A DNA stretch of 64,000 nt, taken from the IMG/VR virus record IMGVR_UViG_3300032287_002972, positions 64,001-128,000 of that record; one strand, written 5' to 3'. The number at the start of each line of letters is the position of its first letter. Positions within the stretch are counted from its first letter, which is position 1. The stretch comes from a virus. A program made the position numbers and the translations under genes. Under the pieces are notes generated by a model. That model was not told the origin of the DNA. It saw only the letters and a list, made by a program, of their open reading frames with translations, and searched no databases. Below, piece after piece: positions 1-64,000 of the stretch.

Positions 1-290
1 ATAACAAATGATTTTAAAGAATCTAAAACATTTTCTTTTATTTGTTTTGGTATATTAGTAGAGACTTCAAAAGAATGGGTTAAGAATAATTTAAAATTAT
101 CAAAATTCTCCCAAATATTACCTATTTTAGTTTTATTTTTAATATCGTATAGTTCATCTAAAAAAATACAATATTTCTCATCTGGTGATAACCAATCAGT
201 AATAACGATAGTTTCATTTTCATTTTTTACACCATATAATCCTAAAATTCTATTTTTTTCAGATTCTGATATTAAAAATTTATTATACAT
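1..290 (-). CDS. Partial (runs off the window) putative virion protein with ISESEKNRIL leader
   Basis: Read manually from the ATG at 290: MYNKFLISESEKNRILGLYGVK...; open to position 1; same leader class as 1326 and 25595. Confidence 0.7.
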   Translation of the reverse strand, partial: MYNKFLISESEKNRILGLYGVKNENETIVITDWLSPDEKYCIFLDELYDIKNKTKIGNIWENFDNFKLFLTHSFEVSTNIPKQIKENVLDSLKSFV

Positions 291-294
291 GATA

Positions 295-525
295 TTATTT
301 TAATTTATTTGCTTTATCCCTTTTTAATAATGAACCAACAATGTCTGACCATTTTGTTAACCCAATTTGATTTCCGGGTCCTCTAGTCACACCTGATTCC
401 CATTTACCTACTTCTGGGTATCCTTGCCCACCTGAAGTAGGTGTGGTAGTACCAGCAGTAGCATCTTGTTCATCTATGTTTTTTATTAATCGTTTATATT
501 GTTTTTCTGAGATTATTATTTTCAT
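295..525 (-). CDS. Small putative virion protein with MKIIISEKQYKRL leader
   Basis: Shared N-terminal tag; upstream ATATTTATA motif. Confidence 0.7.
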   Translation of the reverse strand: MKIIISEKQYKRLIKNIDEQDATAGTTTPTSGGQGYPEVGKWESGVTRGPGNQIGLTKWSDIVGSLLKRDKANKLK

Positions 526-572
526 GTTTTTATAAATATTTTGAATTTATTAAATGTTTGTTTTATAAATAT

Positions 573-941
573 TTACTCATCATAAATAGTATCATCTATC
601 TTTGAAAACATTTTAATGTATTGTCCCGATTTGGCGTTTGCCTCATCTTCAATTTCACCACCGATATCTGGTGGTTTAACTTTTAATCTTCCATCTTCAT
701 ATTGTTTATGGTGAACCATTTCATGTGCAATACTTCTCATGACATCAACCAAGAATCTATTTTTGATATTAATCCTAATTACTTTATTCTTTTTAGAATA
801 ATCATAATTAGCGGTAGTTTTTAACTCACCTCTACCATTTTGTAAAACAATGGTTGGACATTTTTCCAATCCAAGTTCTTTTTTTACGAATTTTACAAAT
901 TCGATAATTTTTTCCTTTTTTTTATCTTCCAAGAATTCCAT
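573..941 (-). CDS. Zincin-like metallopeptidase
   Basis: SIAHEMVHHKQ (HExxH) followed by EDEANA. Confidence 0.7.
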   Translation of the reverse strand: MEFLEDKKKEKIIEFVKFVKKELGLEKCPTIVLQNGRGELKTTANYDYSKKNKVIRINIKNRFLVDVMRSIAHEMVHHKQYEDGRLKVKPPDIGGEIEDEANAKSGQYIKMFSKIDDTIYDE

Positions 942-1002
942 ATTATATAAATATATCCATTTAATATATACAACTTAATAACTTTTAATTATAATTATTT
1001 AT

Positions 1003-1329
1003 ATGATGAATTGGTACGATATTCAATATCTTTATTCTAATGCAATGGAATTATTTTCTTCAACAATGTTTCCCAACGTTGGTGTTCCATCTATTTCTGT
1101 GCTTGAATTTTATGATATAAAAAAACTATATAGTTTTTTTGATAAACAAGGAATATATCTCACTATTGAAATGTACACAAAAAATAATTGGAGTTATACT
1201 ATTTCATTAGAAAATGAAAAAATAATAATAACTTCCAAAGAATCTAAAAACGAAAGAGAAGAGATTGAATATGACGGGTTTGAAGAATGTTTTAAATTAT
1301 TAAATAAAAAATTAATAGAAAAAAAATGA
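1003..1329 (+). CDS. Hypothetical protein
   Basis: 108-aa ORF, no recognisable motif. Confidence 0.6.
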   Translation: MMNWYDIQYLYSNAMELFSSTMFPNVGVPSISVLEFYDIKKLYSFFDKQGIYLTIEMYTKNNWSYTISLENEKIIITSKESKNEREEIEYDGFEECFKLLNKKLIEKK

Positions 1330-1448
1330 ATACACTAGAAATGTCTGAAGAAGAAAAAAATAGAATTCTTCAAAAACACAAAAACGCAATTAAAAAAGAA
1401 AATGTAAAAAAAGAAACATTAAATAAAGGTTTACAAAAACCTAAGTAA
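1326..1448 (+). CDS. 40-aa peptide made mostly of the MSEEEKNRILQKH leader
   Basis: Not in the ORF track; ATGA overlap with the upstream stop; MNTLEMSEEEKNRILQKHKNAIKK... Confidence 0.5.
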   Translation: MNTLEMSEEEKNRILQKHKNAIKKENVKKETLNKGLQKPK

Positions 1449-1462
1449 TGTATTATTTTTTA

Positions 1463-2554
1463 TTACTTATATGAATTAATTTCGTCCTTTACTTTTTTTA
1501 ATGCAGATGCAATTACTTGATGCATGTCATAGTATTTGTATTCTGCTAATCTACCTCCAAAAATTATATTTTTTTCTTTTAACATTAATTTTTTATATTG
1601 GTCGTATTTTAAATTATTACTGACGTTGTTAATTGGGTAATATGGATCACCTTCTGTTCTTGGGTATTCTTTTGTTATTAGGGTATTTTTTTGTGTGCCA
1701 AATTCAAAATGTTTATGTTCAATAATTCTCGTGTATTCTGTTTCAATGTCAGTGAAATTAATAACAGCATTCCCTTGATAATCTTTTAAATCTATTATTT
1801 CAGATTTAAATTCTAAACTTCGATATTCCAACGAACCAAATCTAAAATTATAGAGTCTATCTATAGGCCCAGTGTACACTATTTTATTTGTTTGAGAATC
1901 CCAATATTCTTTATTTTGAAAATAATCGACATTTAATCTAACATCAATACCGTTTAGAAGTTTTTCAAATATTTGTGTATACCCACCAATTGGTATCCCT
2001 TGATACTTATCAAAAAAATAATTGTCATCATAATTTAACCTGATTGGTAACCTTTTTATAATACTAGTTGGTAATAGTTTTGGTTCCATACCCCATTGTT
2101 TTGTTGTATATCCCTTAATGAAAATTTCATATATTTCTTTACCCACTTGTGATAATACCCAATCTTCTAAATTTTTTGGAAACGGTATATCGTATTTTAC
2201 ATTATTTAAAATATCTGTTGCCTTTTCTGGTGTTGTTGTACCATATATTTGATAGAGTGTCATTAAATTAATTGGAAAAGAATAAATCATACCCTTGTAA
2301 TTAACTTTAGGTCTATTAACATAATGATTGAATTTACAATATTTGTTTATATATTCCCAAACACCATTATCAGATGTATGAAATATATGTGCACCGTACT
2401 TATGTGTATTTATATCTTCAATTTTTTCTGTGTAACAGTTACCACCAATATGTGATCTTTTATCTATAACCAAACATTTATATCCGTTATCTGTTAATTC
2501 TCTTGCGAAAATTGAACCAAATAAACCTGAACCTATTATTAGATAATCATACAT
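1463..2554 (-). CDS. glf: UDP-galactopyranose mutase
   Basis: GSGLFG Rossmann motif, HIGGNCY, HKYGAHIFHT, RIIEHKHF, PYYP, GRLAEYKYYDMHQ. Confidence 0.95.
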   Translation of the reverse strand: MYDYLIIGSGLFGSIFARELTDNGYKCLVIDKRSHIGGNCYTEKIEDINTHKYGAHIFHTSDNGVWEYINKYCKFNHYVNRPKVNYKGMIYSFPINLMTLYQIYGTTTPEKATDILNNVKYDIPFPKNLEDWVLSQVGKEIYEIFIKGYTTKQWGMEPKLLPTSIIKRLPIRLNYDDNYFFDKYQGIPIGGYTQIFEKLLNGIDVRLNVDYFQNKEYWDSQTNKIVYTGPIDRLYNFRFGSLEYRSLEFKSEIIDLKDYQGNAVINFTDIETEYTRIIEHKHFEFGTQKNTLITKEYPRTEGDPYYPINNVSNNLKYDQYKKLMLKEKNIIFGGRLAEYKYYDMHQVIASALKKVKDEINSYK

Positions 2555-3210
2555 TATAATACAATTAACCCTATCCCTAAATAACTTCCAACAACACTAT
2601 TATATTGTTCTGTAAATTCGTAATATTGGTAATTACTTTTTATTTCGTTCCAAAATTGACCTACACCAGGACAAACAACATTAGTAATATCATGAAATAC
2701 AATATATTTTGGATTAAATTGTTTTGCAATTTCTAAATCATTTTTCACGGCATTATATGAATGCTCAGCATCTATTAATATTAAATCAATTTGTTCACGA
2801 ATATTGTTTTTATTTAAATTAGAACTATATTCTTGTATATAATCAAAATCAGAATAATTTTTATATTCATTTAATATATCACAAATAGGAATTAAATCAC
2901 ATGCATATGACTTAATATTCTTGTTTTTTAATTTTAATACTTCGTTAGTAATAATAAAAGTACCACCCCACCTACATCCTATTTCTAAATAGGATTTAAT
3001 ATCATATTTAGAAAGTTGTTTTAGGTATTTACTAAATTGATTTGGATATTGCCAAAATTTAATACCTTTACCATAATATTCTGAAAGTTCTGTGGGCATT
3101 TCATGAAGATTTTCATCATTCATCCCTAAACTAGGTAAAAATATTTCTAAATCATTTTCTGATATTGAATCTATGTTTAATGATCTTATTAATTTTATTT
3201 CTTTTTCCAT
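2554..3210 (-). CDS. Class I SAM-dependent methyltransferase (Methyltransf_24-like)
   Basis: YLEIGCRWGGT, ILIDAEHSY, IVFHD. Confidence 0.85.
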   Translation of the reverse strand: MEKEIKLIRSLNIDSISENDLEIFLPSLGMNDENLHEMPTELSEYYGKGIKFWQYPNQFSKYLKQLSKYDIKSYLEIGCRWGGTFIITNEVLKLKNKNIKSYACDLIPICDILNEYKNYSDFDYIQEYSSNLNKNNIREQIDLILIDAEHSYNAVKNDLEIAKQFNPKYIVFHDITNVVCPGVGQFWNEIKSNYQYYEFTEQYNSVVGSYLGIGLIVL

Positions 3211-3852
3211 TTAAAAATGATTTGTTACAGGTCTAGAATAGACATTAGTAAAGATGTTATCATAACCAATAAAACCTCCGATATTATCACTTACACTATC
3301 TATTTGAGAAACCATTAAGGGATATCCACCTAATTTACTGAATCTTTGTTGGTTAATCCACGCGTCTATTGGTGGGTCTATTTCAGGATTATATTCTAAC
3401 ATTTTATCATATGACCTCGATGGGATAATATATGCATGAACACAGTAACAACCATGTATACGTAATAAATTTTCATCAATTAAATTTAATGGATTTTCAA
3501 ATATGTTAGCATTAACATAATATATGTCCCAATCGGTCCTTTTAAATAAACTTTTTAACGAGTTTTCAAACAAGTGAAATGTATCGTCCTTAAAGAATAT
3601 ATCGTCTTCTAAAATTAGAATATTATCTAAATTTTTGTCTTTAGCATATTGTATTAAATTACGGTGTGATGTACCACTTGCTTTAACACAATTTTCGGGT
3701 GTTCTTTGTTCTGCTTTAACTGCACTATATCTTTGTACAAAATCTTCAATACCATATTTGGATAATTCTTTATCCATATGTTCTTTTCTATCTGTACGAT
3801 CATCTAAATTTATGTACCAAGATTCGCTCACATAATTTTTTAAAAAATTCAT
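3211..3852 (-). CDS. Glycosyltransferase family 25
   Basis: YINLDDRTDR, SH, LILEDD, HAYII, PIDAW. Confidence 0.85.
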   Translation of the reverse strand: MNFLKNYVSESWYINLDDRTDRKEHMDKELSKYGIEDFVQRYSAVKAEQRTPENCVKASGTSHRNLIQYAKDKNLDNILILEDDIFFKDDTFHLFENSLKSLFKRTDWDIYYVNANIFENPLNLIDENLLRIHGCYCVHAYIIPSRSYDKMLEYNPEIDPPIDAWINQQRFSKLGGYPLMVSQIDSVSDNIGGFIGYDNIFTNVYSRPVTNHF

Positions 3853-3856
3853 AATC

Positions 3857-5092
3857 TTAAATTTTAAAATATGATGGTGTTACCCATTCTGATTTATTTG
3901 AAAACGGCCATATCAATAATTGAGTAGGATGTTGTCTATTTTTTGATCTATCAAATTTAAATTTTTTAGAAACTATTTTACCTTCAAATAGGTCTCTATT
4001 TTCATTAAATAAAATATCTTCTCTATGTATTGCAATACCATTTTGGTCTAATACAATCATTGCCCAAAATCTTATATCGTCAACTTTTTCTATTTCGTTA
4101 AAATTCCATGATATAATATCATCGAATGTTATTTGTTCATTATCCCACCCTTCTTCAGAATTTGAACAAGGTGGTTCTTTCCCTATTTCTGTTTCTTTAT
4201 GTACGATACAATTAACAAAATCTATACCTGAATAATTTTTAAAATCTTCTAAAGTTCTTTCACTACCTAGTCCATAAATACCTAAATTGTAGTTATCGTT
4301 TCTTTCAAGTAAACAATCTAATCTATCGTGTGCAATTTTATTATATTTTGACCAATTTTTATCATCATCCCAGTGTTTAATATTTCCTAACCTTTGATAA
4401 AAATGATAAACAATAACTCTATGTGAATTATATATATTATATCCATTTGTAAAATATCTAACGGCCATTGATGTTTCTTCACCTGAAAAATAAAGGTCAG
4501 GGTCATATGGTACTATTTTATTTATTTCGCCCAATCCAAATATAAATCCCGCTGAAATATGGACACCTTTAACCGGTAATTCCTTTAATTCCCAATTTTC
4601 CATATTCATTGGTCTACTTAATGGATATTTATGGTCAAACCTATATACGTTACAAATTTGAGGAACATTATACCACTCAATTTCTGGGGTATCTGGACTA
4701 AAATTTGGGGGATATCCGGTAATTATTGCTTTATCATCTTTTAACGATTCCCATATCTCAATTATCCTTTCATCCCAATTTTTAATAAACCTCATATGAG
4801 AGTCTATTTGAAGAGTAAAATATTCATCAGACCATTCTAATTGAGTCTTGTTTCTAGCCCAACAAGCACCTTTAGATTCTATATAATCTATATCTATAAT
4901 TTTAAATCTTTCATCATTTTTAAATTCATCCAAATTATCCCATTCATCCTCTTTTGAATGTTGCCAACATATCACTAAAACTAAATTTTCAGGATATTTA
5001 GCCTTTTCTAAACAATCTTTTATTGTGGGTATTAATTGAGGATCTCTATATGATGCAATTTGTATAAAAATCTTATTATTATTTATCATCAT
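3857..5092 (-). CDS. GT60-like (Skp1 GlcNAc transferase family) glycosyltransferase
   Basis: IFIQIASYRDP, GACWAR, LQIDSHMRF, VPYDPDLYFSGEE. Confidence 0.85.
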   Translation of the reverse strand: MMINNNKIFIQIASYRDPQLIPTIKDCLEKAKYPENLVLVICWQHSKEDEWDNLDEFKNDERFKIIDIDYIESKGACWARNKTQLEWSDEYFTLQIDSHMRFIKNWDERIIEIWESLKDDKAIITGYPPNFSPDTPEIEWYNVPQICNVYRFDHKYPLSRPMNMENWELKELPVKGVHISAGFIFGLGEINKIVPYDPDLYFSGEETSMAVRYFTNGYNIYNSHRVIVYHFYQRLGNIKHWDDDKNWSKYNKIAHDRLDCLLERNDNYNLGIYGLGSERTLEDFKNYSGIDFVNCIVHKETEIGKEPPCSNSEEGWDNEQITFDDIISWNFNEIEKVDDIRFWAMIVLDQNGIAIHREDILFNENRDLFEGKIVSKKFKFDRSKNRQHPTQLLIWPFSNKSEWVTPSYFKI

Positions 5093-5167
5093 TTTTATCT
5101 AAAAATATTATTTTTAAATTAAATAGTAAAGTTTTATTTTTTTTTCTTATATTGCATAAAAAAAGAC

Positions 5168-5512
5168 ATGAATAAAAATTACCAACCAATTGTTGTAGAT
5201 AATGCAACTAAAATGTTTAAAGTTTTAGAAGAAGAAAACTTTTTTTCTGAATTCCAAATTGAAAATAGAGAATTTGTTTTCGAATATTTTTGTGATTTTT
5301 TCACCGAAAAATTCATTAATGGTGAATATGATAATACTAACATAGACATTTCAAATGATGAAATGGAAAGATGTTTATTAGATATCACAATAAAAGATAC
5401 GTTACATACATTAACCAAAGAAGGTATTGTAGATATGATTGAAGACGAAAATAATGACGAACAATTTTTTTTAACTGATTTAGGAAAAAATATAGTTAAA
5501 AAAATAAATTAA
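5168..5512 (+). CDS. Acidic hypothetical protein, possible C-terminal winged helix
   Basis: TLHTLTKEGIVD...FFLTDLGK resembles a wHTH wing. Confidence 0.5.
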   Translation: MNKNYQPIVVDNATKMFKVLEEENFFSEFQIENREFVFEYFCDFFTEKFINGEYDNTNIDISNDEMERCLLDITIKDTLHTLTKEGIVDMIEDENNDEQFFLTDLGKNIVKKIN

Positions 5513-6264
5513 AGTTCAAAAGTTTTATTAAAATCATTTCCTGATTTTTTGTAACTTTCTTTTGATTCATCATTAGAATTTTCAGTGTATTGCCAATTCC
5601 ATGAAAGTTCTTCCTTTAAATCAAACCCAAAAAAAGTTAACACATTTTTTTGAATATCTATAACATTTTTACCATTCCAATTTTGACCTATAGCAATAAT
5701 TCCACATGAAATGTCTTTTAAAAGATTTGACTCGTTTAATGTTGAGTGTCTGTTCTCCAACCATGTTAATCTTTCAATAAGATTTTGATAAATAGCGTTC
5801 ATTTGACCCCATCTTATAGAACCAAAAAATAAAACAGTGTCACTTTCAAATAACACTTTTGTTACTTTCCATAATTCATCATCAGGATTATTGATGTTTC
5901 TCCAACATCTATGATGTCCTGTTGGATTTTTATCTTTATCATCTAATGATGCTTTTTTAAGTCCACATTCATTTCCTTTCATATGTGATACATTAGCCTC
6001 ACAAGTATAGATTTTTAATTCAGGTATTTCTATTAAAGTAACTTTATTTTTACCTAAATATGATTGGATGGCTTTAGCTAATCTTGTCGACTTAGGTTCT
6101 TCTTTTAATTCTTTAGACGCCCAACCACCTCTATTTGAGGTTGTTAAAAATAAAATCTTTTCTTTTTTTTCTAAAAATTTTATTGTTTCAATTAATTTTT
6201 TATAATGAGGGTCATTTTTTTTTAATGTTGGATCAATCTCTTCAAATAAATGTGAAAGTTTCAT
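5509..6264 (-). CDS. Flavodoxin-fold NAD(P)H-dependent FMN reductase-like protein
   Basis: TTSNR..S..LA, Cys cluster (CEAN..C..RCW), SDTVLFFGSIRWG; MKLSHLFEE leader. Confidence 0.7.
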   Translation of the reverse strand: MKLSHLFEEIDPTLKKNDPHYKKLIETIKFLEKKEKILFLTTSNRGGWASKELKEEPKSTRLAKAIQSYLGKNKVTLIEIPELKIYTCEANVSHMKGNECGLKKASLDDKDKNPTGHHRCWRNINNPDDELWKVTKVLFESDTVLFFGSIRWGQMNAIYQNLIERLTWLENRHSTLNESNLLKDISCGIIAIGQNWNGKNVIDIQKNVLTFFGFDLKEELSWNWQYTENSNDESKESYKKSGNDFNKTFEL

Positions 6265-6593
6265 TATTTTTTATTTTTTTCGTCAATTTGACTTGAACTA
6301 TGTGACATTTTTTTATGTTCTCTAATTTTATTCTTTAATTGTTTAATTAAATTGTGAGTTTTAATTAAATTTTCTGAGATATTTTTAACCCTACCAACAG
6401 ATAAAGTTTTTAACCCTTCGGGCATCGCATCGTCAACTTTCCTAAGTTCTTTTATTGTTTCAACAAGTTGATTTTCGAATTCTTCTATTTTAAACTGTAT
6501 TTTATTATACTCTTCTCTACGAATTTTTTTAGTTTCTTCAAAAAGTATTTCTTTAATTTTATTTCTTACTAATGATTCATCAATATTTTGCAT
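6264..6593 (-). CDS. Coiled-coil hypothetical protein
   Basis: Heptad-rich; IDE..IKEILFEE leader-like N-terminus. Confidence 0.6.
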   Translation of the reverse strand: MQNIDESLVRNKIKEILFEETKKIRREEYNKIQFKIEEFENQLVETIKELRKVDDAMPEGLKTLSVGRVKNISENLIKTHNLIKQLKNKIREHKKMSHSSSQIDEKNKK

Positions 6594-6628
6594 AAAAATA
6601 TAATTTAATATTTTAATTTATTTATAAA

Positions 6629-6859
6629 TTATACAGTAAACAATTTATCTTCTTCTTTAGATAATTCACCATCTCTTTTCATTCCTTCTTTAATATAAGT
6701 CCTGATGAGTTTTGATACGGTCATATTTTTTTGAACAGCAATTTTTTCAATTTCTCTAAAGTATGCTGGCATTACTCTAAATGACAACATTTGAACCAAT
6801 TGTTTAGATTTTGGTGTATTTGGAATGATACTAGTTTCGTTAAAATCTTTTAAATTCAT
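6629..6859 (-). CDS. Ribbon-helix-helix DNA-binding protein (start moved to the ATG at 6859)
   Basis: LSFRV...EIEKIA...MTVSKLIRTYI; ATATTTATA upstream of 6859. Confidence 0.65.
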   Translation of the reverse strand: MNLKDFNETSIIPNTPKSKQLVQMLSFRVMPAYFREIEKIAVQKNMTVSKLIRTYIKEGMKRDGELSKEEDKLFTV

Positions 6860-6935
6860 TTTATTAATATTTTTATATAAATATTTGTTAATATACAAAT
6901 ATTTTCGTACTTTTGATATATAAAAAAATATATTT

Positions 6936-7292
6936 ATGTCGAACGAAAATTTAAATGTAAATCCTGTTGAATATTGTGAAAAAAAGTACCCACAAACCAC
7001 CACAGAATTTAAAAAGATAATGGAAGAACAATATGAATTGTTTTGTAAAAAACAAATGAATTATGGACCAGATAATATTTCTGTAGGTACAAAATTAGAA
7101 ACAAAAGAAGAAGTAAAATTATGTCAAACAGGATTATGGTTTAGAATGAATGACAAAATACAAAGATTAAAACAATTGGTGATATTAAACGTTGAAGATA
7201 GTGTGAATGAAAGTATTCAAGACACATATAGTGATTTATCAGTTTATGGTGTTATCGCACAGATTGTTTCAAAAGGTAAATGGGGGAAATAA
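6936..7292 (+). CDS. Nucleotide modification associated domain 1 (DUF1599-like) protein
   Basis: LFCKKQMNYG, RMNDKIQRL, ESIQDTYSDLSVYGVI. Confidence 0.75.
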   Translation: MSNENLNVNPVEYCEKKYPQTTTEFKKIMEEQYELFCKKQMNYGPDNISVGTKLETKEEVKLCQTGLWFRMNDKIQRLKQLVILNVEDSVNESIQDTYSDLSVYGVIAQIVSKGKWGK

Positions 7293-7331
7293 TACTCTAA
7301 CGAGATATTTATATAAAAACGAAAGGAAATT

Positions 7332-7691
7332 ATGAAAGTTAATTTACAACACCCTACTTTTCTATTATTTTTAGAAACTGTAAGTAATAACATTTTAACA
7401 AATGTTAAAACCGATAATTATTTTTCTCTTACTAAAGAGAAAAAACGAGGTATGCAGTACCTTACTTTGAAAGTAATTTCACAAGTTATTAAAAACAGGG
7501 TTAGGATAACTGATGAAGAATTGTTAGATTTTATAAAAATTCTTTTAAGTAGAAATGAAGAATCTGAACAATTCGAATTGGCAGGTATTTTAAATGACAT
7601 AATTAATGATTTTAAATCATTAAATGACAAAATTGTTGAAATTAAAAAAACAAAACGAATTATTAGAATTGATAAACCTGTAAATGAGTAA
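7332..7691 (+). CDS. Hypothetical protein
   Basis: ORF with upstream ATATTTATA; EESEQFELAGILND is UvrB/C-like. Confidence 0.55.
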   Translation: MKVNLQHPTFLLFLETVSNNILTNVKTDNYFSLTKEKKRGMQYLTLKVISQVIKNRVRITDEELLDFIKILLSRNEESEQFELAGILNDIINDFKSLNDKIVEIKKTKRIIRIDKPVNE

Positions 7692-7694
7692 ATT

Positions 7695-7910
7695 TCATTT
7701 AGGTATATGTTCTAAAATTTCAACTATTGGTATTAAAACAAGAAATAAATAATGACTATCACCATTATTATTTTGTTTTAATACCAAATCACATTCTAAA
7801 TAGTTTTTTAGTGAGTCTATTAATTCAGGATTTATCCTACTCTCTTTTATTTTTCTTTTTATAAAATACAAGTTTTCTTGATAGTTAAGAGTTTCTTTAC
7901 AATTTATCAT
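7695..7910 (-). CDS. Hypothetical protein
   Basis: Coupled to the upstream nuclease gene. Confidence 0.5.
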   Translation of the reverse strand: MINCKETLNYQENLYFIKRKIKESRINPELIDSLKNYLECDLVLKQNNNGDSHYLFLVLIPIVEILEHIPK

Positions 7911-8491
7911 TATTTACAATTTATTTTATGTTGATACCATTTTAATTTAGGGTTTTCATTTTTGAAATAAAAACACATAAGTTTTTTTGAATTTTCAAAA
8001 TATATCTGTTTTATATATCCTGAAGGAACTGTTGCTCCTGAACTTAATTTTACGCTATTTTCATCAAATAAAACTTCAATAGTAACCGTTAATGGTTCAA
8101 AATTATCCCATATTCTTTCTTGTTCTTCTAATAATCTCCATTCACCTCTATTTAGATATTGATTTTGTAATGAACAATTTAAAAATGAATAGGTTTCTCT
8201 AAGGTTAGATATGTTATCTGAAAAAGAACCGGCAGGTACTAAATGACCTTTATCATATATGTTATTATGGTAATCGGCGTTACTTGAAGTGTGAATACCT
8301 TTTTCCAAATAAAAATTTAAATTTTTATTTCTAACTTTTGATTTTCTATTAATTGACCTATAAATCACTTCTAACGGTTGTTCTAACTTTTGTGAGAATG
8401 TTACAGAATAAATAGATTTATTAACGTGTATGATGTCATTTTGTGTTTGAGACATCATTAATAAACAAATAAATAAAATTAAATACTTCAT
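7910..8491 (-). CDS. DNA/RNA non-specific endonuclease (NucA/EndoG-like) with signal peptide
   Basis: YDKGHLVPA, N..Q...LNRGEWRLLE, VPSGYIK; hydrophobic N-terminus. Confidence 0.9.
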   Translation of the reverse strand: MKYLILFICLLMMSQTQNDIIHVNKSIYSVTFSQKLEQPLEVIYRSINRKSKVRNKNLNFYLEKGIHTSSNADYHNNIYDKGHLVPAGSFSDNISNLRETYSFLNCSLQNQYLNRGEWRLLEEQERIWDNFEPLTVTIEVLFDENSVKLSSGATVPSGYIKQIYFENSKKLMCFYFKNENPKLKWYQHKINCK

Positions 8492-9042
8492 AGGTTATTC
8501 TTTTTAATATAATTAAATATCTCTCTACTTGTTTCTGAATGCACTCCAAATTCAATAAAAGGTATATTATTAAATTCTAATTTTTTTCTTATCTGTTTAT
8601 CGATATCTTTCGCTTCGTATATGTTTTGGAATCTACCATTTTCATTGTATGTTTTATCATCTCTTAATAATAATATATTAAGACTATTGTATTTTTTAAA
8701 TAAATTTAAAATAAAAACATCAAAAGAATCGTCATAAAAAGATGATGGATAAGATGGTTCTGTATCATAAAAATCTTTATATACGGTACCTAAAATGATT
8801 GGTGAATCAACAATAATATATTTTACTTTATTATATAATCTACTAATGTTTCTATGTTGATTTGCTGTTATATAAAACTGGTCTTTAATTGCCGAATAAT
8901 TTTCTTCCCATGCCACTATTTTCGGAAATTCAAATGTAAGTTCAACGTCTATATGTTCTTTCTTCATTTTAGTAAATAAACTTGCACTTTGTGTTGATTT
9001 CCCAATACCAGGACCACCAAAAAAATTAATAATTAGACTCAT
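8488..9042 (-). CDS. P-loop kinase / NadR-like AAA ATPase
   Basis: GGPGIGKST Walker A, IIVDSP, GRFQ. Confidence 0.8.
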   Translation of the reverse strand: MSLIINFFGGPGIGKSTQSASLFTKMKKEHIDVELTFEFPKIVAWEENYSAIKDQFYITANQHRNISRLYNKVKYIIVDSPIILGTVYKDFYDTEPSYPSSFYDDSFDVFILNLFKKYNSLNILLLRDDKTYNENGRFQNIYEAKDIDKQIRKKLEFNNIPFIEFGVHSETSREIFNYIKKNNL

Positions 9043-9149
9043 CTTTTTTATTGTAAAAATACTATTTTTTTTCTAATTTTTAAACATTTTTTGATTAAAA
9101 ATTAATTTAATTTAATCTTTGTAATATTTATAATAGTAATAAATAATAT

Positions 9150-9458
9150 ATGGATAGTAACTCTTTTTACACTGTTTTAATAACAGTAATAACAGTTTTA
9201 GGTTCGGCCAGTGCTTGGAGATATTATGAAAAAAGGGCAATGAGAAAAGAAAGGTCTGAAGATTTCATGAAAGATGACTGTAGAGAAAGAATAATAAAAT
9301 TGGAGTTACTTTTAGAAAAATCATCTTCAGAAAAAGATGATATGAGAAGTTTAATTTTAGATTTAACACGTGAAGTTGCGGAATTAAGAGTTAAGGTTGA
9401 ATTCTTGGAAGATAAGAACAAAGAATTAATTAAAAAAACCGGTGATTTACATTTATAA
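9150..9458 (+). CDS. Single-TM coiled-coil protein, possible holin or lysis accessory
   Basis: N-terminal TM then coiled coil; near the endolysin; late motif upstream. Confidence 0.45.
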   Translation: MDSNSFYTVLITVITVLGSASAWRYYEKRAMRKERSEDFMKDDCRERIIKLELLLEKSSSEKDDMRSLILDLTREVAELRVKVEFLEDKNKELIKKTGDLHL

Positions 9459-10022
9459 TTAAAGATTTTTGGTTAATAAATCAAATATTTTAATAATATC
9501 ATTTAAGGAATCGTAGGAAAAACATTCTGAATATCCGTTAAAATTTTCAAGTATAGGTCTAAATTTTTTTACACCTATATTTTTTTTTAATTTATCTTTT
9601 ATTTTTTCTTCTAATTTTTCGGCATCAGGAGTATCGATTCTCCGTAAAATGGTTTCTATTTTATATCCATCATATCCATATTCTTTACTAAATCTACGAA
9701 AAATGAATTTCTTAGAAGTTATACCAACTTTAATAAAAGTATCGCCAGTCTTCTCTTCTTTCATTATAATCAAATATAATGATTTTGGTAAATTTTTTAT
9801 TATTGTTTCTTTTTTCTTCTTATGTTTAGACAGTTTTTTTAAAACATATGATTTAGCGTCATCGATTTTACTAAATTCCTTTACGTCTCTATATTTGTTC
9901 GGAAAATATTTTTTATATTTTTCAGAATAAATTATTTTACCACTATCGACAACAATAATTGTTTTATTTTGTTTTATCTTTTCATAAAAAGAATAAAACC
10001 CAATTTTAAATAATGGCTCCAT
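9459..10022 (-). CDS. GIY-YIG / T5orf172-like nuclease
   Basis: LYLI...FIKVGIT...R, AEKLE, GYSECF. Confidence 0.7.
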   Translation of the reverse strand: MEPLFKIGFYSFYEKIKQNKTIIVVDSGKIIYSEKYKKYFPNKYRDVKEFSKIDDAKSYVLKKLSKHKKKKETIIKNLPKSLYLIIMKEEKTGDTFIKVGITSKKFIFRRFSKEYGYDGYKIETILRRIDTPDAEKLEEKIKDKLKKNIGVKKFRPILENFNGYSECFSYDSLNDIIKIFDLLTKNL

Positions 10023-10095
10023 ATTTTTTTATTTTTCTTTTATTTATATAAATACAAATTTATGTAAATAAAAATATTTATTATAAAAACAAGAC

Positions 10096-10899
10096 ATGAT
10101 ACTTAAAATCGGTTCAAAAGGGGAAGAAGTAAAAAAACTTCAATTAAAATTATCTTTAAATCCTGATGGTAACTTTGGTCCCGCGACTGAAACTGCCGTA
10201 AAAAAATGGCAATCAGAAAATGGATTTACATCAAATGGTATTATAACTCAAGTTATGTGGGAAAAAATGTTTAGTGTTATCTCTGAACAAAAAACTTCAT
10301 TAGATTTAGATAAATTAAAAGGACATATACCCATTTCTGTTTTAAAACAAATTCCTGATACAATAAAAAATTTTGGTTTAAATACACCATTACGACTTGC
10401 ACATTTTTTAGCACAATGCGCGCATGAAAGTGGTGGTTTTAATGCTGTTCAAGAAAATTTAAATTATAGTGCAGATGGTCTTATGGATATATTTAAAAGA
10501 TATTTTCCAACAAAACAACTAGCAGAACAGTACCAAAGAAAACCTGTTTTAATTGCATCGAAAGTTTATGGTAATAGAATGGGTAATGGTAATGAATCAA
10601 CAAAAGAAGGGTATAAATTTAGAGGGAGAGGATATATCCAATTAACAGGAAAAGAAAATTATACTGCGTTTGGTAATGTAATAAATGAAGATATTGTTAA
10701 TAACCCTGATAAAGTTGCAACACATTATCCTTTATTGTCTGCTGCATGGTTTTTCACAAAAAATGGTTTACATAAAATAGCAGATAGAGGTGCAACAATA
10801 CAAAACATTACATTAATATCTAAAAGAGTTAATGGGGGTACGATAGGTTTAGAAGATAGAATAAAATACTTTAATAAGTTTTATGGTTTATTAAAATAA
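10096..10899 (+). CDS. Endolysin: peptidoglycan-binding domain plus GH19 domain
   Basis: LKIGSKGEEVKKLQ..DGNFGPATETAVKKWQ; AHFLAQCAHESGGF, FRGRGYIQLTGKENY, VNGGTIGLEDR. Confidence 0.92.
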   Translation: MILKIGSKGEEVKKLQLKLSLNPDGNFGPATETAVKKWQSENGFTSNGIITQVMWEKMFSVISEQKTSLDLDKLKGHIPISVLKQIPDTIKNFGLNTPLRLAHFLAQCAHESGGFNAVQENLNYSADGLMDIFKRYFPTKQLAEQYQRKPVLIASKVYGNRMGNGNESTKEGYKFRGRGYIQLTGKENYTAFGNVINEDIVNNPDKVATHYPLLSAAWFFTKNGLHKIADRGATIQNITLISKRVNGGTIGLEDRIKYFNKFYGLLK

Positions 10900-10909
10900 A
10901 AAAAGGAGG

Positions 10910-12547
10910 TTAATACCTCCTTTTAAATTCATTAATATCTGTTTCTGGTTTATTTTTAAGTGTTTTTACATCTGGTTTTGGTTCGTTTCCGTCTTCATAC
11001 ATATTTGGATTATCAGATAATAACTTTAAAAAACCATTTCTTGACATAAAATATGTTTTTTTTGGGTTTCTTTCGATTGCATCATATATTCCATAAAATG
11101 TCCCTTCGTTAATAATTTTATTTATAGTATACTCTTCAACAATATACGTTTTTTTAACATCATTTTCGGTATGGAAATATCTTCTAATTTCTCTACTATT
11201 ATAGATAGGTTCATAAACTATATTATCTTTTTCTAAAAATTCACCTTTTTGATAATCAAAAATCCCATATAGGTCTCTTGATCTACTTTTTATTATTTTT
11301 ATTAATGGATTTTTTATACTTAGTTTACTTACTTCGTATTTTTCCCCTAATAACCTATTCATAATTGCTGTGACACCTTCATTAAAACCTAATTGTGTTA
11401 ATTTAGTATCTAAAAGTTTAAATTGAGGTTTATCCTTACGTATTTCTGATAAAAAATCGAAATTACTAAATTTATCATATACATTATCTCTTGTTGTGAC
11501 ATTAATGTACGCATTTTTTAGTGTAGTATCTAATGATAACCAAGATTCTGGTTTAGTAAGAACATTTCCAAGGTCAATATATGATTTTTTATGTTTTCTT
11601 GACTGTCTTTTAAAATCAAAACGACTTGAACTATTTTCCACCATTTGACCTACTATAGTTTTTACTTCAACTTCCTCTTCTGAGTACTCTCTTTGAACAA
11701 TTAAATCTTTATGTTCAGTTAATTTTGGATAAATTTTACTGATTTCTTCCCACGTAAATGGTGTGTCATTATCATTTTTAACAGATGTTAAACGATAATT
11801 TTTATCAGTATCTTTAGCACTTTGTAATGCACCTAAATAATATTTATTTTTTTCTGGATCTTTTTCTATTTCCGGATTTTTTGATTCATCAATAACGAAA
11901 TAAAAAGTACGATCAGGTCTATATCGTCCCCACATATTGGTTCTATCTCCAGTCCATGTAACACACCATGAATGAGACCCACCTAAATCTTTACCTACTT
12001 TATGAGAATAATAACCAAATCTAATTGAAGTTGCCTGATTAGGTATATCGTAAACTCTAAAATCTCCATCATCAATTATTAAATATTTTTCACCAAACCA
12101 TAATTTTTTTGATGCGTTAACTATCTCATCATTTAGTGTATTTTTTTTTGTTGATATATTATCTTCATCTGGAACATCTAAATCAACATCAGAATATTGT
12201 TCAAGTAAAAAAGTTATTTGATCGTAATCATACTTTTTAATGTCTTTTAAATCATTTTGGTTAAATAATTTATGCCCATGATTACCGTCATATCTATTTA
12301 AAAAAGAAAATACTTGAGGTTGGTTAGCAGCTAAATTACCTTTTACATTATTAAAATCGGTAATGATTTTATCGATGACATTATTTCTTTCTTCGTCAGT
12401 TAAATTAAGAGTTTCATTTTTCCATTTTTCAGATAAAGTTTTAACTAATGCTTTATTTTTTATCTCTTCGGATAATAGATTTCTGATATTAATTTTTTTA
12501 ATCAATTCTTTTAATTGACTTTCATTAATTACAATTTTATTACTCAC
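10910..12547 (-). CDS. Large putative virion protein (INESQLKELI leader)
   Basis: Shared leader; SWCVT..MWGRY..FYFVID motif. Confidence 0.65.
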   Translation of the reverse strand: MSNKIVINESQLKELIKKINIRNLLSEEIKNKALVKTLSEKWKNETLNLTDEERNNVIDKIITDFNNVKGNLAANQPQVFSFLNRYDGNHGHKLFNQNDLKDIKKYDYDQITFLLEQYSDVDLDVPDEDNISTKKNTLNDEIVNASKKLWFGEKYLIIDDGDFRVYDIPNQATSIRFGYYSHKVGKDLGGSHSWCVTWTGDRTNMWGRYRPDRTFYFVIDESKNPEIEKDPEKNKYYLGALQSAKDTDKNYRLTSVKNDNDTPFTWEEISKIYPKLTEHKDLIVQREYSEEEVEVKTIVGQMVENSSSRFDFKRQSRKHKKSYIDLGNVLTKPESWLSLDTTLKNAYINVTTRDNVYDKFSNFDFLSEIRKDKPQFKLLDTKLTQLGFNEGVTAIMNRLLGEKYEVSKLSIKNPLIKIIKSRSRDLYGIFDYQKGEFLEKDNIVYEPIYNSREIRRYFHTENDVKKTYIVEEYTINKIINEGTFYGIYDAIERNPKKTYFMSRNGFLKLLSDNPNMYEDGNEPKPDVKTLKNKPETDINEFKRRY

Positions 12548-12631
12548 TTTTCTTTTATTTTATAAATATTTTATTTTTATTCAAAGTTAATGATTTTAAT
12601 CAATACTTATAAATATCCAAAAATTACATTT

Positions 12632-12994
12632 ATGGTCTCATTATTATTGATAATAAAAAATAATCAGTTTCTTTTATTTAAAAGACCGAGTGGTCAATAT
12701 GGTTTATGTGGTGGTCATTCAGAAAATAACGAAACACCTGTTGAAACATTAGTTAGAGAGGTTAAAGAAGAAATTGGTATGGATATTTATAATTTTAAAT
12801 CTCTTAAAAGATATGAAATAGATAAAATCATCAATGTGTTTTATATTGTTGACGATAGATTTAATGAACAAAATATAAAATTAAATGACGAACATACAGA
12901 ATGGAGATACTTTACATATTATGAAATATTGAATAATAGAGATATTATGTCTACAACAAAAGATTTTGTAAATATGTTTTTAAAAACATTATAA
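12632..12994 (+). CDS. NUDIX hydrolase
   Basis: GGHSENNETPVETLVREVKEEIG Nudix box; ATG at 12632 preferred. Confidence 0.9.
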   Translation: MVSLLLIIKNNQFLLFKRPSGQYGLCGGHSENNETPVETLVREVKEEIGMDIYNFKSLKRYEIDKIINVFYIVDDRFNEQNIKLNDEHTEWRYFTYYEILNNRDIMSTTKDFVNMFLKTL

Positions 12995-13014
12995 TATTTA
13001 TAAATAAAAAGACT

Positions 13015-13425
13015 ATGGTAAATTATAAAATTGAAGTTATCGAAGGAATCGATACTGTTACCACTGAAAAATTAAAAAATATAGGTATTATCACGTTTGA
13101 ATTATTGTTAGAAAATACAAAGACAAAAAATCAAAGGAAAGAATTGTCCGAAAAAACCGAAATTGACGAAAGTTTAATTTTAAGATTTTCTAATATGGTC
13201 GATTTATCTAGAATATGTGGTATTGGTGAAAAATATTCAGAACTTTTGGAATTATCTGGTGTTGACACTATTGTTGAACTATCTCAAAGAGATCCTGATA
13301 ACTTATTTATTAAAATATCAGAAGTTAACGAGGAAAAAGATTTAACTCGAAAACTTCCGACATTATCACAAGTAGAAAAATGGATTTCAGATGCAAAGGT
13401 GTTACCAAGAATGTTAGAATATTAA
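13015..13425 (+). CDS. DUF4332-like helix-hairpin-helix protein
   Basis: IEGI...L...GI, DLSRICGIGEKYSELLELSGVDTIVELSQRDPDNL. Confidence 0.8.
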   Translation: MVNYKIEVIEGIDTVTTEKLKNIGIITFELLLENTKTKNQRKELSEKTEIDESLILRFSNMVDLSRICGIGEKYSELLELSGVDTIVELSQRDPDNLFIKISEVNEEKDLTRKLPTLSQVEKWISDAKVLPRMLEY

Positions 13426-13967
13426 ATTTCTTCATCTTGTTGTACTTCCTGATGTTGTTGTTCAAGTCTTTTAACCATACCTTTTGTTAGTGAATTATAT
13501 ATTTCTTCACCAAACCTTTCCATGATATCATTTTCTTCTCTTAAATCAATAAATTCACCACCTGCTAAAAATCCAAGGACAGTTCCTAAATTGATTGTTT
13601 TCCATGATTGTTGGGTAGCCTTTGATTTTGCACTATCTCTTTCAGCGACTCTAACTCGTAAAGTTTTAAGTGTTTTACGATATAATATCAAATCAATTAC
13701 TCTTACAACATTATTATTTTGTTGTAAATTCATTTGCGCATCTGTTTTAGGTCTTTCACTTGGTACATAAGATTTAAGATGACTTTTAAATGTCAGATGA
13801 CGAACTTCTCCATTTTTTAAAACGTACGCAACACTTACTATTTGATTTCTATCTATTGCGTTTCTCAATTTATCTAATGACCTATACATGTCATATGTGA
13901 ATGGTGATTCTTTTAAGTTGTTTTTTATTAACTTTTTTAATTGTGATTCTGTAATTATAATTTTCAT
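13422..13967 (-). CDS. WYL/SH3-like beta-barrel protein with ITESQ leader
   Basis: VSVAYVLKNGEVR...WKTINL; leader MKIIITESQLKKL. Confidence 0.5.
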   Translation of the reverse strand: MKIIITESQLKKLIKNNLKESPFTYDMYRSLDKLRNAIDRNQIVSVAYVLKNGEVRHLTFKSHLKSYVPSERPKTDAQMNLQQNNNVVRVIDLILYRKTLKTLRVRVAERDSAKSKATQQSWKTINLGTVLGFLAGGEFIDLREENDIMERFGEEIYNSLTKGMVKRLEQQHQEVQQDEEI

Positions 13968-14902
13968 TTTATTATTTGTTTTATTCTATTTATTTCATTT
14001 AACGTTTTTTGGTAGTTGTCTGGTATTTTTTTTACACCGAAATCATTAAATATTATTACTCTATTTATTAATTCATAATCAATACCCTGTTGTAATAATG
14101 TTTTCTTTAATGATTCTCTATTCTGTGAAAATTTAAATAGAAATACAATATCTTGATATTCTAATTTTTCACCTTTTGATTTAATAATTTTTATTGCTAT
14201 ATTATTTGTTTCTTTTGAAGAAGCGAGTAATAGATATATACCCCAATTATTTAATTCAATACCTTGTGTTTCAATAATTTTTGTTGCAATTTCATCTTTA
14301 ATATAATCATCTTGTGAAATATTAAGTAAATTTTTAATATCCTCAGTATCTAATTTTTTACCTTTTACTTCGATAATTTTTTTTGCAATGTTATACTTAG
14401 TTTTTGTAGAATTAAGTATTATTTCTATGTCATATTTATCTAATTCTTCACGTTTTTTTTCTATATATTTTATTGTAATTTCATCTGAATAAGGAATTAA
14501 TTTATATGTATCATAATCAGTTAATCCATCACCTTTTGCGTTAATAATTTTAGATACAATATCATCTTTATTATCTGAATATTCAAGTAAAAACTCTATA
14601 TCATATTCACCCAATTCTTCATCTATTATATATATGACTTTTGATATATAATAATCTTTATTTTTTGAAAATTGGTACAGATATTCTAAATCATCACTAA
14701 GTAAACCTTCAGTACCATTTGTTTCTATAAATTTTATTTTTTCATCGTCACTTAACATTTTAAATTCCCATCTTTCATATCCTGCAACACCTCTCATTCT
14801 TTTATAAGATTTCTTTAATGATGGAGATAAACGATCATATTGTTTTTCCGGTATTCGTGATCCTGTATTTACATATCTATTTAATACTTCAGAATGTTTC
14901 AT
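13964..14902 (-). CDS. Helical-repeat protein, paralog 5 of 5
   Basis: MKHSEVL N-terminus, KIIE.KG..L repeats, C-terminal LNEINRIKQII. Confidence 0.8.
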   Translation of the reverse strand: MKHSEVLNRYVNTGSRIPEKQYDRLSPSLKKSYKRMRGVAGYERWEFKMLSDDEKIKFIETNGTEGLLSDDLEYLYQFSKNKDYYISKVIYIIDEELGEYDIEFLLEYSDNKDDIVSKIINAKGDGLTDYDTYKLIPYSDEITIKYIEKKREELDKYDIEIILNSTKTKYNIAKKIIEVKGKKLDTEDIKNLLNISQDDYIKDEIATKIIETQGIELNNWGIYLLLASSKETNNIAIKIIKSKGEKLEYQDIVFLFKFSQNRESLKKTLLQQGIDYELINRVIIFNDFGVKKIPDNYQKTLNEINRIKQIIK

Positions 14903-15786
14903 CTCATTATTTCTTTTATTCTCCTTATTTCATTTAACATTTCTTGATAATTATCTGGTATTAATGGTGTAAATTGGGTATTTATTTCATTTGAAATATC
15001 AGATATTACTTTATTTATTAATTTATAATCAACACCATTTTGTAATAATAATTTTTTTATTAATTCTTTTTTTTCTGGGTAAAAAGTAAACTGCATAGAA
15101 TTAAATAATGCAAATATATCATCACCATTTAATTCTTTACCTTTTGTATAAATAATTTTTTCGGACATTTCATAACGTTCATTAGATGATAAATATATAA
15201 TTAAATTTTCGATATCTAGACTATTTAATTGTATACCTTTTGTCTCAATAATTTTTCTTGCAATATCAGCTTTATTAACTGAAAACAACATCATAAGTTT
15301 TAATTTTTCACTATCTAATTTTTCACCAAATGTTTCAATAATTTTTATCGCAATATTATCTATATTAAAATATTTTTTAGTCATTAAACTTCTTACCTCA
15401 GAATCATCTAATTTTTCACCTTTTACTTCAATAATTTTTGTTGCGATATCATCTTTATTCTCTGAATAACCAAGTAAATTATATATGTTACCAAATACTA
15501 ATTTTTCACCAAATGTTTCAATAATTTTTGTTGCAATAAGATCTATATCATTTGAATATTTAAATAAATCTTGAATATCGTAATGACTTAATTTTACGCC
15601 TTTTATTTCAATATAGTTAATTCTTTGATTATCACTTATAAATTCATATTCCCAATCTTTAAAACCAGCAACACTTCTTATTCTAATATAAGACTTTTTT
15701 AATACTGGTGTTAAACGATCATATTGTTCTTTTGATAGGTGTTTTCCATTATTTACATACCTACTTAATACTTCTGAATGTTTCAT
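14899..15786 (-). CDS. Helical-repeat protein, paralog 4 of 5
   Basis: Same N-terminus, repeats and C-terminal tag. Confidence 0.8.
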   Translation of the reverse strand: MKHSEVLSRYVNNGKHLSKEQYDRLTPVLKKSYIRIRSVAGFKDWEYEFISDNQRINYIEIKGVKLSHYDIQDLFKYSNDIDLIATKIIETFGEKLVFGNIYNLLGYSENKDDIATKIIEVKGEKLDDSEVRSLMTKKYFNIDNIAIKIIETFGEKLDSEKLKLMMLFSVNKADIARKIIETKGIQLNSLDIENLIIYLSSNERYEMSEKIIYTKGKELNGDDIFALFNSMQFTFYPEKKELIKKLLLQNGVDYKLINKVISDISNEINTQFTPLIPDNYQEMLNEIRRIKEIMR

Positions 15787-16739
15787 ATCATTATTTCTTT
15801 AATCCTTCTTATCTCATTTAACATTGATTGGTAATCATCTGGTATTAATGGAATATTTAAATGAAAATTTTTGTTATACCCATTTATAACATCATTTATT
15901 AATATATAATCAACATTATTTTGTAATAATGTTTTCTTTATTAATTCTTTATTTTCTGAACGTTTAAGTAAAATAAAGATTTCCTTTACATCTAATTTTT
16001 GACCTTTTGTTTCTATAATTTTTATTGCAATCTTATCTTTATCCTTTGATTCATTAATTAGGGTTCTTACATCCCTTATATCTAATTTATCACCTTTTGT
16101 TTCAATAATTTTTATTGTAATGTTATCATTTACGTTATCTGAAAAATTAAGTAAACTTTCTATGTCACTAGAGATTAATTTTTCACCTTTTGTTTCAATA
16201 ATTTTTATTGAAATATGGTCATTTACGTTTTCAAAATCTTTTAATATGTATTCTATACTAATGTAATCTAATTTATCACCTTTTGTTTCAATAATTTTTG
16301 TTGCAATATCATCTTTATTAACTGAATATTTTAATAGTAATACTATAATGTAATTATTTAAAGAATCACTTTTTGTTTGAATAATTTTTGTTATAATACC
16401 ATCTTTATTCGTTGAATGATTAATTAAACTATTAATAATTAAATTATTTAAATTATCACCCATCCCGTCAATAATTCTCATTATAATATTATTTTTATTA
16501 TCTGAATATTTAATTAAATTATCAATAAAATAACTGTTTAAATAGATACCTTCTCTCTCAATATAATTAATTCTTTGATTATCATTTATATATTTTAATT
16601 CCCAATGAGAATAATCACCCACAACAGATCTGATTCTAATATAAGATTTCTTTAATGATGGAGATAAACTATCATATTGTTTTTCTGTTATTTCTACGCC
16701 AGTATTTACATATCTACTTAATACTTCTGAATGTTTCAT
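15783..16739 (-). CDS. Helical-repeat protein, paralog 3 of 5
   Basis: Same N-terminus, repeats and C-terminal tag. Confidence 0.8.
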   Translation of the reverse strand: MKHSEVLSRYVNTGVEITEKQYDSLSPSLKKSYIRIRSVVGDYSHWELKYINDNQRINYIEREGIYLNSYFIDNLIKYSDNKNNIIMRIIDGMGDNLNNLIINSLINHSTNKDGIITKIIQTKSDSLNNYIIVLLLKYSVNKDDIATKIIETKGDKLDYISIEYILKDFENVNDHISIKIIETKGEKLISSDIESLLNFSDNVNDNITIKIIETKGDKLDIRDVRTLINESKDKDKIAIKIIETKGQKLDVKEIFILLKRSENKELIKKTLLQNNVDYILINDVINGYNKNFHLNIPLIPDDYQSMLNEIRRIKEIMI

Positions 16740-17590
16740 ATCATTATTTGTTTTATTCTCCTTATTTCGTTTAACATTGATTGGTAATTATCTGGTATTA
16801 ATGAGATATCTAAATTATTACGTGTTATAACTTTGTTTATTAACATATAATCAACACCATTTTGTAATAATGTTTTCTTTATTAATTCTTTATCTTTTGA
16901 ATATAAAAGTAAATAATATATGTCATCACTATCCAAATTTTCACCTACTTTTTGAATAATTTTTACGGCGTCATTATCTTTATTTTTTGAATTTAAAAGT
17001 AAAATAGATATCATATCATAGTTTAATTTTATACCTTCTGTTTCAATAATTTTTGTTGATATGTCTTTATTATCTGAAAATTCAAATATTGTATTTATGT
17101 TACTTATTTCCAAGTATTTACCTTTTGCATGAATAATTTTTATTGCTATCTCATCTTTATTATCTGAATTTTTAAGTAGATATTTTATTTCACTATTTCT
17201 TAAATTTTCACCTAATGTTTCGATAATTTTTATTATAACATTATCTTTATTTTTTGAATCTTTAAATTGTGGTAATATTATTTCAAGTATGATATAATCA
17301 TCCAAATTTATACCGAATGTTTCAATAATTTTTGTTGCAATAATAACTTTATTTGGTGAATAGTCAAATATATCTATTATTTGATTATTTGTTAATTCCC
17401 AATTTTTTATTTCAATAAATTTAAGTTTTTCATCTTCACTTAACAGTTTAAATTCCCATTTTTTGTAACCTGAAATACCTCTCATTCTCATATAAGATTT
17501 TTTCAATGATGGTGATAAACGGTCATATTGGTTTTCTGGGATTAGTGAACCTGTATTTACATATCTATTTAATACTTCTGAATGTTTCAT
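16736..17590 (-). CDS. Helical-repeat protein, paralog 2 of 5
   Basis: Same N-terminus, repeats and C-terminal tag. Confidence 0.8.
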   Translation of the reverse strand: MKHSEVLNRYVNTGSLIPENQYDRLSPSLKKSYMRMRGISGYKKWEFKLLSEDEKLKFIEIKNWELTNNQIIDIFDYSPNKVIIATKIIETFGINLDDYIILEIILPQFKDSKNKDNVIIKIIETLGENLRNSEIKYLLKNSDNKDEIAIKIIHAKGKYLEISNINTIFEFSDNKDISTKIIETEGIKLNYDMISILLLNSKNKDNDAVKIIQKVGENLDSDDIYYLLLYSKDKELIKKTLLQNGVDYMLINKVITRNNLDISLIPDNYQSMLNEIRRIKQIMI

Positions 17591-18375
17591 ATCATTATTT
17601 CTTTAATCCTTCTTATTTCTTGTAACATTGATTGGTAATTATCAGGTATTAATTCAATATGACTTACACCATCTTTTTCAAAATTATACTGGTTTATTAC
17701 TTTATTTATTAATTCATAATCAATACCTTTTTGTAATAATAATTTCTTTATTAATTCTTTATTTTCCGGATAAATAAATAAGTATTTTATGTTATGTTTA
17801 TTAAAATATTGTTTATCAATTAATTGAATAATTTTTATAGCCATATCATCTGCATTTTGTGAATGTCTAATAAAAAAAATTATTTTTTCTTCGTCCATAT
17901 CTACCATTTTTTTATTATTTTCAATAATTTTAGATATAAGATTTTCTTTATTAATTGAATTAGGAACATAATTAATTAGAGTACTAATCATATCATCATC
18001 TATCTCATCCAACGTTTCAATAATCCTTATTGAGATTTCATATTTATTATTTGAATTATTAAGTAATAAACTAGCTTCATTATAAGTTAAAGTCTTACCT
18101 TTTTTTTCAAATATTTTAGATATCATATCATCTTTATTATCTGAATATTGAAGTGTGTATTTTATTTCATAGAATTCTAAATCCTCACCTTTATTTTCGA
18201 TAAAATTAATTCTTTGATTATCATTTATTACTTGAAATTCCCAACTTTCATATCCTGCAACACCTCTCGTTCTAAGATAGGATTTTTTTAACACAGGTGT
18301 TAACCTGTCATATTGTTCTTTTGGTAATCGTTCTCCGGTATTTACATATCTACTTAATACTTCTGAATGTTTCAT
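17587..18375 (-). CDS. Helical-repeat protein, paralog 1 of 5
   Basis: Same N-terminus, repeats and C-terminal tag. Confidence 0.8.
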   Translation of the reverse strand: MKHSEVLSRYVNTGERLPKEQYDRLTPVLKKSYLRTRGVAGYESWEFQVINDNQRINFIENKGEDLEFYEIKYTLQYSDNKDDMISKIFEKKGKTLTYNEASLLLNNSNNKYEISIRIIETLDEIDDDMISTLINYVPNSINKENLISKIIENNKKMVDMDEEKIIFFIRHSQNADDMAIKIIQLIDKQYFNKHNIKYLFIYPENKELIKKLLLQKGIDYELINKVINQYNFEKDGVSHIELIPDNYQSMLQEIRRIKEIMI

Positions 18376-18380
18376 ATATT

Positions 18381-18773
18381 TTAAAAATTTCTCCCCCCTG
18401 TTTTTGGGTTAGTTGGTGTTTTTTCTATTTTTGGTTTATTTTCTGTTGTTCTCGGACTAAAATTTACATTATTTGGAACATCATTAAAACTATTGTTATT
18501 TCTTATTGGATTATAAAATATATCATCATAATGATATAATGTATATGGTATTTCATCAATAAATCTATAACGATACGGAAACCTTCTTGATGTATAATAA
18601 AAATCATCATACATAGATTGATTAACATTATTTGTTGGTCTATAATTTGGTGTGTATTTTAATCGTTTAACCTTTTCATGTTTAACAGTATCGGTAACAA
18701 CATAATAGACATCATCTTGTGATTTTAATGTGGAAACAAAAAAAATTAGGAAAAGAAGAAAAATATTTCTCAT
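18381..18773 (-). CDS. Secreted/periplasmic protein
   Basis: Signal peptide MRNIFLLFLIFFVSTLKS-Q (Bacteroidota-like +1 Gln), QDDVYY. Confidence 0.6.
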   Translation of the reverse strand: MRNIFLLFLIFFVSTLKSQDDVYYVVTDTVKHEKVKRLKYTPNYRPTNNVNQSMYDDFYYTSRRFPYRYRFIDEIPYTLYHYDDIFYNPIRNNNSFNDVPNNVNFSPRTTENKPKIEKTPTNPKTGGRNF

Positions 18774-18828
18774 GGTTTAAACATTTATTATAAATATTTG
18801 TTATTAAGTATTTATCATATAAACCCCA

Positions 18829-19404
18829 ATGAAAAGAACGGTTATTATTAATGAACAACAATTTACAAAACTAATTAAAAAAATTTTAAACGAACAAAAT
18901 AATATGGATAATAACACATTTCCGAAAAATCACAAAGAATTGATTAACATGATGCCTGATTCATTAAAAATTCTTTTTTATACTCAATGGCAAGCAAAAC
19001 AAAACCCGAAGTGGCACATGGAAGGTAATACGTTAAAACATATTATTATTGTTTTAAAAAGAGCGTTTGAACGTTATCCAAACAATCCTGACATCATTCT
19101 TGCGGCGTTATTTCATGACTTGGGAAAGTTAGACACTTACGCAATAAATCCAAAAACAGGACAACCAACGGCATACGGTCACGAAGTTAAATCAGGTGAA
19201 TATTTGGAAAAATATAAAGATTGGGTTAATTCTTTTGATGGAGTAAATTTTGATAAAATCAAATATTTGGTATTAAACCATATGGTTATTAAACCATCAA
19301 CATGGGATAATATGAGGCAACAAAAAAAGGACCCTATTGAACAGAATCCTTCTTTTGAAGATTTAAAAAATTTTACCAACCATTTAGATGGTGGTGGTTA
19401 TTAA
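18829..19404 (+). CDS. HD-domain phosphohydrolase with INEQQF leader
   Basis: WHMEGNTLKH, AALFHDLGK, GHE, NHM. Confidence 0.8.
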   Translation: MKRTVIINEQQFTKLIKKILNEQNNMDNNTFPKNHKELINMMPDSLKILFYTQWQAKQNPKWHMEGNTLKHIIIVLKRAFERYPNNPDIILAALFHDLGKLDTYAINPKTGQPTAYGHEVKSGEYLEKYKDWVNSFDGVNFDKIKYLVLNHMVIKPSTWDNMRQQKKDPIEQNPSFEDLKNFTNHLDGGGY

Positions 19405-19408
19405 TATG

Positions 19409-19612
19409 TTATTTCATAACATTTAATTCGGTACCATGTTTTTTTATGATTGCGTCTCTCGCAATATCATACACAACATTTTTACCTCTTTGACTTGCTG
19501 GTAATTCAACCCATTCTGAACTTTCACGTTTTTTCGTGAAAATATTACCATTTTCATTGGCATACTCGAAAGATTCTTCTTTCGATTCATTTACTAATTC
19601 AAATAATTTCAT
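19409..19612 (-). CDS. Small protein with MKLFELVNE leader
   Basis: Leader class shared with 5509 and 22876. Confidence 0.55.
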   Translation of the reverse strand: MKLFELVNESKEESFEYANENGNIFTKKRESSEWVELPASQRGKNVVYDIARDAIIKKHGTELNVMK

Positions 19613-19632
19613 ATTGTTTCAATATTTGTTAA

Positions 19633-19938
19633 TTAAAATCCTGTATGATAATCATCATGGCTTTTATAGTCGGGATATCTATCTCCTGGATCATAAGGTT
19701 CTTCATCATCATCATCAAATTTATGACCAATATTATTATCATTATCAAATTCAGGATTTTCATCATCCGAACTAAAACCAAAAAATTTTTTAAAATCATT
19801 TTCCTCTGAATCATCTGGTTCATCCATAATTGGATCATCATAATTTTTTTGTTCGGTTAATGATTTTTTTGTGTTTCTATTCAAAAAAGAAATATTTGCC
19901 TCTTGAATATTTTTTAATTTTGCAAGTCTTTTATTCAT
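19633..19938 (-). CDS. Acidic, probably disordered protein
   Basis: KLKNIQEAN..LTE N-terminus then D/E-rich tail; late motif upstream. Confidence 0.6.
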   Translation of the reverse strand: MNKRLAKLKNIQEANISFLNRNTKKSLTEQKNYDDPIMDEPDDSEENDFKKFFGFSSDDENPEFDNDNNIGHKFDDDDEEPYDPGDRYPDYKSHDDYHTGF

Positions 19939-19964
19939 ATTTTTAATTTTATTTAATAAATATC

Positions 19965-20411
19965 TTATGATATATTTTCAAAATATAGTGGTTTTCTTGA
20001 AACCACAATTGTTGCCCCTATTTCATTCACATCATCAAGTAGTATTTCACTACCATCACCATATACTTTATATAAATAATCACCATACTTATATTTTGAT
20101 GACTGAAAAGATGATGACATTAATGGTTCATCTGATACAAAGGTAAAACCGAATCCCTCACTCTCAAACACCTCGTTCATCCCATCAATGTTTTCATCTT
20201 CAAGATTCTCATCATAATCAGATATAATGTCCATATAGGCATTTCTAATAACATCAGAATAATCTGATGAATCTAAAATATCCCCTTTATAATAACCATT
20301 TGACATGTCATTCCTTGATGAGTGATAACCTAAAAAGTTTTTATTATCTACATTCTCAATTATAACACCCATTATTTGTTTAATTCTATTAATATTTTCT
20401 TGTAGTTTCAT
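19965..20411 (-). CDS. Putative ADP-ribosyltransferase-fold protein with LQENINRIKQIMG leader
   Basis: GYHSS...GFTFVSD...YGDYLYKV; weak. Confidence 0.45.
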   Translation of the reverse strand: MKLQENINRIKQIMGVIIENVDNKNFLGYHSSRNDMSNGYYKGDILDSSDYSDVIRNAYMDIISDYDENLEDENIDGMNEVFESEGFGFTFVSDEPLMSSSFQSSKYKYGDYLYKVYGDGSEILLDDVNEIGATIVVSRKPLYFENIS

Positions 20412-21940
20412 ATTTTTTTATTTAAATTTACAAATAATTCAATGTATCTTTTTTTATGAACGGGACTTAAAAATTTAAATTCATATCCTTGAAGGTCATA
20501 TTTTTGTATTTGAGATTTTATTGAATCTTTTGGAAAATCATTCTTAACGAATTTTTCTAAAACAGATATTTTTCTTTCAAAATACGTTTCTTTTTGAGTA
20601 GATGAAGCGTGTTTAAGTTCTTCTTGGGTCATTGTGTGTTTATTTTTTATGAGTGTATCGATTGCAAATGTCTTTTGCTCGGGAGTTAACATTTCAAATT
20701 CCCAATCAAGTAAAGAATGTCCTTTATTTATTTTAATATTAAAATGTTCTTCTCTTTGTTCAGGAGTTGCCTCTTTTAGTTGGTCTGTCCATATTAATAT
20801 ACCATTTTTTATTTTATAATCAATTATTTCTTTTTTTACTTCTTTTGGTGAGTTATTAAATATGTATTCGTCTTCATACATATTATAGACAGTATACTTA
20901 TTATTTTTTATAAGTAATGAAATATATCTTTTCTTTTGACTTTGTGATGCTAATACATAATATAATAAATCCTGAAGAATATTTCCATTTATTAACATTT
21001 TTTCAATAAGTTGTCTTCTATCCATTATAGGAAGTGATATAAATTCTGGATTTGTTAGTTCTTCACCTTTTTCTATTTTTTTTAGTGCCCTGTTTCTAAT
21101 AGATTTTTTACCCTCAACCGTATCTCTATAACTATCATCATATAAACATCCTAACCTTCTATATGTTCCCGACAATTTTTGTGTTTTTTCCATGTAATCG
21201 TCTATAGTATCTGTAAATTTTTCAGAATCTGGTATATTGCCATATGTTTTTTGGTCTGGATATAAAATAACATCTTTTTCATTTTCTACATTTAGAAATG
21301 GTTTTATTAAAACTCTCCCTAATGGGTTTTCTATATTTGTATCATTTACTTTTGTTAAATAACATATTATAGTTCCCTCTTTCATGTCTCTTTCCACGTA
21401 ATGTTGGTTCCCCCCCATAATAAGGTTCATACAACTACTCCAAGTAGGTAATCTACCAGTCGACATTCCCGCAATATCGTACTTGGCACTGGAAAATATT
21501 ATAACTAAATCATCCTCTTTATCTATTATACCTCTACTCTTTATTGATGCATATCTATCTATTAATTCTTTTGCTTCAGGTTCTTTTTTTGACACAATAT
21601 TCAAGGCTCTATTTAACGCTATTTCCTTATTATTTTTCATATTTATCGCAAGATTATTTCGATAATCTTTTATGATGAATTGGTATGGTTCTAATATGTC
21701 TTTAATCTCATTTTCTGTAGAATCATTCGTATATGGAAACGATATTCTCCATCCTCGTTTATCTATTTGACGTGCGTTAGGTAATGATTTTAAATTCGTG
21801 AATACTTGTTTAATCCTTTCCTCAGCTTCTGGACTTCTTTCTATTTCAAGATATTTTTTTGCTACGGAGTATGCGACCGCTTCGTCAACAGTACTTTTAA
21901 TAATCTTTTTATATTGTGATTCTGTAATTATTATTTTCAT
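20408..21940 (-). CDS. Large ITESQ-leader protein with C-terminal helical repeats
   Basis: GMSTGR..WSSCM...GRVLIKPF...YG; repeats G..L...EF..L.PEQ. Confidence 0.65.
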   Translation of the reverse strand: MKIIITESQYKKIIKSTVDEAVAYSVAKKYLEIERSPEAEERIKQVFTNLKSLPNARQIDKRGWRISFPYTNDSTENEIKDILEPYQFIIKDYRNNLAINMKNNKEIALNRALNIVSKKEPEAKELIDRYASIKSRGIIDKEDDLVIIFSSAKYDIAGMSTGRLPTWSSCMNLIMGGNQHYVERDMKEGTIICYLTKVNDTNIENPLGRVLIKPFLNVENEKDVILYPDQKTYGNIPDSEKFTDTIDDYMEKTQKLSGTYRRLGCLYDDSYRDTVEGKKSIRNRALKKIEKGEELTNPEFISLPIMDRRQLIEKMLINGNILQDLLYYVLASQSQKKRYISLLIKNNKYTVYNMYEDEYIFNNSPKEVKKEIIDYKIKNGILIWTDQLKEATPEQREEHFNIKINKGHSLLDWEFEMLTPEQKTFAIDTLIKNKHTMTQEELKHASSTQKETYFERKISVLEKFVKNDFPKDSIKSQIQKYDLQGYEFKFLSPVHKKRYIELFVNLNKKI

Positions 21941-21950
21941 AATTTTTTAT

Positions 21951-22814
21951 TTATAGTTGTTCCAATTGTTTAATCTGTTTTGGCCAAAGAAAGATATGTG
22001 ATTGTCTCCTTAATAACCCTAAAAAATTATCTATATCTCTTCTATATTTTTTACTTAAATATTCTATTTTATCTAATGTTAGATCTTCATTAGGTTTAAA
22101 TAATTTATTACGAAGATTTTCGGGTACTTCTTCAGATTTTAACTCCTTACCATATTTTTTTAAAAATTCTCTTCTTGTATATCTTATCCAAGGACCATCA
22201 GTATTTCGTCTAAAAAATCGACCTTCATGAAACCATACCGTTTTTATTTCATTCGGATCCAAATCACCAATAAATAATGCTTGATGTTCAGGGTCATTAA
22301 ATATACTATTACCTAATTCGGGTCTGTCTGATTTTGATACTCTATTTTTACCATATTTACCTTCAGGGTCATTCTCACCATATTCTTTTCTTTTCCTTAA
22401 TATTTCTTGTTGTCTTTCATCATCATTTTTAAATGATTTTGTCATTTGACCCGGAACAAAATAACTATCTTGACCCGCCCATACAGGTGATTCTAAATTG
22501 GTTACTTTAGTGTCAAATTCAATAATGATTCCAGATGATGCAAATCTTCGTGACACTATATTAAATTCTGTGGACACAAATAATCCTTTTGGGTTATTAC
22601 CACTTTCGTATGAATATATTCTTCGAGCCCTAACACCACCAGATAAACCATGTGTTAAAGAATATAATGCATCTGCTGTACTTGATGAATTAAATCCATG
22701 GTATACTCTTATTTTTTCAGAATCTTTTATTGGTTCAAAATCTTTTAAGTATGACCCAACAACTCTAGTCTCTAAAAGTCTTTTTAGTTGTGATTCTGTA
22801 ATTATTACTTTCAT
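21951..22814 (-). CDS. Putative ADP-ribosyltransferase-fold protein with ITESQ leader
   Basis: RVYHG...GLFVS...IIEF...EHQALF. Confidence 0.55.
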   Translation of the reverse strand: MKVIITESQLKRLLETRVVGSYLKDFEPIKDSEKIRVYHGFNSSSTADALYSLTHGLSGGVRARRIYSYESGNNPKGLFVSTEFNIVSRRFASSGIIIEFDTKVTNLESPVWAGQDSYFVPGQMTKSFKNDDERQQEILRKRKEYGENDPEGKYGKNRVSKSDRPELGNSIFNDPEHQALFIGDLDPNEIKTVWFHEGRFFRRNTDGPWIRYTRREFLKKYGKELKSEEVPENLRNKLFKPNEDLTLDKIEYLSKKYRRDIDNFLGLLRRQSHIFLWPKQIKQLEQL

Positions 22815-22875
22815 GATTTTTTTATATATTATAAATATCCCGGCGCCCGAGAACTATTTTTTATTAGGAATGTCT

Positions 22876-23373
22876 TTAATTACGTTCTTTAAAATAGTTG
22901 TTTATTATGTGTCCGCCTTTAAAAAAATTGACCTTATCAAATGGTTTATCCCATTCGGTTTCATTGTCAATTAGTTGTTGTCTAATATCATAACCAATAA
23001 TACCCGCATAACATGAAATGTCGTCAATCTCTAGTGGAGTTACCTCAATTAAAGTGTTATTATCAGAGTCATACGCCCACCAATGTTCAATTGGGTAATA
23101 TGATTCAGTAAATGCATAACCACCCACAGGAAATATATTTTTACCTTCGTCTATTCCATCCATAACATAGTTAAACGAATTTCTTTCACACTTGTTTTTT
23201 TTACCGTATATATAATTTATACGTTTAACATCACCAACTAAAGAAAACACATAATTTGGGTTAGTCTCAGCAAACGTTAAAAAGTTTTCACCTAATCTAT
23301 CATTAATACCTTTTATATGGAATTTAATCAATTCGTCATTATTTATTTCATTTAAAATGGTAATTAATTTCAT
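22876..23373 (-). CDS. Papain/transglutaminase-like fold protein
   Basis: NKCERNS...IEHWWAYD...IEVT (Cys-His-Glu arrangement). Confidence 0.5.
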   Translation of the reverse strand: MKLITILNEINNDELIKFHIKGINDRLGENFLTFAETNPNYVFSLVGDVKRINYIYGKKNKCERNSFNYVMDGIDEGKNIFPVGGYAFTESYYPIEHWWAYDSDNNTLIEVTPLEIDDISCYAGIIGYDIRQQLIDNETEWDKPFDKVNFFKGGHIINNYFKERN

Positions 23374-23384
23374 TATAATATTTT

Positions 23385-23927
23385 TTAATTAAATTGTTCT
23401 AAATACTTAACGAGTCTTTCCCCATATAATATATCATATGGTTCTTGTTCTTCCAATGAAAAATAATCACCGTTTTCAATAAAATTAGGTAAAGATTGAA
23501 CATCTATATAATTTACTGTATTGACTTTTTTATTTTTCATATCATAAACATAACCATTAATTCTTCTAAAAATTGTTTCATTCTTTTTAATAATTACCAA
23601 TATTGCCTCATTAATGTTTGGTGTACCACCAAAATTAGAATAACTCCAAGTATCAGGGTTATCACTAAAAAATAAAACTCCTTCAACTCTATCTTCGTTT
23701 TGGTTATAATATTCATCATCCATATACATTTGGTAACTTTCAGTATTTTTAACGGTGTCACCAAAATCAGGTAATAAACCAAATCTTTTTATCGAATCCA
23801 AATTTTTAATATTTGAACCATGATATAAAAAAGATTTATTTGGTTTTGGTACTTTAACTATTTTTTCTTCATTTAAAATATTGTTAACAACCCTTTTAAA
23901 TTGTGATTCTGTGATTATTATTTTCAT
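23385..23927 (-). CDS. Putative ADP-ribosyltransferase-fold protein with ITESQ leader
   Basis: FLYHGSN...SIKRFGLLP...VLFFSD. Confidence 0.65.
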   Translation of the reverse strand: MKIIITESQFKRVVNNILNEEKIVKVPKPNKSFLYHGSNIKNLDSIKRFGLLPDFGDTVKNTESYQMYMDDEYYNQNEDRVEGVLFFSDNPDTWSYSNFGGTPNINEAILVIIKKNETIFRRINGYVYDMKNKKVNTVNYIDVQSLPNFIENGDYFSLEEQEPYDILYGERLVKYLEQFN

Positions 23928-23971
23928 ATTTTTTTTATAAATTATAAATATCCCGGCACCCGAGAACCGTT

Positions 23972-24823
23972 TTAACTTAATAATTTCTCCACGGTGTTCA
24001 CCAATTCAGGATTACTTCCGTCTTGTTTTGCTTCATGATATTTTTGGGAAATGAATAGTTCAATATTTGGAACAAGAAGGTCATTAAGTTTTTCTTGTGG
24101 TATCAACATTATTTCTCTCCCATCATCAAAAATAACACCATCAAAACCTGAATGTAAAATTAGGTTATTAAAAGAATCCTCCAAACCAAAAACAGAGTTA
24201 AGTTTATTTAAGTTATTAGTTTCAATAACTCTTAATTCTAATTGTTCCATAAATCTATCAAATCCTAATTTAGGTTCTTCTTTTAATGATTTTTTTAATG
24301 TGTTAACAATATAATCGGTATTTTTATCAAAAACGGAATATCTTTCTTTTAGGTTATTTATTTCATTTGTAATTTCATCATATTCGTTATTGTTACGTAC
24401 ATTAATCAACAAATCCTCTAGTTTATGGATTCTTGAACTTATTTCAGATGGTAATTCTAACATGTAAATTACTTGATTAATGCTCATATTTCCATTTAAT
24501 AAGTCTAAAGAATTTGCGTTCAAATATGTTGACTTTTGTCCGTAATCATAATTTTTAAATGAACTACTAAAATAATATCCTTTACCATATCTTCCTCTCA
24601 TTGAACCTTTTATTTTAGATGAGTCAAAATTGGAAATGACTTGGTCTCCGTTATGTGCAATTAGATTAGTTAAATTTCTTAATGTTACCTCAGTTTGTAT
24701 ATCTTTTAATTTCGGTTTTAATGATTCAGATGTGGATTCTACTGATTCTAAAGATGGGTTAGTTGTTGATTCATTTAATCCCATTATATTTTTAATCCGT
24801 GATATTTGTTCGTTTAGTTCCAT
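23972..24823 (-). CDS. Putative ADP-ribosyltransferase (polyvalent-protein type) with LNEQISRIK leader
   Basis: IAHNG...FDSSKI...YGKGYYFS...GFDGVI...EIM; ATG at 24823. Confidence 0.6.
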   Translation of the reverse strand: MELNEQISRIKNIMGLNESTTNPSLESVESTSESLKPKLKDIQTEVTLRNLTNLIAHNGDQVISNFDSSKIKGSMRGRYGKGYYFSSSFKNYDYGQKSTYLNANSLDLLNGNMSINQVIYMLELPSEISSRIHKLEDLLINVRNNNEYDEITNEINNLKERYSVFDKNTDYIVNTLKKSLKEEPKLGFDRFMEQLELRVIETNNLNKLNSVFGLEDSFNNLILHSGFDGVIFDDGREIMLIPQEKLNDLLVPNIELFISQKYHEAKQDGSNPELVNTVEKLLS

Positions 24824-24825
24824 GA

Positions 24826-25581
24826 TTAACAATTTATATTAATATCGAGATTATTTAATCTACTTATCATTTCGTTGGTTTTCTTTTCTGTATCTTTTGA
24901 TAATATACCACCAACTTTATTTGTAATAAAAACTTCCGAGATTTTAATTACGTTTTTTAATGGTATTGGTTCAAAAACTCTAATATACTCATCTTGTAAC
25001 ATATACAAATCCAAGTCTTTTGGTGATATTGCTAATATAACACCTTCACTACTGTTCGGAAGATAATTTCTTGCGGTACTTGGAGTTTGTCCCAAATTGA
25101 TACCTTCAGTTTCCAAGATAGCACCCCTCATATCGCTGTCTATAAAACCTTGTTTTTTTATTCTTTCCCAATCTTTTAACGAAACACCTCTAAATAATAT
25201 TTTATCACCAATTGCTCGATAAATTGGAATTTTACTATCTTTGTCCCATGATCCTGTTGTTGGCAATTCACCAACCTTTTCTCCCATTTTGTATGTGTAG
25301 GAATCACTATAATTTAAATCTTTTAAAAAAATGGTCATTTGGTTTTTGACATCATCCTTATCTGATAAAAAATAACCGTCCTCAAAATACCCACGAATTC
25401 TACGTTGTTCTTGTTTAAGTTCATACCATTTATCATCATAATTTTCATTATCATAATCACTAATCACCTTTTCCAATGTCTGTTGAATACATTTTAATTT
25501 ATTATCTATATTATTTGATGAGACTTGTTCATTTAACCCCATTATATTTTTAATCCGTGATATTTGTTCGTTTAGTTCCAT
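24826..25581 (-). CDS. Putative ADP-ribosyltransferase-fold protein (start moved to the ATG at 25581)
   Basis: LFRGVS..W..IKKQGFI...TARNY...VILAI...DEYI; leader identical to the neighbouring gene. Confidence 0.6.
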   Translation of the reverse strand: MELNEQISRIKNIMGLNEQVSSNNIDNKLKCIQQTLEKVISDYDNENYDDKWYELKQEQRRIRGYFEDGYFLSDKDDVKNQMTIFLKDLNYSDSYTYKMGEKVGELPTTGSWDKDSKIPIYRAIGDKILFRGVSLKDWERIKKQGFIDSDMRGAILETEGINLGQTPSTARNYLPNSSEGVILAISPKDLDLYMLQDEYIRVFEPIPLKNVIKISEVFITNKVGGILSKDTEKKTNEMISRLNNLDININC

Positions 25582-25594
25582 AATTAATATATTT

Positions 25595-26083
25595 TTAAAA
25601 ATCCCCAATATAGTCGTAATATTCATTAGGGTCTGATGATAACTTATTAATAACAACATATCTTTCATCAAATTCAACATCAGGTATTTTTTTCCAACAA
25701 TATCCACCTCCTGTTTCATAAAGATAAGGTGGTATATCAACATTATATACACCATCTTCTGTTCTTGCCACGACATATACATGTTGTTCTCCAGATACTT
25801 GAGATACTGTTGAACATTCTATTCCATTATTTGATAAGACATCAGCCATTGCATCTGCAATGTCTTGACAAATACCACCTTCACCTAACATATCACAATA
25901 ACCATTTTCGTCTTGTTCCCAATCATCATAAACTTTTTGTGAGGAAAGGGCAAGTTTTGATTTTAAACTAAACAAAATATCTGTGTCTGTTTGTTCATTT
26001 AATGATTTTTTATAACCATGTTTTTTGTGTAATTCGAGAATTTCTCTCTTTTCAGATTCTGTTAAGACAAAGTTCTTATACAT
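25595..26083 (-). CDS. Papain/transglutaminase-like fold protein with LTESEKREILELH leader
   Basis: GGICQDIA...HVYV...VDIP (Cys-His-Asp). Confidence 0.5.
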   Translation of the reverse strand: MYKNFVLTESEKREILELHKKHGYKKSLNEQTDTDILFSLKSKLALSSQKVYDDWEQDENGYCDMLGEGGICQDIADAMADVLSNNGIECSTVSQVSGEQHVYVVARTEDGVYNVDIPPYLYETGGGYCWKKIPDVEFDERYVVINKLSSDPNEYYDYIGDF

Positions 26084-26127
26084 GTATTTTTTTTTTTAAT
26101 ATTTATAATAAAAAAACTGGAAAATTT

Positions 26128-26946
26128 TTATTTATTAAGTCCTTTTGTATTAATATTTATATTTGCAATTTTTGAAATATCTAAATAAACTTTATTATCT
26201 TTAAGAATTGAAAATGTGGCGAATAATGCGGGTATGTCTGAAAATTTTACATTATTTATTCTTAAGACAGAATAAAATGACCATAAATCTGATAGTACAC
26301 CTTTTTCTCCTTCCGGTTTTTGAAAAACCAAAAAATTATTTACTTTTCCTATTCTATAATCACCAAATGTCATTTTTTTTGTCTTTATTGCGTTAATAAA
26401 TTTACTCATAACCATTTGAGGATTATCCACAGGACCAATACCTAAAGTACTTCTTAAATTTTGAATTCTTGCTAACGTTTCTCGTTCGTTAGCGACATAC
26501 GAATCTTGTCCATTTTGAGGTGATGTAAGTGGTGTTGTATTTGTTGTTATTGAATCTTCACCAAGTTTAGTCATTATATTATCTATTAAGTGACCCATTT
26601 CATGTAGAATAGTGTTATACGCCTTAACATTTCCTGTAAATTTCCATGAATTTAAATTTATTAAAAATGGTGAATTAAAATTTACCCAACCATTACTATT
26701 CTGATTAGGACTATCATTTTTATTCCATAATTTAAGTTTAAATCTGGGTATTAAACTTAAAATCTTTTTTATATTATCTTTATTTTTAAATTTCATTATA
26801 GTATCTCTATTACTGTAATGTTTGATGAAATGATTTTTAACGTTTTGTAAATCACCATCATAATTCGTATTATTATTCTGTTCATTAATAATACGACTGA
26901 TTATTTTTTTTAATTGTGATTCGGTTATTTCTATAATCTTACTCAT
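26128..26946 (-). CDS. Zincin-like metallopeptidase with ITESQ leader
   Basis: ILHEMGHLID...Y....ETLAR. Confidence 0.7.
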   Translation of the reverse strand: MSKIIEITESQLKKIISRIINEQNNNTNYDGDLQNVKNHFIKHYSNRDTIMKFKNKDNIKKILSLIPRFKLKLWNKNDSPNQNSNGWVNFNSPFLINLNSWKFTGNVKAYNTILHEMGHLIDNIMTKLGEDSITTNTTPLTSPQNGQDSYVANERETLARIQNLRSTLGIGPVDNPQMVMSKFINAIKTKKMTFGDYRIGKVNNFLVFQKPEGEKGVLSDLWSFYSVLRINNVKFSDIPALFATFSILKDNKVYLDISKIANININTKGLNK

Positions 26947-27056
26947 TTTAATATTTCTATATAAATAGAAAAAAAACTGGAAAATTTTTTTTCACATTTA
27001 CCCATAAAAAGTCGACTTTTAGGATTTTTTCCGGAAAAATTTCTGTTACGGCATTG

Positions 27057-27155
27057 TCCCCCCTCTGGACACATATAAAAAACCCTTATATAAGGGGGGG
27101 TACGGGAGGGGGGTATGGATAGGGGGGTATGGGGGGAATGGTCATAGAGGGGGTA
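27057..27155. other. G-tract junction (G-quadruplex-capable) at the divergent strand switch; candidate genome end or packaging region
   Basis: Six G runs (G7, G3, G6, G6, G6, G5) within about 60 bp of an otherwise very AT-rich genome. Confidence 0.5.
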
Positions 27156-27284
27156 CACTTTGAATCTAAGATAGGTTTGGGTCATTTGTAAGGGTAAACC
27201 CTACATACGGGGGTACGTTCGTCACAATCAATTTATGTACGTTTTAAAGGGGTAAAAATTATTTTAAAAATAAATATAAAAAAG

Positions 27285-27316
27285 TTTGGATTATACAAAA
27301 CTAAATATTATCTTTG
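27285..27316 (+). promoter_or_regulatory. First Bacteroidota sigma70-type early promoter; about 35 similar copies up to 54 kb
   Basis: TTTG-N20-TATCTTTG with A-rich upstream tract; matches the Bacteroides/Flavobacterium -33/-7 consensus. Confidence 0.85.
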
Positions 27317-27357
27317 TCAAGTCGTTATGACATTCACCACTAAAGATTTTTTAACAC

Positions 27358-27612
27358 ATGGAAACAACAATCAATTTTTCTTTCATCGTGACAAGAGACA
27401 CGGTTGAAAATTTCAGAGGTACATTACCTTCAAAATTTTCGACACCACAGGAATTGTGGAAACACATTAAGTACCATTCTGAAAACATTGAATCCTTTGA
27501 GTTAGAAAGGTTCGAATTTGACGTTGACTATAACGGTTGGACAAACAAACTAACCATTGACCAAATTGTCAACGACCCTTTAGAAGATGAGTTTGATATT
27601 GAGTTTGAGTAA
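27358..27612 (+). CDS. Early hypothetical protein (Ala-free, acidic)
   Basis: Lies between promoter and terminator. Confidence 0.75.
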   Translation: METTINFSFIVTRDTVENFRGTLPSKFSTPQELWKHIKYHSENIESFELERFEFDVDYNGWTNKLTIDQIVNDPLEDEFDIEFE

Positions 27613-27627
27613 CCAAACTAAGAATAA

Positions 27628-27750
27628 CCCTACCAATTAGGTGGGGTTATTTTTTTGTCATGTATGTAAACCCTACCAATTAGGTAGGATTAATAAGTTC
27701 TACTGAATAGGTAGGATTAATATGTTCTACTGAATAGGTAGGATTAATTT
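27628..27750. repeat. Short tandem hairpin repeats (CTAC..AATAGGTAGGATTAA); related copies at 28180-28245
   Basis: Four related units seen directly. Confidence 0.7.
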
Positions 27751-27935
27751 AGGGGAAAATGAAATTAGTGGGGCAACGACCTCACCATTCCATGGGGTAC
27801 TTGCCCCACTAAATTTTCCGTGGATACGGGGTAAAAATTATTTTAAAAATAAATATAAAAAAGTTTGGATTATACAAAACTAAATATTATCTTTGTCAAG
27901 TCGTTATGACGTTCACCACTAAAGATTTTTTACTT

Positions 27936-28163
27936 ATGAGTTTATTATTGACCGAGTACCTTACGGTACAAAATGTTCTGAATGAGAAATTTGAGAACCT
28001 ACTCGAAGAGTTCACCACAAACGAATTTGTCACCGAAGTTGGGGACAAAATCTTTGAGGAAACGGGAAAGACGTTTGACGACGAAGAAGTCAAAGAGATG
28101 ATTGGGGAAACGTTGTTTTCTCATCTACTTTTAAATGTATCCTTATTGATTAATAACCAATAA
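27936..28163 (+). CDS. Early hypothetical protein, paralog of 35209
   Basis: TNEFVTEVGDKIFEETG versus TNEFVEEIGDEIFEKTG. Confidence 0.75.
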   Translation: MSLLLTEYLTVQNVLNEKFENLLEEFTTNEFVTEVGDKIFEETGKTFDDEEVKEMIGETLFSHLLLNVSLLINNQ

Positions 28164-28428
28164 GGATACCTTAAAAATACCCTACTGAATAAGTAGGGTA
28201 TTTTTTTGTCATGTATGTAAATCCTATCAAGTAGGTAGGATTAATTTGGGGGAAAATAAAATTAGTGGGGCAAGTACCCTATGGAATGGTGAGGTCGTTG
28301 CCCCACTAAATTTTCCGTGGATACAGGGGTAAAAATTATTTTAAAAAAAGTATAAAATAAATTTGTTTATATCAAACTAATTTTGTATTTTTACGTTATA
28401 ATTATTTCACCACTTAAAATTTATTACC

Positions 28429-28722
28429 ATGAATAAGGTAGATTGGGACTTGACAGATAGTCTAAACTCGTTGTTACAATTGGAAAAAATACCTTTTAAT
28501 GAGGTGTTTCCTTTTTGGGATAAAAACATTGATAAGGTAAAAAATACCTTTTATCCTGAAAGAAATACTACTCATATCAACGAACATGAGTGGTATGAGA
28601 ATAGGTTGTTTGTGTGGTATAATAACAATGTACGGTATGTATCAAGATATATATGTACACAAGACCCTGACGACGGTCTTATATGTGATATAGGTGAGGG
28701 TGTAATGTTATATCCCGAATAA
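28429..28722 (+). CDS. Early hypothetical protein
   Basis: Cassette architecture. Confidence 0.75.
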   Translation: MNKVDWDLTDSLNSLLQLEKIPFNEVFPFWDKNIDKVKNTFYPERNTTHINEHEWYENRLFVWYNNNVRYVSRYICTQDPDDGLICDIGEGVMLYPE

Positions 28723-28936
28723 TCAAAAGACCCCGAATGAAAGTTCGGGGTTCTTTATTGGGAAAATTGGAATTAGTGGGGCAAGTACCCTATGGAATGG
28801 TGAGGTCGTTGCCCCACTAAATTTTCCGTCCACGGTGACGTGAAAAATTATTTTAAAAAAAAAGATAAAATAAATTTGGTTATATCAGAATATAGTTTTA
28901 TCTTTGGGTATTGTTAAAATTAAAAAAAAATCAGTC

Positions 28937-29158
28937 ATGAGAATCAAGGAAAAAATTTCAGAAATCTTAGTTGTATGTTTTTGTTTATTTACCCTTACAG
29001 TAGGGTTGAATATCATTATTGAAAACACATTACCTTTAGGGGTAATTATTTTCAGTTTTATGGTATCAATTTTAACCCTATTACTTAGTGTAGTATTAAT
29101 AGGGTCATGGGTAAAGGAATATAGAGAAGAAAAGAAAAGAAGAAATAGGTCTTTTTAA
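28937..29158 (+). CDS. Early two-TM membrane protein
   Basis: Two hydrophobic segments and a basic tail. Confidence 0.7.
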   Translation: MRIKEKISEILVVCFCLFTLTVGLNIIIENTLPLGVIIFSFMVSILTLLLSVVLIGSWVKEYREEKKRRNRSF

Positions 29159-29420
29159 ACCTAAGACATAGTGGTATGTTTTTGTGTCCCCGACTATTAT
29201 AGTTGGGGATTTTTTTTGTCTGTACTTTTGGTTGACGAGAAGACAATAGTTAAATAAAATTAGTGGGGCAAGTACCCTATGGAATGGTGAGGTCGTTGCC
29301 CCACTAATTTTTCCGTGGACGGTGGTGTAATTTTATTTTTAAAATAATATAAAATAAATTTGGTTATATCAAATATTATTATTAGATTTATACTTTAGTT
29401 AATTACAAAAACAAACAACG

Positions 29421-29741
29421 ATGGAAATTACACAAAAAAAGAAATGGAAACAAACTATTGGAATTAAGGGTTATTATAGACCTATCAATTCCATTGGGGG
29501 TATTAAGTTTACTTACACTGATGAGAAAATTCCCACAAAGAAAATGAGGTCTGAATTAAAGAGATTTAAAAAGATTTTAAGACAACATGAAATTTCTTTT
29601 AGAACGGTTTTCTCTGAAAGTAGTTCACCAAATGTAGGTTACTTTTTTATTGTAGTTAGTCCCGAAAACTTAGAGAAAGGTAGTTACCTTTCTTATCTTT
29701 ATGGTAGAGAGAAAGACGTTCGTTTTTTCTTTAGTTATTAA
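29421..29741 (+). CDS. Early hypothetical protein
   Basis: Cassette architecture. Confidence 0.75.
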   Translation: MEITQKKKWKQTIGIKGYYRPINSIGGIKFTYTDEKIPTKKMRSELKRFKKILRQHEISFRTVFSESSSPNVGYFFIVVSPENLEKGSYLSYLYGREKDVRFFFSY

Positions 29742-29958
29742 TGAAAGACCCCGAATGAAAGTTCGGGGTTCCTTATTGGGTAATACAAAATTAGTGGGGC
29801 AACCGTATGACAGTATGGGGGTAGGTATGACACTTGCCCCACTAATTCGAGTTTGTTCAGGAGGTAAAAAAATTTTTTTAAAATAATATAAGATAAATTT
29901 GGTTATATCGGAAAATAGATTTATCTTTGGGTATTGTTAATTTTTAAAACTTATTACC

Positions 29959-40455: not shown

Positions 40456-40680
40456 ATGTATAACAAACACATTTGGGAAGGGTGGACTGTTCGAGACTTT
40501 ATTAACGACCTCGAACCAACATTTAATTTAATCATGGAGGGTCAATCTCACATGAAACCTTTTAACAATGATAATGAACTAAAAGAGTGGTGTAAAGATA
40601 ACCAACCTTATTACAAAAAACACATTCCCGAAGTTTTCAATTATTTTAAAGGTAAAATAATAAATTACAGAGGTCTTTAA
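40456..40680 (+). CDS. Early hypothetical protein
   Basis: HIWEGWTV.DFI...WC..NQPYYKKHIPEV. Confidence 0.75.
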   Translation: MYNKHIWEGWTVRDFINDLEPTFNLIMEGQSHMKPFNNDNELKEWCKDNQPYYKKHIPEVFNYFKGKIINYRGL

Positions 40681-40691
40681 AACTATTTAAA

Positions 40692-40967
40692 ATGAGTAAC
40701 CAAAAAATTGTTCGTGATTTATCTAAAGAGTTTATTAGTAAAATAGACAACTACAATATAAGGGGGTGTTTTATTGATTTTAAAAAACCATTTAAAATAT
40801 ACGTTGAACAAGGTAGTGAAAACGTGAAACACTCTTATGTTGTTTATGGTATGGACGAAAAAGGTCTTTATACAAGTGATTTTGATATTCCATTAAGTGA
40901 TATTGAAGTTGAAACACTTGGGTATATTCTCGATGTTCTTGAATCAAATGAATTTATTATCGGTTAA
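40692..40967 (+). CDS. Early hypothetical protein
   Basis: Second gene in its cassette. Confidence 0.7.
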   Translation: MSNQKIVRDLSKEFISKIDNYNIRGCFIDFKKPFKIYVEQGSENVKHSYVVYGMDEKGLYTSDFDIPLSDIEVETLGYILDVLESNEFIIG

Positions 40968-41167
40968 ACTAAAATCCCCTTACGAAAGTTTGGGGAATTT
41001 TTTTGGGTCAAATCCAATTTAGTGGGGCAAGGAATGGTTAGGTCGTTGCCTCACTAATTCGAAATATGCACACGCTGTGGTAAAAAATGAATTAAAAATA
41101 GTATAAAATAAATTTGGTTATATGAAAACTTTGTTTTATCTTTGTCTAAACAAAAACAATAACAATT

Positions 41168-41626
41168 ATGGGATTTTTTTCATGGAAAACGAGTGATACT
41201 AATAAAAGTATCCCAAGTAATTACAGTAACAGAAGTACCTTTACTGTACACTTAATTACAAAAGACCGTCAAATTTTCACTGAATCCGATTATGAAGGTT
41301 ATGGTGTGTTTGGTGGTAAAGATTTTTACGAACTTGTTGCGGAACTGAATGGAATTACAGAAGGAACTACTGACGAAAAAAGAAGTGAAGGGATTGATAT
41401 TTGTTTCAAAGATAATCCAAGTGGTGAGTTTAACGGAACATTTGAATATCCAAAATTGGTTGAGGAACTACCAAGTGAATCTCGTTGGGAAGAACAATGG
41501 GAAAGATTACCTTATCCTGAAAATTGTGAACATCAGGGATTTTTTTACGGTGATGAGGAAGAAGAAGAAGAAGAAGAAGAAGAATATGAATTTGAGGAAG
41601 AAGAAGAAGAATTTGAGGAAAAGTAA
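41168..41626 (+). CDS. Conserved phage protein with poly-Glu tail
   Basis: MGFFSW.T.DT...YEGYGVFGGKDFY...QGFFY; (GAA)n tail. Confidence 0.75.
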   Translation: MGFFSWKTSDTNKSIPSNYSNRSTFTVHLITKDRQIFTESDYEGYGVFGGKDFYELVAELNGITEGTTDEKRSEGIDICFKDNPSGEFNGTFEYPKLVEELPSESRWEEQWERLPYPENCEHQGFFYGDEEEEEEEEEEYEFEEEEEEFEEK

Positions 41627-41874
41627 TTAAATTAGTCCCGTATCATTTATTTGATACGGGATTTTTTATGATCGAAAATGAATTTAGTGAGGCAAACAAA
41701 ACGTATGACATTGCCCCACTAAATTCGGACTTGCTGTTGCACACTATTAATCTTTTGCCTCACTAAATTTGAACTCAGCACACGCTGTGGTAAAAAATGA
41801 ATTAAAAATAATATAAAATAAATTTGGTTATATGGAATTATTGTTTTATCTTTGACGAAACAAAAACAGACAAG

Positions 41875-42081
41875 ATGAAAAAACAAAAAGGTGTTCAAGT
41901 ATTATCCCCTGACGGGATAACAATCGAGTTTGGGTCTTTCTATTATGAGAATATGAAAGAAGCGAAAAGGGGTTTTGAACGGTGGAAAAAAAGATTTGAA
42001 AATCAGGGTTTTTACAGTTCAAATAACGGTAGAATCCCTTTAGATGAATTAGAAAAACATTGTCAATTTAAACCTATTTAA
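41875..42081 (+). CDS. Early hypothetical protein
   Basis: VLSPDG...RFENQGFYSS. Confidence 0.7.
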   Translation: MKKQKGVQVLSPDGITIEFGSFYYENMKEAKRGFERWKKRFENQGFYSSNNGRIPLDELEKHCQFKPI

Positions 42082-42084
42082 AAA

Positions 42085-42405
42085 ATGGAAAAGTTTAATC
42101 AAGTATGTGTTTGGGAAGGTACTACTGTTGGTGTTGGGTCTGAACAAGAATTTGTTGATTGGTTAAAACAAGTGTTTGGTGTGAGAGGTAAATATTTGGA
42201 AGAGGTGGAAACTTTACCTACACGAAATGAACCAAACACGGGTGGTAGAATTGATTTATTCTTTAGTGTACATGATGATGACATACCTAAATTTGCGGTA
42301 TCGAGGATTCTTTATGGTATTAGGTGGTGGGAAGACGTTTTAGGAAACGGTGGTGGTCAACTGTACGATGATACCGTATTACATAGGTATCCTAAGAGTT
42401 GGTAA
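42085..42405 (+). CDS. Early hypothetical protein
   Basis: GGRIDLFF...FAV.R...GIRWWEDV. Confidence 0.7.
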   Translation: MEKFNQVCVWEGTTVGVGSEQEFVDWLKQVFGVRGKYLEEVETLPTRNEPNTGGRIDLFFSVHDDDIPKFAVSRILYGIRWWEDVLGNGGGQLYDDTVLHRYPKSW

Positions 42406-42652
42406 TTAATCCCAAAAGTCCGTATCATTTATTTGATACGGATTTTTTATGATCGAAAATGAATTTAGTGAGGCAAACAAAACGTATGACATTGCCCCAC
42501 TAAATTCGGACTTGCTGTTGCTCACTATTAATCTTTTGCCCCACTAAATTTGAACTCTGCACGTGCTGTACTACAAAATAAAAAAAAGTATAAAATAAAT
42601 TTGGTATAATGAAAACTTTGTTATATATTTGTGGTATCAAAAAACAAACAAG

Positions 42653-42907
42653 ATGAAAGATGGAAAAATCACCTTATTAAAAGGTGAAGGAGCTCACCAA
42701 CATACTTTGTATGGTAGGTTTGAGGTCAAAAAAGATTTTACCGATTTTACAGAAGTTGACGTACTCGAATGTCAATTAAGACATGAACTACCAAACGGTA
42801 CATTTGGTGAACACAATACACTAAATGTAGAAAGTGGTGAATGGGTCATGGGTAAACAAGTTGAGTATAATCCTTTGAGTAAAAAGGTTACAAGAATTTG
42901 GGATTAA
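42653..42907 (+). CDS. His-containing small protein of the type seen next to DUF6745 genes
   Basis: GEGAHQH...H.....EH...QVEYNP.....IWD. Confidence 0.6.
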   Translation: MKDGKITLLKGEGAHQHTLYGRFEVKKDFTDFTEVDVLECQLRHELPNGTFGEHNTLNVESGEWVMGKQVEYNPLSKKVTRIWD

Positions 42908-42996
42908 TCAAAAAAAGACTATCTACCTTTACTATATCTTAAATAATGGTAGATAGTCTTTTTATCTTTTTCATTATATTTATAATAAAAAGTATA

Positions 42997-43596
42997 ATGA
43001 AAAAGATAAGAGAAGTTTTAGCACCAAACCAAAAAATTTTTACAACTAAAGGTGAAGAAACATCGTGGTCATTTTTACATGATGTTGAATACAAAAAATA
43101 CGGTAAAACCGTGAGAAGAATAATTAAAGTTAAATGTGAATGTGGTAGAATTAAAGATGTTCAATATAACAACATTCGTGGAGGTCATTCAAAATGTTGT
43201 GGTTTTGATCCTTGTCGAATACCATATAATAAACATAGAAGAAATCCTGAAACCACATATAATGTACTTTATTATACATACAAAAAAGGTGCGTTAAAAA
43301 GACATTTACCTTTTGAATTAAGTATAGACCAATTTAAAACATTTTTAGATAAAAATTGTTTTTATTGTGATGAAATACCTTCAAGTGTATATGAAATTAG
43401 AAACAGTCAAACAGGTAGAATTAGGGCTGGTTTACCATTAACATATAATGGTATTGATAGAATGGATAATAATATTGGATACACGATGGATAATTCCGTA
43501 ACTTGTTGTATTACTTGTAATAGAATGAAACTGGCGTTAGGTTATCAAGATTTTTTAAATCATGTTGAAAAAATATACAAAAAAATGTACAAATAA
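42997..43596 (+). CDS. HNH-type homing endonuclease
   Basis: CECG, CFYC, NGIDRMDNNIGYTMDNSVTCCITCNRMK; own ATATTTATA motif upstream. Confidence 0.8.
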   Translation: MKKIREVLAPNQKIFTTKGEETSWSFLHDVEYKKYGKTVRRIIKVKCECGRIKDVQYNNIRGGHSKCCGFDPCRIPYNKHRRNPETTYNVLYYTYKKGALKRHLPFELSIDQFKTFLDKNCFYCDEIPSSVYEIRNSQTGRIRAGLPLTYNGIDRMDNNIGYTMDNSVTCCITCNRMKLALGYQDFLNHVEKIYKKMYK

Positions 43597-43666
43597 ATTT
43601 GAAAATATAAAATTTATATTTGTATATTTGTGTTGTTATTTACTTATTAACTCAAAAAAATTCATA

Positions 43667-44074
43667 ATGAATCCTGAAGTACATTCAAAAAGTTCAGTAA
43701 AAAGATGGGGTGGTAAAATTTCTGATTATTTGGACATACATATTCTTTTAGATAGTCCAAAATCAACAATGAACAATAATAGTTCAAGGTTACTCACTCA
43801 CAATACATGGTTTGCGTATCACATTATACCCAAAATATTTGGTTACAATATAACCAATAGTGACGGAAAAAGTGTTGATACTGTTGACGTGGCGATGTTA
43901 CACATAGCCGAAGACTTTAGAATGAAATTTGTACCTACCCCACAAGATTATTTAAAACATTTAGATGTTCAACCGTGGATGTGTAATGGTATAAAAGATT
44001 TAGGTAGTAAAGAAGGAACTGAAATTGTTAAAAACTTAAACCAAAAACTAAAAGATGAAAACTCAAACAGTTGA
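43667..44074 (+). CDS. DUF6915-like protein
   Basis: P..HSKSSVKRWGG...DY..IH..LD.....R..TH...HIAED. Confidence 0.7.
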   Translation: MNPEVHSKSSVKRWGGKISDYLDIHILLDSPKSTMNNNSSRLLTHNTWFAYHIIPKIFGYNITNSDGKSVDTVDVAMLHIAEDFRMKFVPTPQDYLKHLDVQPWMCNGIKDLGSKEGTEIVKNLNQKLKDENSNS

Positions 44075-44711
44075 ATTAGAAGAAAGTTTAAAACTATGGA
44101 AAAAATCAATGATTGACCATTGTATTATGGATTTTTCATGTGGTGGTGATTCTATGAATGAATTTACTTTTGTATTTTATGATGAAAATAAAAATGTATT
44201 ACGTTCTGAAGACATTGAAACCATTGATAAATTTTTTGAAGAAGAAGTTTTTGATAAGGTAGATTTTTATGTAAATTCTGACGGTCACTACTTGGGTGAA
44301 TTTGGAACGGTACATATTGAATTGAATAATGATGGTGATGATTTTGAATATTCAAAAGATTCTTCATCTGAATATTCTGAATCCGTTACCGAAGAATTTA
44401 TATTCCAATTAACTGATGATGAGTATGACTTACTTAGTGAAAAAATTTCAGATTTTAATGGTGATACTTCGGGACTTGTTGTAAACTACAATTTGGATTG
44501 TATTATTACCGATAAAGAAATAATCACTATGAATGATTTTGAAAAGAAAATTATTAACTTTGTTCTTGATGTTGAATTTGAACATGGTTTTGAGGAGGCT
44601 CAAGAAGAAAGTGAAACTTTTGAATGTAATGTTCAAGATGTATTAAACGAAAATAAGACGATAGAACTTATTATAACTAGGTCGTATTACGTCACTGTTA
44701 CTAATGATTAA
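44055..44711 (+). CDS. Acidic DUF6878-like protein
   Basis: FSCGGDS...G.FGTV; follows the DUF6915-like gene. Confidence 0.55.
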   Translation: MKTQTVELEESLKLWKKSMIDHCIMDFSCGGDSMNEFTFVFYDENKNVLRSEDIETIDKFFEEEVFDKVDFYVNSDGHYLGEFGTVHIELNNDGDDFEYSKDSSSEYSESVTEEFIFQLTDDEYDLLSEKISDFNGDTSGLVVNYNLDCIITDKEIITMNDFEKKIINFVLDVEFEHGFEEAQEESETFECNVQDVLNENKTIELIITRSYYVTVTND

Positions 44712-44776
44712 TAAATCTATTTAAGAATCCCTAACTATTTTGTTAGGGATTCAAAAACAAAACAAAAACAAACAAG

Positions 44777-45484
44777 ATGAAAATAGTTATTGATAATGTT
44801 GAGTTTCCTTTCAATGAAGGTTGTAAACTCCTCAAACTAAAACATGGTTCAAATACTGAAAGTCCTTTTAAAGAGATTGAAGACTTTTGGAACGAAATTG
44901 AACCATTAACATTTAAAGAAATTATTACCACATTTAATAACGTGGAACAAAGGAGAATAGCCTTATCCTATTTAGGTTTAGAAAATCTTTCAAAAGAAAT
45001 CAATTCTAAATTGGTTTCAAGTGAAACAATTTCAAAAGAAACTACATGGGTCAATAAAGAAGGTGTTACCGAAACAATTAAGTTTGAAGACAAATATGAA
45101 TTATATTCTGTTGACCCAAAAGAATTAGGGTATCATGAACAACACGTTTGGTATAATGGGAGTATCAATATGGGAAATTACCATTACCTTAAATTTAAAG
45201 ATACGTCAACCGATAGAGAATATTTACTTTGGGTGGATTGTGGAAACATAATTAGAACGAAATCCGAAGGAAAAAATAATGATACACATTTACGCACAAT
45301 TCATGTTGACGCCATTGACGCCATCGCATGGACAATTCAAACTAATCTAAAAAAGGGTGACATTGAAAAAATTATCCGTCAAGGTGATTGTATCTTACTG
45401 AAAAGAAAAAAAGGTGTTGAAACTGATGTTGTAAGACATTTAACAAGTGACGAATATCGTTCTTTACTTGTATTGGAAAGTTAA
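44777..45484 (+). CDS. DUF6745-like protein
   Basis: NVEQRR, DTSTDREYLLWV, AIAWT, RQGD. Confidence 0.6.
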   Translation: MKIVIDNVEFPFNEGCKLLKLKHGSNTESPFKEIEDFWNEIEPLTFKEIITTFNNVEQRRIALSYLGLENLSKEINSKLVSSETISKETTWVNKEGVTETIKFEDKYELYSVDPKELGYHEQHVWYNGSINMGNYHYLKFKDTSTDREYLLWVDCGNIIRTKSEGKNNDTHLRTIHVDAIDAIAWTIQTNLKKGDIEKIIRQGDCILLKRKKGVETDVVRHLTSDEYRSLLVLES

Positions 45485-45573
45485 ATTTTCATTCTTGATT
45501 TTTGTTTAAAATCCCTGACTAATTTGTCGGGGATTTTTCTTATCTTTGTTTAAACTTTAAAAAACCAAAACGT

Positions 45574-46464
45574 ATGACAAAAAATGTAGTATCCTTATTC
45601 GATGGAATGAGTAGTTTACAAATATCCTTGAGAAACTTGGGTATTGAAATTGATAACTATTATGCTTCTGAAATTGAACCCGACCCAATTAAAGTAACAT
45701 TATCCAATTTCCCTAAAACAAAATATCTTGGTGATGTTAGATATATTGATACGTCAACCCTATACAATATATGGTTGTTAGGTGCAGGGTCACCATGTAC
45801 AGATTTTTCTTTAATGGGTTTGAGAAAAGGTTTATTAGATATTCATACTTTAGATGAATATCTTAGATTGAAACATGAAGGTTTTGATTTCGGGAATACT
45901 CAATCTATTTTGTTCTTTGAGTTTCTAAGAATCTTAAAAGAATTAAACCCAACGTACTTTTTTTTGGAGAACGTGGTATTAAAAGGAGAATTTAAAAAGT
46001 ACGAGAAAATGATTTCTGAATACTTAGGGGTTGAACCAATGATTATAAATAGTTCTTTGGTTTCATCACAAAATAGAGAAAGATGTTATTGGACAAATAT
46101 CCCGAATGTAAGTGTTCCAAAAGATAGAAAGATTTATTCTTTTGATGTTATTCCTAATTCAATTAGTTGTGGTGTTAGAGGTGTAATGAATAAAGATGAA
46201 GGTAAGTATATTCAAAAATTAACCTTTAGAAAAGATGATAAATTTAACTGTTTGGTTACGAATCCCCATTCAACAAATTTAGTTAAGGTTGGGAATGAGG
46301 ATATAAGAAAAATAACTATCGAAGAATCTGAAAGAATCCAAACAGTTCCCGTTGGTTATACTAATGTTGAAGGTGTTTCCGATTCAAGTAAATATAAAAT
46401 GATTGGTAATGGTTGGACAATTAATGTTATTGACCATTTGTTAGAACCATTAATTAATGAATAG
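45574..46464 (+). CDS. DNA (cytosine-5) methyltransferase
   Basis: SLFDG (motif I), GSPC (IV), LENV (VI), QNRER (VIII), IGNG (X). Confidence 0.9.
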   Translation: MTKNVVSLFDGMSSLQISLRNLGIEIDNYYASEIEPDPIKVTLSNFPKTKYLGDVRYIDTSTLYNIWLLGAGSPCTDFSLMGLRKGLLDIHTLDEYLRLKHEGFDFGNTQSILFFEFLRILKELNPTYFFLENVVLKGEFKKYEKMISEYLGVEPMIINSSLVSSQNRERCYWTNIPNVSVPKDRKIYSFDVIPNSISCGVRGVMNKDEGKYIQKLTFRKDDKFNCLVTNPHSTNLVKVGNEDIRKITIEESERIQTVPVGYTNVEGVSDSSKYKMIGNGWTINVIDHLLEPLINE

Positions 46465-46782
46465 TTTACTTTCTATTTGGTTTTGTGTATAATTACCATT
46501 ATTGTGTTATCACAAAATTTATCTTTGGTTTGAGGGTGGAATTTTTTTCACCCTTTTTTTTATACCTGAAAATGAATTTAGTGGGGCAAGTTGTAACAAA
46601 TAAATGCTTAATTTGTTACAACACAAATTTAGTGGGGCAAGGATTGGAAACGGGGTTGCCCCACTAAATTCAAAATTTACGCACGGAGTAAAAAATAATT
46701 ATAAAAAAAGTATAAAAAACATTTGGTTATATCAAATATTCTTTTTATCTTTGTATTATTAAATAACTAAAACAATAACATC

Positions 46783-47088
46783 ATGGCATTTTACGGCGAC
46801 GGGAAACACAATGAGAACATGGAAAAAACAACTCCAGTTTTAAGAGAGTTTATTTTTAATTTAGACCAAAAGGTCACTACATGGATGAGAACAGAATTTA
46901 CGATTGAAGCGGAAACATTGACTGAAGCAAAAGAACTTGCAATTAAGTTTCATTTAGATGGAGAAACAGAAGAAATTGAATGGAAACAAATTGAGGGGTG
47001 TTATGAAAAATTAGACATAGAAGATAACTTTAATGACCCTACGGAAGAAATTTTCTTTAACGGTCTTATTGTATATTCTAACAAGTAA
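46783..47088 (+). CDS. Acidic hypothetical protein
   Basis: Promoter-ORF-terminator. Confidence 0.7.
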   Translation: MAFYGDGKHNENMEKTTPVLREFIFNLDQKVTTWMRTEFTIEAETLTEAKELAIKFHLDGETEEIEWKQIEGCYEKLDIEDNFNDPTEEIFFNGLIVYSNK

Positions 47089-47246
47089 TAAAAAAGGGTG
47101 GGAAGAAATTTCCACCTTTTTTTGTTTATGTGTATTACGTCACCAACTTACATTCGTGTATTACCTGAGCGGTAAAAAAAAGTATAAAAAATATTTGGTT
47201 ATATGAAATTATTGTTTTATCTTTGTGGAAACAAAAACGAACAACT

Positions 47247-47471
47247 ATGAGGTATCAAATTAAAAGAGAATGTTGGAACGAAAAAACGTTCAACGGTTAT
47301 CAAGACAATCCATATTGGAGAATTGATTTTCAAGATATGGGGTATGTTTTATTAGATGATGGTAGAGTATGGTGTACTAATGGTATGGAAATTTCAGACC
47401 CTGTTTTAGATGATATTAGGACAATTATTAAGGAATGTAAACTTAATATTGAATCACTAATAAAACTATAA
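47247..47471 (+). CDS. Hypothetical protein
   Basis: Follows a promoter. Confidence 0.65.
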   Translation: MRYQIKRECWNEKTFNGYQDNPYWRIDFQDMGYVLLDDGRVWCTNGMEISDPVLDDIRTIIKECKLNIESLIKL

Positions 47472-47474
47472 ACA

Positions 47475-47753
47475 ATGAAAAAAACAGAATTGATTAATTA
47501 CATTCAAGGGGTTGTTAAAACGTATGGTGAATTTTCAACCGCTGACGTTGAAGCAGATTCAAGTCCCGTTATTAAATCATTACGGAACACACACTTATTA
47601 GCAGAAGTTTTTGGTGAAGAAAAAGTAACGGCGGTTTTATATGTCGATGACAATGATGTTGATGAGGAATATATTAGTTATGATGAGTTAAGTAAAGATG
47701 TGTTGAAAGAAATTTCTTTACTATGTAAACAATGGGAATTACAGGAAAAATAA
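47475..47753 (+). CDS. Hypothetical protein
   Basis: Coupled ORF. Confidence 0.65.
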   Translation: MKKTELINYIQGVVKTYGEFSTADVEADSSPVIKSLRNTHLLAEVFGEEKVTAVLYVDDNDVDEEYISYDELSKDVLKEISLLCKQWELQEK

Positions 47754-47818
47754 ATATAAAAAATGTTTGGTTATTTCAAATATTCTTTTTATCTTTGACG
47801 AAACAAAAACGGTAAATT

Positions 47819-48013
47819 ATGAAACTAAAGTTTGAAGTAAAATGTAATTGGTGTGATTGGGAAGGTTACGAAGACGATTTGACATTAGAAGTAGATTTGT
47901 CCGATAACTTAATTTCACACGACGTACAGTATAGGAAAGTTTGTCCTGAATGTTTATCAGAGGATCATTTAATGGATATTGAATCTGATGAATTAACATC
48001 TAAAATAGATTAA
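47819..48013 (+). CDS. Small zinc-finger protein
   Basis: CNWC...CPEC. Confidence 0.7.
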   Translation: MKLKFEVKCNWCDWEGYEDDLTLEVDLSDNLISHDVQYRKVCPECLSEDHLMDIESDELTSKID

Positions 48014-48016
48014 ATT

Positions 48017-48196
48017 GGTAAGGTGGCGGAATGTTTAAACAACCCCGTTCCAGACGGGAAAATAACGTGGTTCGAATCCACTACGGGGTTAATGTTTAAA
48101 CTTGGTTAGACGCACCATAATAATAATATTTGGAAGGAGATAAGAATGGCGCTTACCCTAAACCAAATTTTACGGGTTCGAATCCCGTCCTTACCG
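48017..48196 (+). ncRNA. tRNA-like RNA with a nested mini-tRNA in the D-loop and a replaced anticodon arm
   Basis: GGTAAGG/CCTTACC acceptor, TGGCGGAAT...TGGTTAGACGC, ACGGG-TTCGAAT-CCCGT. Confidence 0.7.
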
Positions 48197-48386
48197 CGAC
48201 AGTTAGCGGATTATACTTGGTAGTTCTTGTAAAGTCTGACTATACGTGAGGTGGTTTTTTTAACTTTCCACCAGTAGTGTTCAAAACTAAAAGTTAATGC
48301 AGGTTAATAAAGGGGTAAGGGAAAGTCTAACTATCGAGTACCTTACAACCTACTGTATAAAATGTACATATTTAAAATTGATTATT

Positions 48387-48770
48387 ATGGAAACCAATTT
48401 CAAAATTCCTAAATTTATAAATAATAACAATTCATTTGAAAAGATTGGATATGATGAATATTGTATTACATATCTTAAAGGACTTAAAGTCCATCAATTA
48501 AGGATTGTTGTGAATGGATATTTAACCAAACAATCAATAAACATTATTGATTTTAGTTCAGGATATAAAAACAAAATATTAATTGGTATTAAAGAATATC
48601 TTACAAACGGTAAGGATAGTAAAAATAAAGTCACTAAAAAAGTTACACTGTATTACTTAGAAACTTTTTATTCAAAAAAAATAATTCATAATGTTAAATC
48701 ATTCTTATTACCTATTAATAAAGAAGAGTCAAGAGATAAATTAACTGAATTTGGATTAATCAATTTATAG
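48387..48770 (+). CDS. Hypothetical protein between two tRNA-like elements
   Basis: ATG at 48387 preferred. Confidence 0.6.
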   Translation: METNFKIPKFINNNNSFEKIGYDEYCITYLKGLKVHQLRIVVNGYLTKQSINIIDFSSGYKNKILIGIKEYLTNGKDSKNKVTKKVTLYYLETFYSKKIIHNVKSFLLPINKEESRDKLTEFGLINL

Positions 48771-48866
48771 TAAGGTGGTGGAATTGGTTAGACACACCGA
48801 AAGGTAGGTACGGTATGGATCCCGATTAAATAATCCTAAATACGGGTTCGAATCCCGTCCTTACTA
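48769..48866 (+). ncRNA. tRNA-like RNA without a canonical anticodon arm
   Basis: AGTAAGG/CCTTACT, GTGGAATTGGTTAGACAC, ACC-GAAA-GGT, ACGGG-TTCGAAT-CCCGT. Confidence 0.7.
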
Positions 48867-49118
48867 CATATTCTCGATTTCTGTTTATAGTTGTTGTAAT
48901 TACGTTTTTGGTTTGAGGGTAGGAAGAAAAATCCTACCCTTTTTTTATGCTTAATTGAATTTAGTGGGGCAAGGATTGGAACGGAGGTTGCCCCACTAAA
49001 TTCAAACTATATTGTTACCTGGTTCAAAAAAATACTTATAAAAAACTATAAAAAACATTTGGTTATATGGGATTTTATTTTTATCTTTGTTAAGTATTTA
49101 TAACTAAAAAACTTTGAC

Positions 49119-50042
49119 ATGAATAAACAAATTAGAGAAGACATTAATCGAGTGATTGAACTAAATAAAATTTTAGAATCACAATCAGAAATGGGAGAAA
49201 GTGGATTTAGTTCTGTTGGGAGACAACTTAGGGGTCTTAATCCTAAAGTCCAAACAATTGCAATTCTTACGGGTGAAAATCCTTGTGCAGTAAAGTTAAC
49301 ACCACAAGAGAATACTGAACTAAATAGAAAATTAACCGACTATTTAGGGAAGGAATATTACGATTTTATTAACGGTAAACGTATAGGTTATAGACCCGTA
49401 AAAGGTATGTATGGTTCACCAGAAAATAGTTATATTGTAAATAATATTACTAAAGATGATGCAATGAAAATTGGTAGTGATTTTGAACAAGAAAGTATTG
49501 TCTATGGTGAAAGATATGAAGAAGGTGATGAATATGGAATGAAATTCCAATTAATTGTAAGTCACCCATGTCCTACAACAGAAGATCCCGTTGGTACTGT
49601 ATGGGGTGAAACAAAAGTTTTTATTAATGTAAGAAAAAATGCAGATGATTTTTACACCGAAGTTAAGGGTCGTAAATTTTCAATACCTTTCTTTGGTGCA
49701 GATAAGTACGACAAAGATTTAGATACTGATGGAAAAGAACAGAAAGACCAAGACGGAGAAATTAAATTAAAAAAAGTTGGGTATAGTGATTATAGTAAAG
49801 CCGGTTGGGAAAAAGATAGTGGTAAAATAAAAGATATTGATTTTACTCCCGAACCTATTAATGAAACTTTTGACTATAAGGGAACTGTATATAAACCGAA
49901 CCAAAATTATAAAAATATCCCTAATGAATTAAACGAACAAATTGATAGGGCTCTACGTGGTAGTTTAAATTCTCCAAATCCTCCAAGTAGAAAAATAAGA
50001 AGGGCGTTTGTTATGACTAAATTAAGAAAGTATAAAGATTAA
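49119..50042 (+). CDS. DUF3293-like protein with virion-type leader
   Basis: ILTGENP...EN...N..L...GMYGSPENSY...FEQESIV; IREDINRVIEL..ILE. Confidence 0.6.
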   Translation: MNKQIREDINRVIELNKILESQSEMGESGFSSVGRQLRGLNPKVQTIAILTGENPCAVKLTPQENTELNRKLTDYLGKEYYDFINGKRIGYRPVKGMYGSPENSYIVNNITKDDAMKIGSDFEQESIVYGERYEEGDEYGMKFQLIVSHPCPTTEDPVGTVWGETKVFINVRKNADDFYTEVKGRKFSIPFFGADKYDKDLDTDGKEQKDQDGEIKLKKVGYSDYSKAGWEKDSGKIKDIDFTPEPINETFDYKGTVYKPNQNYKNIPNELNEQIDRALRGSLNSPNPPSRKIRRAFVMTKLRKYKD

Positions 50043-50259
50043 AATAAAACAAAATAAAAAAAATCCCCGTATTAAAAACACGGGGATTTTTTTATGCTTA
50101 ATTGAATTTAGTGGGGCAAGGATTGGAACGGGGGTTGCCCCACTAATTTCAAACTACGCAGTTACCTGTATCAAAAAAATACTTATAAAAAAAATATAAA
50201 AAATATTTGGTTATATCAAATATTTGTTTTATCTTTGTCGAAACAAAAAACGATAAACA

Positions 50260-51015
50260 ATGAATTATTTGAATCGACCCAACGCAAAGAAATTAACGGG
50301 ACTAAATTATTTAGGTTCTATTAATCTAACAACGAAACACGCTAAGGCGTACGACTACAATGAACTAACCTATTCACTTTATTTGGCACCCGCTAAAATG
50401 AGTGGTTATGAGGTTTGTCCTAAAAGGAATGAGGAGTGTACCTCTTTATGTTTAAACGAATCGGGAATGAATCGTATTGACGTAAAGAAAAACAGAATCA
50501 ATGAATCGAGGATTAAAAAAACAAAACTATTTTTTGAAGAAAGGGAATTTTTTGTAAATTGGTTAATCGATGAAATTTCCATTGCGAAAAGGAAATCTGA
50601 AATTGTGGGTTATAAATTTAGTGTTAGGTTAAATAACACGTCGGATATTTCACCCGAATTATTTTACACTATGATTGACGGTAAAAAGAAAAACATATTG
50701 GAAATATTTCCTGATGTTCAATTCTACGATTATACGAAAGTATATAACAGAATTAAACTAACTAAAAAATATCCTAATTACGACCTCACATTTTCATTCA
50801 GTGGTTATAATTTTGATGAGTGTATTGAATCCTTAAATAATGACGTTCGTGTTGCCGTGGTCTTTAAAAAAGTACCTGAAAAATTTTGGGGTTATGAAGT
50901 CATTGACGGTGACAAATATGACATGAGGTACAAAGATGGAAAAAATGTTATTGTGGGTTTGAAATTTAAAACAGTTAGAAATAAAATTAAAGAAAATTAT
51001 AAATTCGTTGTTTAA
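50260..51015 (+). CDS. GP88-like phage protein
   Basis: LYLAP, CP....C...CL, VRLNNTSDI, QFYDYTK, YDLTFS, DGD..D.R, VGLKFK. Confidence 0.8.
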   Translation: MNYLNRPNAKKLTGLNYLGSINLTTKHAKAYDYNELTYSLYLAPAKMSGYEVCPKRNEECTSLCLNESGMNRIDVKKNRINESRIKKTKLFFEEREFFVNWLIDEISIAKRKSEIVGYKFSVRLNNTSDISPELFYTMIDGKKKNILEIFPDVQFYDYTKVYNRIKLTKKYPNYDLTFSFSGYNFDECIESLNNDVRVAVVFKKVPEKFWGYEVIDGDKYDMRYKDGKNVIVGLKFKTVRNKIKENYKFVV

Positions 51016-51176
51016 TCTTTTTGTTTTATTCCGTACCATTTATTTGGTACGGATTTTTTATAATCTAATTTAGATTTAATTTGGTAAGGACTGTCATACA
51101 ACACAAAAAAAATATAAAATATATTTGGTTATATGGATTATTCTTTTTATCTTTGTCTTAATAAAAAAACATAAAC

Positions 51177-51458
51177 ATGAATGAAGTAACGAGAGCAAAA
51201 GAAGTTTTAAAAAACGCAGGTTATTTTGTGGATAACCTTTGGTGTAATGATGACATTGAATCTTTTTTTACTAATGTATCTAAAGAAGACTGTCAAAAAG
51301 TATTAAACAGAGCGTTAACCAATGATGCAACAATGGAACAAATTTGGTACGCAATCGAATCTGTTGGTGAAGACATGGGGTTAAAACGTACTGACTATGA
51401 GGAGGACGACAACACTTGTTCGTACTGTGGAAGAAAGGATTGTGTGAAACATGATTAA
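51177..51458 (+). CDS. Hypothetical protein
   Basis: Promoter-ORF-terminator; CSYC tail. Confidence 0.7.
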   Translation: MNEVTRAKEVLKNAGYFVDNLWCNDDIESFFTNVSKEDCQKVLNRALTNDATMEQIWYAIESVGEDMGLKRTDYEEDDNTCSYCGRKDCVKHD

Positions 51459-51603
51459 TTTATTTGGGTAGGATAATTTTCCTACCCTTTTTTATTGTTC
51501 GATTTGAATTTATGTATTACCTACATTACAAAAAATAATTATAAAAAATGTTTGGTTATATGGAAAAGTATGTTTATCTTTGTCTAAACAAAAAACAATT
51601 ACT

Positions 51604-51972
51604 ATGAAAAATGAATTTATCCCGTTTCAACAAGCGTTGGAACTAAAAGAATTAGGATTTGATGAACCCTGTTTAGGTAAATTTTACTATAATCATTTAG
51701 AAATTGGAGGAAATTGGCGTAATGATGATTTTAAAGAAGACCCTGATATTTTTATTTCGGCGCCACTATACCAACAAACATTTAGGTGGTTTAGGGAAAA
51801 ACATAGTTTATTTCATTCAATAGACCCACTTGGATATAATATGTGTTTAGGACTTGTAGGTCAATTAGGGAAATTAAAATCTTGTAATGTACCTAATTAT
51901 GGTACTTATGAAGAGGCGGAACTTGAATGTACTAAAGAATTAATCTCAATAGTGAAAACAAAAAAGAACTAA
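51604..51972 (+). CDS. ALELKELGFDEPC family protein, copy 1
   Basis: Shared N-terminus, PLYQQ.F.WFREK, TYEEAE. Confidence 0.75.
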   Translation: MKNEFIPFQQALELKELGFDEPCLGKFYYNHLEIGGNWRNDDFKEDPDIFISAPLYQQTFRWFREKHSLFHSIDPLGYNMCLGLVGQLGKLKSCNVPNYGTYEEAELECTKELISIVKTKKN

Positions 51973-51973
51973 A

Positions 51974-52381
51974 ATGGAAAATGAATTTATCCCGTTTCAA
52001 CAAGCGTTGGAACTAAAAGAATTAGGATTTGATGAACCCTGTTTTGGTAAAATCTATGCTGATGGTGGAAGTGAACAATTATCGTACCCTTATAAAAATA
52101 GTGACCAAATAGGGAAAGTAACAAGTTGTTCCGCACCACTATACCAACAAGTATTTAGATGGTTTCGGGAGAAGTACAATTTGAGAGGATTTATAGGGTT
52201 TAGACCAAATATAAAACAATTTGATTATCATATCTATGATATGTCTTTGTCAGGTAAGGAATATGTTAAACAAAGAACTTATGAAGAGTTTCAGAAAGAC
52301 CCTAAATTCGGAACTTACGAAGAAGCAGAACTCGAATGTACTAAAGAATTAATCTCAATAGTGAAAAATAAATATAAATAA
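51974..52381 (+). CDS. ALELKELGFDEPC family protein, copy 2
   Basis: Same motifs as copy 1. Confidence 0.75.
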   Translation: MENEFIPFQQALELKELGFDEPCFGKIYADGGSEQLSYPYKNSDQIGKVTSCSAPLYQQVFRWFREKYNLRGFIGFRPNIKQFDYHIYDMSLSGKEYVKQRTYEEFQKDPKFGTYEEAELECTKELISIVKNKYK

Positions 52382-52436
52382 TATTTGGTTATATGGAAAA
52401 GTATGTTTATCTTTGTCTAAACAAAAAATAATAACA

Positions 52437-52847
52437 ATGAGAAGAATTAAAGTTAGATTTTCCTTACAACGTGGGGAGAATTACATGAAGTGGAAAGTAG
52501 TTGATAGTGACGGAACTGTTACTTATTATTCACCATGTGATACACAACTAATCATGCGGGGGTGTACTTTGAAAAACAATACAAAACTATCTGAAAAGAT
52601 TTTCAATGGTACGTCAACTAAGAACATATGTGGTTGGATTTTATGTGAAAGTATTGAGATTAACCATTCCGATTTTATTAAAGAATCGGATTTTAAAATC
52701 AAATACAACCCTAAAATTGCACCGTACTGGATGTTCTTAGGTGAGAATGTTGACAATAGAGAAATTTCATATATTGTTTCTGTTGACTACAAACTATGTA
52801 TTGACTTAATTCCCGACGCGATGAAATTAGGGGGCTACAAAGGTTAA
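52437..52847 (+). CDS. Hypothetical phage protein
   Basis: KVRF.L.RGENYMKW...YNP. Confidence 0.7.
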   Translation: MRRIKVRFSLQRGENYMKWKVVDSDGTVTYYSPCDTQLIMRGCTLKNNTKLSEKIFNGTSTKNICGWILCESIEINHSDFIKESDFKIKYNPKIAPYWMFLGENVDNREISYIVSVDYKLCIDLIPDAMKLGGYKG

Positions 52848-52963
52848 TATCGGTATCACAAACTTTTATTCAATTATGTAAAAAATAGTTGAATAAAAGT
52901 TTGGAAAATAAAAACATTAACTTTATATTTGTATATTATTTATAACCAAAAAAAATTAGAACA

Positions 52964-53509
52964 ATGGGATTAGACATGTATTTGTACAAAAAATCGTATG
53001 TACAAAATTGGGATCATCATGAACCAAAAGAAAAACATACAATTACTGTTAAACTTGGTGAAAATATCCGAGAGGATATTAAACCAGAACGTATTACCTA
53101 CATAGTTGAAGAAGTTGGGTATTGGAGAAAGTTCAATGCGTTACACTATTGGTTTGTTGAAAATTGTCAAGATGGGGTCGATGATGGAAGAGAACATTAT
53201 GTTACAATGAATCAAATGAAAGAATTATTGGACACTCTTAATGAGGTTAAGAACTTATTAGATAAATCTAAATTAGTTTCTAAAGTTTCAAAAGATTGGC
53301 AAGGTAATGAAATTACTGTTGAATGTTTCGAGTGTGAAAACGAAGTTATGGATATTCTACCCCCAATGGAAGGGTTTTTCTTTGGTGGAACTGATATAGA
53401 CCAATACTACAAAAACCAAATTGAAAGAAGTATCGATATTATTCAAGAGTTGATTAATGAAACAGATAACGGAAAAAGTTCTGAATTTCATTATCACGCA
53501 TCATGGTAA
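52964..53509 (+). CDS. Conserved phage protein
   Basis: MGLDMYL...YWRKFNALH.WF...GFFFG...YHASW. Confidence 0.75.
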   Translation: MGLDMYLYKKSYVQNWDHHEPKEKHTITVKLGENIREDIKPERITYIVEEVGYWRKFNALHYWFVENCQDGVDDGREHYVTMNQMKELLDTLNEVKNLLDKSKLVSKVSKDWQGNEITVECFECENEVMDILPPMEGFFFGGTDIDQYYKNQIERSIDIIQELINETDNGKSSEFHYHASW

Positions 53510-53569
53510 AATGATTTATGGTACGGTCTTCATTGACCGTACCTTTCTTTAAAAACAAAATAGATTAAT

Positions 53570-53911
53570 ATGGAAAAGGAATTTGTAAGTTATGAAATAG
53601 CGTTAGAACTTAAACAGTTGGATTTTGACGAACCATGTTTAGCGTCTTGGAATTTTCGAACAAAAGATTTTTATTACAACGGTCAACCGTCAAAATTTAG
53701 TAGTGAAGACGTAATACAATTACCATTGTACCAACAAGTGTTTACATGGTTTAGAGAAAAGTACGGTATTTATGGGTCTCCAGAAAAATTTGACGAAAAA
53801 ACATGGTGGATCGAATGGGGGGGTTGGAATAGTTCTATTTGTGAAACTTATAAAGAAGCTGAAAACGAATGGTTATTGAAATTGATTGAAGCCGTAAAAG
53901 AATCTATTTGA
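53570..53911 (+). CDS. ALELKELGFDEPC family protein, copy 3
   Basis: EFVSYEIALELKQLDFDEPC, PLYQQVFTWFREK. Confidence 0.75.
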   Translation: MEKEFVSYEIALELKQLDFDEPCLASWNFRTKDFYYNGQPSKFSSEDVIQLPLYQQVFTWFREKYGIYGSPEKFDEKTWWIEWGGWNSSICETYKEAENEWLLKLIEAVKESI

Positions 53912-54034
53912 GATTAAAGAGTGTAGTACAAACTTTCATTCACATAAAAAATAATTGAACAAAAGTTTGGAAATTAAAAATATTAACTTTATATTTGTAT
54001 ATTATTTATAACCAAAAAAACAAAACAGGTTAAA

Positions 54035-54343
54035 ATGAAAAAGACAACATTATCTGCTGGTGGGACATCTTATCATGGTGTAAACATTACAACAACAGTT
54101 CAACAATTAATTGATATTCTTGGTGAACCAACTCATGTTGAAAACACGGGAGAAGACAAAACTAATTTTGATTGGAACTGTATTACAAATAATGGTGACG
54201 TTGTTACCATTTATGACTGGAAAGAATATAGACCGATTAGTGAAGATGAAGTAATTGAATTTCATATTGGTGGATATACTTTAAGTCCCACATTAGATGC
54301 ACAAAAAGAATTATTAGAAATGATCTCAAATAGATTAAAATGA
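54035..54343 (+). CDS. Conserved phage protein
   Basis: GTS..G.....L...LGEP...DK...W...TIYDWK...HIGG. Confidence 0.75.
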   Translation: MKKTTLSAGGTSYHGVNITTTVQQLIDILGEPTHVENTGEDKTNFDWNCITNNGDVVTIYDWKEYRPISEDEVIEFHIGGYTLSPTLDAQKELLEMISNRLK

Positions 54344-54651
54344 TAAATGAACTTAATGACAAAATTACAGAAGAATTTGGTTTAGATTTCGATCAATTGT
54401 TAGATACTAACAATATGATTGAAGACTCTTACAAAAAACATAGAAGAGATTCAACTTTTTGGAAACAAACTATCATTGGAATTAATGTGAATAATTATCC
54501 ACATATTAATAAAGAACTATATGGTTTTTGGGAAACTAATATATATGTTTGGAGTGATGAATATGGTTTCGACAAAAGAGATATTATTACTTTAAACAGG
54601 GTAGAACCAAAAGAAAGAACTATTATTCAAAAATATTGGGAAGAGGTGTAA
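54340..54651 (+). CDS. Hypothetical protein
   Basis: ATGA-coupled ORF. Confidence 0.65.
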   Translation: MINELNDKITEEFGLDFDQLLDTNNMIEDSYKKHRRDSTFWKQTIIGINVNNYPHINKELYGFWETNIYVWSDEYGFDKRDIITLNRVEPKERTIIQKYWEEV

Positions 54652-54658
54652 AAAGATT

Positions 54659-54735
54659 AGTCAGGTGGCTGAATTGGAGACAGAGGCACTCCGTTAGATG
54701 ACGGGTGGATACAGGTTCGAATCCTGTCCTGACTA
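54659..54735 (+). ncRNA. tRNA-sized pseudo-tRNA with non-canonical anticodon loop
   Basis: AGTCAGG/CCTGACT, ACAGG-TTCGAAT-CCTGT; middle stem TCCGT/ACGGG closes a 6-nt loop. Confidence 0.65.
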
Positions 54736-54759
54736 CAAAAACAAACAAAATAAATTAAT

Positions 54760-55101
54760 ATGAGTGGAGGATTTTTTAACTACGACCAATCTCGGATACG
54801 GAATATAATTGATTCCATTGAAGATTTGATTGAAAATAATGGTAGACCTAAAACAGAACAAGAACTAAAAGATGGTTCTTGGGGTTATGCTAATTACAAG
54901 GAGTATTACGAAATATATCCTGGAGAAAGGTTTTGGCATAGGTATCCTGATGAAGTCATTGAAGAGTTTAAAAAAGGATTAACTTATTTAAAAATTAGTT
55001 ATGTCTATGCTAAACGGATCGATTGGTTAGTGTCAGGTGACGATGGTAATGAATCTTTTCTAAAAAGATTAGAAAAAGAATTAAGTGACCTTGAAAAATA
55101 G
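54760..55101 (+). CDS. Conserved phage protein
   Basis: MSGG.FNY...RIDWLVSGDDG.ESF. Confidence 0.75.
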   Translation: MSGGFFNYDQSRIRNIIDSIEDLIENNGRPKTEQELKDGSWGYANYKEYYEIYPGERFWHRYPDEVIEEFKKGLTYLKISYVYAKRIDWLVSGDDGNESFLKRLEKELSDLEK

Positions 55102-55290
55102 ATTAATATGAATGAAACAAAAATGGTTGAACAACCTGTTGTAACTATCGACAACTTTTATCATGGTGAAAATGTACTTGTAGTACACTCACACATTAAC
55201 TCAAAAGGAAAGATGATATTGAACAAAGTCGAGGCGTCTTTGTTATTATTGGAACTTTACAAGTTTATTAAATCTTAAAAAACAAATAAG

Positions 55291-55512
55291 ATGGAATTTA
55301 CATTAGAAGAAAAAATGAAGGCAATCTTCAACTCAGGAAATGTTGTTAAGGTTGAAAAAGTAATAAGAACAAAAAGTGGGGGTACGTATTACAAATATGT
55401 TTGGGACGTTGATGGAACAAAATCAAGAAATTGGTTTGGGTTCGACACTCTCGATGAGTGCGTTGAGGATTGTTTAACATATTTAACTATAATTAACTAT
55501 AAATTAAAATGA
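55291..55512 (+). CDS. Hypothetical protein
   Basis: ORF with A-rich leader. Confidence 0.6.
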   Translation: MEFTLEEKMKAIFNSGNVVKVEKVIRTKSGGTYYKYVWDVDGTKSRNWFGFDTLDECVEDCLTYLTIINYKLK

Positions 55513-55712
55513 ACGAACAATTAATTACCGAATTAATTAAAATCAAATCTGATGCTGGTGTACAATTAACCGATAGGGAACTGGCCATTAGATGGTGGGG
55601 TAGATTATCCACAACTGAACAAGAAGAAGTTCTCAGTAATTCTAATATGGTAATACGTCCAATTGATGATTATGATATAATGTATTGGTTATGGTTAAAC
55701 CAACAAAAATGA
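55509..55712 (+). CDS. Hypothetical protein
   Basis: ATGA-coupled ORF. Confidence 0.6.
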   Translation: MNEQLITELIKIKSDAGVQLTDRELAIRWWGRLSTTEQEEVLSNSNMVIRPIDDYDIMYWLWLNQQK

Positions 55713-56062
55713 AAGAAAGAAATTTTATTAACTAAAATAAAAACTTTAAAATTATGATAGTAAAAATTATTTATTTATTGTTTACAATTTTCATTATATT
55801 TGCATTAGGATTTGAAGTTGGTAGAAGTGTTGGTATTCATCAAGTTAAGAAAATAATAGATAAGTGGAGTTAATCGTAAGGTGAAAATCGAATCCTGTCC
55901 TGACTACAAATAAATAAATAAATAAATGAAAAATTTAAAATCAAAAGAATCTAAGGTTGGAACTTTGTCAACTTGTAAATGTAATTATATTTTGACAACG
56001 GAACAAGGACATAGAGTGATTAAATGTTTAAAATGTGGTGATGTAAAACCTATTTAATAAAT

Positions 56063-56191
56063 AGTCAGGTGGCGGAATTGGTAGACGCAAGAAGGAGTAA
56101 CTTTAGAGTGAGAAGTAATCAGCCTCATTGATGGGTGAAAGTTCCAAGTGCCGGTGATTTGGAGATACAGGTTCGAATCCTGTCCTGACTA
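56063..56191 (+). ncRNA. tRNA-like RNA with about 78 nt of structured insert replacing the anticodon and variable arms
   Basis: AGTCAGG TGGCGGAATTGGTAGACGC ... ACAGGTTCGAATCCTGT CCTGACT. Confidence 0.7.
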
Positions 56192-56509
56192 CAAAAACAA
56201 AATAGATTAATATGATAAGTGAAATAATACTACTCATTCAGATGTTCATATTAGGTTTTCTACTTGGTATATTGAGTGTCATTAAAAAGAATTCAGAAAA
56301 AGATTGAATCTTTATGAAAAACAAACGTGTAACTATCGACAAGATAATAGATAACGATGTAAAAAGAAAGATGGTTAAAGAAATAAGGGACAGGGGTATC
56401 ACAAATCATATGTATATTCACAGTCGATTATATTTACCGATCTTAAATCGTCTTAGACAAATGGTCGACTTCAACAGTCTCTTAAAATTTTAAAACAAAT
56501 TAGTGCGGC

Positions 56510-56968
56510 ATGAAAAAAATTACAAATGGTGTTTTTACACCAATTATTGAAACCTCAAGTAGAAAGAGTTCTTTTGAATGTTTTATTACTAACATTGGAA
56601 ATGAAAATGGTCCTTTGTTGAACTCATTGTTAGAACAATATAAAGAACATATTTATGAACATGAAGAATTGTTCAATCAACTAGCTTACCTCGAAGAACT
56701 TATTATCCAAATTAAAATTCGGGAGAACATGGATGAGATTAAATTATTTATTGTTCGTGATTATATCTACGCAAGAACAACATTCTTTACTAAGGAAAAA
56801 GAAAGATCCGAAATTAGAACAATCGTAGATAGATTGGATAAGTATCCATATAAAACAATCGAAGATTTAAATAAGGACACTTTCTTTATGTCTATGGTTT
56901 CCAAGAAACTCAAAGCAATGATGGATATCGAAATAGAAAAAAATGTAAAAGTCGTTTCTGAAGTATGA
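56510..56968 (+). CDS. Hypothetical protein
   Basis: 152-aa ORF. Confidence 0.65.
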   Translation: MKKITNGVFTPIIETSSRKSSFECFITNIGNENGPLLNSLLEQYKEHIYEHEELFNQLAYLEELIIQIKIRENMDEIKLFIVRDYIYARTTFFTKEKERSEIRTIVDRLDKYPYKTIEDLNKDTFFMSMVSKKLKAMMDIEIEKNVKVVSEV

Positions 56969-57405
56969 AAAAAAATAATTTTATTAAAACAATCAAACCA
57001 TCACAGTTAACAAACATAGTATGGTTTGTATTACCTTTCGTATCTTTAATTTTCCCTCCACTGGTAGTCCCCGCACTGATATTTGCTTGGTACAAATTTT
57101 TCGACGTGGATACTTGGTCATATAATTTCTATGAGAGAACCATAGAAGAACGTAGAGGTGTGTTCAATGTATCACAAGAAGAAGTTCAGTACTATAGGAT
57201 TAAATCCATAATGGTAGAAGAACCATTGTGGATGAGATTGTTCGGTCTGTGTGTGATTCACATAATAACCTCAGAACAGTTTAAACCACGTATGACAATC
57301 TATGCTGTGTATGACGGAGAATATATTAGAGAAATGATCTCCGGTCTAACCTATGACTGGAGATTGAAAATGAACATTAGAGATCACGATATTTATAATA
57401 TATAA
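56965..57405 (+). CDS. Bacterial PH-domain (bPH_2/DUF304-like) membrane protein
   Basis: Two TMs, then RGVFN....EVQYYRIKSI.VE.PLWMRLFGL. Confidence 0.8.
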   Translation: MKKNNFIKTIKPSQLTNIVWFVLPFVSLIFPPLVVPALIFAWYKFFDVDTWSYNFYERTIEERRGVFNVSQEEVQYYRIKSIMVEEPLWMRLFGLCVIHIITSEQFKPRMTIYAVYDGEYIREMISGLTYDWRLKMNIRDHDIYNI

Positions 57406-57413
57406 TATATTAC

Positions 57414-57995
57414 ATGAGTAAAGACATTAGAAAAATAATCGATAAGGTCAGGAACTTTACAATTAATGAAAGTGAAAAAACACTTGAGGATTTTTATGTG
57501 GAAAATAATATTGACCCCGAAGAATTATCCTACTTAGGTAAGGGTGACTTCGGGGTCGCCTATTCCACAAATGATGGTCGTGTCCTGAAACGGACAACCA
57601 GTAAAAGTGAATTTAGTGCGGCAAAGGAAATGGAACAATCCGATTCCCCCGTTTTAAATTCATTTGTAAAAATATATAAAACAGAAATCATTAAAGGTGA
57701 AATGTATATTCTTCAGGAAGAACTCATAGAAGATTCCCACATAGAAAATCTTTACTATGAACTAAAATCTTATTTAGATGACCAAGGTTTACCCATACAA
57801 TATCTTCACTATCTAGATACCGATGATCTAGAAATCTCAGATGAACTACAAAAATTTATGGATGATATCGATGATATAAATAGAGCATACCGATACCTAG
57901 GAATAGAAGCGTCAGATATTAGACCCGAAAATTTAGGTTACTCCGAAGATGGGAAACTTAAAGCGTTCGATATAGATAACAATCAAAGAAACTAA
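57414..57995 (+). CDS. Protein-kinase-like enzyme with virion-type leader
   Basis: LGKGDFGVAY, VLK, E, DIRPENLG, AFD; MSKDIRKIIDKVRNFTINE; upstream ATATTTATA. Confidence 0.8.
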   Translation: MSKDIRKIIDKVRNFTINESEKTLEDFYVENNIDPEELSYLGKGDFGVAYSTNDGRVLKRTTSKSEFSAAKEMEQSDSPVLNSFVKIYKTEIIKGEMYILQEELIEDSHIENLYYELKSYLDDQGLPIQYLHYLDTDDLEISDELQKFMDDIDDINRAYRYLGIEASDIRPENLGYSEDGKLKAFDIDNNQRN

Positions 57996-58144
57996 TCTAT
58001 TTTAAATCGGAGATTTATTTATTTACCCCCCTTAGATAGACTTTTCATATTAATCTATTCTATTGTCCCACTCGGTCCATGTATCACAACCATACATGTA
58101 TGACAGGTTATATTATATATATAACATATATATAATTATATCTA

Positions 58145-58166
58145 TAATGTTCCACGTGGAACATTA
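58145..58166. promoter_or_regulatory. parS: parS-like perfect palindrome
   Basis: TAA-TGTTCCACGTGGAACA-TTA; close to the chromosomal parS consensus TGTTTCACGTGAAACA. Confidence 0.7.
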
Positions 58167-58499
58167 ATTTAATATAACAGTTTAAAAATTATAGAGTTAT
58201 ATCGATGAGTGGGACATGGGACAATCTCCAGTGTACTGGACCCAGTGTAATAGTAGTGTTATTATTTCCTGATCCATGTATTCCCAGACGGAAAAACGAA
58301 CCATATATACGAATATAAAATCACAATTTGTAATACGACAATACTTCCTATTTTTTAACCCAAAAAAACCACATTATATACTGTTTTTACCCCTACGTAT
58401 GACACAATATTTTTGGTTTAAAAAACCATTAGGGGTGTCTCTTTTCTTCCGAGTAGAGAACCCCAACATAATGTTTTTATGTATGACAGTAAGGTGATA

Positions 58500-59240
58500 T
58501 TATTTATTTAAAGTTAGTCTAATCTTTTTTTTACCTTTAGTTAATTCACTAATTTTTCTTCTTGTTTCTTCAGAATGTTTTTTACCTTTAGCAGATTCAC
58601 TTAATTTTCTCTTATGTTCTTCTGAAAATATTTTACCTTTAGCAGCTTCACTCATTCTTCTTTTTGTTTCATCAGACATATTCTGTTTTGCTTCACTCAT
58701 TCTTCTTTTCGTTTCTTCGGATATGTTCTGTTTAATTTCACACATCTTTTTTCTTGTTTCTTCAGAATGTTTTTTACCTATAAGGGACAAACTTATATTT
58801 CTCTTATGTTCTTCTGAATGTAATTTACCTTTACGAGATTCACTCATGTTTCTCTTATGTTCTTCAGAAAATGGTTTACGAGAGTTAGACTCCTTTTTAC
58901 TTTCAGGTATGAGTCCAAATATTCTTCCAAACACTTTCCTATCCTCAATAGATTTTCTATTGTTAACAGATTTTATTATCTTATTAATTTCAAGAACATT
59001 TATATTTTCAGTTTCACTTAGAATGGTTTCAGGTATCCCCATTATAAAACATGAAGTATATAGATACATGTCTCTACATTCAACATGTAAACTATTATAG
59101 GATTTTATTCCAATGTTATGATATTCTTTATATTCTACATCGAAAATATCTTTAATAATTCGTTTAGAAATACTTAATGAAATCACATATTCATCCATTG
59201 TGGTATTAGATGAAAAATTCATACAATTTAATCCTTTCAT
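58500..59240 (-). CDS. NUMOD3 repeat DNA-binding protein (homing-endonuclease-like)
   Basis: Repeated [14 protein letters not shown] / [10 protein letters not shown]; no clear nuclease motif. Confidence 0.8.
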
Positions 59241-62200
59241 ATTAATGTGTTTTGTTTTATTTTGAAATGAAATTCTATTTGACTATATAGTTGGACACGT
59301 AATCTATCACGTGATTCAATAAAAAAATGAACACCTATTTGATTACGTACTTCATTATATAAATGAACACCTATTTGATTACGTACTTCATTATATAATA
59401 TATTAATTATTTGGTTACGTATTTGGTCACTAATTATCTTCATATGTTTTGTTTTACTTTAGTATATAGAGGTACGCGTACATCCATATGTATTTTAAGT
59501 TGTACATCATCATACACTTGGTCACGTACTCTACCAATCACTTGTCTTACAGCTTTTCTAAATAAATTTTCTAATATAGTTTCTTCTAAACTATGGTTTA
59601 TTTTTTCACTTATTGGTCTCATGTTAATATATTGTTTGGTTAATCATTTGAGGTTGATATATATATGTTATTACATAAATCATTATTTACTTTAGATGTT
59701 ACTTGGGTGCGTATTTCATTATATAATTGAACATTTATTTGTTTATGTAATTTAAAATTTACCTCTTGATGTATCCGATTATTTGTTTGGCCATATAATT
59801 TATTACTTATATGTCTACATATTTGTTTATGTGTCTTATTCATACATATTGTTTTAGTTGAAGGGTTATTCGTATAGTTACTTGACTATATACGTTATTA
59901 TGTAATTGAACATTTATTTGTTTACATACTTGATTACTTTCTGATTTCATGAATAATATTATGTTTTAATTGAACATTTACCTCATCACTTATTTGTGCC
60001 CATAATTTATTACTTATTTGAAGATGTAGATGAACAATTACGTTATCAAATACATGTTTATTTAATTGACCACGTATTTGATTTAATAGTTGGTCACGTA
60101 CTTGGTTATTTAGTGATTTCATATTAATCTATTTTGTTTTAGTTGAAGGGTTATTCGTATAGTTATTTGACTATATACGTTATTATGTAATTGAACATTT
60201 ATTTGTTTACGTACATTTATATGTACGTTAGACCTTACTCTCGCATTATTATGAACTTTTTCATTTATTTGTTTACATACTTGATTACTTACTGATTTCA
60301 TATTTTTTCCCTGAATTTAAATTCTATTTGATTACATACTTGACCATGTATTCGGTCACGACCAACGGGAAGTTTTTCCAGTATTTTATTATATAATTTA
60401 GTACTTACTCTCGAAGGGATTTTTTTATACATTTCAATATAAAATATTTTAATAAAAAATAGAAAATATATTTTGTAATATACTTGTTTCATGTGTTTTC
60501 TTATAGTTGTTCCCATACTTTATTACTTATTTGTAACCATATTTGACCCCATACTTGGCCACTTACTCGATTAGATACTTGACCACCTACTTGTTCATAT
60601 AATCCGTTATCTACATTATTATTTACTTGTTTATGTAGTTTCTTACGTATTTGATTAGATACCTGTTCATATACTTGGTTATCTACCGGTCCCATATTAA
60701 TCTGTTTTGTTTTATTTGTTCCCATATTTGATTACTAACTCTAATACTTACTCCATCACGTACATCATTATTTACCTGTTTATATAATAGATTATGTACT
60801 TGATGATTTAATTTAAAACATACTTGTTCATATATTTGGTTTCTTACTTTTTTCATATTACTTTGTTTTGTTTATGTGGATTCGACAATTGTCTATGTAA
60901 TTGGTCACTTAATTGTATCCATACTTGTCTATTTACTTGACCCCATATTTGTATTTGTAATTGGTTAGTTACTTGACCCCATATTTGTATTTGTACTTGA
61001 TGACGTACATTAGTATTTACTTGGTCATCAAGTACAAGACCAATTTGATTACGCATCTGAATACGTACTCGTTCATCAATTTTTTTACTTACTGATTTCA
61101 TATGTTTCTACACTTACTTGGTCATATAATTTATCACTTATCTGATTACTTACTTGGTTATATATTTGTTCAAATGTTTCACCATTTACTTGATTACCTA
61201 CTTCAGTATATACTTCACCATATACTTGAATATGAAATCTATTATTTACTTTATCCCATACTTGATTACATATTTTGTTATTTACTGTTTCCATATGTTT
61301 CGTTTTAATTGATTACTTGTTTGCGCACGTATTTGATTAAAAATCTCATAACCTATGTGGCCCATTATTTGTATCCATAATTGTTTATGGATATGGTCAT
61401 ATACTTGTTTATCTAATCGACCACGTATATTATATGATACTATCTCACTTATATGAGAACTTACTGACCCCATTTTATTTTCTACTAAGTTCATATTAAT
61501 CTACAATTGTTTTAACAATTCACTGTACATTTTATTCCATATTTGGTTAATTAGATGAAGACGTACTTGATTACCCACTTGATCAGATACTTGAACACTT
61601 ATTTTATCACGTACTTCAATATATGCCTGAACAACTATTTGGTTATGTATTTGTTTAGTCATTTTATTACTTACTGTTTTCATATGTTTTTAGGTTTCTT
61701 ACTTGATTTCTTACTTGGTACTTTAATTCACTATAATTTTGACCATATACTTGATTATCTACCGGTTCTCTAATTTGTTTACTTACTTGACTATATATTT
61801 GGATACTCACTTGGTCCCATGCTCGATTATTCATTTTTAACCTCAATTGAGTATGTATTTCTTTACGTATTTTTTTTCTTACCGATTTCATATCTTTCCA
61901 AATATTTGATTACTCATTTGTCCCCTTATTTGACTACTTACTTGATTATATACTTGAATAGTAATCTGATTACTTACTTTATCAACTACTTGGTCACATA
62001 TTTTATTATTTACGTGACTATATATTTGGATAGTTAAATAATCACGTAATTGTGTCTGTTGATTAAACAATCTAATATTCATATGTTTATTTTAGTTTGA
62101 AAACCTATTTGTCTACCACGTTCTTGCTCATATAGTTTATCATATACTTGGTCATATATTTTTTTATTTACTTGGTTAAATATTTGGTGATATATTTTTT

Positions 62201-64000
62201 TATTTACTTGACTATATATTTGGATAATTAGTCCATCACGTAGTTGTGTCTGTCCCAGTTTCATAACGTTATGTTTTGTTCTATTTGGGAATATAATTGA
62301 TTACGTAATTGAATCCATATTTGTGAACGTAAATTAATATGAAAAGGTTCACTTAACTTATCCTGTATTTTATCATATACATGATAATATATGTGGTAAT
62401 TAATATCTTTACTTACTTTTTTCATAATGATTTATTCGTTCACTTACAATTTCATGTACTGGGTCGACAAATTGAATATCAACTTGTTCATTTACTTTTT
62501 CGTACACTTCTCCAACGACTATGTTACATATATTAAACGGTACTTCAACTATCATTTGTGCATACATTTGGTCAAATACCCCACGAGATATTTTATGATA
62601 TACTTGTCCATCAATCGATTTCATAATGTGTTCTGTTTTATTTCCTTATGTATTTGTACTTGTTCACGTACATTAGAAGATATTTGTACTTGAACTTGGT
62701 CACATATCTCATCATATATTTGGGTTTTTATTTGTTTAAATAATTGAATGTCCAATTGATTAAAAAACACCTCATCATTTAAACGTAAACGTATATCAAT
62801 ACGAATTTGTTTACATATTTTATCTTTTACTGATTCCATATGTTTTAATTGAATATATAGTTGAGAAACCTATCAATTAAATCCCAAATTGGTGTCTTTT
62901 TTTTCCTTTGAAGTTCTACTTGAATAATAACTGGACTATTCATTTTACCACATACTTGACTCCATACTTGGCTACTCATTATCCTAACTATATCATAACG
63001 TATATGGTTATATATGTGTCCATGTACTCGTTTATATAATTTATCACGTACTTGATTATCTACATGTTCAAGTATTTGTCCTCTTACTGATTTCATATCG
63101 TTTGTTTTATGTGAATATGTACTTGTTCAGATACTTGAGTTTCAACATTATCATATAACCCTTTACTTACTTGTTCACCTACTTGATAATATATATCATT
63201 ATTCATTTTACTCCATACTTGGTTTTGTAATTGATTATGTACTTGATTACGTACTTGGTCATTTACAATATTTTTTACTTGTTTCATATGTTTTCTTTAA
63301 ATTGAGATTCCACATTTTCTAAAACTATATAAAATTGACCATATACCAACCCACTAATATATTTAAATATTTCAGAGTCTCTGAAATATAGATCACGTAT
63401 AGAATATGTATGATGACCTATTTGGGGATATGATCTACTATTTATTAGACGAATTAATTCTTTATCTAATCGTTTGGTTATTTGTTCAGATACTCCCTTC
63501 ATATGTTTCTTTAACTTGCACTTCCACATTGTTTAATCGATTAATTACCATATCACTAATATGATTGTATAGTTTAATACGTGATTTATTATACGCTTCT
63601 CTATGTGGTCCATATACTTCCTTACGTACAATTTTATATAATACAATACGTATTTCTTCACTAACTCGTTTCATATGTTTTGTTTTAGTTGTTTAGTTAC
63701 TTGTTCACGTAATTGATTATCAATTTGACCCCATACTATATTATACATTTGATAACGTACTTCGTCACTTACTGTGCAATATATTCGACCATTTATTTGT
63801 CCACATAATCTTTCATATACTTCATGATTTATTATCCTCATAGTACAATGTAGTCTTTTAGTTGATTATTTATTTGTTCCTGTATTTTAAGAATCGTACC
63901 TACAAATATTTGTTCATTTACTATTTCATATATTTCACTAGACACTTGCTCACTTAATCGGTAACGTACTTGTTCCTTTGTTTGCTCACGTAATTTACCA
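59237..64000 (-). repeat. Tandem array of more than 20 paralogous small genes (about 55-85 aa) with QVxx tetrad repeats; continues past the window edge
   Basis: Track ORFs with left coordinates 59237, 59440, 59640, 59934, 60119, 60298, 60501, 60853, 61085, 61282, 61501, 61667, 61888, 62079, 62409, 62621, 62845, 63093, 63284, 63486 plus shorter units; recurrent MKSV/MKQV/METV starts, ATGA coupling, 12-bp periodic CAAGTA. Confidence 0.85.

What the first reader, a model, noticed from the sequence alone, without database searches (positions are those of the whole stretch)
27762..50149. About 25 GC-bearing palindromes placed only in gaps between terminator and promoter
Seen: (AAT)TAGTGGGGCAA-spacer-TTGCCCCACTA(ATT) recurs about every 0.5-1 kb in the GpC-free zone and more sparsely afterwards. 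Each arm carries one GC, and variant arms (GTGAGGCAA, TTGCCTCAC at 41046-42476) keep it. The one forbidden dinucleotide is thus conserved in inverted pairs in DNA predicted to be untranscribed. Inference: the palindromes and the GpC purge are one system. They could be regularly spaced modification marks or decoys, binding sites for a co-injected protective protein, nick or ejection-pause signals, or cruciform recombination sites.
Basis: partly seen in the sequence, partly recalled or inferred. Interest (0 to 1): 0.88.

Follow-up and report, generated by a model that had tools for sequence, protein, structure and literature searches.

The report
Phased operator sites beside GpC-free genes
At the end of a giant freshwater phage's genome that probably enters the cell first, each small early gene is preceded by paired copies of a short site that looks like a protein-binding operator, and the surrounding 10 kb has been cleared of the letter pair GC and of restriction sites; related phages show that the repeats and the clearing are two separate traits that overlap.

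Summary
Observation confirmed. There are 24 arm pairs plus 7 lone arms, all between a terminator and a Bacteroidota-type promoter. Over 10,108 bp the only GpCs are in arms (0 outside vs 206 expected).

The 'one system' inference mostly fails its own test. Relatives carry a homologous site with a GC-free core both with a strong GpC purge (L221, L217/L218) and without one (G034, G030).

The arms behave as directional dsDNA protein sites, not hairpins. They occur singly, in tandem or as direct repeats, and sit in 10.3-bp helical phase with the promoter (P=0.0004). The array is PeSL-like and its cassettes are shuffled between relatives.

The void is part of a wider purge (GATC, CTAG, CCGG, CCAG, CCNGG, GGNCC) starting at a conserved 58-bp element where three relatives' contigs end, so probably a first-injected end, like T5's. 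Silent GpC is avoided genome-wide on both strands, pointing to an unidentified GpC-directed DNA enzyme. DNA flanking the arms mostly escapes it, suggesting shielding by bound protein.

Neither the binding protein nor the enzyme was identified. The scan had already seen both features on other genomes.

The parts
27056..27113 (.). Conserved 58-bp G/C-run element with 8-bp inverted ends; probable physical genome end or short terminal repeat (inferred)
   Evidence: 75-90% identical in distant relatives. Contigs G010 and G012 end at the base equivalent to 27113, and G025 starts at the base equivalent to 27056. GC skew and gene direction flip here.
27053..37158 (.). Absolute GpC void (except arms), also free of GATC, CTAG, CCGG, CCNGG, GGNCC and nearly of CCAG/CTGG; 16 alanine-free ORFs
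   Evidence: The same ~10-kb void is in close relatives L150 and L153, whose arms have different sequences.
37159..45292 (+). Graded zone: GpC tolerated in alanine codons and in the gaps, not at silent coding sites
   Evidence: NGC codons 1/224 and G|C junctions 0 in the 37.1-46 kb bin; first silent GpC at 45293.
27766..37001 (.). 15 arm pairs inside the void (spacers 22-51 nt); the spacer of the first pair is inverted relative to pairs 2-4
37355..50145 (.). 9 arm pairs with 15-nt spacers plus lone or extra arms (37355, 38619, 41755, 42536, 46579)
56501..57624 (+). Two lone degenerate left arms (56501, 57614)
27285..53997 (+). About 36 Bacteroidota-type promoters (-33 TTTG / -7 TAnnTTTG) preceded by A-tracts; right-arm core mostly 60-66 bp (also 43 and 68-73) upstream of the -33 box
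   Evidence: (D5, D7); promoter consensus as in PMC6847099
28729..38495 (+). Intrinsic terminators closing the one-gene units, distinct from and upstream of the arms; stems built from C and G runs without GpC
29792..42502 (.). Second sub-motif GTAT(G/T)ACA, placed 3-6 nt inside an arm in either orientation, sometimes twice 20 bp apart; conserved in all relatives examined
   Evidence: 31 copies in 27-59 kb
45574..46464 (+). C5-cytosine DNA methyltransferase inside the array; specificity unknown; not required for the purge because G001 lacks one
   Evidence: PF00145 E=4e-30; absent from G001-G005
38963..39874 (+). DUF932 gene, used as an array marker in relatives (neighbours: RadC-like 37954-38445, GP88-like 50260-51015)

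Best explanation
Two traits overlap at the leading end of a ~300-kb T4-like Bacteroidota phage. (1) The 'palindromes' are head-to-head pairs of a directional site (clade pattern, read in right-arm orientation: [G/T]CC-N5-AWT) bound on double-stranded DNA by a sequence-specific protein. The sites are held on one face of the helix relative to the host-type early promoters. Most likely they form the upstream control region that switches on, or later shuts off, the early one-gene units. As repeated DNA they also let cassettes be gained, lost and reordered by homologous recombination, as with PeSLs. (2) The void is selection against DNA-cutting or DNA-modifying enzymes on the DNA that enters the cell first. 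Ordinary restriction sites were purged, and so was GpC, the target of an unidentified enzyme that also suppresses silent GpC genome-wide. In this lineage the arm keeps its GC because the binding protein needs it and, once bound, probably covers it. Shown: anatomy, phasing, lone and tandem arms, co-purge of restriction sites, separability in relatives, cassette reordering. Inferred: physical end and first entry, protein binding, regulatory role, shielding, existence of the GpC enzyme.
For: Phasing: nearest right-arm core to -33 box clusters at 43, 50-54, 60-66, 71-76 and 84-85 bp. Lone left arms cluster at 10-12, 20-22, 33, 43-44 and 53-58 bp. Best period 10.3 bp, P=0.0004 on distinct per-lineage values. 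Not stems: G001 has about 60 sites but only 11 pairs. L153 has three left arms in tandem. G035 has 18 of 19 copies in one orientation. Left and right arms match no better than shuffled partners in 6 of 8 sets. Same element in ten lineages in one register. Separability. Restriction-site co-purge. DNA level: the least-avoided contexts are GCG and its reverse complement CGC; all flanks are avoided at silent sites. Shielding footprint: GpC o/e near elements is 0.7-1.3 against 0.14-0.57 in ORFs in 6 of 7 purged loci (also 86). Terminus. Cassette order differs among this phage, L150 and L153. T5 precedent: PMC10644984.
Against: No binding protein was identified. The ParB-like gene in many relatives' arrays is absent from this genome and from L150/L153. 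No GpC enzyme was found, though this record is only about 50% complete. In this phage and its two closest relatives the gaps in the first 10 kb are also void outside the arms (0 vs 33 expected), and so are G035's flanks, so shielding is incomplete or absent there. Two sets did show better arm matching than shuffles (P=0.004 and 0.003). Copies are homogenised, so counts overstate independence. Contig ends could be a sequencing break at G-runs. The GP88 tree does not resolve how many independent switches occurred (support 12-71).
Confidence: 0.6

Rival explanations
1. One system. Virion DNA carries a bulky modification at GpC, for example methyl-C oxidised and glycosylated as in phage C5-MT/TET/GT clusters. 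It blocks host RNA polymerase, so transcribed early DNA is purged while the gaps keep GpC as regularly spaced protective marks or decoys.
For: All 30 GpCs of the void are in arms. Gaps keep or exceed expected GpC while ORFs are purged, even in lineages with GC-free arms. G013 gaps hold GATC 74 vs 18 expected against 40 vs 156 in transcribed DNA. Phage GpC-specific C5-MT/TET systems exist (PMC8256090). The genome has glycosyltransferases and a C5 MTase. No GC-core lineage with normal GpC was seen.
Against: Arms without GC coexist with the strongest purge (L221), and elements persist without a purge (G034, G030). No TET, TGT/DpdA or 2OG oxygenase was found here or in 92%-complete G001, and G001 has no C5 MTase. 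Gap GpC is about neutral (o/e near 1), not clearly enriched. Late genes, made from newly copied DNA, avoid silent GpC too.
Confidence: 0.13
2. The arms are cis sites for DNA entry or packaging, not transcription: pause or ratchet points in staged ejection like T5's injection stop signal, or small-terminase sites bent by IHF like lambda cosB.
For: The sites are confined to the first ~25 kb beside the probable end. In G013, L011 and L012 the first arm sits just beyond the boundary element. Some G001-type spacers hold an IHF-consensus sequence. T5's stop region is rich in inverted repeats (bioRxiv 10.1101/866236).
Against: Phasing is to the promoter box, one set per transcription unit. There is no long non-coding block at the void's right edge. 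IHF-like spacers are lineage-specific and were not seen in this phage's own spacers.
Confidence: 0.12
3. The elements are folded single-strand or cruciform recombination sites (attC- or REP-like) for a recombinase that shuffles the cassettes.
For: Spacer lengths vary under constant arms. The first spacer is inverted. Predicted stems reach -20 to -29 kcal/mol. Cassette order differs between relatives.
Against: Lone, tandem and direct-repeat arms occur. Arms are mostly non-compensatory. The sites are phased to the promoter. No tyrosine recombinase was found in the record. The first spacer starts with the same 'inverted' motif in L153, so the inversion looks fixed. Homologous recombination is enough to explain PeSL-type shuffling (PMC2839356).
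Confidence: 0.07
4. The GpC purge acts on RNA: a GC-cutting mRNA endonuclease (MqsR-like) or a dinucleotide-specific RNA modifier. Untranscribed arms are simply invisible to it.
For: Gaps escape while ORFs, leaders and terminators are purged in most relatives. MqsR cuts at GCU (bioRxiv 10.1101/2021.07.08.451724). The pressure is genome-wide.
Against: Context preference is strand-symmetric. Palindromic restriction sites are purged along with GpC. Gaps in the first 10 kb are void too, and gap GpC falls toward the end in all relatives. The MqsR search was insensitive: its control did not ring.
Confidence: 0.08

Closest known systems
PeSL promoter-early/stem-loop cassettes of T4-type phages (Arbiol 2010, PMC2839356; Comeau 2014, PMC4122927)
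   Same: Repeated terminator-plus-host-promoter units flanking small non-essential genes; gene gain, loss and reordering between relatives.
   Different: Here a 100-170-nt block with phased paired sites and a second sub-motif lies between terminator and promoter. The promoter is Bacteroidota-type. The units form one terminal array. PeSLs have no described operator arms and no motif purge.
First-step-transfer DNA of T5/BF23 (PMC10644984; bioRxiv 10.1101/866236)
   Same: About 10 kb at a genome end, free of restriction sites, carrying small genes under host promoters, with inverted repeats in non-coding DNA.
   Different: No evidence of a ~10-kb terminal repeat (contigs overlap by 58 bp instead), no long stop-signal block, no family hits to T5 pre-early genes, and a graded purge. 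A whole dinucleotide, and hence alanine, is removed.
Phage GpC-specific C5-methyltransferase/TET/glycosyltransferase hypermodification (Burke 2021, PMC8256090)
   Same: GpC specificity in a phage; a C5 MTase and glycosyltransferases are present in this genome.
   Different: No TET found; the MTase has no TET neighbour; relatives purge GpC without any C5 MTase.
P1 parS/ParB and lambda cosB (paired arm sites around an IHF bend; recalled from memory, not verified in a paper here)
   Same: Directional arms in helical phase; IHF-consensus spacers and a ParB-like gene occur in some relatives.
   Different: About 25 copies tied to promoters; no ParB-like gene in this record or the closest relatives; no IHF-consensus spacer seen in this phage.

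Membership tests
PeSL cassette | Strong host-sigma promoter ahead of a small gene, many near-identical copies | tested here: met
   About 36 TTTG/TAnnTTTG promoters
PeSL cassette | Terminator stem-loop just upstream of the promoter | tested here: inconclusive
   Terminators are present but lie 100-170 nt upstream, separated by the arm block; the arms are not the terminators.
PeSL cassette | Gene gain, loss and exchange at the cassettes between close relatives | tested here: met
   Order and content differ among this phage, L150 and L153.
PeSL cassette | Mini-circles formed by recombination between neighbouring cassettes | not testable with these tools
T5-type first-step-transfer DNA | Terminal region devoid of restriction sites | tested here: met
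   conserved in L150 and L153
T5-type first-step-transfer DNA | Located at the physical end, within a ~10-kb direct terminal repeat | tested here: inconclusive
   Three relatives' contigs end at the boundary, with a 58-bp overlap only; no read-end data.
T5-type first-step-transfer DNA | Long (>1 kb) non-coding injection-stop region at its inner edge | tested here: not met
   ORFs continue every few hundred bases across 37.1 kb.
T5-type first-step-transfer DNA | Two-step entry that needs pre-early gene products | not testable with these tools
   Needs an isolate; void ORFs had no significant family hits.
Phage C5-MT/TET/GT GpC hypermodification | TET/JBP gene within five genes of a C5 MTase | tested here: not met
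   No PF12851 match in G000 or G001-G005; G000 is about 50% complete, but the MTase's neighbourhood is fully in view.
Phage C5-MT/TET/GT GpC hypermodification | MTase methylates GpC; modified C in virion DNA | not testable with these tools
   Needs expression and methylome mapping.
Integron attC / REP-type folded recombination site | Arms maintained by base pairing (compensatory changes), always paired | tested here: not met
Integron attC / REP-type folded recombination site | Cognate tyrosine recombinase | tested here: inconclusive
   PF00589 is absent from the 168-kb record, which is incomplete; HUH transposase was not searched.
parS/ParB nucleoprotein site | Cognate ParB-like gene | tested here: not met
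   Present in G001, G005, G013, G022, G031-G033, G035, G036 and L216; a custom HMM finds none in this record, L150/L138, L153/L142, L217/L218, L221, G030 or G034. Several of these are fragments.
MqsR-type GC-specific mRNA interferase | MqsR-family gene; sense-strand-only avoidance | tested here: inconclusive
   The family search was insensitive; avoidance looks strand-symmetric.

The most novel reading that the evidence does not exclude
A GpC-directed DNA enzyme, either the phage's own host-DNA nuclease or a host defence, forces the first-entering genes to give up alanine. A virion-delivered protein binds the phased arms and builds protected nucleoprotein islands over the early promoters, in which GpC and restriction sites survive. 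This would be a prokaryotic counterpart of CpG islands, with arms and purge functionally coupled through shielding even though they are separable in evolution.
Probability: 0.25. Interest if true: 0.85.

Novelty: new variant of a known kind. Interest (0 to 1): 0.6.

Why it matters
It defines a clade-wide, lineage-drifting cis site for early-gene control in abundant uncultured freshwater jumbo phages, with a ready pull-down bait. It points to an unidentified enzyme with two-base (GpC) specificity, strong enough to remove an amino acid from 16 proteins. The comparison across relatives shows where to look: GpC-purged versus GpC-normal lineages. It also gives a sequence-only way to locate the first-injected end of such genomes.

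Tried and rejected
TET/JBP, TGT/DpdA (55), 2OG-Fe(II) oxygenase (119; only G008 hit) and tyrosine recombinase (22): none in this record or G001. Pfam sweeps of this genome and of G001-only genes found no DNA hypermodification enzyme beyond MTases; only the top 25 families were shown.

The C5 MTase as the cause of the purge: rejected as necessary, since G001 purges without one. MqsR search: uninformative. ParB-like protein as the universal binder: not met here. Sigma-54 promoter reading of TGGCA: the -12 element is at the wrong distance (by inspection). P1 parS resemblance: from memory; the paper search did not verify it. 'Each lineage's element holds its own forbidden motif': not supported in G030 or G034.

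Host scan: 10 scattered single hits in 185,579 genomes, two in Saprospiraceae, so no sign of a host repeat family. The exact-arm scan of viral contigs gave one unrelated hit; the promoter pattern gave none. RHH candidate: no atlas or PHROG hit. Atlas for the conserved 192-aa void protein: only unnamed clusters below 0.9. No complex or structure prediction was run, for lack of a candidate partner.


Full report
Setting. The window is bases 64001-128000 of a 168-kb linear virus record, about 50% complete. Its major capsid protein is T4-like: 31% identical to Flavobacterium phage immuto and 63-83% to many IMG/VR contigs, the longest 200-290 kb. Promoters match the Bacteroidota -33 TTTG / -7 TAnnTTTG consensus. 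A relative carries a Por-secretion sorting domain. The host is therefore inferred to be Bacteroidota.

Observation. There are 24 arm pairs at 27766-50145 and seven lone or extra arms; 49 exact arms occur against 0.015 expected, all in this array. Each unit reads terminator, arm block, A-tracts, promoter, one small ORF. From 27053 to 37158 there is no GpC outside the arms (206 expected), and 16 ORFs encode no alanine.

The void is more than GpC. GATC, CTAG, CCGG, CCAG/CTGG, CCNGG and GGNCC are missing for 12.7-25 kb around the same start, while GTAC, ACGT, TCGA and CATG remain. The purge is graded: silent GpC stays at zero to 45.3 kb, and alanine rises from 0 to about 2% along the array. It begins at a 58-bp element (27056-27113) conserved in distant relatives. 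Contigs G010 and G012 end at its last base and G025 begins at its first. I read this as the physical end that enters first, by analogy with T5, whose first-transferred DNA is where restriction sites matter (PMC10644984). A sequencing break at G-runs is the alternative.

GpC avoidance is genome-wide and clade-wide. At silent sites NGC/(NGC+NGT) is 0.02-0.03 against 0.16-0.36 for NAC, in all flanking contexts. The same holds in G001, which has no C5 MTase. A 50-kb stretch of immuto shows GpC o/e 0.94, so this is not general to Flavobacterium phages. The least-avoided contexts are GCG and CGC, mirror images, as expected of a double-stranded DNA target, although GpC-normal relatives show a weaker version of the same bias. 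No responsible gene was found.

The arms are directional sites. Relatives carry the same element in the same place with drifting middles: own GCC-CCACT-AAWT, L150/L153 GCC-AACYT-AAAT, G001 GCC-AAMCA-AAWT, G013 GCC-ACAGA-AAAT, G035 GCC-AAAGA-ATAT, G034 TCC-CAGTA-AAT, G030 TCC-GGTCA-ACT. They occur alone, in tandem or as direct repeats. Paired arms match no better than shuffled partners in six of eight sets. Two sets match better (P=0.004, 0.003), although most pairs in L150/L138 still mismatch. Distances to the -33 box cluster with a 10.3-bp period (P=0.0004 using distinct values per lineage). A second box, GTAT(G/T)ACA, sits 3-6 nt inside many arms, and some G001-type spacers carry an IHF consensus. 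This is the anatomy of a nucleoprotein complex on one face of the helix upstream of a promoter. Transcriptional control is my inference; an entry or packaging role remains possible.

Are arms and purge one system? The comparison gives three of four combinations. GC-core arms with purge: this phage, L150, L153, the Ga0169931 contigs, G001, G005, G013, G022, G031-G033, G035, G036, L216. GC-free core without purge: G034, G030 (silent ratio 0.71, 0.93). GC-free core with strong purge: L217/L218 (0.21-0.29) and L221 (0.05; alanine 1%). GC-core without purge was not seen. The tree does not fix the number of independent switches. So the purge does not need GC in the arms, and the element does not need the purge.

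What survives of the link. In most purged relatives the DNA within about 45 bp of the elements has normal GpC (o/e 0.7-1.3) beside ORFs at 0.14-0.57. It also keeps restriction sites, for example GATC 74 vs 18 expected in G013 gaps against 40 vs 156 in transcribed DNA. Bound protein shielding the gaps explains this most simply; a transcription-blocking modification or an RNA-level pressure would also explain it. In this phage's first 10 kb, and in G035, only the arms themselves keep GC. Copy homogenisation lowers the effective sample size throughout.

Shuffling. Cassette content and order differ among this phage, L150 and L153, as for PeSLs (PMC2839356, PMC4122927). It works like a PeSL array. 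Membership is incomplete because of the inserted arm block and the untested mini-circles.

Earlier scan notes. The scan reported the phased motif (e1-5409964, e1-5374646) and the GpC void (e1-5320965) on other genomes; I found those notes after reaching the phasing and void results. The proposal that the motif occurs only with a ParB-like gene does not hold for this record or its two closest relatives, with the caveat of incomplete genomes.

Verdict. The feature is real and striking. It is best read as phased operator-like sites in a PeSL-like early array at a restriction-purged leading end, overlaid by an unexplained GpC purge. New variant of known kinds; interest 0.6.

Noticed in passing
L121, L123, L126, L130-L133 (metagenome contigs): GpC-rich repeat arrays, apparently non-coding, with 9-28 copies each, in both orientations, of the same arm 11-mer, usually followed by GTGTGTAA. 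No BLAST similarity to this genome. Origin unknown; may be chance convergence.
   Followed up: partly
window 59237-64000 and L005 (genome 122-140 kb, minus strand): Array of small ORFs with a 12-nt period; GpC o/e 0.14-0.28 and alanine 0.65%, with no arms. Low alanine here partly reflects the repeat.
   Followed up: partly
window 13964-18375 and genome 36219-37684: Tandem paralogues starting MKHSEVL with internal 90-nt repeats.
   Followed up: no
window 1-26946 and elsewhere: Many unrelated ORFs share an N-terminal MKIIITESQ-like leader, possibly a capsid-loading signal. Some of these co-injected candidates could be the arm binder or the GpC enzyme.
   Followed up: no
window 27660-27750 and 28180-28245: Short direct repeats (TAGGTAGGATTAAT-type) between terminator and left arm in the first two units.
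   Followed up: no
window 42946-43596: HNH/endonuclease VII-like gene (PHROGs E=4e-11) with no counterpart in L138 or L142; probably a recent insertion.
   Followed up: partly
window 49119-50042: 307-aa ORF with DUF3293 (E=6e-8) and a sub-threshold SAM-lyase hit (E=0.03), absent from relatives; it occupies the slot where relatives carry the ParB-like gene.
   Followed up: partly
window 30487-31341: Largest gene in the void: N-terminal hydrophobic stretch, EP repeat and weak endolysin-family hits (E about 2e-4).
   Followed up: no
window 54659-54736: ARAGORN calls one tRNA-like gene with no valid anticodon; earlier notes describe a family of such elements.
   Followed up: no
G014 (L158-L160): A more distant relative (MCP 63%) avoids CpG (o/e 0.08-0.3) instead of GpC, has several C5 MTases, and shows no cassette array around its DUF932 gene.
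   Followed up: partly
G034 (L199-L201): This GpC-normal relative strongly avoids GGTCA (5 vs 37), which lies in the element core of another relative, G030.
   Followed up: no
L163:2500-2582 and 4184-4302; G006 100262-100320 and 102636-102741: The left part of the boundary element is duplicated 1.7-2.4 kb upstream in two relatives.
   Followed up: no
G001 108-124 kb and its sugar-gene clusters: 16-kb stretch with GC skew near -0.7; a RuBisCO-large-chain family hit (E=1e-31) among proteins mostly drawn from the glycosylation clusters.
   Followed up: no
L134 gaps: Between right arm and promoter, this close relative carries short tandem GGCTATAGCC-type palindromes rich in GpC beside nearly GpC-free ORFs.
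   Followed up: partly

Follow-up and report, generated by a model that had tools for sequence, protein, structure and literature searches.

A phage array of 79 coupled microprotein genes resembles a detached DUF6745 tetrapeptide tract, and one of its products is predicted to dock on a tract-less DUF6745 core

DUF6745 proteins (PF20530; phrog_31813; for example gp174, beside gp175, of Microcystis phage Ma-LMM01) and their partners are widespread in phages and prophages without a described function, and no paper on DUF6745 or on Ma-LMM01 gp174 was found in the literature searched. In most phages, the DUF6745 gene encodes an internal tract of 7-77 tetrads, which sits within the N-terminal domain, and is adjoined by a small gene with a histidine motif; such a partner was present at 67 of 88 DUF6745 loci. 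Tetrapeptide tracts are also described in mycobacteriophage Tweety, where gp54, which carries 40-48 AAxx tetrapeptides, is reported to act in counter-defence in a tunable way (PMC2884959, PMC9262239). The acquired interbacterial defence clusters of Bacteroidales consist of small, diverse and exchanged genes in tandem (doi 10.1101/471110).

The window (the whole 64,000-nucleotide stretch of viral DNA that was analysed) ends in a minus-strand array at 59237-64000, containing 25 array ORFs, of which 24 are complete and one is cut at the window edge. A sequence-only reading had proposed a tandem array of more than 20 coupled microprotein genes here. This was borne out, although the array lies on the minus strand and the window shows only about a third of it: it comprises 79 coupled genes over 15,843 bp, extending to genome position 139079, with the window holding its 3' part (genes 55-79). 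The features are, in window coordinates unless marked as genome:

63838-(64050), window part 63838-64000, minus strand: array gene 55, truncated at the window edge; further parts of the system follow beyond it, also on the minus strand
63671-63841, 63486-63674, 63284-63502, 63093-63287 and 62845-63096, minus strand: array genes 56-60
63093-63287, minus strand: array gene 59 (64 aa; an uninterrupted run of 16 tetrads), the member modelled with the DUF6745 core
62621-62839, 62409-62624, 62261-62425, 62079-62264 and 61888-62082, minus strand: array genes 61-65
61667-61891, 61501-61683, 61282-61494, 61085-61294 and 60853-61101, minus strand: array genes 66-70
60683-60856, 60501-60695, 60298-60492, 60119-60301 and 59934-60122, minus strand: array genes 71-75
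59840-59950, 59640-59843, 59440-59622 and 59237-59443, minus strand: array genes 76-79
58500-59240, minus strand: NUMOD3-repeat, homing-endonuclease-like gene with a 4-nt overlap with the stop of array gene 79; operon end
44777-45484, plus strand: DUF6745-like gene, distantly homologous to DUF6745 in the C-terminal half only
genome (G000:C1) 128001-139079, minus strand, outside the window: array genes 1-54
genome 140166-140555, minus strand, outside the window: histidine-motif partner, 129 aa
genome 140581-141534, minus strand, outside the window, 1.5 kb upstream of the array: repeat-less DUF6745-clade core, 317 aa

Two entries of the first gene call, genome 130860-131015 (an off-frame overlap) and 128441-128560 (a partial junction duplicate), in that order, were dropped. 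Both peptides quoted in the sequence-only reading were located, at 63093-63287 and 60501-60695. ORFs of at least 50 aa starting with ATG fill 94% of 59237-64000, compared with 1.7% (maximum 12%) in shuffled sequence. The products have a median length of 65 aa and a median identity of 24%, with a median start-to-start distance of 195 bp; 44 of the 78 junctions are ATGA overlaps, and 70 of 78 either overlap or are at most 10 nt apart. The genes have their own starts, coupling and A-rich initiation regions as in other genes. TAnnTTTG promoter-like sites precede array genes 6 and 21, and a TTTG-TAnnTTTG motif is located about 42 nt upstream of the core gene, while scans for sigma-70 promoters and terminators gave chance level only.

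Only one stop gain was observed among 586 substitutions between related phages, against 36.6 expected. The earlier claim that the x positions vary while the frames stay open therefore held, and stops accumulating at neutral rates, which would have counted against it, were not seen, as stop gains are purged. These observations support the array genes being real, coupled and selectively maintained. The array dN/dS is about 0.5-0.75, and radical changes are rarer at the V/I/L positions (2.0%) than at the x positions (5.9%; p 1e-5). With correction for composition, dN/dS is about 0.5 and stays under 1 at each of the tetrad positions, so that the analysis by repeat position that had been proposed gave no evidence of positive, arms-race selection. 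Higher ratios in three G000-L085 pairs (2.07) and within L069 (8.5) were rejected as proof of positive selection, being non-significant or probably the result of repeat shuffling.

The residues and gene content of the array turn over fast between related phages. Of 36 sampled array genes, only 3 recurred at 60% identity or more in a phage whose core is 88% identical, with a dS of 0.03, and array genes in common at dS 0.03 were also found between phages whose DUF6745 genes differ by dS 1.3. Within the array, gene 76 (36 aa, with an internal deletion) and gene 74 are 89% identical, reflecting a recent duplication in the region 59840-60301 (minus strand), while genes 61, 62 and 63 (62261-62839, minus strand) match the upstream genes 32, 33 and 35 at 58, 63 and 53% identity, an older block duplication.

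The V/I/L residues of the array proteins showed strong autocorrelation at lags of 4, 8, 12 and 16 (z = 36, 30, 30 and 26) and a Fourier peak at 4.0, with nothing at 3.6, confirming the four-residue Q-(V/I/L)-x-x period of the sequence-only reading as a strict one. Its constant hydrophobic stripe with more variable outer positions was also supported. The MK(S/Q/T)V start, described as typical, was exact in only 25 of 79 genes, the looser M-x-x-[VIL] being present in 65, and Q occupies the first tetrad position in only 40% of cases. A register anchored at the start is common to 64 of the 79 genes. Known right-handed coiled coils have periods of 3.67-3.75, and the array period of 4.0 over 16 tetrads is higher. 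An Atlas model of the gene 59 protein alone is a single long helix (pLDDT 0.67).

Kinship with DUF6745 had been suggested from QV repeats at the N-termini of such proteins. The shared register stood, but the repeat of the relatives lies inside the N-terminal domain and not at the N-terminus. The array tetrads (Q40%-VIL-R/Y/S-N/D/E) and the internal DUF6745 tract (Q85%-V85%-R/G/W-D/N) are in the same register, and when the array profile was compared with 1.84 billion representatives, 137 of the best 150 matches were DUF6745-clade proteins. The array proteins thus have both the strict four-residue Q-[VIL]-x-x register and a profile match to the DUF6745 tract.

The core at genome 140581-141534, which the histidine-motif partner gene adjoins, matched the PF20530 profile at 25.4 bits (E 9.7e-6), under the Pfam gathering threshold of 27 bits, which full-tract homologs clear (P0091, 99.7 bits); it also matched phrog_31813 (E 6e-8). 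Its model (pLDDT 92) resembles annotated DUF6745 folds, namely that of Ma-LMM01 (BFVD; E 5e-15) and an Atlas DUF6745 cluster (TM 0.74). Among solved structures nothing matched it clearly (at best E 0.058 with Foldseek and Z 5.0 with VIA, the latter to the C-terminal sheet), which does not imply a novel fold, and the fold searches found no solved DUF6745 structure. NCBIfam and PADLOC searches gave weak sub-threshold matches only. The distance from the DSP motif to the WxxFY motif is 42 residues in the core and 75-275 in fused relatives, showing that the tract is absent. The core has a net charge of -18 and the array peptides a median of +4.

The presence of at least two free repeat genes nearby was strongly associated with repeat-less DUF6745, being found in 12 of 13 repeat-less and 1 of 34 repeat-bearing clusters (n=47; Fisher 3e-9, a value that ignores kinship among the clusters). 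The DUF6745 tree needs eight changes, seven of them forced by well-supported branches; as this is a quick tree rooted at the midpoint, the direction from fused to split rests on parsimony. At two repeat-less loci, free genes nearby are few or absent, but the genomes carry arrays at other places (18 and 11 matches), so arrays can lie far from the DUF6745 gene, whereas in two fused-type genomes the array matches were only at DUF6745 itself. One exception is the fused-type genome L023, with several degenerate free repeat genes.

The multimer prediction proposed in the sequence-only reading was run with the 140581 core and one peptide, and docking was predicted. The gene 59 protein was modelled as wrapped on the N-terminal domain of the core via its Q and V/I/L stripes, with a complex score of 0.87 (best of three controls, 0.01). 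The score mark was reached by 58 of 80 solved pairs and 2 of 110 mismatched pairs, counts that are only roughly valid with own alignments, and split-gene halves can reach it by likeness, for example to predicted fused proteins. The runs agreed in at least 97% of contacts, with a partner pLDDT of 91. In the model, the V/I/L and Q positions make contact in 16 of 16 tetrads each, the variable third position mostly so (14 of 16) and the fourth in 4 of 16; the interface is 59% hydrophobic against 29%, and its contact residues are kept in both fused and repeat-less cores. In a model of the fused form, the tract is a low-confidence hairpin (pLDDT about 60) displaying no docking in cis. An array product is therefore predicted to dock on the DUF6745 N-terminal domain, and the suggestion of action in trans gains support from the co-occurrence and this one complex model. 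The partner named in that suggestion, the gene at 44777, did not fit: its protein aligns only to residues 216-317 of the core and lacks the N-terminal domain forming the modelled interface (residues 3-177). It is ruled out on domain content and probably lies outside the system, and the likely partner is the core at 140581-141534.

The observed anatomy, register, co-occurrence, frame maintenance and turnover, together with binding modelled for 1 of the 79 members, make it likely that the array is the DUF6745 tetrapeptide tract detached, multiplied and docking back on the core. The lineage would keep the core and its partner without the tract, and encode units of about 16 tetrads as 79 co-translated genes. 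Docking of each helical microprotein would involve its Q and V/I/L stripes, with the register counted from the start (V4, 8, 12 and so on) and chiefly the fourth position left outside, so that one core could form many complexes with different surfaces, in dozens of versions per virus. Tandem duplication, patch recombination that keeps the register, and exchange among lineages of phages could renew the library. There is about an even chance that production of the complex relies on the RNA polymerase of a Bacteroidota host and that its variable surface engages variable host factors, in counter-defence or host takeover. The best reading is a core with a library of plug-in subunits, probably directed at the host. 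A more specific version is possible but tentative: the core enzyme or adaptor (DUF6745 and partner) would take interchangeable helical specificity subunits that stem from its own internal repeat. In several lineages independently, a slippage locus offering one variant at a time would have become a parallel library, with up to about 80 subunits that phages trade and that each direct the core to a different target in the host or a different defence protein.

The peptides could instead serve the core, or a core-built polymer, as obligate subunits or chaperones that can replace one another, with the copies multiplied for amount, drift at unconstrained positions and divergence guarding against recombinational collapse. 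This is rather unlikely: a dN/dS near 0.5 that is never significantly above 1 (p 0.12 for the 31N/4S case) and the one or two free genes nearby in L013, L049 and L070 would suit it, but 79 peptide genes are all kept open for one core gene, and the 3 of 36 genes in common in the phage with the similar core fit trading of variants better than drift. Less probable still is an antidote or decoy library between phages, in which the peptides neutralise the DUF6745 of competitors or restrain their own core in the manner of orphan immunity arrays. The tandem, exchanged genes of the Bacteroidales clusters offer a parallel, and the docking residues are conserved across DUF6745 proteins, with the third position touching the core in the model; however, nearly all arrays occur in genomes with a tract-less DUF6745 of their own, although such a defence would serve fused-type phages too, and in the fold and family searches the core matched neither a toxin fold nor a defence family.

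Self-assembly into right-handed coiled coils or a co-polymer, or free inhibition of host proteins, independent of DUF6745, is consistent with predicted single helices with a constant stripe and with arrays lying far from DUF6745, but appears improbable, as it leaves the near-exclusive link with repeat-less DUF6745 and the complex model unexplained. We give hardly any credence to the array being silent cassettes or decaying slippage by-products (vls-type donors, DGR templates or neutral junk). DNA patches are common to different array genes, 26 of 31 being offset by multiples of 12 nt, and a few copies are truncated, but the genes have starts, coupling and initiation regions as elsewhere, their stop gains are purged, and the DUF6745 of this phage lacks a tract into which a cassette could be copied. 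Variation of the DGR type, which the sequence-only reading had proposed checking, found no support: there was neither a template-variable pair nor an adenine bias (A takes part in 66% of the differences in array genes of 44% A, and in 59% in a DUF6745 control of 36% A), and no reverse transcriptase in six genomes, those of G000, which is about 50% complete, and of five further array-bearing phages, of which three are at least 90% complete.

The architecture of a probable detached repeat library was not found in the literature searched. The split form hints at what the variable tract does physically, which is probably to dock on the N-terminal domain, and accounts for the unusually strict period of 4.0. 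With 79 natural variants for one constant core, the DUF6745 family becomes directly testable. If the subunits set specificity, this would be a form of diversity storage unlike DGRs, invertons and slippage loci, all variants coexisting as 65-residue genes that together take up about 16 kb.

Compared with known systems, the array resembles DGRs in that a constant scaffold would present a small surface in many variants, but it stores these side by side as genes. Like orphan immunity arrays of Bacteroidales, it consists of small exchanged genes in tandem, thought to act by binding a protein partner; unlike them, it is found in a phage, its members are all paralogs of one repeat tied to a partner gene in the same genome, and no toxin is known. 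With Tweety gp54 it shares a 12-bp repeat unit with two constant and two variable positions, and gp54 variation is reported to be tied to phage-host conflict, but gp54 is alanine-based, has different flanks and is tuned by copy number within one gene. Homology was rejected, as gp54 has no DUF6745 or other Pfam match and alanine makes up only 0.6% of the array proteins; Tweety was also absent from the tblastn matches of DUF6745 queries. The likeness is one of analogy and not membership. Closest are the tract-bearing DUF6745 proteins, with the same core fold, histidine-motif partner gene, x-V-x-x tetrad register and residue classes, but here the tract is missing from the core and is encoded as 79 separate, far more diverse genes.

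The tandem array of more than 20 coupled microproteins proposed in the sequence-only reading is real: 25 minus-strand ORFs lie in window 59237-64000, covering 94% of the stretch compared with 1.7% in shuffles. They are the 3' end of a 79-gene array (genome 139079-123237, in whole-contig coordinates), which is larger than any other counted, most other loci being viewed only within 10 kb. The genes have a median length of 65 aa and a median spacing of 195 bp, with ATGA overlaps at 44/78 junctions. The proposed 4-residue period was also confirmed, being strictly 4.0 (z 26-36 at lags 4-16) with no 3.6 periodicity signal in the array proteins, and the tetrad register is start-anchored in 64 of the 79 genes. 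Median pairwise identity among the proteins is 24%. The array and its surroundings include the following features.

Window 58500-59240, minus strand: NUMOD3-repeat gene, coupled to the last array gene
Genome 140166-140555, minus (array) strand, outside the window: His-motif partner
Genome 140581-141534, minus (array) strand, upstream and beyond the window: DUF6745-clade core, 317 aa (Pfam E 1e-5, just below cut-off)
G000:C1:141695-142333, minus strand (L001:18696-19334 in a comparison locus): three small ORFs, degenerate-looking array members just upstream of the DUF6745 gene

A terminator-like hairpin (window 58145-58166) sits in the gap where the array operon and a plus-strand block converge. 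GpC is strongly depleted in the array (window 59237-64000 and onward; observed/expected 0.23, genome 0.45), ranking second to a GpC-poor zone at about 27000-37000, and alanine is scarce in its proteins (0.6%). Both depletions recur in the arrays of two related contigs, L085 and L086, and not in L004-L011.

The contig is viral (167,990 bp, 27.5% GC, estimated completeness 50%), with a T4-like capsid protein that, among cultured isolates, has about 31% identity to that of Flavobacterium immuto phages. TAnnTTTG, a Bacteroidota -7 promoter element (PMC6847099), shows an enrichment of up to 7-fold in the region 20-40 nt ahead of the contig's genes, and array genes are almost never preceded by Shine-Dalgarno motifs; we therefore infer that the host is probably a member of the Bacteroidota. 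Sequences upstream of the array genes, and likewise of the phage's long genes, are A-rich at -3, -6 and -11 to -13.

When array genes were aligned to related phage DNA, whether or not the matching copy was intact, the open frames were found to be maintained: a single stop had been gained where 36.6 were expected, and net frameshifts numbered 3 (586 substitutions, 56 pairs). The array genes are under selection, and silent DNA is scarcely credible. Their amino acids change fast: dN/dS is 0.75 by pooled simple counting and about 0.5 when corrected for composition, compared with 0.04-0.07 for DUF6745. A constant hydrophobic stripe and a variable face had been suggested, and the stripe stood, V/I/L being the most constant position (8.1% vs 12.5%, p 0.002; radical changes 2.0% vs 5.9% at x positions, p 1e-5), with mild circularity as tetrad phase was taken from one sequence per pair; no positive selection was detected. 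That the genes merely supply a dosage of subunits while drifting is unlikely.

Another phage has a DUF6745 that is 88% identical (dS 1.3); of the 36 array genes sampled, just 3 are shared with it at >=60% identity, and these stand in a different order with dS 0.03, pointing to recent exchange of array genes between phage lineages. Duplications, a chimeric gene (L086:20033) and shared in-register patches were also seen, such similarity being partly expected from the repeat itself. A test for adenine-biased variation and a reverse transcriptase had been suggested; there was no adenine bias, and searches of six array-bearing phages turned up no reverse transcriptase. Endonuclease genes of the NUMOD3/HNH type might promote exchange of array segments, and occur inside related arrays.

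L086:17984-18727 and L085:13864-14217: NUMOD3 gene with GIY-YIG-like start, or HNH gene

Among 1.84 billion representatives searched, 137 of the best 150 matches to the array profile were DUF6745-clade proteins, with tracts of 7-77 tetrads. In relatives that are 50-60% identical to the core, a QV-x-D/N tract separates the DSP motif from the WxxFY motif; the core and its close relatives lack this tract. Across 47 DUF6745 clusters (70% identity), at least two free repeat genes lie near 12/13 repeat-less and 1/34 repeat-bearing clusters (Fisher 3e-9, a value that ignores kinship). Two repeat-less loci with few or no neighbouring free genes have arrays elsewhere in their genomes, and no arrays were found in two fused-type genomes searched; cellular contigs show the same pattern of fused DUF6745 without an array. 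The exception is the fused-type genome L023, with weak free copies, which is possibly an intermediate. This 334-kb phage has a fused DUF6745 and scattered degenerate free tetrad genes (L023:2655-17881). On a quick tree, unrooted for direction of change, the distribution requires 8 switches of state, and well-supported branches force 7 of them. SVWN or NVWD tetrads occur in other split lineages and in fused forms alike. The His-motif partner adjoins DUF6745 in 67/88 loci. Elsewhere, L044:4880-8687 runs through a DUF6745 N-terminal half, a MoxR-like AAA gene, free tetrad genes and a DUF2201 metallopeptidase-vWA gene, and a 72-member cyanobacterial cluster (ESM Atlas) fuses DUF6745 to leucine-rich repeats.

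The core model is confident (pLDDT 92) and its fold matches Ma-LMM01 gp174 (E 5e-15, predicted structures); structure searches gave no clear solved-structure relative. The modelled complex of the core with one of the 79 array members, gene 59 (window 63093-63287, minus strand), scored 0.87, and the highest of three control scores was 0.01. The scoring mark was passed by 58/80 solved complexes and 2/110 mismatched pairs, counts that are only roughly valid with our own alignments; halves of a split gene may also score by likeness. Runs agreed in >=97% of contacts (partner pLDDT 91). The peptide is predicted to contact the core end to end, through 16/16 V/I/L residues, 16/16 residues at the Q position, 14 at the third position and just 4 at the fourth, at a hydrophobic interface (within core residues 3-177) that takes in the loop into which the tract is inserted in fused forms, and whose residues are conserved in fused and repeat-less proteins. 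The model supports binding of the microprotein to the core; in the fused-form model the tract is an uncertain hairpin. A stripe winding round the helix would suit wrapping of the core, which would explain the strict 4.0 period, and contact along the whole length would account for gene length varying so little around 16 tetrads.

The DUF6745-like gene at window 44777 had been put forward as the partner and was rejected: it aligns only to core residues 216-317, outside the modelled interface, and has its own His-motif partner homolog at 42629. On this basis it is a separate, truncated relative, in a second DUF6745-like set (window 42629-45484, plus strand).

Window 42629-42907, plus strand: His-motif partner homolog (E 5e-11)
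Window 43562-44074, plus strand: DUF6915 gene
Within window 42629-45484, plus strand: acidic 218-aa gene
Window 44777, plus strand: homolog of the DUF6745 C-terminal half, ending in an RQGD motif resembling the start of the partner

Taking the co-occurrence and the modelled complex together, the array is probably a library of plug-in subunits for the DUF6745 core. An antidote library is improbable, more so than drifting dosage, and peptides acting independently of DUF6745 would be harder still to accept beside the 12/13 repeat-less clusters with free genes. Our literature search found no paper naming DUF6745 and no account of a repeat being moved out of its protein to form a library of subunits. 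An analogy is Tweety gp54, in which tetrapeptide count tunes counter-defence (PMC9262239); it was rejected as a homolog of DUF6745 or the array, and the likeness lies in the tetrapeptide repeat. Given this analogy, the rapid turnover, the exchange between lineages and the host-type promoters, the variable surfaces of the subunits may address host factors.
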